DNA of 64,000 nucleotides from Squalus acanthias. Lineage: Eukaryota. The number at the start of each line of letters is the position of its first letter. The first letter of the stretch is position 1. The notes under the pieces are model-generated. The model did not search any database, had not been told where the DNA came from, and worked only from the letters and a program-made list of their open reading frames with translations. The translations under genes were made by a program, and so were the position numbers. The stretch lies in NCBI GenBank assembly GCA_030390025.1, contig CM059431.1, positions 130,078,001-130,142,000 of the forward strand, read 5' to 3'. This document shows positions 1-64,000 of the stretch, piece by piece.

Positions 1-732
1 CCGGACTGAACGGAGGTGTTCCGCAAAGCGGTCATCCAATCTGCGCTTGGTCTCCCCAATGTAGAGGAGACCACATCGTGAGCAGCGAAAGTGGTCTCCT
101 CTACATTGGGGAGACCAAGCGCAGATTGGGTGACCGCTTTGCGGAACACCTCCGTTCAGTCCGGAAGGTTGACCCCGAGCTTCCGGTCGCTTGTCATTTT
201 AATTCACCCCTCCACGCTCACTCAGACCTCACCGTCCTCGGCCTCTTGCATTGTTCCACGGAAGCGCAGCGTAAGCTCGAGGAACAGCACCTCATCTTCC
301 GTTTAGGCACTTTACAGCCTTCCGGACTCAATATCGAGTTCAACAATTTCAGATCATAACCCCGGCCCCTACCATATATGTATACATTTTATCCACTCTT
401 TTGGTCCGTGCCTTTTTCCTTTTTTTCTCTCTCTCCCCCCACGGCAGCTGTCTCTGATTCTGCCAGCATTTCACACCTTACCTTTTTGTTTCTCAACCTG
501 TCTCATTACCATCTCGTCTTGCCTTGAGCATCTCTCAATGTCTCTACTCACTAAAGACCATCCCTTTTGTTCTTTTATTCCTCCCCCCAGCCTCCCTCTT
601 GCATTTTTATCTGTTTATTTCTTGCTCTCTCAGTTCCGACGAAGGGTTTCGACCTGAAACGTTAACTCTCTTTCTCTCTCCACGGATGTTGCCTGGCCTG
701 CTGAGTTTTTCCAGCGTTTTCTGTTGTTATTT
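1..732 (+). mobile_element. Penelope-like retroelement 3' end (GIY-YIG endonuclease C-terminus plus 3' region), with an inverted 5' copy running off the window
   Basis: ORF 78-359 reads GLLYIGETKRRLGDRFAEHLRSV...PVACHFN...EQHLIFRLGTLQPSGLNIEF, a GIY-YIG motif set. Bases 1-74 are the reverse complement of 91-164 (1 mismatch). A hammerhead-like motif lies at 631-668. Confidence 0.85.
631..668 (+). ncRNA. Minimal hammerhead ribozyme-like motif of the Penelope element (core variant CCGACGA)
   Basis: agtt-CCGACGA-agggtttcgacct-GAAACGTT-aact. Stem I is agtt/aact, and the core differs from CUGANGA at one position. Confidence 0.55.
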
Positions 733-733
733 A

Positions 734-1986
734 GGAAATATTACATTTGGTTCCCTCATCCAAATCATTGATATATATTGTGAATAGCTGGGGCCCAAGC
801 ACTGATCCCTGCAGTACCCCACTAGTCACCGCCTGCCACCCCGAAAAAGACCCATTTATTTACACTCTCTGTTTCCTGTCTGTTAACCAATTTTCAATCC
901 ATGTCAGCATATTACGCCCAATCCCATGTGCTTTAATTTTGCACACTAACCTCTTATGTGGGACTTTATCAAAGGCCTTCTGAAAATCCAAATACACCAC
1001 ATCCACTGGTTCTCCCTTATCTATTCTACCAGTTACATCCTCAAAAAACTCCAGTTTGCTGACGCCACAAAACTAGGTGGGATTGTGAGTTGTGAGGAGG
1101 ATGCAATGAGGCTTCAAGGCGATTTAGACAAGTTGAGTGATTGGGCAAATACATGGCAGATGCAGTATAACGTGGATAAATGTGAAGTTATCCACTTCGG
1201 TAGGAAAAACAGAAAGGCAGAGTATTATTTAAATGGTGATAGATTGGGAAATGTTGATGTACAAAGGGACCTGGGTGTCCTTGTACACCAGTCACTGAAA
1301 GCAAACATGCAGGTGCAGGAAGCAGTTAGGAAGGCAAATGGTATGTTGGCCTTCATTGCAAGAGGATTTGAGTACAGGAGCAAGGATGTCTTACTACAGT
1401 TATACAGGGTCTTGGTGAGACCACACCTGGAGTACTGTGTGCAGTTTTGGTCTCCTTACCTAAGAAAGGATATACTTGCCATAGAGGGAGTGCAGCGAAG
1501 ATTCACCAGACTGATTCCTGGGATGGCAGGACTGTCGTATGAGGAGAGATTGGGTCGACTCGGCCTGTATTCACTAGGGTTTAGAAGAATGAGAGGGAAT
1601 CTCATTGAAATGTATAAAATTCTGACTGGGCTAGACAGACTGGATGCAGGGAGGATGTTTCCCCTGGTTGCGGAGTCTAGAACGAGGGGTCACAGTCTCA
1701 GGATACGGAGTAGGACATTTAGGACTGAGATGAGGAGAAATTTCTTCACTCAGAGGGTGGTGAACCTGTGGAATTCTCTACCACAGAAGGCTGTGGAGGC
1801 CAAGTCACTGAGTATATTTAAGAAGGAGATCGATAAATTTCTAGACGCAAAAGGCGTGAAGGGATATGGGGAGAGAGCGGAAATATGGTATTGAGATAGA
1901 GGATCAGCCATGATCATATTGAATGGCGGAGCAGGCTCGAAGGGCCGAATGGCCTACTCCTGCTCCTATTTTTCTATGTTTCTATG
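734..1986 (+). mobile_element. CR1 LINE, 5'-truncated, with inverted 5' segment (734-1052 minus, 1053-1986 plus)
   Basis: The minus segment encodes EFFEDVT...YLDFQKA...QGSVLGP...EGTKCNIS. The plus segment continues FADATKLGG...RPHLEYCVQFWSP to a stop at 1894, then a (tttctatg)n tail. Confidence 0.92.
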
Positions 1987-4551
1987 GGGAGGTTAGTCTG
2001 CGAGGAGCAGGCTTGGTGGGATGGTTGACAAGAGCAGAAAGTGGGACAGTTGGCCTGAGTGTTGTGGAGAACACCAAGAGAGGAGCAAAGGGAGACCAAG
2101 AGGCACTTGAGCCTGGTACAGTTGCAGGAGAGAAAGTAGGCTGAGGGTTAGTGCTGAGTGGAAGAAAGTAAGCAGTGTACGAGACGAGGGAGGTAAAAAG
2201 GGACATTACTGGATGAAATTTAGAGAAGTAGAAAGTAGAACATGGCCTAGATATGGCAGGAAATAAGAAGTGAAAGTAGGAGACTTGCTTAGGGGGCAGC
2301 CAATATTCATACACAAATGAAAACAGGACAATTTTAAATTACATGGACCAGTTGCAGTAATCTAGGTATGAAAATGTTAAGTGTCAGACTCGGCTTATTG
2401 GTGGCATACTTACATTTTCTAATTGTAATAACTAAGTATCATTATTAAACAATTAGTACCACAATGTGAGCATTTCTCCAAAAAGTAACAAAGTCATTCT
2501 GGGTTAAATTTCAGAACAGTAATTTTTCAGCAATGCTATAATTTACGTACAATAACTGATACGTTCTGTTTGAAAAGAATGGCAAAGTAACCATGTTTGT
2601 GTAAAATACAAATTGGGAAGGAAAAAGCTATTTTAAACGTATTGAAATGAACTTGGAGCATTTTATGCTTATGCTTTCCTTCTGAAAAAAACATTTTCAA
2701 GTAACTTGATGTGTTATAGTGAATAAGACACAAAGAACATCTGTATTTGGGCCAGTAATTTCTTGACCTCTTGGCTAATATTCTTGGCATGTACTAGTAA
2801 AGGTTCAGAAACATAATAAAGTCCAGAAAAGTACTGTAGTTATTCATTCTGGCTTTAACACTTTCTCATTATCTCTATTTGTTCATCGTGAAGATTAAGT
2901 ACATCATCCTGTTATACAAATTGGTTGTGCTTTACATAATTCTCATGACTGTATTTAAATAAATCAAAATATCAGCACTACAAGTTTAAATCATTTAAAA
3001 TGTTTGAATTTCTGCACTGGGTCATTAGTTTATCACATAGCACACAGTGGTCTCATGTAACACAAAGTGAGTTTGGCAGTTTTATAAGAAATAGCAACCC
3101 AGGCCAGAAGCGACAAGATGTTAATATTGTGCAACCCACACAGCTGATTTTCTGCACACAAATAGTGAGATCCAAAAGATGATATTTACTTGCCATATAT
3201 CAAGACTTGGATATTAGCTCCAGCACTGTTTGTCGCAGTTGAGCAAAGCTGCTAATGTTTCTGTAAATTTTAAATCTGCATGAAATCTGGCCTTTCTGTT
3301 GCCAGTGTGCCTGTTTCTTCTAGCATTACCTCTGAACTACTTTTCTCTTCTTCACACAGGCCTCATTGTCCCTCCTGTGTTATCTCCAAATTCACTGCCA
3401 ACTTTGATGGAGCTTTGGCTTCACAATTCCTTCCATAGGAAATTAAATCTTGATGTTTACTATTCCTCTGGATAAAATACCTACAGGATTACCAGTCTTT
3501 CCTTCCTTTCTATGGCACCTCCAAGTACTTCTGGTCCTATAATATTATCGATTATGAGAAATAACAAGCTGAATTTGTTCCAGCCCATAGTGAGATCTGT
3601 ATCTGGGTGGGCGAATCTGTTTGTATTTCTCTGACTCTTCCTGACTTTCCTTCTTCATTTAATAAGTAATGAAAAAAAATCTTTCTTTAATGTAAGAAAG
3701 CAGTTTATTTCTGCCTCTATTTCTCTTCCCCGCTCCTTATTTAATTTTTAGCTATCTTTTATTTCTTCCTTTTACTTATCCATCATTTTCTTTTTGTCTC
3801 ATTGTTTTTTTCCATTGTTCTGTGTTTTCTGTGTCTTTATTTCTCTTTTATCATTGTTTCTCTTGTTATTTTATCTTTCAGTTTTGCTGTTTACATGCTT
3901 TCTACTCTTCCCATCACCAATTATTGCAGTATCCCTGTTTTTTATTCTCCATTTATGGATTCCTCTAAGCTAACCAATGTAAGTGCAAACATATCACTGT
4001 CACTAGTTGAACATCACAGAAACAGATTTTCTTACACCTGGCACAATTGGAATTCATTATTTTGTACTGATTTTAAAAGTTACTATTTAACTAGCAGAAA
4101 TGTTGTGTACCACTAAATCAATATCCAAATGCCATTTGTATTATATACACCACTGTGATGGCGATTAATGGTCAAGTTTATTTGTATATCACTTGTTTTT
4201 GTCAGAGAGACAAGTTGATGTGAAGCAGGATTGGATATTTTTGATCTCCTTGCAATAACAGGGGAAACACAACTGATAGTAGTCTGATGAGACTATAATG
4301 CCTTCCTCTATAACCCTTCATTTCATAGCTGTGACTTATTCTGCAGTATCCCCTAACGGACACCTTTTGCTCTACTGGTTGTTGCATTCTCTTGATGACA
4401 GTTTGTTTTAACTAGCCAATTGACATCACTACTCTTGCCCTAGAGTGGTAATCAATATATAAAAAAACGAACCCAAATCCTTCAACGTATAAAATATGGA
4501 AGCGAATTAAGGAACCTACATATGCTTTCTGTGCATCTTGATCAATATATT

Positions 4552-5302
4552 GGCCCGAAAATTAAACCTAATACGCGAGAGTACGCACTGTGTACTCCCG
4601 CGTATTAGATCCCGAATTGCCGGTTTCCTGCATGCACTGCGCATGCGCGGGAAATCGGCACTTCGTGAATTGCAAAGGGGGCGGTTCCTAAGTGAACTGC
4701 GTGCGCGCTACAGGTTGTGCGCACGCAGTGCACTTAGTTTTTTTTTCAGCTTTGAACGCGCAGGTAAGTGGTGAAGATTTTACACATAAAGAAAGCAGGC
4801 GTAGGACCCCCTTTTAACAAGGTAAGTAGTTAATTAAGTGTTATTTTAAATTTTTTTCAACAGGTTTATCTTTTTTAGAGACTTTAAAGAAAGGTAAGTT
4901 TATTTTTATAACTTAAAAAGATTTTAAATTTTTTCAAAAATTTAATTTTTTGCTTAAAGTGGTTAATTTATTTAACTATGCTTATTTTATTAATGTGATG
5001 GCTTTTTTTAAATTTAATTGAGGTTTAGCTGTTCTTTTGGGGGTTTGTAGTATTCATAGCTTTGACGTCAAAACTATGAATGAAAGATGGTGTGCTGCCA
5101 TTGGCTCTAACTGAATCACGTGATCCCAGAGCTCGCACGAACTAATTGCGCCTCTGGGATACGCACACACTGCGCGGTTGCAACAAGAAGAGGCTCTGAA
5201 ACTAAAGTTCGTGTGGGCCCCAAACAAAAAGGTAGGCGCGGAGTGCGATATCGCGGGGAATCCTTACCCCCGCGGGAACCATCGATGTTTAATTTCTGGG
5301 CC
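4552..5302 (+). mobile_element. MITE, family A copy 1 (PIF/Harbinger-related; 3-bp TSD ATT)
   Basis: TIRs ggcccgaaaattaaa / tttaatttctgggcc (13/15 match), ATT on both flanks, and homologous copies at 7969-8602 and 53869-54591. Confidence 0.85.
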
Positions 5303-6019
5303 ATTATGTCTATCTTTGTTGCTAATATTTCAGTTCCCTTTCTTTTGAACCCCAGTCTTGCTTGCTTGGACATTTGTTATGATTGTGCAAAAGTATCTAA
5401 AGATAATGACGCAACTAAAAAAGTAAGTCCAGAAGTTACTGTTTGCCATTTTAGCAGAGGAATAACCTTTTTGTATGATATTTCTTTGTTATTTTAACAC
5501 AGGCATGAACCTGTTTAGTTGAAATGGGTTAACACTTCTGCTAAATTGGTGGACAGAAGGTTGCAATATAAACACATTAAGTGTTAATTGGCTAATCTAC
5601 CAACAGTAATTTCTGTTTATAGAATAATTTGTGCCACTAGATTTTACTAGTTCACATGGGAAATCCTAACATTATGACGTTGATAATATGCTCAAGGCCT
5701 ATAGCTATAGTTACAGTTATACAATGTTGTAGCAACTTTTTGCAACTAGTTTTGTTGACTACTTAAAGAGAATGACCCAGAATTTGGTGTCATTATGATG
5801 CTTCTAATTGTGTTTGTGCTGTATTTAGTGACAACTGCTAAATTTTAAGCCCTTGAATAAGCAATGGCAGTGAATTTTAATGCCATGTAGCTGTGGAAAG
5901 GATGGGACATAGAAATATATATGATTGCAAAGCATCACACACTGACAGCTCACCAAAAAAAAAGCAACCATTAGGCCATGCTCCCACAAATGAACCATGA
6001 GGCTGCATGGTGGTGCCAG

Positions 6020-6550
6020 TTTTTTTGATATTCGTTCATGGGATGTGGGCGTTGCTGGCAAGGCCAGCTTTATTCCCCATCCCTAGTTGCCCTTGAGAAG
6101 GTGGTGGTGAGCCGCCTTCTTGAGCTGCTGCAGTCCGTGTGGTGAAGGTACTCCCACAGTGCTGTTAGGGAGGGAGTTCCAGGATTTTGACCTAGCGACG
6201 ATGAAGGAACGGCGAGATACATCCAAGTCAGGATGGTGTGTGACTTGGAGGGGAACTTGGAGGTGGTGGTGTTCCCATGCGCCTGCTGCCTTTGTCCTTC
6301 TGGGGAGTAGAGGTTGTGGGTTTGGGAGGTGCTGCCGAAGAAGCCTTGGCGAGTTGCTGCAGTGTATCTTGCAGATGGTACACACTGCAGCCACGGTACG
6401 CCGGTGGTGGAGGGAGTGAATGTTTAAGGTGGTGGATGGGGTACCAATCAAGCGGGCTGCTTTGTCTTGGATGGTGTCGAGCTTCTTGAGTGCTGTTGGG
6501 GCTGCACTCATCCAGGCAAGTGGAGAGTACTCCATCACACTCCTGACTTA
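6020..6550 (-). mobile_element. 3' fragment of a CR1/L2-group LINE (family B)
   Basis: Minus ORF MEYSPLAWMSAAPTALKKLDTIQDKAARLIG is repeated at ~9285-11350 and ~45355-46450, where it is linked to RT motifs (FADDCT). Confidence 0.8.
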
Positions 6551-6759
6551 TAGTCAGTTATACAGCCAGATCCATATATTTTGTAAATTCATTTATGTAT
6601 CCTAACTCTGATGGAGCAAATAATCCGAATGTTTGTTATGACATTTTAAAATGGCAGTAAAGGTTGGCATGTTGCTCCTGACACACTGTTGAAATGACAG
6701 TACAACAGGGATGAGTGTAAAGGCCGAAATGTGAATTTATTTGAAAGAGATGAATGAGA

Positions 6760-7128
6760 GAACATAAACACTAAATGGTAAAACGTTGAAAGGGATAGAA
6801 AAATAGTCACTTAAGGGTTCAGATACATAAATCTTCAAAAGTGAGAGAAGTGATTGATAAAGCTATAATAAAGCATGTGTGATCCTAGTTTTTATAAACA
6901 GGGTTATAGAATACAAGGGAAAAAAACATGGAATGTTCTACTAGAAATAGTGGTAGGAGCAGATTCCATAACCGCTGTTAAAAGGAAAGTGCATAAATAT
7001 TTGAAAAAGGAAAAACAAGGCTGAGGGGAAAGGGTAGGGAAACGAGAATAAGTGGATACCTCCTTCAGTGAGCCGGCACAGATGGGCCGAATGGCCTCCT
7101 CCTATGCTGGAAAATTCTATGATTCTGT
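6760..7128 (+). mobile_element. Decayed CR1 3' fragment
   Basis: Ends in the CR1 3' signature gatgggccgaatggcctcct...ttctatgattct. Confidence 0.6.
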
Positions 7129-7699
7129 ATCATGCCTTTGCATAAGATTAACTGCTTGCCATCTTGGCTACATGGGAAAACCTTCTTCAGGTCTCCGCAT
7201 GCAGGCGATATGCTTCCATGTCTCTGCCAATGCCGCAGTTATTATTGCTCACTAAGAGAATGAGTATGGCTCCTGATGGCTGATTTTTATTCCCTCTTCC
7301 AGTGAGGAAAAGCCTTTCCTCCTGCTCTCATGGTACAGTTTAGATTGGAAATTTACTGTATGGAAAATTGTAGGTGTGAATTGCAGAAGTTATCACATTG
7401 GCGCCCCATTATACTGTACTACAACTTTTTAGTTGTGATGTTGAACGTCAGTTACCACTCCTCCCATCAAATAATTCAATGTGATCCTTACTTATACCAT
7501 TTATCTGGCTTTTATAGCAAACAACCAAAATGCTCTTTAATATAGTAAGTTTAAAGAGAAACACTACCTTGATAGGCCTGTCTTTTAGAAAATCAATAAC
7601 CTGCCCCTCCAGCTACTCATTGATCGAAGCAACTTAAACTTTTCCTAAATCACACAGGCACTCCCTCCTTATCAGCATTCTACAGTTCAGAGGCTCTCT

Positions 7700-9282
7700 G
7701 AGGGAAAATACTGGAATCCATTATTAAGGAAATGGTAACAGGGCACTTAGAAAATCATAATATGATTAGGCAGAGTCAACATAGTTTTATGAAAGGGAAA
7801 TTGTATTTGACAAATCTATTCGAGTTTTTTGAAGATGTAACTAGCAGGGTAGATAAAGGGGAACCAGTGGATGTAGTATATTTGGGTTTTCAAAAGGCAT
7901 TTTATAAGGTGCCACACAAAAGGTTGTTACACAAGATAAGGGCTCATGGGGTTGGGGGTAATATATTGGCCTCTTGTTGCAACCGCGCAGTGTGTGCGTA
8001 TCCCAGAGGCGCAATTAGTTCGTGCGAGCTCTGGGATCACGTGATTCAGTTAGAGCCAATGGCAGCACACCATCTTTCATTCATAGTTTTGACAGGAAGA
8101 GCTGTCAAAGCTATGAATACTACAAACCCCCAAAAGAACAGCTAAACCTCAATTAAATTAAAAAAAAGCCTTCACATTAATAAAATAAGTATAGTTAAAT
8201 AAATTAACCACTTTAAACAAAAAATTTAAAATCTTTTTAAAAGTTATAAAAATAAACTTACCTTTCTTTAAAGTCTCTAAAAAAGATAAACCTGTTGAAA
8301 AAAATTTAAAATAACACTTAATTAACTACTTACCTTGTTAAAAGGGGGTCCTACGCCTGCTTTCTTTATGTGTAAAATCTTCACCACTTACCTGCGCGTT
8401 CAAAGCTGAAAAAAAACTAAGTGCACTGCGTGCGCACAACCTGTAGCGCGCACGCGGTTCACTTAGGAACCGCCCCCTTTGCAATTCACGAAGTGCCGAT
8501 TTCCCGCGCATGCGCAGTGCATGCAGGAAACCGGCAATTCGGGATCTAATACGCGAGAGTACACAGTGCGTACTCTCGCGTATTAGGTTTAATTTTCGGG
8601 CCTTGGATAGAGGATTGGTTAACGGACAGAAAACAGAGATTCGGGATAAACGGGTCATTTTCAGGTTGGCAGGCTGTTACTAGTGGGGTGCTGCAAGGAT
8701 CAGTGCTGGGGCCGCAGCTGTTTACAATCTATATTTCTGACTTAGATGAATGGAGCGAGTGTAATGTATCCAAGTTTGCTGATGATACAAAGCTAGGTGG
8801 GAAAGTAAGCTGTGAGGAGGACACAAAGAGGCTGCAAAGGGATATAGACAGGCTAAGTGAGTGGGCAAGAAGTTGGCAGATGGAGTATAATGTGGGGAAA
8901 AGTGAGGTTATTCACTTTGGTAGGAAGAATAGAAAAACAGAATATTTTTTAAATGGTGAAAAACTATTAAGTGTTGGTGTTCAGAGAGATTTGGGTGTCC
9001 TTTTACACGAAACACGGAAAGTTAACATGCAGGTACAGCAAGCAATTATGAAGGCAAATGGTCTGTTAGCCTTTATTGCAAGGGGGTTGGAGAACAAGAG
9101 TAAGGAAGTCTTGCTGCAATTGCACAGGGCTTTGGTGAGACCACACCTGGAGTACTGTGCACAGTTTTGGCCTCTGTACCTAAGGAAGGATATACTTGCC
9201 TTGGAGGGGGTGCAATGAAGGTTCACTAGATTGATTCCTGGGATGAGAGGGTTGTCCTTTAAGAAGAGATTGAGTAAAATGG
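7700..9282 (+). mobile_element. CR1 RT fragment interrupted by MITE copy 2
   Basis: ORFs 7732.. (FEFFEDVTSRVDKG) and 8688.. (QGSVLGP, FADDTKLGG). The reading ILA|WIE is split at 7968/8603. Confidence 0.88.
7969..8602 (-). mobile_element. MITE family A copy 2 (one end lost)
   Basis: Near-identical reverse complement of 4552-~5190. The TIR ttttcgggcc is retained at 8593-8602. Confidence 0.88.
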
Positions 9283-9284
9283 TA

Positions 9285-10130
9285 GTGATATATTTCCAAG
9301 TTCGGAAGCTGTGTGACTTGGAGGGGAACTTGCAGCTGGTGGTGTTCCCATGTGCTTGCAGCCCAGGTCCTTCTAGGTGGTAGAAGTCTTGGGTTTGGGA
9401 GGTGCTGTAGAAGAAGTCTTGGTGAGTAGCTACAGTGCATCTTGTAGATAATACACACTGCAGCCACGTTGGGTCATTGGTGGATGGGGTGAATATTTAA
9501 GGTGGTGTTACTGGAGCTGCACTCATCCAGGCAAGTGGAGAGTATTTCATCACACTCCTGACTTGTACCTTGTAGATGGTGGAAAGGCTTTGGAGAGTCA
9601 GAAGGTAAGTCACTCGTCGCAGAAAACCCAGCCTCTGACCAGCTATTGTAGCCACAGTATTTATGTGGCTGGTCCAGTTAAGTTTCTGGTCAATGGTGAC
9701 CCCCCCAGGATGTTGATGGTGGGGGATCCGGTGATGGTAATGCGGTTGAATGTCAAGGGTAGGTGGTTAGACTCTCGCTTGGAGATAGTCATTGCCTGGC
9801 ACTTGTGTGGTGCGAATGTTACTTGTCACTTATCAGCCCAAGCCTGAATGTTGTCCAGGTCTTGCTACATGCGGGCATGGTCTGATTAATTATCTGAGGA
9901 GTTCTAAATGGAACTGAACACTGTGCAATCATCAGCAAACTTCTCTACTTCTGACCTTATGATGGAGGGAAGATCATTGATGAAGCAGCTGAAGGTGGTT
10001 GGGCCTAGGACACTGCCCTGAGGAACTCCTGCAGTGATGTCCTGGGGCTGTGATGACTGGCCTCCAACAACCACAACCATCTTCCTTTGTGCTAGGTATG
10101 ACTCCAGCTAGTGGATAATTTCCCCGATTC
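9285..10130 (-). mobile_element. Family B LINE fragment
   Basis: Minus-strand translation matches the 6020-6550 family (AAVCIIYKMHCS) and includes the QGSVLGP-region DNA. Confidence 0.78.
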
Positions 10131-10194
10131 AGTGTAGATGCCACAAAGAAGCGACTCGACACAATGTTGAACAAGTAAAAGCATGTTCTTTTTC

Positions 10195-11352
10195 TAAATT
10201 TGTTTTATGGGATGTGTGCGTCGCTGGCAAGGCCAGCATTTATTGCCCATCCCTAATTGCCCTCAAGAAGGAGATGGTGAGCCGCCTTCTTGAACCGCTG
10301 CAGTCCGTGTAGTGAAGGTACTCCCACAGTGCTGATTTTGACCCAGCAACGATGAAGGATCGGCGATATACTTCTAAGTCAGGATGGTGTGTGACTTGGA
10401 GGGCAACTTGGAGGTGGTGGTGTTCCCATGCGCCTGCTGCCCTTGTCCTACTAGGTGGAAGAGGTCGCGGGTTTGGGAAGTGCAGCCGAAGTTGCTGCAG
10501 TGCATCTTGTAGATGGTATACACTGCAGCCACGGTACGCCGGTGGTGGAGGGAGTGAATGTTTAAGGAGGTGGATGGGGTGCCAATCAAGCGGGCTGCTT
10601 TGTCCTGGAGGGTGTCGAGCTTCTTGAGTGTTGTTGGAGCTGCACTCATACAGGCAAGTGGAGAGTATTCCATCATACTCCTTACTTATGCCTTGTAGAT
10701 GGTGGAAAGGCTTTGGGGAGTCAGACTCTCGCCGCAGAATACCTAGCCTCTGACCTGCTCTTGTTGCCACAGTATTTATGTGGTTGGGTCCAGTTAATGG
10801 TGACCCCCAGGATGTTGATGGTGGAGGATTCGGCGATGGTAATACCGTTGAATGTCAAGGCGAGGGGGTTAGACGCTCACTTGTTGGAGATAGTCATTAC
10901 CTGGCACTTCTGTGGCGTGAATGTTACCTGCCACATATCAGCCCAAGCCTGAACGTCGTCCAGGTCTTGTTGCATGCCGGCATGGACTGCTTCGTCATCT
11001 GAGGAGTTGTGAATGTCGCTGAGCACTGTGCAGTCATCAGCGAACATCCCCATTTCTGACCTTATGTTGGAGGGAAGATCATTGATGAAGCAGCTGAAGA
11101 TGGTTGGGCTTAGGACACTGGGGCAGTGATGATTGACCTTCAACCACCACAACCATCTTCCTTTGTGCTAGGTATGACTCCAGCCAGTGGAGCGTTTTTC
11201 TCCCGATTCCCATTGACTTCAGTTTTACTAGGGTTCCTTGATGCCACACTCGGTCAAATGTTGCTTTGATGTCAAGGGCAGTCGCTCTCACCTCACCTCT
11301 AGAATTCAGCTCCTTTGTCCATGTTTGGACCAAGGCTGTAACGAGTTCGGAA
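10195..11352 (-). mobile_element. Family B LINE fragment (RT to 3' end)
   Basis: Minus ORFs ALDIKATFDRVWHQG, FADDCTV and MEYSPLACMSAAPTT. Confidence 0.85.
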
Positions 11353-11355
11353 GCC

Positions 11356-11942
11356 TAGTGGTCTTTACTGACAGTTATGAGGGCATCACTGGGTATGACG
11401 CGCATATCCGCATCAAATCCAATGCGAAGCCTGTCTATTGTAAGGCAAGGCCGGTCCCCTATGCGTTGAAAAGTCTGGTGGAGGAAGAGTAAGCGAAGAT
11501 TTTGGGGGAAGACTTTACACCATACGGCAGATGGTGTTTGAGTACAGTCCTTGTGTGTGTTGATGATATATTGTTGACAGGTCAAGCTTGGAGAAAACCT
11601 CTGACCCAGAGAGTGCTGCATATACATCTTGCAATGTAGGTAACGGGTACTGGTCATCGTCAACTGCTTGGTTAATAGTAACTTTGTAGTCACCGCACAA
11701 GCGTACAGTTTTGTCTGCTTTGGGCACTACCACAATCGGGGTAGCCCATTCACTTTTGTCAGTTTTTACTAGCACTCAAAAGGACTCCGTACTGAAAAGA
11801 GTGTTTGAAAACACCTTGAATCGATGGACTGATTAGTGTCTGGACACAGAGTTGAAACCATTCCATAACCATCGTACTGAATTATCTATTGAGCAAGGTT
11901 GTATCAAGTGGGGAAACAGAGTGGTGGTACCTACTTCTTTGA
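11356..11942. mobile_element. Rearranged Gypsy/Ty3 LTR-retrotransposon pol fragment
   Basis: Plus strand: KPVYCKARPVPYALK. Minus strand: SEWATPIVVVPKADKTVRLCGDYKVTIN...YPLP...FSKLDLS. Plus strand again: ELSIEQGCIKWGNRVVVP. Confidence 0.8.
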
Positions 11943-12619
11943 GTTCGGAACCAGAACAAAACAGCCCGAAAATTGGTTCAACACCAATACCTTTTGTAAG
12001 GACCTGAGGAAGGCTCCGCAGACCTGTTATTAAACTGGATTTGTAGTTTAAAACAAAAAAGCCAGGAGTTTCTGTTATGTGGTACATGTAATGCTGGGAA
12101 AGGTGGGACCATAGTTTTGTTATATTTGAGAGGGGAATATAGGGGAAAAAATTCAGTTGATTAGCACCTCCCGTTAGCGCCCTCTGCCACGATCTCCTGC
12201 ACCCGCAGATCATGACGTCAGTCGAGAGTGCAACGCCCCGGTAGCGCCCTGGACCGGATGTTGAGTGGCGCCCTCTGCCCTTCTGCCTGCCGCTAGCAAC
12301 GACAGGTAGAGGGGAACGTTTTGCTATAAAGGGAAAGGTTTTGCAGTCGGGAAGGGGCTGGGGGGGAGCGCTATTTAAAGACAGTCGCTTCCTGCTTTTT
12401 TTGTCGGCGACATTTTTGCACCACGCATTCTGAGAGAGAGAGAGACTTCTGGAGAGATTCAATGCTGTGTGAAGAGTTTTGGGTACTGAGCAGCACTTTG
12501 CAGGTTCATTTTGATTTGACCTTCATTGTAGCGATTTAGAAGAGACTGAGGGGGCTGCCCTGATTCGGGGCGTCGATCTGCACCTGCAGAATCGGAGGTA
12601 GCAGAGACCCAGAGAGAGA

Positions 12620-13673
12620 GTGGCAAACATGGCCAAAGGGAGGAGGGGCCAACAGGCCCAACGTAACCCTCCCAAGGTATTCCGGGAACAATTCTCCTAC
12701 GTTCATTTGTCTGAGGATCAGTGTTTGCGCAGGCTGCGCTTCAGCAAGGAGGTGGTCACTGAGCTCTGCCACCTGCTGCAACCAGATCTGCAGCAACTGA
12801 GGACCAGGACGTCTCTGTTGGTGGCAGTGAAGGTGACAGTGGCTCTGAATTTTTATGCCAGCGGCTCCTTTCAAGCATCTACTGGGGACATCGCCAATAT
12901 CTCCCAGTTCGCTGTCCATTGTTGTATCCGGGAGATGACAAATGCCCTGTATAAAGGGAGACGCCAGTACATCTCTTTACCCATGACCCGGGCCAAACTG
13001 CATGAACGTGCGTGTGGCTTTGCTAGGATAGCGGGCTTCCCCATGGTGCAGGGCGCCATTGACTGCACGCATGTGGCATTGCGGGCACCGCATGAAAATG
13101 CAGAGGTATTCTGAAACTGCAAGGGCTACCACTCCTTAAATGTGCAGTTGGTCTGTGACCACAGACAGCTCATACTCACCGTCAATGCCCGCTATCCTGG
13201 CAGCAGCCACAATGTTTTCATCCTGCGCCAGATTGGTGTGCCAGACCTTTTCCAGTCACCGCATCAACCAAGTGGATGGTTCCTCGGGGACAATGGTTAT
13301 CCACTCTGCACCTGGCTGATGACACCGCTCCGTAACCACCCCTGCCGAGCTGCGGTATAATGAGAGCCATATCGCCACCAGGAATATAATTGAGCAGACG
13401 ATTGGCGTGCTGAAGCAACGGTTTCGCTGTCTGGACCACTCAGGAGGTGCCCTGCAGTACTCTCCTGAGCGAGTCTCCCTCTTCATAGTTGTGAGCTGCA
13501 TGCTTCACAACCTGGCAATCCTGAGGACCCAGCCAATGCCACCAGGGATTGGTGCACCACCTGAGGAGGAGGAGGAGGAGGATGATCAGCAGCAGCACCA
13601 ACGTGGGAGGGAGGCGCACAATGTTGCCACTGCAAGGGCCGTCCGTGAACGGCTGATAAGAAGCCACTTCTAG
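12620..13673 (+). pseudogene. Harbinger DDE transposase (HARBI1-like), disrupted
   Basis: Motifs [56 protein letters not shown] and CMLHNLA. In-frame TGA at 13112-13114 and a frameshift near 13340. The true start may lie slightly upstream. Confidence 0.9.
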
Positions 13674-14278
13674 GCCCCTACTCAGAAGGTGGCTTCTGGC
13701 ATGGAGAACAACATGATGGAAAGCAACCCGCACCCCTATTGCCAGCCAAAGCTGGAATGATTGCAAAGGCCAAAAATGTAAATTTTGAATACAACAACTT
13801 CTTTCTTTAACAAACTCTGTGTGTGTCATTTATTCAGGACAAACAATTAGTTCATGAATTATTGTGTTTGTTTCTAACAGAACTGGTTCTCACAAGATGG
13901 AGATAAACGGCAAAACAGTAAACAAATGTAATCACACGAACCTCGACCTTTACTACAAACATTCCCACCATTTATTTAGACCTCCTACTGTTTGCCCTTC
14001 GAGGGTGATCTCCATCCCCTGCACACTTCCCCTCTTCCCACCCTACTGCTCCTCCGTAATGGGGCCCCAGTTGTTGCAGCAAGGCTGGTGGAAGGCTGCT
14101 GAATGTCAGATGCAGAGACCACAGATGCCCTTGAAGGATGCCCTCGACCAGCTCTGGGCCTGGAGGCCCCGGCTGCAGACCACCAACTCGGCATGGGCGG
14201 CAGCAGTCTGGGCTGGCTGTGTTGCAGGCGGTGGGAAGTGCCAGTGATGGGAGCAGGAAAGCTGTCATCCTGAGAGAG

Positions 14279-14480
14279 TGATGCGGAGATGCCGGTGTTG
14301 GACTGGGGTGGACAAAATTGAGAGGTCGCACAACACCAGGTTATAGTCCAACAGTTTTATTTGAAATCACAAGCTTTCGGAGCTATCGATTGCCCCTTCC
14401 TCAGGGCAATCGATAGCTCCGAAAGCTTGTGATTTCAAATAAAACTGTTGGACTATAACCTGGTGTTGTGCGACCTCTCA
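14279..14480 (-). mobile_element. Short hairpin Penelope-derived insertion, copy 1 (12-bp TSD)
   Basis: 79-bp perfect inverted arms (14317-14395 / 14404-14482, the last 2 nt overlapping the TSD). TSD atcctgagagag at 14267-14278 and 14481-14492. Hammerhead core on the minus strand. Confidence 0.8.
14370..14406 (-). ncRNA. Minimal hammerhead ribozyme core
   Basis: Minus strand reads CTGAGGA-a-GGGGC-aatcgata-GCTCC-GAAAGCTT: CUGANGA box, stem II, GAAA box and a palindromic stem III. Confidence 0.6.
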
Positions 14481-15508
14481 ATCCTGAGAGAGGACAGCAC
14501 CTTCCTGCTCGACCGACACACTGGCACTCCCACGGGGCAGTACCTCAGCATCCGGAGCACGATTGCAGGCCTGCTGCGGCATCGTGAGAGCCCCGGGGCA
14601 ATGTGGCCAACCCAGCGAGGATGGCAGCAGTCAGTGCTTGCGTGACATAAATCTGAGACTGCATGAGAGCAGTCTGAGACTGGATGGCACCAGCCAATGA
14701 CTGAATTGCAGCACTAAGCCTTTGCGTTGCGTTGGCCTGTGCTGCAGCGGAGTGCTCCACACTCCTTGCCAGTCCATCCATGTTTTTGGGCAACCTTGCC
14801 ATTGCACCCATGAGCTCAGTGTGCATGTTCAAGGCCTGGCTATTCATGGCCGCGATGGCGCGGTCCTCATCTGAGTCCTGTGCAGCAGGACTCGCTTGCC
14901 TACTCGCCCTCCGGGGAGATGGCCCCCAAGCTTCCCTACCCCCATCGCGTTGCTGCAGCTCGCTGGGTCCAGGAGCTTCGCCCTCATCAGACCCTACCCC
15001 CCTGCTCCCCTCCAGGGAAGGCATGGTCCCAGTGTTGGCATGGGCTCCCTCAGGAGACGCAGGCGGTGAGGCTCCGGCTTCCTCTTCCTCCTCGCCTGAG
15101 GTGTCGCTGCTACTGGTAGGTTGAGGGACATGCTGGTCAGCTGGTGGTTCACTATCTGAAAGCAGGGAGGCACAAGAGTGGCTTTAGCGTCAGGACAGGG
15201 GGGCAGTAAGGGAGCAAGGATTGGATCGATTTAGTAAGTTGGATTGAAAGTGTAAAAGGCTGGTGTTGTGAGGTGCAAGTGGAATGAGAGAGGAGAGAAA
15301 GCTGATGAACATACCATGGCTGTCCCCAAGGGGGCGACCTCTCCAGCGGCCATGGCACCTATGACCTGGCTGGCAACGATCCTGTGCATGCGCGCCTCCA
15401 AATCGCTTGAGGGTGTGTAGGTCAGCTGGTCCTCTCCCATGCGTTGCTGCTGCTGCCTGTTATGAGATAGCTTGGCCTGCAAGAAAAAGGACGGTGTCTG
15501 AGTAAATG

Positions 15509-15620
15509 TGCAGCCGTGTGCTTGCCTGATGTGCCTCCCATAGTTGAATAGCCCTTAATGTATGCAGCCATGTGCTTGCCTGATGTGCCTCCCATAGTTG
15601 AATAGCCCCAGATGTATGCA
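15509..15620. repeat. ~54-bp tandem duplication in the Myb-like gene intron
   Basis: tgcagcc.tgtgcttgcctgatgtgcctcccatagttgaatagccc starts at 15509 and again at 15563. Confidence 0.85.
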
Positions 15621-18600
15621 AGGTGTGGAATGTGCGTGTGTTTTTTATGAGATGGCCATAGGTCTTGGATGAGTGTTGGGCATTTGGGGTTTTCAAACCC
15701 TCTGGGCACAGAGTGAAGTTGAGATGGAGGGATGTCGAGGTATTGAAAAGCAGCCACTCACCCTGACCACCCGAGTGAGGTCGTTGAACTTCTTACGACA
15801 TTGGCTGTGGGTACTCGGCACCAAGCTCCTTGAGGAGACATGCTGAGCCACCTCCTCCAGACTCTTCTGTATTCACGGGGCAATAGCCTCCTGCCACTCT
15901 GTGGGTAGAGCACTGCCTGTCGCTACTCCACAGCGCCAACCAGAGCCACCAAGGCCCGGTCGCTGAAGCGCTGAGCTCTTTCCCTGGGCCTATCCATTGG
16001 TGGTTCCAGCACAATTGATGTACAGGTCTCTCCAGGCCGAGATTCAAGGCTGCAATGAGCAGGGTGTGGCTGGACAGCAACATCGACCCTCTCCTTTAAG
16101 AACTGGCCAGCGCCAGTCTGTCTGTGTTCTATTGCTAACTGACATCACCTGAGCTTCGCCAGCGCTCTGAGGTAGCGCCTCGCTCCTCGACATTAGCGCC
16201 TTAAGACAGGTGTGTAGCGCCTGATTTAGCGCTCAAATCACCTCCAGGGGCGATAGAGGCCAAGTTTGCAGTCGGAGGCGATAATTAGCGCCGGGCGCTA
16301 AACAGTGCGCCCGGCCAATAATAGCGCCCCAGACGGGGCGATACCAAATTTCTCCCCTGCTATTTTTTTTGAGGGGGAAAGCAGTGTAATGTATTAGCAC
16401 ATGGTTTGTCACATGGTTTGGTATGAGCATGCTCAGTTTGCTCTGGCCTAATAAGCAAGCACATGGACTAACAACTCGTGTCTCTGTCCTTCATTTGTTC
16501 TACCCACATATAATACAGTAGTGAGCCACATCTCTTGGGGAAGCAAAATTACAAATTCAATCCCCTGCTGATCTAGACTTTGGAAATCATCAAACGATGG
16601 CGTAACCTGTAAACTATAGATTTTTTTGCTTATTAAGTAATAGATAATCAGTAGCACACACAATTCACAAACTTGCACAGAACTTTTAAATTGTACCTGC
16701 TCATCAGATATAAACTTTTAAAAAATGGCACATCATTAATTTGATTAGTTCTAAACCTGGCTTTGTATCCAAACTCTAACTTTCCTTTGGTGTCTCTAGT
16801 ACCTATCTTGATGGCCTTTTGAAGAATTTGTGAACTGGAAGCATGCTCCCTGAGAGATAGCTTCCTTTCCCTTTGGGGTTAAATCTGGGAGAAAATAAAT
16901 TTTGTTTACTGTAAGCCCATGGTAGAACATGGGGAACTAATCCATTTCCTCAAAGCGCAATTATAAATTACATTCCAGACAGCACATCTACAGCGTATTA
17001 CCTGTTAGCTGTTACATACCCTATGAAGTTGAAAATTACCCTAATTTTTCCAAACATCTCAGAGCTACGGCGGCTTAACCTTTTCTTCCTTGTACAATCT
17101 TCAAGCTTTTAAAAGCTAAGCTTGGATTACCGAATTTACCTTATCTTTTGCTCTTCCCAGTCTTGGTGGAATCCTGCACTTAGGGTTTATCTGGGCTTTT
17201 CAATATATGAAAAAATGCATTCTTCTCTGGTTGGCCAGCCAGTAAAGGGAGTGAGCAAATGAGCAATGCAAATTATGAAGCTCCCAGGTTCTGTCAGTAG
17301 CTCAACTCAGCAAGGGCAATGGAAGGAATATCATAATTCGATTCAGTGCCCTGAGATTGAACACTGCTTAAATTAGAGGGACCTGTCAGTCTTGTAAACA
17401 CTGACTTTGGAGGGGGGGGGGGGGGGGGGTGCAGGGGTGTGGGGAATCAAGGAAACAACTGGTTTCCCAATGTTAATTAATGTGTATTTCATCTAATATC
17501 ACTTCTTTTGTCTTACTCAAGATAAGCTTGTTGCCAGCTGCTAGCTTGCAGGTGCAGAGAGCCAGGAATTGGCACCTGTTGAGGACAGTTCAGATTGGCA
17601 GTTCAATTTTGCATTTTGTGACCAAGCACAAGTCCATGACCAATACACATGTAGTGACGGTTGTACCTTTCAAGTCTACACTCAAGGTCACTTTTATGCT
17701 GGCATGTTGTTGAAACCTAATAAGAAAATGAGTGGCAGAGGCATTGTTGATATGAACTCTGTTGGCAACATCCCTTGTAAATGCATCAGTAATGATTTGA
17801 TGATCCTGCCGTGAATACCCATTGGTCCCATCAATATCGCATTATTTTCTTTTGCTGAAGTAAAACTGAAAACAAAAGGTCAATATTTGGGTGTAAACCT
17901 TTGGTAGAACCCAATCGAATGAAGGTCCACACCAGAAACAAAAGACATGTCTTCTCTATATAAATGCCGAAGGAACTACCATGTATTTGCAGCATATAGG
18001 AACAGGACTAGGCCATTCAACCCATCGAGCCTGTTCTGCCATTCAGTTAGTTAATGGCTGATCCGAATTCAGAATAGTACAGTATAGTGGGGCTCTAGTG
18101 TGCTAACTATGGGATTCACACCTACAATTCTCCATATCGTAACTTTCCGATCTAAACTGTACCATGAGAGCAGGAGAAAAGTCTTTTCCTCACTGGAAGC
18201 GGGGGAGGGTGGGGGGGAATCAGTCGTCTGGAGACCTACACATTCTCTTATTTCATATTTTCAGCATTTGCACTTTCCCATGCACCTGGTCACCTTCCCA
18301 CATCATTGCGAATTGGTGTTGGTTATTTATGTTTAATTTAGTATTTTGTCAGTAAATAATCTAAGAGGAAAATAATCCATTCATTCATCCATTAAAAAAT
18401 AAAATAAAGCAATTTACTACTAATCTACACAAAATAATGCCATTACAAGATGTTAAACAACTTTCTGTTTGATTAATAAAGAAGGTTTGGGCGGTACGAA
18501 TGACGTTTAGGTTCCAAAATGGCATCTGCGACACACACACACTTCTTGTACAAGCTGCGCCAGACACCATCTTGGTGAGGGCGTTAGTGCGGGCGCAGGG

Positions 18601-18629
18601 AGCTTGTAACACTGATTTGATGCCAGAAT

Positions 18630-19618
18630 AGGGATAATGGGCAGGTATTCTAATTGGCAGGATGTGACTAGTGGTGTCCTGCAGGGATCTGTGTTGGGGC
18701 CTCAACTATTCACAGTATTTATTAACGACTTAGATGATGGCATAGAAAGCCACATATCCAAATTTACCGATGACACAAAGATAGGCAGCACTGTAGGCAG
18801 TGTAGATAAAAGCATAAAATTACAAAGGGATATTGTTAGATTAAGTGAATGGACAAAACTGTGGCAAATGAATTTCAAAGTAGGCAAATGTGAGGTCATC
18901 CACTTTGGACCTAAAAAGGATAGAACAGGGTACTTTCTAAATGGTAAGCGAGAAACAATGGAGGTCCAAACAGACTTGGGGGTCCAGGTACATAGATCAT
19001 TAAAATGTCATGAACAGGTACAGAAAATAATCAAAAAGGCTAATGGAATGCTGACCTTTATATCTAGAGGACTAGAATACAAGGGGGTAGAGGTTATGCT
19101 GCAGCTATACAAAACCCTGGTTAGACCACACCTGGAGTACTGTGAGCAGTTCTGGGCACCACACCTTAGGAAGGATATATAGGACTTGGAGGGAGTGCAG
19201 TGTAGGTTTACCAGAATGATACCCGGACTCCAAGGGTTAAATTACAAGGAGAGATTACACAAACTAGGGTTGTATTCCCTAGAATTTAGAAGGTTAAGGG
19301 GTAATTTGATCGAAGTTTTCAAGATATTAAGGGGAACAGATAGGGTAGATAGAGCGAAACTATTTCCGCTTATTGAGGAGTCTTGGACTAGGGGACATAG
19401 TCTAAAAATTAGAGCCAGACCTTTCAGGAGTGAAATTAGGAAACTAGATCAATTTTAAATTTTAAATCTGAGATTGATAGATTTTTGTTAACCAAAGATA
19501 TTAAGGGATATGGGCCAAAGGCGGGTATATGGAGTTAGGTCGCAGATCAGCCATGATCTCATTGACTGGCAGAACAGGCACGAGCAGCTAAATAGCTTAC
19601 TCTCGTTCCTATGTTCCT
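18630..19618 (+). mobile_element. CR1 3' fragment (RT to tail)
   Basis: ORFs 18637-19182 and 19186-19458 with QGSVLGP, FTDDTKIG and RPHLEYC. Tail gttcctatgttcct. Confidence 0.9.
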
Positions 19619-19619
19619 G

Positions 19620-20703
19620 GAAAGGCACAAGTGTAGAGTTGTAGTGAGGGGAGTGTGGGGAAAGCAAAAGGTGCATGCTTACACCATCTGCAGCTTGTAA
19701 ATCAGAAGAGATTGTGGGATGAGTGGGAACTGGGATGTGAGAAGGAGGATTAGGTATGAGGATGCTGTCATCTTCGATGGTTTCAGCCCCGCCGCTGACC
19801 ACAGGGGTAAGGACATGCAGCCGTGCCTGTCTCCCGCTGGTTAGCTCCTGCTGCCTCCGGTTATGCGCCACCTTGTCCTGCACGATAAAGGGGGGAAGTG
19901 TGTCAGTGAGTGTGGTGCAATCTGTTTGGGTGATGTGTCATGGTTGAATAGCTGGCAGTGTGTGCAAACTGTAAGATGTGGGTGTGAGGCTTGCAGCAGT
20001 GCTAAGTGTGTGAGGGTGAGGTAAAGCTATGAATGTGATTTGCGAGTCGTGCTTGATAGAGCTTGATGGAGGTGTGGTGCATAGAATAGTGTGTGTGGCT
20101 AGTTGTGCAGTTGGTGGGATATGGCATTTGAAGACAAATTCACTGACCTTGACCACTCGTGTGAGGTCATTGAACTTCTAGCGGCACTGCATCCTCAGGG
20201 CTTAACTGCTGGCATTGACCGCCACGGCTATCTGGTCCCACTGCCTTTGCAGTGTTTGTCTGGAAGGCCTCCTTGACCCCTGTAGATAGAGGATGTCTCT
20301 CCCCCTATCCACCTCCTCCACAAATGCCGTCAGTGCAGTGTCAGAGAACCTTGGAGCATGCTCCCTCCCCTGTTGTGCCATAATTCACTCTTGTTCCTGC
20401 TAATACTCTCTTCCACAAATGGTATCAGCACCTGCACCAGTCAGAATGCACCTCCCCTTTAAGAGTTGCAGGCTGGCTTTAAGTAGTGCAGTCTAGCTTT
20501 AAATGGTGCTAGCACAATCTTGGGCCCTCTGCTGAGGCGTGCAGACACTCAACAGCGCAGTTAGCATTGGATGCACGCAGCAATCATGCAAATTAGCAGG
20601 TAGCACGAAGTTGACGACTGCCTGCATTGGAAGCAACTGGCGTGGGTTAATCGCACATTGTAATCCTCGGGCCCGTTATTGGGGGCTATCGAATTTTGCC
20701 CCC
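19620..20703 (-). mobile_element. Harbinger remnant with Myb/SANT-like exons
   Basis: Minus strand MAQQGREHAPRFSDTAL... (ATG at 20381), KFNDLTRVVK|gtcagt, then cag|DKVAHNRRQQELT. A TIR-like aattttgccccc lies at the right end. Confidence 0.72.
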
Positions 20704-20799
20704 TTACTCTCTATTCTTCTGGTCTGAATACTGACTTTACTACTCTTCCACCCCCCACCACCACCCCCCCCCGCCCCTCCCACACGAGCCACCTCCCAC

Positions 20800-22165
20800 C
20801 CTTTCTCATCTAACCCTATCAGCATACTCTTCTATTCTTTTCTCCTTCATGTGTTTATCTAGTTTCCCCCCACTCTTTGGGTAAAAAAGTCTCTCCTGAA
20901 TTCCCTATTGGATTTATTAGTGACCATCTTATATTTATGGCCCCTAGTTTTTGAATCTCCTGCAAGTGGAAACATCTTCTCCATGTCTACCCTATTAAAC
21001 CACTTCATCATTTTAAAGAAAGAAAGACTTGCATTTATATAGCGCCTTTCACAACCTTAGGACATAAAGAAGTCCCAAAGCGCTTTGCAGCCAATAAAGT
21101 AATTTTGAAGTGTAGTCACCGTGTAATGTAGGAAAGCGGCAGCCAATTTGATCAGATAATCTGTTTTAGTGATGCTGGTTGAGGGATAAATATTGGCCAG
21201 GACACCGGGGATAACTTCCCTGCTCTTCTTCGAAATAGTGCCATGGGATCTTTTACGTTCACCTGAGAGAGCAGACGGGGCCTCAGTTTAACGTCTCCGA
21301 AAGATGGCACCTCTGACAGTGCAGCAGTCCTTCAGTACTGCCCTGGAGTGTCAGCATAGATTTTTGTCCTCAAGTCGCTGGGGTGGACCTCTCATCTCTC
21401 AGCCTTCGCTCTTCTAGAGAAGAAAGTCCCAGCCTATTCAATCTTTCCTGATAGTTATAACCTCTCAGTTCTGATATTCTTATAAATCTTTATTGTACCT
21501 TCACCAATGCCTCTCTATCCTTTTTATAATATGGAGACCAGAACTGTGCATATACCCCAAGTGTGGTTTAACCCAGGGTCGATACAAGTTTAACATGACT
21601 TCCCTGCTTTTCAATTCTAACCCACTAGAAATAAACCCCAATGCTTGGTTTGCATTTTTTATGGTCTTATTAAGCTGCATCATTACTTTTAGTGATTTGT
21701 GTATCTGTACCTCTCGATCCCACTCATTTAGACTCTTATTATCCAAGCAGTATGTGGATTCCTTATTCTTTCTCCCAAAATGCACCACCTCATGCTTAGC
21801 TATATTGAAATTCATTTGCCAATTAAATGCCCATTCTGCAAATTTATTAATGTCTTCTTGGATTTTGTCACAATCTTCCTTTGTATTAACTATACCCCCC
21901 AATTTGGTGTCGTCCGCAAATTTAGAAATTGTACTTCCGATTCCTGAGTACACATCTTTTATGTAAATTGTGAACAACAGTGGTCCCAGCAACGATCCCT
22001 GTGGAACACCACTTCCCACCTTTTGTCAGTCTGAGAAGCTGCCCTTAAGCCCTGCTCTCTTTTTTGTTTTGTAGCCAGCTTGCTTTCCATTCTGCTACTT
22101 GTCCCCCTGACTCCACATGCTCTGACCTTAGTCATGAGTCTACTTTATCGAAGAACTTTTGAAAA
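20800..22165 (-). mobile_element. CR1 fragment interrupted by a SINE
   Basis: Minus ORF 21501-22019 GVPQGSLLGP...FADDTKLGG. The 3' part continues at 20800-21015. Confidence 0.82.
21018..21386 (-). mobile_element. Deu-SINE-like tRNA-derived SINE (SacSINE1/AmnSINE1-related), partial
   Basis: Reverse complement of the 29281-29745 SINE (aagatcccatggcactatttcgaa core; aaaggcgctatataaatgcaag tail). Confidence 0.8.
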
Positions 22166-22372
22166 TGTGGCAACAACAACAAACCACATAAGAAAATAAA
22201 GGATATATGATCCCATAAATCATGGAAATGTCAGGTCATTTGTAATCTATACATAAAGTACTTGTCCTACATCCCAAATTGAGACTGACTTCAAAAATCA
22301 TTGCATGCTTAAATTGCAGGTTATACTGCAATTAGTGCAAAGTTCAAGCAATGTGAAACAACCTCCTCCAGG

Positions 22373-23764
22373 TAAGGTTGCCAGTCCTCCAGAATTGCCC
22401 TGGAGTCTCCAGGAATTAAAGACTAATCTCCAGGTTACTGCTGCGAGCAACCCAGGAGAAAAATTATAGGAGCGTTAAAATTATAGGTGGTAATTTTGGT
22501 GAAAGGGTGAAAAAAGGCACTAACTGGGTGCTGTGCTCATAAGACACGCCCGTTTGAAAGTCTGGTTTAAGCATGCAATTTTGGACCTAGTTGCTGATTA
22601 CCATAATTTGAACTTTCCTGGAGTTGCTAAATCAGACACCTGCAGGTTTAGCACTCAAGTGCTCATTCGATGCAATTTTCGTGGAGCGGTATATGTGGGC
22701 TCCACGCACCTACTTCCACTGAAGATGGGAGTGGGCTGGCTGACACACAGTGGCAGGTTTCAGGATGGCTCGGGGACCAAGTGCGAGGGCGCACAGGTTC
22801 TCGGACACGGCACTGGAGTTCTTGGTGGAGGAGGTCCAGAAGAGATATCCTGTACCCGCAGGGGGGGAAGGAGTACACCTCGCCTTCCTGTCCCTTGCCC
22901 CTGTAGCAGCTGGTGCTGGTCTCATGTCCTCCTCCTATTTCTTGTCCAGACCAAGGGGGACCCCTAGCAAGATGCCCATGAACAAGCACTCCCTTTCTCC
23001 TGGTGACTCCTATAAGGTAGAGTAGCACAGCACTCACTCTTTTCAGGTGACGTCGTCAAAGAGTTTCCAGAATAAATGTTGACAGTGTTGGTGAGGGCTT
23101 TTGAAACACATCGGGAGACACTGACAAAGTGTCTCCCGATGTGTTGCAAAAGTCCTCTCCAAACCTCCAGCAGCAGTTGGAGTAAACAGTAAAAGTTGAT
23201 ATACCTTTAAGTAGCGCTCAAAATCCTCAGCAACAACTAGTTTACTCCCAATCAGCTGATCGCTGTTAGGGAGGAGGTTCGGTTAAGCGCTAACCACCAA
23301 AATGTTGTGCAGCTTCGTTAATGAGGCAATTTAAGTGGCAATCAGCTGCTTAACGATCCTCCCGACAGCTGTTCCTAGCTTCAAGCTTCAGCTCCTTTAC
23401 CAAGATAGCATCTTGCGCTAAACACGGGCTAAACCAGCATTTACGCTTAAGACCCCATCTTGGCCACCTCAGAGGCTCTTTAGCACCCAAAGTATCCGGG
23501 GGAAATTGCCCCCATTGCGTTCTATTTAAATTTTCTTTGAACACTTCTGTTTATTCGTTAAACCAGAAAAAATGCTGATAGACTGACAGTCAAGAATCAT
23601 CCAATTGCATATACTCACTTTCCGATTGGCATGGGAAGGCAGTGCGCAGCGATGCTGGATGTGTCGGGCAACCAATGGTGGGAGTATGGTGGTGGGGCAG
23701 TTGGAGGCAGGAGGTCATGTGATGATAGCTCCAGGAATATGTCCAACCAGTGATGACAACCCTA
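22373..23764. mobile_element. hAT-like (Blackjack-type TIR) non-autonomous element hosting a nested Harbinger derivative
   Basis: TIRs taaggttgcca / tgacaacccta and a degenerate 8-bp TSD cctccagg / cctcagg. Confidence 0.55.
22486..23513 (+). mobile_element. Internally deleted Harbinger derivative
   Basis: TIR-like ggtggtaattt / aaattgccccc and a Myb/SANT N-terminus MARGPSARAHRFSDTALEFLVEEVQKR (~22765). Confidence 0.65.
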
Positions 23765-24675
23765 CCTCAGGTGGCTTCATACTTGAGTATCAATTGCCAA
23801 ACTGAGGGCAGTTTGGCTGGAATTATACTGCTTGCCTTGTGTTGCTGTGATATGGAAATTGCTTTGCAGTGGCAGAAGATGAGCAATTTAAATGTATCAG
23901 AAGATAATGCAGACTTGAAACATTCTCGGTTGGAAATTGGTTATTGCCTGTTTTTGTTATGGTCTATAACTCACGCTGTGCGTGGAGCGTACACCCTAAC
24001 CGGGAGGCCTGAGAATTGGCCCTCAAGCCTTGTTTCAAAAATTTAGGCATGCTGCCGGTGTCTGTTGTACCTCCAGAGGCAGCTCACTTATTTGGAGCGC
24101 ATTAATTTTGGCCAGCAGTTTCAGTTAGATTTAGCGTAGTTATGGAAAAGGACAAGGATAGACCAGGAATAAAAGTTCTCAATTAGGGAAAAGCTAATTT
24201 TACTAAGCTGAGATGTGATTTAGCCAAAGTGGACTGGAGACAGAAATTTAAAGGTAAATCAGTGTCAGAGCAGTGGGAGGCATTCAAGGAGGAGATAGTG
24301 AGGGTTCCGAGCAAGTATGTTCCCTTAAAGAAAAAGGGTGCGACTAACAAATTTAGAGCTCCCTGGATGTCGAGGGCATACAGGGAAGGATAAAGAAAAA
24401 CAGGGAAGCTTATGACAGATACCGAGGGCTCAATACTGCAGAAAGCCTAGAGGAGTATAGAAAGTGCAGGGGTGAAATTAAAAAGGAAATTAGGAAAGCA
24501 AAGAGAGGGCATGAAAAAATATTGGCAAGTAAAATCAAGGAAAACCCAAAGATGTTATATAAATACATTAAGAGCAAGAGGATAACTAAAGTAAGAATAA
24601 TGTCTATTAGGGACCTGTAAAGGTAACCTGTATGTGGAGGCGGAAGACATGGGTATAGTTCTTAATGAATACTTT

Positions 24676-25949
24676 GGCCGTGATTTTTCGGTTCGAGGCG
24701 GCTTGGGTGCAGGACAGCAGCCTTCCGGGTTCCAGTCCCGCCCTCAACGACATCAGACGCACAAACGTGATTTTGTGTCAATTGGCCTTGATAAGCCCGC
24801 CCTGCGGGCTTGCCAAGGCCAATTAAGAGGAAGCCGGTGTCAGATGACGTCAGTTGATGACATGTCATCTGCCAATTTTCTTAAAGGGGCCACGCACATT
24901 TTTTTGACAGCTGATTTCTCAGTGTTTGACAGCATTGAGGTGCTGCAAACACTGACAATGACTGTTCACAGGTGAGCACTTGCACCCAGGCTCTCCAGTG
25001 CCACCCTCCTTAGGCTAGAACAGATGGCAGCTGCAGGTGAGGTTACAGAAGTGATCTGTCACCAGTGAGAGAGGTTCTCCCAATGAGGTGGGACTACACA
25101 TACAGATCTTGTTGCCTACAGAAAAGTGTAAATGCATTAAAAATGATTTTCCCAACATTATCTTACCTCTGAAACTCACCAGTGCACCATTGGATCCTTC
25201 ACACCTCTTCTGCAGCTGTCATCAATGCAGAAACATTACAGTAGACCCACAGCACGCCACACTTACCTGGCGTGGTGTCCGGATGTTGGGAAACATAGAA
25301 ACATAGAATCTAGGAGCAGGAGTAGGCCATTCGGCCCGTCGAGCCTGCTCCACCATTCAATACGATCATGGCTGATCATCCAAATCCAGTACCCTGTCCC
25401 TGCTTTTATCCCCACAGTACACATATCCCACCCTACCCCCGTAACCCCACGTATTTAATTCCCCCTAACATATCCCATCCTATCCCCATAACCCCACATA
25501 TTTAATCCCCCCTAACACTAAGGGTCAATTTATCATAGCCAAATCAACCTAACCTGCACATTTTTGGACTGTGGGAGGAAACCGGAGCACCCGGAGGAAA
25601 CCCACGCAGACACGGGGAGAATGTGCAAACTCCACACAGACAGTCACCCGAGGTCAGATTCGAACCCGGGTCTCTGGCGCTGTGAGGCACCAGCCCGCAG
25701 TAGAACTGTCAAAATTGCAAAAAGCCTCTTAACTGCCTGTTAACAACCTGTTAACAGGCAGTTAAGTGGCTATAATCCTCTTCCCGCTGCTAGGTGTCGG
25801 GTCCATGCGCAAATTGGGGACCTGACACTTGGGAAGATTGATTGGAGGCGGGTTGACAGCGGGTTTCCGACCCGCTGTCAATCTTTGTGATTTTGCCAGA
25901 TGTCCCGTCTCCAAACCCGCCCCCACTAAGCGCCAGCAAAATTCCGGCC
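24676..25949. mobile_element. Non-autonomous Harbinger-type element (3-bp TSD TTT)
   Basis: TIRs ggccgtgatttt / aaaattccggcc with TTT on both flanks. Removing it restores the CR1 sequence GAATACTTTGCGTCT. Confidence 0.8.
25290..25695 (-). mobile_element. V-SINE (HE1-like) tRNA-derived SINE with CR1-type 3' tail
   Basis: Minus strand has a B-box (cgggttcgaatc), a V-domain (gtgtggagtttgcacattctccccgtgtctgcgtgggtttcctccgggtgctccggtttcctcccaca) and a tail matching the CR1 3' end at 1895-1986. Confidence 0.82.
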
Positions 25950-27240
25950 TTTGCGTCTGTTTTCACAAAAGAGAGGGATGATGTAGAAATTGCAATCAGA
26001 GAGGAGGAGTGTGAAATATTAGACGAAATAACCATCGTGAAAGAGGAAGTAATAAGGGGTTTAGCATCTTTGAAAGTGGATAAATCACCAGGCCCAGATG
26101 AAATGTATCTCAGACTGTTAAGAGAAGTAAGAGAGGAAATAGCAGAGGCTCTGACCATCATTTTCCAATCCTCTCTGGCTACAGGTGTGGTGCCAGAGGA
26201 CTGGAGGAATGTGGTACCATTGTTTAAAAAGGGAGAAAGGGATAGACCGAGTAATTACAGGCCAGTCAGCCTAATCTCGGTGGTGGGAAAATTATTGGAA
26301 AAAATTCTGAGGGACAGGATAAATCTTCATTTAGAAAGACACGGATTAATCAGGTACAGTCGGCATGGATTTTTTAAGGGAAGGCCGTGTCTGACTAACT
26401 TGATTGAATTTTTTGAGGAGGTAACAAGGAGGGTCGATGAGGGTAGTGCGTTTGATGTAGTCTATATGGATTTTAGCAAGGCTTTTGATAAGGTCCCGCA
26501 TGGCAGACAGGTCACAAAAGTAAAAACCCATGGGATCCAAGGCAAAGTGGCAAGTTGGATCCGAAATTGGCTCAGAGGCAGGAAACAAAGGGTAATGGTT
26601 GAAGAGTGTTTTTGTGACTGGAAGGCTGTTTCCAGTGGGGTTCCGCAAGGCTCAGTACTGGGTCTTTTGCTTTTTGTGGTATATATCGGTGATTTGGACT
26701 TGAATGTAGGAAGTATGATTAAGAAGTTTGCAGATGATACAAAAAATTGGCCGTGTGGTTGGTAGTGAGGAGGAAGGCTGTAGACTGCAAGAAGATATCA
26801 ATGGACTGGTCAGGTGGGCAGAACAGTGGCAAATGGAATTCAATCCGGAGAAGTGTGAGGTAATGCATTTGGGGAGGGCTAACAAGGCAAGGGAATACAC
26901 CATAAATGGGAGGACACTGAGAAGTGCAGAGGATCAGAGGGACCTTGGAGTGCATGTCCACAGATCCCTGAAGGTAGCAGGACAGGTAGATAAGGTGGTT
27001 AAGAAGGTATATGGGATACTTGCCTTTATTAGCCGAGGCATAGAATATAAGAGCAGGGAGGTTATGCTTGAACTGTATAAAACACTAATTAGGCCGCGGC
27101 TAGAATACTGCGTGCAATTGTGGTCACCACATCACAGGAAGGATGTGATTGCACTAGAGAGGGTGCAGAGGAGATTTACGAGGATGTTGCTGGGGCTGGG
27201 GAATTTTAGCTATGAGGAAAGATTGGATAGGCTGAGGTTG

Positions 27241-27458
27241 TTTTCATTGGAACAGAGGAGGCTGAGGGGAGACCTAATTGAGGTGTATAAAACTATGAGG
27301 GGCCAAGATAAGAGTGGATCGGAAGGACCTATTTCCCTTAGCAGAGGGGTTTTCATTGGAACAGAGGAGGCTGAGGGGAGACCTAATTGAGGTGTATAAA
27401 ACTATGAGGGGCCAAGATAAGAGTGGATCGGAAGGACCTATTTCCCTTAGCAGAGGGG
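27241..27458. repeat. 109-bp exact tandem duplication inside CR1
   Basis: 27241-27349 is repeated at 27350-27458. Confidence 0.9.
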
Positions 27459-29280
27459 TCGATAACCAGGGGGCATAGATGTAAAGTAATTGGTAGAAGG
27501 TTTAGAGGGGATCTGAGGAGAAATGTTTTCACCCAGAGGATGGTGGGGGTCTGAAACTCACTGCCTGAAAGGGTGGTAGAGGCAGAGACCCTCATCACAT
27601 TTAAAAAGTACTTGGATGTGTACTTGAAGTGCCGTAACCTGCAAGGCTACGGACCAAGAGCTGGAAAGTGGGATTAGGCTGGATAGCTCTTTGTCAGCTG
27701 GCATGGACAAGATGGGCTGAATGGCCTCCTTTGCTGTAAATTTCCATGATTCTATGACTCTCGGGTAAGTCCTGCAAAGTGGTGGGGGGCGGGGGAAAGA
27801 GGGAGGAAAACTGGATTGTGGGGGCGATTGCAGGTCATCCTGTGGAGCTGCTTCTTCTGGCTTTGCATCAAACTTAAATCATTTATCTAACTTTTGGTGG
27901 CGGCCACATGCTAGGCTGCATCCATGCTCGAAAAACTTGAGCGAAGCAGGCCCGATGACTGGTGTTAGGCCCCTCATTTATATATGTATGGAGTCCAGCA
28001 CCTGTTTTAGGTGATTACCTGAAAAATCATCCCAGCAAATTTAGGGTCAGATGTATTTCAGGCACACTTGGGATGTGGGGGACAGCATTGTAAAATTGGT
28101 GCTCTTATGGCGCCCATAAATGGGTGCAGCAGAGTCCAATTTTGACCCCACTGCATCGTGTGGGCACCCAAATACAGATAGACAGAGCATGAATTAAGTG
28201 ATCTGTGCAATGAATACCATTCCTGAGCAAAAGGAGTTTGTTGACTAAAATTCAACAAAAATGAATTGAGGAATGGAACTCTCATCTCTATATCGACATT
28301 GTCACAATTAATACGATAACTCTTGACTTCACTGTAACTTGGGAAAGTCTGGAGCTAGTATTGTAGTATTTATGTTGCTTTGAAAGGTCAAACACATATG
28401 ATTTTTAGTAAGTGAGCTGCATGATTGATGTTTTGAAACTGGATAAACATGTTTATGGGCAAGAAAAATCAATAAAATAGAATAAAATAGAGGTATTGGT
28501 GCCGGTAGCATAACTTGTGTCTTTAAATCAGGATTTGTTTTCTAGTTAATGAGTTGTAAAATAGTTTCAAATATAATTGACTAATTAGCATGTTTTAATG
28601 GGATGATAGCGGTTGGACAATTCACTAATCATTTGGCAAAGTAATGTCAAAAATGCATTCTTGCTTAGACGAGGAGGTACATTTCTAGAATTTTGAATTT
28701 TACTGCTGAAATGAGATATCTACCCACATCCTGATACATTTAACCTGTTGGTTCTGGTATTTTTAACTGGTTCATTCAGAGGGTGGCTTGACTTGTGCAG
28801 TTGTAGCACAGAAATTATTTGCTGTGAATGAATGTTATGTTTGCATCAATTTCCAAACAATTAGGGCAAGTAATTTGTCGTAGGATGACATGCCACAACA
28901 AATCTCATGATTTCTATCCTTGCAGTATGCAGCACGATTTTCTACATGAGTAATGCCATTTTATCTTAAATAGTCCCTGATGCAGTGAAAGTGCCTGTTT
29001 ATGAGTGGATATCAGCAATAATAAATAACTTGCTGCAATAAATCTCTTACCCGAAGAACAATACATTAATATGATGTGATGGAAAGCATGGTTATTGCAC
29101 AATCAGACAATGTGGGAGAAGGTACAAATGAAGTTTGTTGTGTGTATTAGACAAAACATTGCAGGAAATTTTGTACTCCGGCAATCGTGAGATAGGGAAA
29201 TATCGGGGTGTGGATGGGGTCAGCTGATCGCGGCAGTGAGGAAAGGCCGTGATTGGCAGTAGGTTTGCTTGAGGGGCCAG

Positions 29281-29745
29281 GGTGTCAGCTGTGGCTCAGT
29301 TGGTAGCACACTCGTCTCTGAGTCAGAAGGTTGTGGGTTCAAGTCCCACTCCAGGGACTTGAGCACATAAAGCTAGGCTGACACACCAGTGCAGTGCTGA
29401 GGGAGTGCTGCGCTGTCGGAGGTGCCGTCTTTCGGATGAGACATTAAACCGAGGCCCCATCTGCTCTCTCAGGTGGACGTAAAAGATCCCATGGCACTAT
29501 TTCGAATAAGAGCAGGGGAGTTCTCCCTGGTGTCCTGGCCAATATTTATCCCTCAATCAATATAACAAAAACAGATTATCTGCTCATTATCACATTGCTG
29601 TTTGTGGGAGCTTGCTATGTGCAAATTGGCTGCCGCATTTCCCACATTACAACAGTGACTACACTTCAAAAAATTACTTAATTGGCTATAAAGCGCTTTG
29701 GGACGTCCGGTGGTCGTGAAAGGCGCTATATAAATGTCTTTCTTT
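29281..29745 (+). mobile_element. Full-length Deu-SINE-like SINE (SacSINE1-like)
   Basis: tRNA-like head with A box tggctcagttgg and B box ggttcaagtcc, a Deu-type core, and an L2-like tail aaaggcgctatataaatg. Confidence 0.85.
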
Positions 29746-29928
29746 AGGGGGAAGTACTCCTGCTCCTCCTGGCTTACCAAAAGTGCTCTAAAAAGCACTT
29801 ACCTTCTTCAGCCGGCAGCTCTCGTCTCCATTTCACTGCCGGTTTCCCGTGCCTTGGGAAACCCGGCCGGCAACCATTAAATTTAAATCAGGCTCCTAAT
29901 TGCACTGTGGGAGCCATATTTAAATATA

Positions 29929-30004
29929 ATAAAGTGTCCCATCTTTCCAAGACAGAACACGTACACGGCTCTGTGTTCTGTCTTGGAGAGATGGGACACT
30001 TTAT
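29929..30004. repeat. 32-bp-arm hairpin
   Basis: 29929-29960 is the reverse complement of 29973-30004 (31/32 match), with a 12-nt loop. Confidence 0.9.
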
Positions 30005-31109
30005 AGAAAAACTAAAGAACTAAAATGAGGGTAGTGGTGTGTCAGGCATTCTGTAGCACAAGCCTGCTGTGCCATATAATGTTAGGGCATGGGCAATTTC
30101 CCAATCTGGGTTATGGCCAGGTACCAATGGTCATGCAAGAACAGCGCTGGAAGATGCCTAGGAACAAATTGTTTACCCGACATTTTGACAAACATTTGGT
30201 ACACAGCTTATGGAACCTTAGGAAACCTTTAAATCTTAAATTAAAAAAAAATACTAAAACCAGCAAGTGATTGAGAATTATTTAGGCTTGCATGTTTAAT
30301 GTTAAAATTTGAATTGGACAAGTGCTAAGCAGTCTAACAATTTGTGTTGCACGATAAAACGGCAATAAAAATAGCCTGTCATCTTACTGTTAATTTTAGT
30401 ATATGTTAAATATGATTAAATAATATGGTGTTGCAGAATACATTATTTTCAACGGAGACCGACTTCATTTAGTTAAATTTTCCAACTCTGAGAAACTTAC
30501 TCATGACACTGTCCTCGGTTATAGTTATAACAATAGTTAGTTAAAATATCTGTCTTTGTTTCCTAAACCTATAAAAATCCTCACTGTGTACAATAGTCAA
30601 TGATTTATGCTGCAGTTTGCAACACTGGTTCTGGACCTTTTTAAGAATTTACAGTGTTGGCAGGAGCAATAGTTTTGATTCATGTATGCACATGTGATTC
30701 CTGCACTAAAACACCAGAAATTATATTCATTAAGGCAAAACTGAAAACATGATTTTCCTACAGCAGCTGTTAGGCTGAAAAATGTTGAGCTTAATATGAT
30801 TTAGTTTGCCTTTCTAGTATAATAAAAGTAATCTGACAGCAGCATTGTCTGGCAGCCTTTACAAGGCGACTATATCATTTGGAATAAAACTTGTGGAGCT
30901 AATCAGGTCAGTGTTGGCTTAGTACAGATAAGCAATATTTTTTTCCTCTACTGGCTGCAAATTCAATTCAAGTGGTTGATTTCATAACGAGGATTTGGAT
31001 AATCTTGGCTTTAGTTAAAAAAAAGATATTAAGCATTTTCCTAAACAATTATAACTTACCCATATTACCCATCTTTTCTAAATATGTCATTACAGACCAA
31101 AGCACTATT

Positions 31110-31600
31110 AACTGACAACCCTGGTCGGCCGCCCACCTTGCACCCTCCGTAAACTTGAGCTTATCCAAAACTCTGCTGCCTGTATCCTAATTTGCACCAA
31201 GTCCTGTTTACTCATCACCCCTGTGCTCGCTGATTTGTATTGGCTCCCAGTCTGGCAACACCTCGATTTTAAAATTCTGATCCTTGTTTTCAATCCCTCC
31301 ATGGCCTCGCCTCTCCCTATCTCTGTAACCTCCTCCAGTCCTACAACCCTCCGAGATCTCTGCACTCCTCCAATTCTGGCCCCATGCGCATCCTCCCTCC
31401 CTAAACCTCTTTGCCTCTCTACCCCTCTCTCCTCCTTTAAGATGCTCCTTAATACCAACCTCTTTGACCAAGCTTTTGGTCACCTGTCCTAATATCTTCT
31501 TATGTGACTTGGTGTCAAATTCTGTTTGATAACACTCCTGTGAAGCACTTTGAGATGTTTTACTACATTAAAGGCACTATCTAAATGTAAGTTGTTGATG
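31110..31600 (+). mobile_element. L2 LINE 3' fragment
   Basis: IQNSAA...ITPVLADLYWLPV..FKIL motifs and tail aaaggcactatctaaatgtaagttgttg. Confidence 0.8.
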
Positions 31601-31864
31601 ATGTTTTAATTGAAACATTTAGCAATGGTGAGTACTATTGCTGGCGAGTACCAGCAAATTAGTACTTATACTACTTTCCTGAATTCAGTAGTCTTATGGA
31701 CTGTGGGCTTAGAAACAGTTATGATATTAAATGAAGATGCATGTACATTTTCAAAACATTTACATTTGGTTACAGGTTTTTTTCTTGCTTCGATGATAAA
31801 TTTAGTACTCTGGTAAAGTAAGTAAAATTTCTACACAAGGAAACTTGTCACACTGTAATTACAT

Positions 31865-32250
31865 TCTCCCATCATCCTTGTCCTTACTGATCTTCACTGA
31901 CTCCCAGTCTCCCAACACCTCACAATTAAAATTCTTATCCTTGTGTTTAAATCTCTGCATGGCCTTGCCCCTCCCTATCTCTATCACCTCCTTCAACTCC
32001 ATCTCCCCCCTTCCCTAACTCTCCATTCCACTGCCTCTGGCCTCTCCCACTCCCTTCACCTTACCATTAGTGGCACTGCCTTCAGCCCCTCCTCTTTCTT
32101 CTCTTCCTTAAGCACCACCTCTTTGAGCAAGCTTGTGGTCACCCCTCCTAACATCTCTTTCTTTGGATTGGTGTCATTCTTTTCTTACACCACTGTAATG
32201 TCTTGGGACTTTTTTCTACCTTAGTGGTGCTAGGGAAATGCCTGCTGGTG
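31865..32250 (+). mobile_element. Decayed L2 3' fragment
   Basis: KILILVFKSLHGLAPPYL motif. Confidence 0.65.
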
Positions 32251-33370
32251 GCAGTGGTTTATGCTGCATTAAAGGAGTGTATGTCTGTGTGAGAGACAGT
32301 GAATAAATAAGGAGTTAAAGGATAAAAATCAAAGGATGATACTATCAATGAGCTTTGGGGGAGGGCTCCAGTGTCATTCTTCCCCACTTTTCTTGCCTCC
32401 ATGCCCAGAATCTCCAAGGTCCATTTCTTAAATGGAGTCACCGTCACAGTTTAGATAATTCTCTTCTCTTTCCCCCATACCTCCCCACCGACCTCCTCCA
32501 CCCCCCAGTATGCATTCACTGTTGTGGATTATTTGCAGCTTTGTATGAGAGAAAATCTGTGTGACCCGAGTGCAGACCAGCAGCCAACATATGTGTGAGC
32601 AGCATGCTTAGTTTTTGTTACTTGCCATATTTTGTGTGTTACTCGACTACACCTCATTGTGATGAGAGCAAGACAGGCATGCCTGTCCATTTGGAATTTA
32701 TGGTAGAACTGGGCACTATCCCTCTGTGATGCTACACTGAAGTGCTATTAAGCTATGTTGTTAAAACAAAATTGTTAAATTTATGTAGTGTAAGTACAAT
32801 TACCTTGGTAACTTGTTTGGCACAAACAGTTCTTCCTCACCTACTCCCGGGCTCAGGCCATAGTTCAGACAGAATTTACTTTCTCTGCTACCTTCATGCA
32901 AGCTGCTATAATGGTTCTGCTGATTGGAGGGTGCCTCTCTGCTTCAAAGAGATCCAGCTTTCTCTTTGGAACCTCTGAAGTAGCATCTTGGATTTTATTC
33001 ACTGACCAATAACCCTCTCTCTTCCCAAGTATAGTACTGTCCACTTGTCCTCAATATTCTCTCATATTTATCTGCTCTGTGAGTTCCTCTACCCCATTTT
33101 TCTGAAGCTGAATCTTTTTCTTTCACATTTTGATTAACTAACAATTTTCAGATTTTTTCTCTATTATTCTTGGTGCTTACATCCTGCAGTGAATACTCAT
33201 AGCCTTCATCATACCTACCTACATCTTCCCACAAGTCATTTTAAACATTTTTAGAAAGAGTCCTGCTTTTGTGATCAGAAAGTAATCTCTCATCAGGTAG
33301 TGAAATATTGAGTTTGCACCTGTGGAGTTTTAAACTGTCATACTCATCTTACCTCCGAGTCAAATATCCA

Positions 33371-33520
33371 TTCTGACGAAAGGTCTTCGACCTGAAACGT
33401 TAACACTGTTTCTCTCTCCACGGATGCTGCCTGGCCTGCTGAGTTTTTCTAGCGTTTTCTGTTGTTCCACGGATGCTGCCTGGCCTGCTGAGTTTTTCTA
33501 GCGTTTTCTGTTGTTATTTC
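33371..33520 (+). mobile_element. Penelope 3'-end fragment with canonical hammerhead core and 49-bp tandem duplication
   Basis: CTGACGA-a-aggtcttcgacct-GAAACGTT at 33373-33401, homologous to 635-732. Bases 33418-33466 are repeated at 33467-33515. Confidence 0.75.
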
Positions 33521-34371
33521 AAAGTTCTTATTGTTAGCTGTGGTCCCCTCTAACTTTTCTTTCAGGTGCTAGGTAGTTTGTTTTTTATTTGACTTCTCAA
33601 ATGCTCCTTTTTAACTTTGCTAATCTCAAATGCATCACTTTTAATTTTACTGCAACCCTTTAAAATTTTTATCTGCATCTGCCTCATGTTGCCTGCCAAT
33701 TCTGGAGAGAGAAGATCTTCCAGAGTGAAGTTCAGCACTTTTCTTTTCAAGTACTTACAGGCAAAACCTGCTGAGGTACAGCTATTAAGTTGCCATTCTC
33801 CCAAGTTAATTCACAACCTGAGCCATGACTCCTCTTGTCTTGTTTAGCACAAGAACCATGTGATGTGGCTGCACAAGTGCACACATAGGCTTGGATGAGA
33901 AAAGGTTAGACTTGACTCTACACTGATTTTAAAGTCCGAAGATAGACAAAGTGGGCATTCGGTCCAAATGTTGCTCATGTAAAATGATTGGCATGCATGC
34001 TAATAAATATATTTCCTATTGGCAGTACCATATTAGAAGTAAATGCTGATTAAACAGTCATCTCTAACTCTTGTTGCGCTTCATATCTATGATTTATTTT
34101 GAACAGAAAAGAATGAATTGTTCACACTTTTCCTCTGCATTAAATATAGAATCATAGAATCTTACAGCACAGAAGGAGCCCATTCGGCCCATCGTGCCAG
34201 TGCTGGCTCTTTGAAAGAGCTATCTAATTAGTCCCATTCCCTTACTCTTTCCGTATATCACAGGAAATTTTTCCTTTTCAAGTATATATTGAATTCCCTT
34301 TTGAAAGTTACTATTGAATCTGTTTCCACCACCCTTTCAGGCAGTGAATTCCAGATCATAAGAACTCGCTG

Positions 34372-37300
34372 CATAGAGTCATAGTCATAGAAAGAGGCCC
34401 TCCAGCCCATCGTGTCTGCGCCGGCCATCAAGCCCTGTCTATTCTAATCCCATTTTCCAGCACTTGGTCCGTAGCCTTGTATGCTATGGCGTTTCAAGTG
34501 CTCATCTAAATGCTTCTTGAATGTTGTGAGGGTTCCTGCCTCTACCACCCTTTCAGGCAGTGAGTTCCAGATTCCAACCACCCTCTGGGTGAAAAAGTTT
34601 TTCCTCAAATCCCCTCTAAACCTCCTGCCCCTTACCTTGAAACTATGCCCCCTGGTTATTGACCCCTCTGCTAAGGGGAAAAGTTCTTTTCTATCTACCC
34701 TATCTATGCCCCTCATAATTTTGTACACCTCAATCAGGTCCCCCATCAGCCTTCTCTGCTCTAAGGAAAACAACCCCAGCCTGTCCAGAATCTCTTCATA
34801 GCTGAAACGCTCCAGCTCAGGTAACATCCTGGTGAATCTCCTCTCCACCCTCTCCAATGCAATCACATCCTTCCAATAGTGTGGCGACCAGAACTGCACA
34901 CAGTATTCCAGCTGTGGCCTAACTAGTGTTTTGTACAGCTCCATCATAACCGCCCTGCTCTTATATTCTATGCCTCGGCTAATGAAGGCAAGTATCCCAT
35001 ATGCCTTCTTAACCACCTTATCTACCTGTTCTGCTGCCTTCAGGGATCTATGTACATGCACACCAAGGTCCCTCTGATCCTCTGTCCTTCCCAGGGTCCT
35101 ACCATTCATTGTGTATTCCCTTGCCTTGTTAGTCCTCCCAAAATGCATCACCTCACACTTTTCAGGGTTAAATTCCATTTGCCACTGTTCTGCCCATCTG
35201 ACCAACCCGTCTATATCGTCCTGTAGCCTGAGGCTTCCCTCCTCGTTATTTACCACTCCACCAATTTTCGTGTCATCTGCGAACTTACTGATCATACCTC
35301 CTACATTCATATCTAAATCATTAATGTACACTACAAACAGAAAGGGACCCAGCACCGATCCCTGCGGTACACCACTGGACACAGGCTTCCAGTCACAAAA
35401 ACAACCTTTGACCATCACCCTCTGCCTTCTGCCACCAAGCCAATTTTGGATCCAATTTGCCCTGGATCTCATGGGCTCTTACCACCTTGACCAGTCTCCC
35501 ATGCAGGACTTTGTCAAAAGCCTTACTGAAGTCCATGTAGACTACAACAACTGCACTATCCTCATCCACACACCTAGTCACACCCTCGAAAAATTCAAAC
35601 AAATTGGTTAGACATGATCTCCCCCTGACAAAGCCATGCTGACTATCCTTGATTAATCCTTGCCTCTCCAAGTGGAGACTAATTCTGCCCCTCAGAATTT
35701 TTTCCAATAATTTCCCTACCACTGATGTTAGGCTCACTGGCCTGTAATTCCCTAGTTTATCCCTACTACCCTTTTGGAATAATGGTACTACGTTAGCTGT
35801 CCTCCAGTCCTTTGGCACCTCCCCTGTGGCCAGAGAGGTTCTAAAAATTTGTGTCAGAGCCCCTGCAATCTCCTCCCTTGCCTCACACAGTAGCCTGGGA
35901 TACATCTCGTCTGGGCCTGGGGATTTATCCACTTTTAAGCCCGCTAAAACCGCTAGTACCTCCTCCCTCTCAATGCTAATTTGTTCAAGTATATCTCAAT
36001 CCCCCTGCCTGATTTCTATGCCTACATCGTCCTTCTCCATAGTGAACACAGATGCAAAATATTAATTTAAAACCTCACCTACATCTTCCGGCTCTACACA
36101 CAGATTGCCACTTTGGTCCCTAATGGGCCCTACTCTTTCCCTGGTTATCCTCTTGCCCTTAATATACTTATAAAACATCTTGGGATTTTCCTTTATTTTG
36201 CCCGCCAATGTTTTTTCATGCCCCATCTTCGCTCTCCTAATTTCTTTTTTAATACTCCCCTGCACTTTCTATACTCCTCTAGTGCTTCCACTGTTTTTAG
36301 TCCTTTGTATCTGCCAAAAGCCTCCCTTTTTTTCCTAATCCATTCTTGTATATCCTTGACATCCAGGGTTCCCTGGACTTGTTGGTCCCACCCTTGACCT
36401 TTTACGGGAACATGTTGGCGCTGTACTCTCTCTATTTCCTTTCTGAATGACTCCCACTGCTCTGATGTGGATTTTTCTACAAGTAGCTGATCCCAGTCCA
36501 CTTTGGCCAGATCCTGCCTTATCATATTAAAATCAGCCTTCCCCCAATTTAGAACCTTTATTTCCGGTCCATCTTTGTCCTTTTCCATGACTACCTTAAA
36601 TCTCACCGAATTACGGTCACTGTCACCAAAATGCTCTCCTACTGACACTTCTACCACTTGCCCAGCTACATTCCCTAGAATTAGGTCCAGTACCGCCCCC
36701 TCTTGTAGGACTTTCTACATGCTGGCTCAAAAAGCTCTCCTGGATGCACTTTAAGAATTCCGCACCCTCTAAGCCTTTCACACTCTGACTATTCCAGTTA
36801 ATATTGGGGAAGTTGAAATCCCCTACTATTATTACCCTATTATTTCTACACTTCTCTGAGATTTGCCTACATATCTGTTCCTCTATCTCCCCCTGACTGT
36901 TTGGGGGCCTGTAGTACACTCCCAGCAAAGTGCTTGCCTCCTTTTTGTTTTTAAGTTCTACTCATATGGCCTCATTAGAGGAACCTGCTAAAATATCATC
37001 CCTCCTTACTGCAGTAATTGACTCCGTGATTAATATTGCGACACCCCCTCCCTCCTTACTGCAGTAATTGACTCCGTGATTAATATTGCGACACCCCCTC
37101 CTCTTTCACACCCCCCTCTGTCTCGCCTGAAGATTCTATACCCCGGAATATTGAGCTGCCAGTCCTACCCCTCCCTCAACCATGTCTCTGTGACAGCAAC
37201 AATATCATACTCCCATGTGTTCATCAACACCTTCAATTCATCTGCCTTACTCGTAAGACTCCATGCATTAAAATAAATGCCATCCAGCCTTGCCATACTC

Positions 37301-38050
37301 CCTTGTGCCATTACATATATGCTCTGCCTTCCAGACTGACTCTGTGCATCACCCCCTACTATAGCTCCACTCCGTATCCCATCCCCCTGCCAAGTTAGTT
37401 TAAACCCCCCCCCCAACAGCACTAGCAAACCTCCCTGCAAGGATGTTGGTCCCATTCCGGTTCAGGTGCAACCAGTCCGACTTGTACAGGTCCCACCTTC
37501 CCCAGAAACATACCCAGTGGTCCAGGAAACTAAAGCCCTCCCTCCTGCACCAACTCTTTAGCCACGCATTCATCTGCTCTATCCTCCTATTCCTATACTC
37601 AGTAGCATGTGGCACCAGGAGTAATCCAGAGATTACAACCTTTGAGGTCCTTCTTTTTAATCTGCTACCTAGCTCCCTAAATTCTTGTTGCAGGACCTCA
37701 TCCCTCTTTCTACCTATGTCGTTGGTACCAATGTGAGCCACAACCTCTGACCGTTCCCCCTCCCTCTTCAGAATGCCCTGCAGCCATTCAGTGACATCCT
37801 TGACCCTGGCACCAGGGAGGCAACATACCATCCTGGAGTCACGTCTGGAGCCGCAGAAACGTCTGTCTGCACCCCTCACTATTGAGTCTCCTACCACTGT
37901 TGCCCTTCCACTCTTCCTCCCCCCTTGTGCAGCTGAGCCACCAACAGTGCCGTGAACTTGGCTCTGGCAGCACTCCCCAGAGGAACCGTTACTTTCACCG
38001 TTTTTCAACACAGAAAAACAGTTGTTGAGTGAGATGCACCCTGGGGCTTT
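34372..38050 (-). mobile_element. Long CR1 LINE: ORF1 esterase (SGNH) domain, APE endonuclease, RT and 3' tail; frameshifted
   Basis: 37400-38011 has VVGDSIVR, HIGTNDIG and DWLHLN. 36623-37455 has VAVTETWL, GVYYRPP and VGDFNFP. 34444-35932 has RT motifs. Confidence 0.95.
37001..37100. repeat. 50-bp exact tandem duplication inside the CR1 endonuclease region
   Basis: 37001-37050 equals 37051-37100. Confidence 0.9.
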
Positions 38051-39192
38051 CCTTTAAATAAATTAATTCTCCTTATCTCCCCACCGGTTCTCTTGCCAAT
38101 TATCTTAAATCTGTGTCCTCTGGTTATCAAGCCACCTGCCAGTGGACACAGTTTCTCCTTATATACTCTATCAAAACCCCTCATAATTTTGAACACCTCT
38201 ATTGAATCTCCCCTTAACCTTATAACCTTATATGCTCGAAGGAGAACAATCCCAGCCTCTAGTCTCTGCACAGAACCAACATCCCTCCTCCCTGGTATAA
38301 TTCTGGTAAATTTCCTCTGCACACATCCTTCCAAAAGTGTGGTGCCCAGAATTGGTCACAGTAGTCTAGCTGAGGGCTAACCAGTGATTTATAAATGTTT
38401 AGCAGAGCTCCATTGCTTTCGTACTCAATGCCTATATTTATAAAACCGAGGAGCCCATGTCCTTTTTTAACAGCTTTGTCAACTTGTCCTGCTACCTTCA
38501 AAGATTTGTGTATGTAAACCCCAGGTCTTTCTGTTCCTGCATACCCTTTAAAATTGTGCCATTTAGTTTATATTGCCTCTTCTTATTCTTACTTGCAAAA
38601 TGCATTACTTCTCAAACTCTGCATTAATTTTCATCTGCCAGAGGTCTGCCCATTTCACCAGCCTACATGCTCCTGAGGTCTGCTACTATCCTCCTCACTG
38701 TTTTCTACATTTCCAAGTTTTGTGTTATCTGCAAACTTTGAAATTGTGCCCCCTATATCCACGTCCAAGACATTAATATATATCAAAAAGAACAGTGGTT
38801 CTAATACCAACCCCTGGGGGACACCACTGTATACTTCCCTCCAGTCTGAAAAACAACCATTCACCACTAATATTGCTCTTTGTCTCTTAGCCAATATGGC
38901 TTAGATTCAGAGAACAAAGCCTGTTAAATTAATGAAATGAATTAAAAATAAATGCATTTGAGGTCATTGACTTCACTGGAGCCAGTTGGACTCGGTGCTA
39001 TATTTCAAGTATAAATGATAAGCTTCCCCCTGGAGTGTAACCACTTATTAAGGGATGCTGTTGTGGCGGGGAGGGGGCATCACCTAGCAGCAGGTTGGAG
39101 CTCCATTGCTTCATTAATAAACTAAAACTAGATGTAAAGACAAGTCCTATGAAATCACTCAAATTGTGTAAATGTCATTTGAATTATTTGGT

Positions 39193-39492
39193 TTCAACTG
39201 CATGTTTTCTGGATTAACCTGATTGAATTCTCTAGGTGTATGAAGATTTATTTATATATTTTGGTCTGTAATGTGGTATTGTATGAAAAGATGATGAAAA
39301 GTATTTGAGAATCACTGAAAACCTACTTACGTTAATTTAAAATTCAACTGCATGTTTTCTGGATTAACCTGATTGAATTCTCTAGGTGTATGAAGATTTA
39401 TTTATATATTTTGGTCTGTAATGTGGTATTGTATGAAAAGATGATGAAAAGTATTTGAGAATCACTGAAAACCTACTTACGTTAATTTAAAA
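39193..39492. repeat. 150-bp exact tandem duplication in non-TE sequence
   Basis: 39193-39342 equals 39343-39492. Confidence 0.92.
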
Positions 39493-42400
39493 TTTAAGTC
39501 ACCGGAATGCTCAACTTTGAAATTTTTCAGCAGCAGGGCTTATTTTTTCCCGGCAGATTTATGAATCCAAATTTGTTTCAAATTTAAACTACTGTATATG
39601 ATTAAGGTGCTAAAACCACAATGGGGGAATCTGGCAGTATTTAGTCCATTAATTGCTATGCTTGATTCCATAATGTTTACATATTTGAAGTTTTCCTGAA
39701 CTTTTGTTTATCTATGTTTGTGGAATATGTTTAGATTTAAACTTTATAAGAGTAAATTATTTCCTCAATATGATTTATATAAACTGCATTAGATAGGTAC
39801 TTGAAGTAAGTGTTGTGAGGGAGGACAATAATATGGTAAACTTTCATGGAAGGAACAAGGGTGAGTATCAATTTACTGAAGGAGAGAATTCTAATATTCG
39901 ATCATAAATGGAATGTCCATACATTGGAATCCAATTACTTCCCATTGTCAACTGACTGGTGCCCTCTAGGCACAGTTCTACTGAACTTCAGTTGTCTGGG
40001 AAATGTAGCTATAGTCAAAAAATGTTTTGCCCACAAAATCAGTGGCAATAAATACCTTTCATGATTGATTGGAGTAATTTGTAATAGAAGCCATTATTTT
40101 CTGGAGTTCACATTTTTTCTACTTTTGAGTATGAACTGCAATGATGTAGAATTGCAAACTTGGCAACAAAGTTGGTTACAACCGTGTCTGGCCACTCCCC
40201 AATCCCCTTCCCAAAGCAAAGTCAATGATCTTGAAGTGAGTTTTTGCAATTGCATGTGCATTACACAGAAAAACCTGTATGCAAATTGTATTATTTGCCC
40301 TTCACTTCAATGCCCCACTACTGTTGGGGGAACCGCTGGATGGAATGGCTGCTACCTGTTCCTGGTGAGTGTAGGCTGCTATGACTTACAGTACCGCTTT
40401 AACCAAATTTAAACTGATACGGGATCTCTCATGTACATTCCACAAAGATATAAAAGTGACTTTGTTTTGACAGTGTTGCTTGCCTCCACATAACATCAGT
40501 GATAAATAAAAGTCCACTTTGCAAATGTATAAAAATTGAGTTGTTTGTACTTTGCTTGAATAAACTATAGCATCCATTTACCCAAATATGGCCACCCATT
40601 CACACCACTTGTTCTTATCCCCAATAATTCTGGTTAATGCCCAAAATCTATGCTATCCATAATGCCATAATGAAGTGCTGCATATTTCAGTGTTAGGATT
40701 TCATCCTGTCTGCTTGATCTATTGACATTTATTGTCCAATGTCTGCTGACAAGAATCTTAGACTGTAACATATCAACTAGATTATTTGTTTTTTTTCCTG
40801 TCTGCATTTAATTTTGCATTTGTTTTCCTTATTTTGTATTTGTAAAATGCACAATTGTATATAGTTTATGTATGCTAAAATTAATGTTTTTTTAAACAGG
40901 GGAATTGATCTGAAAGCTGGAAACTAGATGCAATATATTCTATGGTAGCTTGATGTATGAATAGATTGCTTGAATATTAACAATTATTCATCTCAATCTG
41001 TTTTTATGTTTGGAATTAAAAAATGGTTTGCTTAAAATTTTTCTTCTGGATTTTAAATGTAGCTACCCTCATCACTCTATTGAGGCTACATAAAAAATGG
41101 AGTGATTTTGAAAATATTTAGGTGGCCACATTGGAGAGCTTTTTAAATGTTTTTTTATAAACAAAATATCAGGAATTTTGAAAATGGTTTGTATAACGCA
41201 GACTAAACCCAAGGGAACCTCTATCTTTGCTCTGTTTCTGGGTCAGTTACAATGACTGATGTGATTATGAGCCAATCTATCTGGTTAGAAAAGAGGATCA
41301 GACTGCACATGGGGACTAAAAGTCAAACTCCCCTTAACCTATTTTTATATTGAAAGTAGAAACCTTGGCATAGTAGCAGGAGAGCTATTCTACTTTTTAA
41401 TTTAGAAATAAATAATCATGATGTTTACTTTAAAAAGCCTGAAGCTTCTTGAAGTGGTTAAAAAGCCTATAAAAAGAACACACCAGCCAATGCAATTAAT
41501 GAAAGCAGTGGATTCTATATGGTATGCTTGGTATGTTTATTTGAGGCATGCTGGTTTCTCTCTGTCAGCACCTAGATTTCTAACTGCGACAAAGATACCA
41601 TGTGATCCAGCATAATGATTTTTGTGGAGCCAGTTTACTTGAAGGGCGTTACTTGATACAAACAAGTATTATCTTAGTTTACGTCTCTCTCTGGTAAAAC
41701 AATGGAGTAGGATAGGCTAAATGGTTGAGTGCAAATGTAACACAATAGGCTATGTTTGAAGACTGGGAAATTCTCTATTGAACATGAAAACCATCGCTGC
41801 TCTGCAGATGAACAAGTGATGTTCATGGTTTCATTTTCTGCTGTATGTTTAATTATAGGTTACATCTTTAACTATGTCTATACTATCTCAATAATTGGAG
41901 CCTGATTTCTATTATTACTACAAATGAATTTAGATCCACAGTCATCTTCATTAGTATGGATACTTTAAAAAAAACAGTTGCAATAAACTCTAAGGAGCAT
42001 GTGTGTTTAATTAAAAAGATTAGCTCTGTCCTATTTTTAACATGGGGAACATTTTCATGGTTGGTATCCGATGTTCTTGAAGTAATCATAAGGAAAGTAG
42101 ACAGATGGCCATCGAGAAATGTCACTGGTTATTTCTGCTAAATAATGCAGTTTACACTACATGAAATATACATTTTATATAGCTTTAGATAATATAAAAT
42201 GATTATTCTATTTGGCTATTTACAGTATTGCTACTTCAAAAATGTAAACTACTTCCTCACTGTGCACTCTCCTCCAAAGGAGCACAAACCTAAAAGTGCT
42301 CACCCAAGTAATACAGCCAAAATTGGGCAGGTATGTAAGGACGATGGGAAACACCGTCCAGTGTTACAATTTTGTCACCTCTGACTAATATCTGTAAACT

Positions 42401-43525
42401 CTATTTAATAAAATTCCAGGGTGAAGTTTGTATTTTTACCATATATACTTACCTTTCTGCCCTCCAGACCATCATAGTTTCCACAATACCACTTGTTTTT
42501 CTTGCTTTCCCATGGTCTCCCCCCCCCCCCCCGCCCCCTTCTGCTTGTGGAGTGCATTTCTCTCTTTATCACAGGTCTCAGCTCTCTGACTTCCTCTGGC
42601 TTCTATCTGCCTGGTGCACCCAGCCCTGCTGCTCTCATCACTGGCCACCCCTTTCTACTCTCATCATCTTGCCATTGGCCACCCACCCACACCCAGTCCT
42701 ACTTTGCTTCCTACTCTTGGCCTTGTTCTAGACCACTGCTGGGCTCATCCTGTCCACTTCCCTTTTTCCCAGATAGTGAGAAATAGAATCAAATTCCTCG
42801 ACAGAAAAAGGAAAAATGTAAATGTAAATGCTGATGGGACAGACAGTGAACACTGGCGCATGTCTCTAGGCAGGGTGAAGAAAGAAGATGTAGCACCCGG
42901 AGGGAGTCAGATATTGGGTACCACAATCACATCAAAGTGGGAACCACCTGTAGGGGGAAGCTAGATATTGACGCCTGCGCCATATTACAGTGGGGATTGC
43001 CTTCAGGAGAAGCTACCTGAAGAGGTGAGGGTCAAATATCGGGCCGCATGACCTTATAATGGAAACTGCCTATATAAAATTGTCACTGTCTAATTACCCC
43101 CTCCTACCAGTGGTGACATTGTAGCATCTCAGTTTTGCATCTCCCAGCTCCTCAGTCACTATTGCAGAGAAACTCCTATGTTAAAACCACCTCTACTTGT
43201 CTGCTTCCCAAACTCTCGTATGTTTTGCTACTTTACAAATTATTGTATAAAATCAAAATATGATGCAAAATAAAGACAGGGGAAGTGAAATTGGTCTTTG
43301 TTAGTAACGCAAATCGATCGATAGCGAATCGGCAGCCTGTTTCCCACACCACCCGATTTTCTATTCCATTGAAGTCAATTTATGGACTTTAAATTAGAGA
43401 CTAAATTACACCTGTATGCCCTGGTCCAATTATTCCCTGGCCTATAATCCTGCTTCAGAAGAAGACTACATTTTAGCAGAAATTAATGAGATTTGTGCAG
43501 GCCAGCAGGAGAAAGCAAGCTCAAC

Positions 43526-45119
43526 CAATAACGAGCAGCTCCAACAGAGCACATGATGGCAAAGGGAAAGCAGCATCAAACCGTGTTCAGGATGAAGTGT
43601 AGGGGCAGGCCTGTTGCATCTCTGTCCGACATACAGTTCTGGATGAGCAGAAATTTTCTCCAATTAAATATTGGGAAGACTGAAGCCATTGTTTTCGGTC
43701 CCCGCTACAAACTCCGTTCCCTTGCCACTGACTCCATCCCTCTCCCTAACATCTGTATAAGGCTGAACCACACTGTTCACAACCTTGGTGTCATATTTGA
43801 CCCTGAAATGAGCTTCTGACCACATATCCACGGCATAACTAAGATCGCCTATTTCCACATCCATAACATCGCCCGTCTCTGCCCTTGCTTCAGCTCATCC
43901 ACTGCTGAAACCCTCATCCATGCCTTTGTTAACTCTAGACTTGACTATTCCAACGCACTCCTGGCTAGCCATCCCACTTTCTACCCTACATAAACTTGGT
44001 CATCCAAAACTCGGCTGCCAATGTCCTAACTCACACCAAGTCCCATTCGCCCATCACCCCTGTGCTCGCTGACTTACATTGGCTCCCGGTTAAGCAACGC
44101 CTCAATTTCAAAATTCTCATCCTTGTTTTCAAATCCCTCCATGGTCTCACCCCTCCCTATCTCTGTAATCTCCTCCAGCCCCACAACCGCCTGAGATATC
44201 TGCGCTCCTCTAATTCTGCCCTCTTGAGCATCCCTGATTATAATCGCTGAATCATTGGTGGCCGTGCCTTCTGTTGCCTAGGCTCTAAGCTCTGGAATTC
44301 CCAGCCTAAACCTCTTCGCCTCTCTACCTATCTTTCCTAAAACCTACCTCTTTGACCAAACTTTTGGTCACCTGCCCTAATTTCTCCTTATGTGGCTCAA
44401 TGTCAAATTTTTTTCTTACAATACTCCTGTCAAGCGCCTTGGGATGTTTTACTATGTTAAAGGTGCTATATAAATACAAGTTGTTGTTGCGAGTTAACAT
44501 TCTCATTAATTAAGGTATATTCTACTAAAGTTAGTGCATGTGGCTAAAACAATGTCGCCTGTGCCTAGTCAGTGATATCTATTGGACAACACAGCACTGT
44601 CTCTTGGATGACCACCTTCTGTAACGCATGATCCTCTCTCATTGCTGCTCGAGCACTAACATCTTCTGCTCAAGAGACTCAATTTTCTGACACAGTGCAA
44701 ATGTGCTGCCGCTGCATAAACTGGGGATCCATGATGGTCCACATATTGTAATGGTTTCCTTGTGATGTTGGTAGAGTATGATATGTGGGCCATACACCTT
44801 ACACACAATACAGGTAAATGTACTTAACGTGTAAGTTTATTTAACAAACCTCTACAACCATTCAGTGCAAAACTTTGCAGTCTTTCTTTTTCAGCAAAGT
44901 TGAGAATTCTGCCGTCACTTTATTAGACACAGCACAGCTTAGTGTAGCTTCGAGGTTTTTGCCCAGCAGTTGCAAACGGTACTTCGACTTTATTAGTGAT
45001 TAGTGAGGTTGTTGACTCACAACGAGATGCGGCAGGCCTGCCCCTACACTTCATTCAGAACATGGTTTGATGCTGCTTCCCTTTGCCATCACGTACTCTG
45101 TTGGAGCTGCTCGTTATTG
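43526..45119. repeat. Long inverted repeat (~125-bp arms) whose left arm is split by an L2
   Basis: 43526-43622 matches the reverse complement of 45024-45119, and ~44486-44512 matches the reverse complement of ~44997-45023. Confidence 0.75.
43623..44489 (+). mobile_element. L2 LINE 3' fragment
   Basis: SDIQFWMSRNFLQLNIGKTEAIVFG, LGVIFD, IQNSAA, LHWLPV and a (gtt)n tail. Confidence 0.9.
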
Positions 45120-45354
45120 ATTGCACTGCCATCCTTTGTATCTTAATTAATCAAAAATATATAGATTATGTTCGAAACATACTCCTCTTACTAAGTTTAC
45201 ACAAATATTATAGAAAAAAGATTTCCTGACGGACTACATTTCAATGAACTCCTTCTAAGTCTAAATTGCACTTTCTTCTGGCTCCTTGTAGCTCGAGATT
45301 GAACTCTCGGTACTCAGCTCTGGCATTGAGCAGCTAAAATGAATCATAGAATCA

Positions 45355-46120
45355 TTTTTTTATATTGGTTTATGAGATGTGGACGTTGCTGGCAAGGCCA
45401 GCATTTATTGCCAACCCTAATTGCCCTTGCGAAGGTGGTGGTGAGCCGCCTTCTTGAACCACTGCAGTCCGTGTGGTGAAGGTACTCCCACAGTGCTGTT
45501 GGGAGAGTTTTCCAGGATTTTGACCGAGTGACGATGAAGGATCGGCGATTCACTAAGTCAGGATGGTGTGTGACTTGGAGGGGAACTTGGATGTGGTGGT
45601 GTTCCCATGCACCTGCTGCCCTTGTCCTTCTAAGTGGAAGAGGTCGCGGGTTTGGGAGGTGCTGCTGAAGAAGCCTTGGCGAGTTGCTGCAGTGCATCTT
45701 GTAGATGGTACACACTGCAGCCACAGTACGCCGGTGGTGGAGGGAGTGAATGTTTAAGGTGGGTGGATGGGGTGCCAATCAAGTGGGCTGCTTTGTCCTG
45801 GATGGTGTTGAGCTTCTTGAGTGTTGTTGGAGCTGCACTCATCCAGGCAAGTGGAGAGTATTCCATCACACTCCTTACTTGTGCCTTGTAGATGGTGGAA
45901 AGGCTTTGGGGAGTCAGGAGGTGAGACACTCGCTGCAGAATACCTAGCCTCTGACCTGCTCTTGTTGCCACTGTATTTATGTGGCTGGTCCAGTTAAGTT
46001 TCTGGTCAATGGTGACCCCCCAGGATGTTGATGGTGGGGGATTCAGCGATGGTAATGCCATTGAACGTCAAGGGGAGGTGGTTAGACTCTCGCTTGTTGG
46101 AGATAGTCATTGCCTGGCAC
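45355..46120 (-). mobile_element. Family B LINE 3' fragment
   Basis: Minus ORF GVTIDQKLNWTSHI...IYKAQVRSVMEYSPLAW. Confidence 0.85.
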
Positions 46121-46121
46121 T

Positions 46122-46450
46122 CACCAAGGCTTCTTCTACAGCACCTCCCAAACCCATGACCTCTACCACCTAGAAGCACAAGGTCAGCAGGCACATAGGA
46201 ACACCATCACCTGCAAGTTCCCTCCAAGTCACACACCATCCTGACTTGGAAATATATCGCCGTTCCTTCGTAGTCGCTGGGTCAAAATCCTGGAACTCCC
46301 TCCTAACAGCACTGTGGGAGTACCTTCACCACACGGACTGCAGCGGTTCAAGAAGGTGGTTCACCAGCACCTTCTCAAGGGCAATTAGGGATGGGCAATA
46401 AATGCTGGCCTTGCCACCGACACCCACATCCCAGGAACGAATAAAAAGAA
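46122..46450 (+). mobile_element. Family B LINE 3' fragment, opposite orientation and abutting the previous copy
   Basis: Diverged reverse complement of ~45360-45680. Confidence 0.8.
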
Positions 46451-46451
46451 A

Positions 46452-46794
46452 CTCCCTTAATCTTCTCTGCTGTAAGAAGAGCAATCACAGCTGCTCTAGT
46501 GTCTTCACATAGACTAGTTTCATTCTGTTAAATTTCCTCTGCACCCTCTCTTAAGCCTGTGACATCCTTCCCAAAGTGTGGTGTCCAGAATTGGACGCAA
46601 TACTCTAGCTGAGTCCTAACTCGTGATTTATAAGGGTTTAGCAAATCCCATTCATTTTATATTCTATTCCTCTATTTATAAAGCCAAGGATCTCTTATGC
46701 TTTTTTAACAGCTTTTTCAACTTGTCCTAACATATTCAAAGATTTGTGTGTGTGAACCCTCAGGTTTCTCTGTTCCTGCACCCCATTTAAATTA
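46452..46794 (-). mobile_element. Decayed CR1 fragment
   Basis: Minus strand LNGVQEQRNLRVHTHKSL...VEKAVKKA, plus an LEYCVQFW region. Confidence 0.7.
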
Positions 46795-46957
46795 TGATGC
46801 GGAGATGCCGGTGTTGGACTGGGGTGGACAAAAGTGAGAAGTCGCACAACCAGGTTATAGTCCAACAGTTTTATTTGAAAGCAGCAGCTCCGAAAGCTTG
46901 TGATTTCAAATAAAACTGTTGGACTATAACCTGGTGTTGTGCGACTTCTCACTTTTG
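46795..46957 (-). mobile_element. Short hairpin Penelope-derived insertion, copy 2 (13-bp TSD)
   Basis: Same outer end tgatgcggagatgcc as at 14279, internal inverted arms, and TSD cccatttaaatta at 46782-46794 and 46958-46970. Confidence 0.8.
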
Positions 46958-47037
46958 CCCATTTAAATTAGTGTGATGTTATGAAATATCATTGTCATGA
47001 AAAAGCACACACAATCAATTAATGATCTTAATAATTC

Positions 47038-47701
47038 AATTCTAAAAGGGGTGCAGGAACAGAGAGACCTGGGGGTATGTGTGCACAAATCGTTGAAGGT
47101 GACAAAAGTAAGGAAGTTATGATGAACCTTTTTAAAACACTGGTTCGGCCTCAATTGGAGTATTGTGTCCAATTCTGGGCACTGCACTTTAGGAAGGATA
47201 TGAAGGCCTTAGAGAGGGTGCAGAAAAGATTTACAAGAATGGCTCCAGGGATGAGGGACTTCAGTTACGTGGATAGACTGGAGAAGCTGAGGTTGTTCTC
47301 CTTAAAGCAGAGAAGCTTGAGAGGAGATTTGATAGGTGTTCAAAATCATGAAGGGTCTAGACAGAGTAGATAGAAAGACACTGTTCCCATTGGCGGCAGG
47401 TTCTAGAACCAGAGGACACAGATTTAAGGTGATTGGCAGAAGAACCAAAGGCGACATGAGGAAAACTTTTTACGCAGCGTGTGGTTAGGATCTGGAATAC
47501 ACTGCCTGAAAGGGTGGTGGAGGCAGATTCAATCGTGGCTTTCAAATGGAAATTGGATAAGTACCTGAAGGAAAATAATTTGCAGGGCTACGGGAAAAGG
47601 GCGGGGGAGTGGGACTAGCTGAAGTGCTCTTGTAGAGAGCCGGAATGGGCTCAACAGGCCGAATGGCCTCCTTCTTTGCTGTAACCATTCTATGATTCTA
47701 T
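47038..47701 (+). mobile_element. CR1 3' fragment
   Basis: RPQLEYCVQFW and tail ccattctatgattctat. Confidence 0.88.
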
Positions 47702-49819
47702 AAAATTTAGCTGCCATCAGAACAACAAGAATTTATATTCATAGAGTGGCTTTAATGTAAAAAAAAATGTCCCAAGGCATTTCATAGAATAAGTTTATGG
47801 AAAACAGATGCCAAGCCAGAAAAGACTAGTCAAAGTGATGGGTTTTGAGATCTCAAAGGAAGTGGAATAGGTGGATAGGTTTAGGCAGGGAATTCCAGAG
47901 TGAACATACTGTTGTGCCTGAAACTGGTGTGAATTGAACAATGCAACGGGAATCTACGCCCAAAAACATTGGCCTGAGGCTCGCTGGATATTGGGCCTCG
48001 GGCCTCATCTGCATGAAATCGACAAGCTGCATTGAGTCGCCCAATTGGTGCACACAGCAGCGCCTTGCAACAATCAGCTGGCTCAAACACCGAAATGGTG
48101 AGCCTGGGTCAACAGCGGCCCACAGTAATGTTGTGGAACCAAGAGGAGCTCTCTTTGTCCTCCTGTCTCCACATAAACATAAGTATAAAAATGTGAATTT
48201 ACTTTTTTGTCGGTGGCCTGCAGCAGTTCCTTTAGGCCGGTGTGAATTCAGAAAAACAAAGCACGCTTTGTTTGATGAATATCTGACGGGGCCCTAAAAC
48301 AGGCGTTAGGACCTTGATTAGCATATCCAAGGTGCTGTTCTCTGTGGGGGTCTACAAATATTGAAACAGATGTGGGAATTCCCTGTCCTAACTTCTGAAA
48401 AAGTGCCATCTAACCAAAGGAAAATAATGCTATTACTGCAGATTTTTAAAATTAATTGACAGCAATAGAAATAACTGGGCGTGTCAATAAATATAGAAAA
48501 ATACAGAATTCAAATGACTTGGTGGAGCTTCTGGAAACCCCTCATGGACCCCTGTTTGAAAACCTGCTTTAAAAGAACAGTTTGTGAAATTCACATTGTG
48601 CTGAGTTTTACGTTATATTTGCATTTTGGGAATTGTGACTACATGCAGTTCATTAAAAGAGACTTAAATATGTACTTGAATATGTAAGTCAGTAAAACAA
48701 AAATATACTGTAGGAGTAAACTGCGCCTGATTGCTTTGTTTTGTCATGTTTCTGTAGAATAATGATCATTCATGACATCCATATGCTTTAGTCTCCGTGA
48801 GATTAATTGCCGAATGATTGGATCTGTAAGTATGGTTGAGAAGTATTTCTAAATGGCCTGTAATTAGCCAAAGCAAAACATAGTTCCTTTTTGTTTTTCA
48901 TTATGATTCATTGGATTAGCAAACGTAAAGGATCATGGGGTCTTTCTCTGTTATGTTAAGCTGGTTACATACTTTGTCATCTGGATATTATCCAGCAGCT
49001 CAGTCATGAGAGCATTAATGCATTGTGTGGAAATGCAATCAACCCCCAGTAAACAAATGAAAGGCAGTGATGCTTTATAATTCACTATCCACAACAGTAT
49101 CAACAACAGAATAACTGGTCATTCATTTCATTGCTGTTTGTGGGATCTTGTTGTGTGCAATTTGGCTGCTGCATTTGCCTACACAATTGCATTAACTGCA
49201 CTTCAAAAATAATTTGTTGGATGTGAATTTTCCCCCCAGATATTGTGAGGTTACAATGTTAAGGTATTAAATAAGTAAATGCAAGTTAGTTATTTTTTTC
49301 CTCCTTTTCTTTATTTCTGTCAGCTGTTCATGAACTCCAAAATAACATTTTACTTTTGTTTGTGGAAGGGTCAAATTGTGTCTTTGTGTATAAAGGTATT
49401 TCAGTTTGTGTGTTTGTGAAAATGATTTGAATGCGAACTGGAGGGTGAATTTACTAAGGTTTTGAACTATGATTTCACACAAAAGTGAATCAAGCTAGGA
49501 GAAAGAAACAGTGATTAAGATTAGACTGTATTTAATGTCCTGAGGCAGAGACACAGAGACAAACACAGAGTGGAATCTTTATATTTAGGCAGTTATGGTG
49601 ATTAATTAAGGAAAATAGTATTTATTCATTTTCTTCCGAGCACTAATCAAAAAACACTTAATTCAATGTCTTTGATAGATTTCTTACAAATTGACCAGCA
49701 AGTTGTGCCAGACCTCAAGAAACTTCCCTTGCAGCTAATGCTGCCAGATCCTGTGCCCTCTCCCTCACTGTGCTGACAGACCCCAGGATTCCTCACTGAG
49801 CCAACCCCTACAACTACTG

Positions 49820-50350
49820 TCATGTATCCTCACTTTCCTCTCCCTTTCCCTCTCCTCTGTTCCCTCCCCTCCTTTCCTCTCACCCCTCCTATCATCTTCT
49901 TTTCCAACCCCTTCTATCTACCTCCTCTCCTCTCAATCCTCCTATCCACCTCCTCTCCTCTCACCCCTCCAATCTCCCTCCTCCACTCTCAATCCTCCTA
50001 TCAATCTCCACTCCTCTTGCCCCTTCTGTCCCCACCACTCATCTCACCTTCCTCTCCACTCCTTTCCTCCCTCTCTTCTCTATCCTTCTCCTCTCCTCAT
50101 CTCATGCTCTCCTCCCACCTTTTCACCGCCTTTCTCACCCCCCACCTACTCTCCCCCTCATCCCATCCCCAGTCATCTTCTCTCCCTGATTATTTCTCCC
50201 TTCTCCTCTCCGCCTCTCATATCCTCCTCTCCCCTTCCCCCCCTTCTCCTCCACCTCTCCCTTACCCTCTCCTCTCTCTTACCCTCTCTTTCTTTTCCCT
50301 CCCATCTACCCTCTGTCCCCTTCCCTACCTTGTTTCACATATCTCCCTCT
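49820..50350. repeat. CT-rich low-complexity tract
   Basis: About 530 bp of almost G-free pyrimidine-rich sequence. Confidence 0.9.
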
Positions 50351-51043
50351 AAACTTTCATGATCTGCAAAGTGCCCTCGGTCTTGACTCCCCATGTTAAA
50401 TGCCACAGAAGATTGACTCGATGTTATAAAATATCCCCTGAATCACCATGCTAACCACCACAGGAGATTTTATAGCATTTATTTTAAGTTTTGAACACCT
50501 AGTTAATGTTTCGCAACTAGTTTTTTTTAGTACCAAGTGATTTTGGTGCCAGGGTCATTTAGCCTATTGAAAGCTTTAGCCTATTGAAAGCAAAAAAAAA
50601 TGTCCTCAAAATTTTCACAAGCTTCAGGGAATCGTAATTTCACAAAGGATCAACAAGTTCAATTGATTTGAAAAGTATTGAAATATTGCAGTTATAAGAA
50701 ATATGGGACCTGCCTTATGAGTGAACATTAAGAGACACTAATAGTTACTGCATTACATACTTTATTGTGTATCTATTGGCTATGAATGCCAGGAGTCAAA
50801 ATCACAGAATGCTGCACCCAGCCCCATGTCTTACACTAGATCAAAAGTCAGAACCCAGTATGCTTAGTCGCATGTTGTTCATTACTGTATAATGCACTGG
50901 TCAGATCACACCTTGAGTAATGGTTTGGGTTCTAGTCATGGAGATATAATGACAGCCAGGCCCAGGAAGGAGCTCTGAGAAGAGCTGTGAGACTGATCCG
51001 TAGTATCCGAGGCCTGAGTTATGACGAGAGACTGAAGAAACTA

Positions 51044-52650
51044 GGGCTAGAAATTCTTTATAGCCAAGAAATGGGTAGTGATTAGACTAAAAATGGTTAA
51101 GTAGGGCCAAGTGAAAATCGTCTAGGCTGCACGCAAAACTCATCCTCATTAAAATGATTGCAGTTATGATTCTCGTCTAAAAACCCAAGCTCATTGGCAT
51201 TACACTGAAAAGATGGACCAAAATCGGGTGTCGTCTAAACTCAAGTAATGATTGCCACCGGCTTTTTTCACTACTTAAAGGGGAGGTTCATTGATGCTGC
51301 AGCACCTCATTCTCAGCATTGTTGGGTGTGCAGCTGCCTCAACAACCATAAGAAGAAGGACAAGGAGAAGGAGCACTTATTTACAGATCCTGATGGCAGA
51401 TCGCTGCCCCAGGGAGAGAACCCCGAGGTTTTTGGATGAAGCTTTGGAGGCATTGGTTTTAGCGGTGGAGAGAAGGCGGGCGGTCCTGTACCTGCCAACT
51501 GGCAGGAGGCCCTCACCACAAGTCTGCCGGACTATGTGGCGGGAGCTGGCACACCATGTCACGGGCAGCACTGTGGTCCCCAGGACTCACACCCAGTGCA
51601 GGAAGAACTTTAACGAGCTCACAATGGTGGTCAGGGTGAGTGAAGGCTTCAACAAATACTACATACCACCATCTGTACCACAAGCTTCACACACTGCTCA
51701 ATGTACCACACCTCCAGCACTCACCCACCAACAATCTCTACCTAGCAACACCCACAACCACATTTCACACTTTGTACACAATGATAGCTATTCAACCATG
51801 GCAGGCATAAGGGTCATTAGTTATTAGAATTCATGTGATATGTTTATAGATAAATTTATTAAGTGTCTTTGGAATATTTTGTGGTCTCTCTCATTTCACC
51901 TTTTTGCCCAGGATGACGCTGTGATACACCATGAGACAGGGATTGTATGATGGGGATGTGGTGAGCTACAGGGATCTGGGGTTTCATTCATGTGAATCAG
52001 TGTCTGATGAGCCGATTACAGACAGCCCGTCCGGAAGGCCGATTGTCTTGCTGCCTCCGTCCTCCCTGCTGTTCCTCTTCCTCCTCCTCTTCATTGTCCT
52101 CCTCGTACTCTTCCTCCTCACCCTCCTCTGCCTTGTCGTCCTCCTGAGTTAATCTCGCAGCCCCAGGACTGTGAAGAAGTGTTGTGAGCAGAAGCCTTTA
52201 ACAAATAATGGGTGACTTCTGCACTTGAATCAACGCTCCCTGTCGCCAAAAAAACTTGAAATAACTAAAGAAAGCTGTTTCAGTTGCAGGAAGTAGCAAA
52301 CCGACACTGAAACTGCAGAACCATGTTAGTTGCAGCTGATTGGGGATGGTGGCTCTTAATATCGCTGCTGCAGCCTGCTTCCTGCTGGTAGTCGCCAGCT
52401 CTCCCTGTCGTTGTTCTGTGCTGTCGTTAAGGTAAGTGACTATAACGAAGTTGGGAAATCGGACATCCAGTGAGCGTTGCACACTCACTGATGTCACGAG
52501 CTCCATGATGGCGAGATCTCTGGCGATCAAGTTTACCGGCAGCGCTACCGGCAACACCGATAATGGCGTGTGGTGCTGGAACCGTCAACGGCATTTTAGC
52601 GCCATCTTGTAGCGCTAATGTGTGGTGCAAACCACACAAATTTCTAGCCC
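51044..52650 (+). mobile_element. Internally deleted Harbinger element
   Basis: TIRs gggctagaaatt / aatttctagccc with flanks cta / ata. Open Myb/SANT exon at 51393-51635 (+). Transposase acidic C-terminus (...GRAVCNRLIRH) on - at ~51990-52145. Confidence 0.82.
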
Positions 52651-52926
52651 ATAGGCTTTTAGCCTTGAAAGAAGCTATCACAGAGGTAAATGTTATAGAA
52701 TGTCTCTAAACTGAAGCATGAGAATAAGAGGACACAGGTTTAATCCAATAAATGGCAAATTTAGAACTGATGTCAGGAAGTGCTTCTCACACAGTGATTG
52801 ACACATGGAATGGAGCTTCCAAGTAGAGTGAAGGGAAAACCCTGAAATTGTGTCAGGAATAAATGGATGTTGCGATAAGACAACTGTAGGATTTTGTCTA
52901 GAAGAATGAGCTGAGATGGGCTGAAT

Positions 52927-55292
52927 TGAAGGGATAATTACAAGTCCTAGCCCTTTTGGACTACCCCAGATCAGGCGTATTCCCCAGACGTTTACCCTCT
53001 ACTAAAGTTAGCAGTAGCCGGATCCCATAAGACGCTTAATTGGGTCTAAAGGTCAGACTACCTCTCCCTAAAGGAAAGAAACGGTCTAAAGATGTTACCG
53101 TGCTCCAGATAGTACTTTTAATAAGTTTAACTAGACTGTAACCTTCCGGATATTATAAGGGTCCGGAATACCCCCCAGAATTCTGCAACTCCTTTGAGTG
53201 TACAGAAATTGAGTTTGCAAGATGATACAGAAATGCTCTTTTGAGACTATTCTAAAAATATATAGATTTATTACCGAACCGACATTCAGTTTAACATTAT
53301 GGCAATCGCAACTTTAATCGTTCAAAATACAAATAGCTTACATTCTTATTCTCAGAGATCCTTATTCTCAAATCTTAACTTCATTACATTTCCACATTTC
53401 TACTTATTTCTTAATCCAGAATATCCACCAAAATCAAATAAGAGTACCTTGATCCCCGAGACTCAAAAGTTAAAAACTTACAGAGAATGTCTGTTAAGTT
53501 GAGAAACGCTTGACTTCTCAGCGACTTCTGACTTTTCTGTCTGAAAAGCTTTATTTTTATATCTTTTCTTAGGTGGCTTATTCTTTGAAGTTTTCGTGTT
53601 TGTGTAAGCTTAATTGTATTAAGTCTTTCTTTGCTGACTTTGTTCTATCCTTTATTGTCATTTCAGCTGTCAGCTTTTAGACTTGTGTCCTGTTTAGGTG
53701 TTTCCAAAACCATCATAAACACAATGACAGCAATGGTTTCTGTTTGATGCAATTCTTATCGAAGTCTTTCTATTGAATTTCTAATACTACTTTAACTGGT
53801 TATTAGACGTTGTGACTCCGTGGTATTCTAAGAACAATGTAATTGCTTGGTGCATCCATTGAAGTAATGGGCCGAAAATTGATCCCGGGACGCGAGAGTA
53901 CGCACTGCATACTCTCGCGTATTCCCACTCCAATTGCCGGTTTTCTGCATGCCCTGCGCATGCGCTGAAAACCGGCAATTGCTCTTCCGAAAAGGGGGCG
54001 GGGCCTGGGTGCATCGCGTGCGCGCTACAGGCTGCGCGCACGCTGTGCACTTCATGCTTTGGACGCGCAGGTAAGTAGGGAAGATTTTGGAAATGTAAAA
54101 AGGAGGAGTAAGACCCGCTTTTAAGAAGGTAAGTAGTGAATTAAGTATTTTTTTGAATTTTTTTTTACAGGTATATCTTTTTTATAGACTTTAAAGACAG
54201 GCAAGTTTATTTTTATAACTTTTTAAAAATTTTTAAATTTTTTCAAAAATTTAATTTTTTATTTAAAATGGTTAATTTAATTAACTATACTTATTTTATT
54301 AATGTGATGGTTTTTTTTTTTAATTTAATTGAGGTTTAGCTGTTATTTTGGGGGGGGTGTAAGATTCATAAATTATGAATGGAAGATGGTGTGCTGCCAT
54401 TGGCTCTAACTGAGTCACGTGATCCCACAGCTCGCACGAATTCACTACGCCGCTGGGATACGCAAGCCCAGCACAGCTGATGTCTGGAACATCAAGTTCG
54501 TGCGAGCTGGATCAGAAAAAGCATAAGCGAGGTGAGACATCGCGGGGAAGGCTTACCCCCGCGGGAACAGAGCGAGATCAATTTCTGGGCCAATATTTTC
54601 AAAGTCGTCTTGTTTGTGTACTTTTTACAACTTGTAAATTAAAACCACTTCTCTAGTATCTTTATGCATTTCTAATTTACTTCAATTGGTTTTTATCAGA
54701 CCTTGGGACTCCATCTTTCAAGCTTAACATTAAAACTATTTGTTCAGCAGGCATTTCTTTTACTTGATGTCATATCTTCAAAGCCTTCTGTAGGTATTAT
54801 ATTTACAATATGTAAATTGAAAACACTTCTCTCAGTGTTTACTTGTTTTCTAGCTAGCTCAATTGGTTGCATATTTAATCGTGTTTCCTGTCTTTAAGTT
54901 TAACATAAAACTATTTTACGACAGGTATTTCTTACTTGATGTCATTCTTTTAAAGGCACTTGGTTTTTTTAATGTTCTGTGCACCTGTTCGACGTGTTAG
55001 ATTATAACACTTGAGTAATTCCATTGTTTTGATTCCAATGTCCAGACGCTCTGGAAGCAAACCTTGCTTTATCAAAAGGGCTTGTTTTAGCATTTTTAAC
55101 TAATTCCCATATCAAAGCTTGTGTTCACAGCTTTGTGTTAACAAACCATCTTATCTCATAAGCCTGTATTGTGCCTACAGCCTGTGTCGCCGAGGCTTTC
55201 AGACTTTTAAACCCAGTATGTCATTTATTAATAATTTCAGAAATCTGTTTTTAGTATCGTGTATTTTTCTGAATCCTGGCTATTCCTTCACA
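52927..55292 (-). mobile_element. Solo LTR of an endogenous retrovirus/LTR element (~1.64 kb without the nested MITE), foamy-like layout
   Basis: TG...CA termini and a 4-bp TSD GAAT interrupting a CR1 3' end. Minus-strand TATAAAA (53555-53561), GTAAGT (53476-53481) and AATAAA (53267-53272). Internal ~175-bp repeat in the U3-like part. Confidence 0.68.
53869..54591 (+). mobile_element. MITE family A copy 3 (diverged; TSD AAT)
   Basis: TIRs gggccgaaaattgatc / gatcaatttctgggcc, AAT on both flanks, colinear with 4552-5302. Confidence 0.87.
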
Positions 55293-57781
55293 GAATGGCC
55301 TTCTTCACTTTGTATTGATCTTGTTGGGCTGGCTCCTTTGCATTTAGTCAGAATAGAAGAGTGTCACAGTTTTCAAGAGACTCTTCAGTATGAGATAACC
55401 TACAACAAAAACTGTAAGAACTGTGAAATACTTGATGGCTAACACCTGAGCATACTTTGTCCAGAGTACTTTGAATACAATATTACTCCCCAGAGTCTGT
55501 CATCAGAATAATTGGTATAATTGCAACTCATTTTAGATATATTTAGCTACTCAACCAGTTGCTATTTGAAATAAATGTTGCAACATTTTGGGGGCATTGC
55601 AGCTTTAAGAAGCTGGAGAAACACAATGTCCCTGCGTTTTATTTTTTCCTAAAAATACAGTAAAATAAGAACTGTAAATATGGAAAGCACGTTTTCACAT
55701 TGTGATGAATTGATTTTTCCTGTGCCCCTATTTTCTCCAACTAAAAGCCAGAGTTCTGGAACACCGCATACTCAGTACCCACAACAGCTTCAATAATGAG
55801 GTTGTGATATGCGGTGAAGCATCTCCGATGTATATCCAAGTGAGGTAGAATAAAGTTTTCTTTTTATACAAGTAAATCTTAGTAACATTTAATAAAAATA
55901 AAACATGTGGATAAATCAGGTTTTTCTTCATTTATATTTTCCATAAACTCATCAGTTTGTAAAGGTGTTGATTTTTTAGAATTATCCCCAGTTGAAAACC
56001 TACATAAAATAATGCAGTTTTACATGTCAACTTAAAATACATATTTCATTGTTGCTCTAACTTCTTGTCCCTTGATTGGAGGCATAGTTTTCAATATGAC
56101 ATTGTGCTTTTATGGAGGCTGAGGTCTTTTCTGACATCTCGGTGCAGTACAGCTCAACATTTCTTAAAGCATGTTATCCAATTTGTATTTTACTTTTTAT
56201 ACTTTATTTCAAAATGTTTCACATTGAAAGACAATGAGTGATAAAAAGCAAAATGACTGCCTATATATCAATGCGAATGTGAGAAAATAATCTAACACCC
56301 GAACATGGTGTTAAAAGTGTTGCGTCCTTTCAATAATAAAGTTCGGAATGGTATTGTAATGCTGTCAGCCTAATTATACCTCTGGCGAATATACAGATGT
56401 ATGACTAGTGGTAAACATCAAAGTTTGGTTTGGGAGGATTTACGTTGAATAGAATGAAGCACAGCTTCCTGATATGTTGTCAGGATATGCTAAAGTTCAG
56501 ATGGTGTTATGAGAAAATGATGGACTGTGCAGTGCCTTTCATGCTGTCACTGGAATTCGACATCAAATGCCTGCTCCAGTCTACCTCTAACCAACAGTTT
56601 TTTAAGCATCAAACATGGGAACAATGAGGTATTGAGCTATATTGAGAAGTTAGGTTTCAGTGAATTACCTTTTCTCTTTACGAAATTACTGGTAAACTTT
56701 GAGTAATCACAATGTTGGATGACATAGTTATCAAGCAGATTAAATCTGAGACAACACTTTCTTGATGAGCATGTATGTAAAATTAAGAAAAGCAGCCGAA
56801 CCCTTCACTACAAACTGCCACTGTAACAAACTTTTCTTCTGATATAACTGCTCCATTATAGCCAGTGGATGAGCTCAAACCTCATTCAGACAGACTTATT
56901 TTAAGAACAACTGCTGAGCTTATCTAATTGGGTTTACAATAAGTATTTGGCTGTTAAAAAATGTATGTTTATATACATAAATAGAGAAAGTAGTATCTAA
57001 AATGTACATGCCTTCTTCCTTCATGGCCTTAATCTGTTACTCTGCCCTTGCTGGGGCCCCAACTTGACTGCAAGTAGCAAGTTCTGACAGGCATTTAGAC
57101 ATAGCGAGGTCATGGTAGGTTCACTGCTACATAGTGAACTGTAAAACTGATTGCACAAGGTACCAGACAACTGACAAAATATGTTTGATCTTGTAGCAAG
57201 GGTTAAAGCTACTGTTTACAAAAACTCAGCCAGTTACTTCAGATTAGGTTATTGCAATTTAAAACTATAATGGATGTTACTTGTTTATTGCACGGTAAGG
57301 TAAATTAAAGATAGGCGCAATTGTCTGCATAGGATGGTTGATAAATAATTCATGCTTCCATGCTCATTATTGTTAATATTGTTATGTAATGTCTTTGGGC
57401 ATGCAGCTTTACCTTATAAAATAAAATTATATTTTCAGCCAGTTCCATTTTCAGGAGAACACCATGACATAAATTGGCAAGCATCGCGCATTTAGTTATG
57501 CACCAAACATGCCTTCTAAACTTATTATTGAGTTCAACTTGTAACCAAACATATGTCTAAAAGAATTCTTAAAGGACTACCTATTGACATGAATACAATG
57601 TATACTCATTTCAAATACAGTCATTTAAAATTCTTGTTGAGTGTGGTTTATAGGGAATGTGAAAAGGCAATCTATAAGGAAGGAAAGTGGAATTCAGATT
57701 CCAGGTTCATCTCTGATGCTGTGAGGTTACATTTCTTTCAGCCTGAATATCAAATTTTGTCGAAGTATTTATTTCTAGAGA

Positions 57782-57902
57782 AGTGGGTGGTGCAGTGGCT
57801 TAGGCCCAGACTGATGGGATTATACTAACCTCTGTCTACTGGCTGTTAGGTGCTATGTGATGAGATTGGGTGGTCTCAATTCAGTACTTAGTGGGTGTGG
57901 AC
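57782..57902 (+). mobile_element. Possible LF-SINE-like fragment
   Basis: ctactggctg...ctatgtgatgagattgggtggtctcaattcagtacttagtgg resembles the LF-SINE body as I recall it. Confidence 0.4.
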
Positions 57903-58461
57903 TAAGGTTGCCAACTCTGGCTGAAGTCATACCTGAGGTTTGATCACGTGACATTCTGACGACATAACATCTGACCATCTGATGCCTGGGCACATGACAT
58001 CTGATCAGTTGACTTCTACAAATGTTGTTGATGAAGAGGCACTTGATGAATGCAAAACCCTCACGCCTCTGAAGCTTCAGTTACCCCAATTGCACTGGAT
58101 ATTAAATCCTCAGACAAGAAGAGCCAATTCCCTCGGCTCCCCTCCCCCGCCTCTTGAGACCCCTGATTGCCGAGTCTCCTCCCTACCCCCCGCCCCCCGA
58201 CGGATTCCAGACTGTCCAGCAACTCCCTCCCGACTATTCTCGATACTCCAGCCGGTCGCGGCTCTGTGCAGAGGTGGTTGAGTGATGTCACCGAGCCAGA
58301 AACTTCTCTGAGCAGCATCCGGTGACACGATGGAGCAGATGGGGGCACACTGGGGTGGGGAAATATAAAGCACTGATCTCTCGGGCTGCTGGAGGCAGCG
58401 CTCGGGAGGAACCGCCAATTCCAGGAAGCTCCTGCCAAAAGTGGGAGGGTTGGGAACCCTA
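57903..58461. mobile_element. hAT-like MITE
   Basis: TIRs taaggttgccaac / gttgggaacccta, the same type as 22373-23764. No TSD is visible because a CR1 tail abuts the right end. Confidence 0.55.
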
Positions 58462-59850
58462 TCATAGAATCATAGAAATTTATGGCACCGAAGGAGACCA
58501 TTTGGCCCATTGTATCTGCGCCAGTCGAAAAAGAGCTATCCAGCCTAATCCCACTTTCCAGCTCTTGGTCCGTAGCCTTGCAGATTACGGCACTTCAGGT
58601 GCATAGCCAACTACTTTTTAAATGCGATGAGCGTTTCTGCCTCTGCCACACTTTCAGGCAGTGCGTTCCAGACCCCCACCTCTCTCTGGGTGAAAAAATT
58701 CTCTTCAGTTCCCCTTTAATCCTTCTACTAATTATTTTAAATCTATGCCCCCTGGTTATTGACTTCTCTGCCAAGGGGAATAGGTGCTTTCTATCCACTT
58801 TATCTAGGCCCCTCATAATTTTATACACCTCAATTAAGTCTCCCCTCGGCCCAGTCTATCCAATCTTTCCTCATAGCTAAAATTCTCTAGTCCTGGCAAC
58901 ATCCTTGTAAATCTCCTCTGTACCTTCTCCAGTGCAATCACATCTTTCTTGTAATGTGGTGACCAGAACTGTACGCGGTACTCTAGCTGTGGCCTAACTA
59001 GTGTTTTATACAGTTCTAACATAACATCTCTGCTCTTACAATCTTTGCCTCGGCTAATAAAGGAAAGTAGCCCGTATGCCTTCTTAACCACCTTATCTAC
59101 CTGTCTGCTACCTTCATGGATCTGTGGACCTGCACTCCAAAGTCCCTCTGTTCCTCTACATTTCTCAGTACCCTACCATTTATTGTGTATTCCCTTGCTT
59201 TGTTAGCCCTCCCCAAATGCATTATCTCTCACTTTTCCGGATTGAATTCCATTTGCCACTTTTCTGCCCACCTGACCAGTCCATTGATATCTTCCTGCAG
59301 GCTACAGCTATCGTCCTCACTATCAATTGGTAGCACACTTGCCTGAGTCAGAAGGTTGTGGGTTCAAGTCCCACTCCAGGGGCTTGAGCACATATAACTA
59401 GGCTGACACTTCAGTGCAGTACTGAGGGAGTGCTGCACTGTCGGAGGTGCCGTCTTTCGGATGAGACGTTAAACCGAGGCCCCGTCTGCTCTCTCAGGTG
59501 GACGTGAAAGATCCCATGGCACTATTTCAAATAAGAGCAGGGGAGTTATCCCTGGTGTCCTGGCCAATATTTATCCCTCAACCAACATAACAAAAACAGA
59601 TGATCTGGAATTTAACACATTGCTGTTTGTGGGACCTTGCTGTGCACAAATTGGCTGCCGCATTTCCCACATTACAACAGTGACTCCACTTCAAAAGTAC
59701 TTAATTGACTGTAAAGCACTTTGAGATGTCCGGTGGTCATGAAAGGCGCTATATAAATGCAAGTTTTTCTTTTCAACCACACGGACAATTTTTGTATCAT
59801 CTGCAACCTGCTTAATCATGCCCCCTACATTGAAGTCTAAATCATTGATA
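58462..59850 (-). mobile_element. CR1 3' fragment interrupted by a SINE
   Basis: Tail tcatagaatcatagaa, RPQLEYRVQFWSP, and INDLD...ADDTKI at 59773-59850. Confidence 0.88.
59326..59770 (+). mobile_element. Deu-SINE-like SINE
   Basis: Highly similar to 29300-29745. Confidence 0.85.
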
Positions 59851-61007
59851 TGATCCCTAATGTGGACCAATAGCATAAAACTGTCCTTAATTGGGTACTA
59901 ATTGGCAGTGTGACGCAGACACCACATGGAAAAACATGTCACATTAGTGCAACAGATGGGTGCTCTTTTGAGTTTGGGGCAGAGTAGTGGGAGCTTCACT
60001 CTGCATGTGGCTGTGCTATACCTGACCTGACAGTACTTGATGCTGAAACTGGGTGCCTGAAATGGGAAGAGTTCCATTCTCTACCACTAATATTAGTTTT
60101 TTTTAAAAAGATACTGACACCCATGCATTCACCTTTCTCCATCTAGTAAACAATTACTATCATTGAATTAAACTGTTTGCAAGCGTTTAATTATATTATA
60201 TGGAATTATATTATCTTTGTGTAAAGTAACAAAACAAGTTGATGAAAGACATTGGAAAGAAAAATTAGAGGTCCACTGGAAATCAGTAATGTAATAGTGC
60301 ACAGGCGCAAAGGGAAGGAATTGGGATTAATAAGATAGAACTGGCATTGCTAACAAATAGGCTCAATGGATCAAACTCCTGTTCATATGTAAATTAATGT
60401 GTGTTCACATCTATTGAGTTACCAGTCTTTTCCTTGCTGCTATGGTAAGGTGCCACGCAAAAGTTGAATGCTAACAAGCAGTGGGGCGGGAAAATCCGAT
60501 TTGATAATACTTGCATTGATTCAAGTTCCTCTCTCCAGCATAATGAAATAGAGTTACAGATAAAGAGAAGAAACTTCTGCAGGCACCAACATGTAGGAAG
60601 TATTTTGATACACGTACAACTTAAAGAAATAAGCAGAGCTTCAATGAAAGTATTCTTTACTTTCTTTGAAAAGGTTGTATTTATTCAATTTCTTGGTCAT
60701 TCTGGAAAAAAAATTAACAGATCTGTTGAATCAGTCCTCAGCTAAACCAAATCGAGTACCTAAAGCTGTATGAGGAAAAAGACTGTATCCTATTGTTTAG
60801 TATTCTAGCCTCCACTGAAAGAGCTGGCAAAAGAGTTTGAAAAAGGTGTTTTCAGATGGCTTTGAATTCAGCTTCTTATCTGCTCTCCAAGTAGAACACT
60901 GTTTTACATAAAAAAAGAGGAAGGATGAAAAAATGAATAACCTCTACATTGTCAGATTGTAAAATTATTGGAACTGAATAATTTACTTATTTATCCTTTT
61001 ATTGCAG

Positions 61008-61702
61008 AGACATTTCAGAATATCATTCGCCATGCAGAGAACAACACAAAGATGCTTTTCAGAACTACATACCGGAACATGGCCTTTCAGACAGCGGCAC
61101 CAATTCGAGAACTCTTTACTGATGTTGCACTCTTTGTTTTTGGCTCGGAGATAAACGTCGATGAATTTGTTAATAGATTTTTTGATAGTCTCTTTCCGTT
61201 GGTCTATAATCATCTAATCAATCCTGCCCTCACTGACATCTCCCCGGAATTTGCAGAGTGTGTACGGATGGCAAGGAAGGACCTAAACCCATTTGCTCAT
61301 GTTCCAAAATTAATAACAAGTCAAATGTCAAAATCTTTAATGGCGAGTCATATGTTCTTGCAGGCTCTAAATTTAGGAATTGAAGTTATTAACACAACTG
61401 ATCACTTGCAGTACACCAAAGAATGCAGCAGAGCTCTGCTGAAGATGCAGTACTGTTCCCATTGCCAAGGCTTGACTGATCGTAAGCCATGCATGGGCTA
61501 TTGCCTGAATGTGATTAGAGGATGTCTTGCTAATATGGCAGAAATTGATCCACACTGGCGGGAATACATCAGGTCGCTGGAGGAACTGTCAAATGGCATT
61601 CAGGGAACTTATGATATGGAACAAGTTTTGCTGAATCTCCACTCATTAGTGAATGATGCGATTATGAATGCACAAATCAATGGGCCAAAGTTGTCAGCAA
61701 TG
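61008..61702 (+). CDS. GPC5: Glypican-5 internal coding exon (equivalent to exon 3; phase 1 start, phase 0 end)
   Basis: Acceptor ttatccttttattgcag| and donor ATG|gtgagt bound 695 bp. The translation EFVNRFFDSLFPLVYNHLINP...FLQALNLGIEVINTTD...ECSRALLKMQYCSHCQG...KPCMGYCLNV.RGCLA has the glypican Cys pattern with GPC5-type rather than GPC3-type residues. A GPC5-like paralogue cannot be excluded. Confidence 0.92.
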
Positions 61703-62015
61703 GTGAGTTTTTGCAATAAGTTTTTAGTTTTATGTGTGTCCCAAAACAGACAATATAGCTTATTTTTCTAGGGTTATGTATAATGTGACCTATATTGTAC
61801 AGCTTCATCCCAAACAATTCTCAGATCAGTCTTTTCTTTGGTTTCAACACTGTCTATTACAGAACTGAAACTAAAAACATCAAAAACTTTGCTCGCAGCG
61901 GATTTTAAATCTGTCCTTTCAATTCTAGAACCTGGTCAAATCCAGGGTCCCGGACGCGAAACAAACTGATGGAATTGTATGCGTGTTGGTTTCTCTCTTC
62001 TCTTTCTCTCTCTAT

Positions 62016-63754
62016 GGCCGCGATTTTACGAACCTTGACGTGTATGTGGTGGGCGACGTCGGTGGCGCTGCTGTCTCTGTCCCGGTTTCTGAAATGAATT
62101 TCCCTTGATTGGGCTTGTTAAGCCCGCCCAGTGCGTTTCCTGGCCAAATAGAGGAAGCGGGTCTGGTGACGCGATTTGATGACGCATCATCAGCTGGTTT
62201 CCTCAAAGTTACCATGACCAACTTTATTTTGACATTAGTGCTGTCAGTGTTTTACAACATTGCAAACACTGACAAGCACTGCACAGAGGCTCTCCCATAA
62301 CTCCCTCCATATGCTTATGGAGGGAGTCACAGCACACATGGAGGGCCTCTTCCCTTCCCATGGGCGGAAGAGAGCTCCCTAGGAGCTCAACACACCCTGG
62401 TTACACATTGCAGAGGAGCACATAAGTAGGGATGTGGTCAGGAGGACCTGGGTGTAGTGCCGCAAACGTTTCAATGATCTTAGTAGATCACAAAATGTTA
62501 GTACAAAGCCACACTCAACCTCATCCTGCTGTGCCTCTCATCACATCCCCATCATTCTGCCTTCCCTACCCTACTCCTACACATTCTTACTCACACCAAC
62601 TTACCTTGCACCTCCACCTATCCCTCTCTATCTACATTATCACATCGCCATCTCACAAGCCACCCCTCAGCCTCATCCTAGTGCAACCATACCAACTAAC
62701 AACACACAAGGGTAGCCACTTGGGTGTTTTATGCAAAGTTCATGTAAAGTTTCTGTTAATGTGGTGTCAAACATTGAAACCTATATTTTCAACACTTTGC
62801 ATTCTTGGACAGATTTGTGTGCACCTTTAGAAGTAGCTTAGTGAGTTGCAGTGAATGGTGAGACATAACGGTACCCCCCGCAATGGTCATGAATGTGAAA
62901 GGAATGGCTTGGTCATTATAGGAATGCTTTATGGTGTTGGTGTGGGGTGGTGTCAACCTGGCGCATCATGTGGCAGCCAGGATGTACAGCATAAAGTGAA
63001 GTAAATATGACCATGGTGAGGTCATCTCTGTCCTCCCGGGCAGCAATGTGGTTGGGTGCTGATTCCGTGTGTCCTGTGCAGCATCAGTTGATTGCGCAGA
63101 AGGTTGGTGTTGTTTTTGTTGCTGCTGGTGTGCCTGGTTGTGCCTGGTGATGCTAGTGTTGGGGCTGATCGTGGTGGGATTCTGAGGACCAAGGTGAGAG
63201 AGTTTCAGGGGCACCGATGCTGATGGAATAGATGGCAGGTGAAGTAGAGATGACAGAAGCGATCTGTCAATGGTGGGAGAGGTAATGAGGTCAGACTGGA
63301 TGGAGACTTGTGTAAAGACTTGCAGCATCCTGAATCTGTAGTGGAAATGCAGTTTAGAGAAGCTAGTGGTTAAGGGAACATATCTCAATCAGCTGTGAGC
63401 TTTGACTTGACATTTGAAGCTGTCAACTCATCAACTGTTTCAATGGACACTGACCTCCCACCTCAGCGTCACAGACGAGGTCTAGGCACAGCGGGAAACC
63501 GGTGGGCGACCTGTCAGATTCAAAAATCTGGGAAAAAAAAACATTGATATGTGGCTTTAAACAAGCCACTAATGATTTTAATTGCATCCCCTGCCGCTGC
63601 GTGTCGGGTCTGCTCAGCGCTGACAGACCCGACATTTGGTAAAGGCGTGTGGCGGCAACTTCACAACAGGATCCCGACCCGCTGGGGAAAAATAACACTT
63701 TCCCATCCGACCCGGCACCGATCCCGCCTGCTGACCCCCCGCAAAATCCAGCCC
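62016..63754 (+). mobile_element. Decayed Harbinger derivative inserted in a CT-rich tract
   Basis: TIRs ggccgcgatttt / aaaatccagccc, a Myb remnant RRTWV*CRKRFNDL at ~62440-62482, and termini related to 24676-25949. Confidence 0.7.
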
Positions 63755-64000
63755 AATGTCTCTTTGTCTCTCCGTTTGTGTGTCTCTCTGCATCTCTCTC
63801 TCTCTCTGTATGTCTCTGTCTGTCTTTGTGCATGCATATGTATCTCTGTTTCAGCATCTCTCCCCCATTACTATCTCTCTAAGTGTTTAAAATGAAATAT
63901 ATTTGGGCCCAGTCATCAAGATCATAGGATGGCTGGTTTGGGAAATCTTCAAACTTATGGATTAGCACATGCTGTTTGATATTGATGTATAATTATGGGA

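Follow-up and report, generated by a model that had tools for sequence, protein, structure and literature searches.

Which kind of mobile element interrupted a LINE tail near the GPC5a gene of this cartilaginous fish, and from which lineage did it come? A sequence-only reading of the 64-kb window, i.e., the whole stretch of DNA that was analysed here, had proposed that an ORF-less block at this locus is the solo LTR of a foamy-like retrovirus.

Insertion site, nested MITE and host gene

The block at 52927–55292 is a 2366-bp insertion with TG...CA ends on the minus strand. GAAT lies directly outside both ends (52923–52926 on the left and 55293–55296 on the right, plus strand) and gives a 4-bp target-site duplication. 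The interrupted sequence is the 3′ end of a LINE, presumably of CR1 type, with its left half at 52886–52926 on the plus strand and its right half at 55293–55320. Seven intact copies of this 3′ motif were counted in the window against 0.04 expected, and the flanks on both sides of the insertion aligned in register with six of the seven. The ends, the duplication and the split motif show a clean insertion into the LINE tail, as the sequence-only reading had described it.

Other LINE remnants in the window were located at 37403–38053, 34447–35995, 25857–27387, 7702–9215, 18616–19179 and 21504–22025, and included RT fragments and a GDSL-esterase ORF1 (PF13472). A near-complete CR1/L2-type element with RT fragments and the GDSL-esterase ORF1 lies on the minus strand around 34.1–38.1 kb. 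The region 49600–50400 is a low-complexity tract with a strong pyrimidine skew (GC skew down to −0.84).

The insertion is itself interrupted by a MITE at 53869–54591, which has 14–15-bp terminal inverted repeats and a 3-bp duplication (AAT/AAT) and which we take to be probably of Harbinger type. This nested copy was 78% identical to sister copies at about 4548–5307 and 7995–8602 in the window. The copy at about 4548–5307 is flanked by an ATT duplication and the nested copy by AAT, and the family seems to target AWT. The MITE entered the LTR after the LTR's own insertion. Its start had been placed correctly before, whereas the end proposed at 54594 takes in one AAT copy, and the MITE proper ends at 54591. 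Without the MITE, the element's own sequence amounts to 698 + 942 = 1640 bp, in agreement with the earlier estimate of about 1640 bp; the two parts were analysed separately. The adjoining region 51044–52650 carries an inverted-repeat motif pair like that of the nested MITE around a Myb/SANT-like frame at 51279–51824 (PF13873, E 0.0003), and it probably derives by deletion from a transposon of Harbinger type.

A coding exon was located on the plus strand at 61008–61702, 5.7 kb downstream of the LTR element. It covers about residues 104–337, and its identity of 94% to four sharks and 91% to the elephant shark assigns it to GPC5a. The LTR element is antisense to this gene. We infer that it lies within the long upstream GPC5a intron; this placement is indirect because the upstream GPC5a exons (residues 1–103) fall outside the window. 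The minus orientation, antisense to GPC5 in a cartilaginous-fish host, was supported as first proposed.

Predicted LTR anatomy and the TATA-donor-poly(A) layout

Read on the minus strand, 52927–55292 is probably a solo LTR with the nested MITE inside it. The 5′ part, at 54595–55292, is an A-rich, U3-like region without an ORF of 60 aa, and a search for a hidden ORF in U3 found none. A tandem pair with a unit of about 178 bp, which the sequence-only reading had not mentioned, spans 54593–54949 on the minus strand, and each unit contains the CRE-like motif TGACATCA. The two copies (54593–54778 and 54772–54949) are 72% identical and likely represent an enhancer duplication with a putative regulatory function; no third copy of the U3 repeat exceeded the shuffled background. 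Near the 5′ end of U3, the segment 55133–55232 folds well as minus-strand RNA (z −3.2), as one of 25 windows tested.

The promoter-proximal motifs named by the sequence-only reading were confirmed by a motif scan. The TATA box at 53555–53561 contains the only TATAAA in either LTR part with both strands counted (at 53561), while AATAAA occurs four times in these parts, always on the minus strand (55229, 53656, 53555 and 53272). The candidate splice donor GTAAGT lies on the minus strand at 53476–53481, 80 nt past the TATA box; it is the single match to GT[AG]AG[AT] in the promoter-side part (at 53481) and stands between the TATA box and the last AATAAA. This last AATAAA, at 53267–53272, is the likely poly(A) signal; it lies 209 nt past the donor, and 346 nt separate it from the LTR end. 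The AATAAA at 53555 was rejected as poly(A) signal, since it overlaps the TATA box and leaves no R. The predicted start of R spans 53440–53535, with a putative start site near 53532 and a long hairpin, and a U5-like region ending in TCA occupies 52927–53250, with a provisional boundary to R; all limits of U3, R and U5 given here are predictions.

Searches for coding and structured sequence gave little. None of the four frames overlapping the element was matched by Pfam, tblastn with ORFs taken from 58 loci of retroviruses or retroelements yielded nothing convincing in the element (best E 0.013), and Rfam, run on the promoter-side part, returned one chance match (E 0.21).

The succession of a TATA box and a poly(A) signal on one strand is that of an LTR, and we consider the element very probably a solo LTR. 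ERV solo LTRs in general are single LTRs left between target-site duplications by LTR–LTR recombination, and this element is no different in kind. A non-autonomous DNA element or a composite insertion with coincidental motifs is the least probable of the explanations weighed here. It would agree with the result that no second copy of either LTR part was found within the 64-kb window, and with an inverted repeat that is only short (10 bp). It does not account for the TG...CA ends, the strand-biased set of TATA and AATAAA motifs, the rare layout of these motifs or the U3-type tandem repeat; furthermore, the MITE-type elements of the window have longer inverted repeats.

Taking the element as a solo LTR, we compared the spacing of its motifs with that of 16 exogenous foamy LTRs (Spumaretrovirinae, e.g., L010, L016 and L023; the RT of L010 was named as foamy). 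In 16/16 of them the donor stands 78–87 nt past the TATA box and ahead of the poly(A) signal AATAAA, and the distance here is 80 nt. None of 19 other retroviral LTRs (0/15 evaluable and 0/4 further ones) had this layout. Six control LTRs showed a deltaretrovirus-like layout, which suggests their identity, with the donor 146–175 nt past the TATA box and AATAAA upstream. L059 (U3 part only) and L093 (without the TATA region) were left out of the control set, L061 duplicates L084, and 11 of 24 tRNA-Pro loci were left out as lacking a full upstream LTR; a scan for fish viruses with a tRNA-His PBS gave 0 matches. The layout arose in 11/3000 shuffles on the same strand, in 15/3000 on either strand (about 0.5%) and in 3/254 tiles of the window, although the shuffle figure overstates the weight across the whole scan, because the layout was first chosen by eye. 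A looser spacing window was matched by about 1% of shuffles and 4/400 tiles.

PMC3694450, in the part available, describes a donor ahead of the poly(A) signal within R as a peculiarity of foamy viruses and shows that the 5′ poly(A) site is suppressed when U1 binds there. By motif and spacing, the element has its major donor in that position, so the sign that the sequence-only reading had taken from a donor near +50 in R held up. The literature searched, with most subscription papers outside it, yielded no description of a donor placed in R for foamy-like ERVs of fish or sharks, and the term 'splice donor' is absent from the accessible text of PMC5210030.

The surroundings of the donor resembled those of foamy LTRs in part. 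The candidate donor matches the consensus at 7/11 positions (6–8 in foamy donors), and the stretch from donor to poly(A) signal is C-poor and T-rich, as in foamy LTRs. The predicted start of R is structured in both; in the element it folds better than shuffles (z −2.6 to −3.1), but since three foamy controls gave z −0.8 to −1.6, this fold favours the foamy-like reading only weakly. In contrast, position −1 of the donor is T here and G in 16/16 foamy donors, and the distances are longer than in mammalian foamy viruses (donor to signal 209 against 47–143 nt, signal to end 346 against 153–186 nt), with R and U5 each about twice the mammalian length. Homology in R-U5 was not detectable; nhmmer with a profile of 16 R-U5 regions from mammalian foamy viruses found no match in the element (best E 58), and none is expected at such depth.

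The length of the LTR points in the same direction as the layout. With 1640 bp the element falls within the 1059–1760 bp of the foamy control LTRs, as had been claimed for an unusually long foamy LTR, and within the approximately 950–1700 nt expected of foamy viruses and foamy-like ERVs. Published mean LTR lengths, as far as the sources were available, are 809 for epsilon, 554–630 for gamma and 572–695 for fish Gypsy elements. In a class I ERV, the expected arrangement is an LTR under about 900 nt whose poly(A) signal lies close to its 3′ end, with the donor past the PBS; the element is arranged differently. Based on the layout and the length, a foamy-like lineage is likely but not established, with a probability of roughly 0.6.

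LTR ends and competing lineages

The LTR ends were less informative on lineage. A 4-bp duplication, which had been read as a foamy sign, is present and typical of foamy viruses, but it is also common to gammaretroviruses (PMC5210030, in part), and its lineage specificity did not stand. The likeness of the element's first 16 bases to prototype foamy virus was likewise real (L010, L017 and L027) but not diagnostic. An equal score was reached by 59/3996 random TG-starts, by 78/1944 TGT-starts and by the non-foamy L011, and on these grounds the likeness was rejected as a foamy marker. L011 falls outside the foamy RT clade, has a tRNA-Lys PBS, and yet carries LTR ends (1–16) almost identical in motif to those of prototype foamy virus; the case cautions against reading lineage from LTR termini. 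A foamy-like origin therefore stood as the best reading through layout and length, and not through the duplication or the 5′ end.

The terminal inverted repeat, whose 2-nt offset had also gone unmentioned before, reaches 9/10 matching positions only if the outer TG is not counted, against 4/10 in register. U5 ends in TCA, whereas ACA was found in 14/14 foamy LTRs with intact starts, and inverted repeats of foamy viruses are mostly in register. With TGT...TCA and the 2-nt offset, the element departs from the TGT...ACA att ends in register looked for in foamy viruses and foamy-like ERVs, which are typical of class III but not universal. That foamy viruses leave their U3 end untrimmed is a disputed proposal (PMC1180852, in the part available); such an end could be the source of the extra outer TG, but it was not counted as support because foamy repeats are mostly in register.

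The inner ends TGAAGG/CCTTCA resemble gammaretroviral att sites (control LTRs L081, L083 and L087; table in the accessible part of PMC3601003), and the inner ends fit the gamma type while the outer TG does not. These ends would suit a class I (epsilon- or gamma-like, ERV1) shark solo LTR in which the outer TG is untrimmed or slipped and the donor arose by chance. Such an origin would also agree with the 4-bp duplication, with the foamy-like 5′ end of the non-foamy L011 and with the presence of epsilon-like ERVs in the elephant shark, one of which has a start similar to the element's (PMC4422223 supplement, in part). The class I control LTRs measure 434–555 bp where complete; their poly(A) signal lies no more than about 180 nt from the end, the 80-nt layout occurs in none of them, and the elephant-shark epsilon-like LTR measures about 640 bp by eye in the portion of the supplement available. 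We regard a class I origin as unlikely.

The offset of the repeat is also sensitive to where the element is taken to end. With the boundary at 52927–55290, the inverted repeat matches at 9/10 in register, and the flanks CTGAAT and CAGAAT form a 6-bp duplication (right copy 55291–55296) with one mismatch. BEL target-site duplications measure 5–6 bp. This boundary is a possible form of a Gypsy or BEL/Pao solo LTR in which one base of the duplication has changed. TG...CA ends, TATA and AATAAA are common to Gypsy LTRs, and Gypsy is the commonest zebrafish LTR group (830/968 classified) in the partly available surveys. Nevertheless, the boundary needs one specific transversion, and the 4-bp reading is preferred because no base change is required. 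Fish Gypsy LTRs average only 572–695 bp, and Sushi elements carry AATAAA close to the 3′ end, according to the accessible parts of the sources. The donor spacing, for which the controls were all retroviral LTRs, would be left unexplained as well. A Gypsy or BEL/Pao origin appears quite unlikely.

A third alternative is a non-foamy class III or snakehead-type solo LTR that also has its donor inside the LTR. In XtERV-S, a class III element, a donor is predicted within the LTR and the TATA box stands far from the poly(A) signal (PMC8278194, in part), and snakehead-type ERVs occur in the elephant shark, as stated in the portion of the source available. XtERV-S-related copies show 5-bp duplications and 705-bp LTRs in which about 290 nt lie between the TATA box and the donor that follows it (available part of PMC8278194), and the elephant-shark snakehead-type LTR, judged by eye from the accessible sequence, has AATAAA about 75 nt from its end. 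We consider this origin very unlikely.

For the favoured foamy-like lineage, published foamy-like ERVs (FLERVs) offered further comparisons, all drawn from the accessible parts of the papers. The newt elements NviFLERV-1 and -2 (PMC5512871) have a 4-bp duplication as here, and by eye their donor lies about 565–600 nt and their AATAAA about 320–340 nt from the LTR end, compared with 555 and 346 nt in the element. They differ in an LTR of 960 bp and in lacking a clear TATA box at 80 nt upstream of the donor, and these donor and AATAAA motifs were not annotated by the authors in the portion of PMC5512871 considered. The teleost AciFLERV and AliFLERV have LTRs of 1498 and 1634 bp, near the 1640 bp found here, and 4-bp duplications, and the AliFLERV LTR ends in TTCA like the element; by eye, their TATA lies about 1000 nt from the end, without an 80-nt donor (PMC5512871 supplement). 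Foamy-like ERVs have already been published from cartilaginous fishes, namely the elephant shark CmiFLERV (PMC5512871) and the catshark ERV-Spuma-Sca (PMC10699275), which share the host group and the 4-bp duplication with the element, and foamy solo LTRs have been published from birds, e.g., ERV-Spuma-Cbo (PMC6955096). Two hallmarks of foamy viruses, GGG at the PPT border and a Lys/Asn/Thr tRNA PBS (PMC5210030, in part), lie outside a solo LTR. GGG stood directly before the 3′ LTR in 11 of the 12 foamy loci examined, and the remaining one had no usable repeat. Foamy viruses and foamy-like ERVs are further marked by features of the internal region, namely an RT that groups with spumaretroviruses, an internal promoter, accessory genes and a Gag lacking the Cys-His box.

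Copies, proposed history and meaning

Copies of the promoter-side LTR part were sought in sequencing runs with 98 words. Among the 20 runs listed, 16 (seven studies, six coded organisms and one unlabelled) held 0.20–0.47 of the words, none held half, and four with shares under 0.2 were not used; one or two of the seven studies may be the window's own source. No RNA run holding these words was among the 20 listed. Several of the word-holding runs comprise only 81–255 million letters. Shark genomes measure some gigabases. The presence of the words in such small runs implies either a repeated sequence or libraries that are not whole-genome, and suggests, from word counts, that the promoter-side part belongs to a multi-copy family. 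If all missing words were private changes, the element would be about 2.4% away from its nearest sampled kin.

Exact LTR-end patterns gave 0 matches in viral contigs and 0 in metagenome contigs. An RT-based metagenome scan returned ten loci, none of which matched the element by blastn, and the seven loci placed in a tree all fell outside the foamy clade. The metagenome loci L049 and L051–L053 are non-foamy, retrovirus-like and form their own RT clade, with long frames of gag, pol and env size (554, 323, 1035 and 529 aa in L052). In the accessible parts of the catshark/lamprey and elephant-shark supplements, two 8-base end motifs of the element occurred only at internal-looking places (two of the three places of one motif were viewed). 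No description of the element's LTR family was found in the literature searched, which excluded most subscription papers and the repeat databases.

The following history would fit these results. A retrovirus, probably foamy-like, would have integrated into an old LINE tail in a GPC5a intron and produced the 4-bp duplication, and LTR–LTR recombination would then have removed the genes of the presumed provirus and left the solo LTR. While the virus was active, RNA would have started near 53532 under control of the TATA box, and the donor at about +51 would have served the spliced messages. As happens in prototype foamy virus, U1 snRNP bound to this donor may have kept the poly(A) signal further along the 5′ LTR silent; the signal would have been used from the copy in the 3′ LTR. 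The present copy is likely inert or nearly so. Because it is antisense, neither its donor nor its poly(A) signal would appear in the GPC5a transcript, and this likely allowed the copy to persist.

A single solo LTR matters little: remnants of this sort are frequent, and publications on foamy-like ERVs of cartilaginous fishes already exist. A wider interpretation is possible, though we hold it only tentatively and think it somewhat doubtful: a long-LTR, foamy-like family of sharks may keep the mammalian layout with the donor at +51 before the poly(A) signal, U1-dependent poly(A) control may be as old as the split between cartilaginous and bony vertebrates, and the offset inverted repeat may be the trace of a U3 end left untrimmed. 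Should a foamy-like pol turn up between paired copies, the element would gain a modest wider meaning: the unusual poly(A)-site control of foamy viruses would already have been present in the shark branch, and TATA-donor spacing would be usable as a marker for orphan LTRs without detectable sequence homology.
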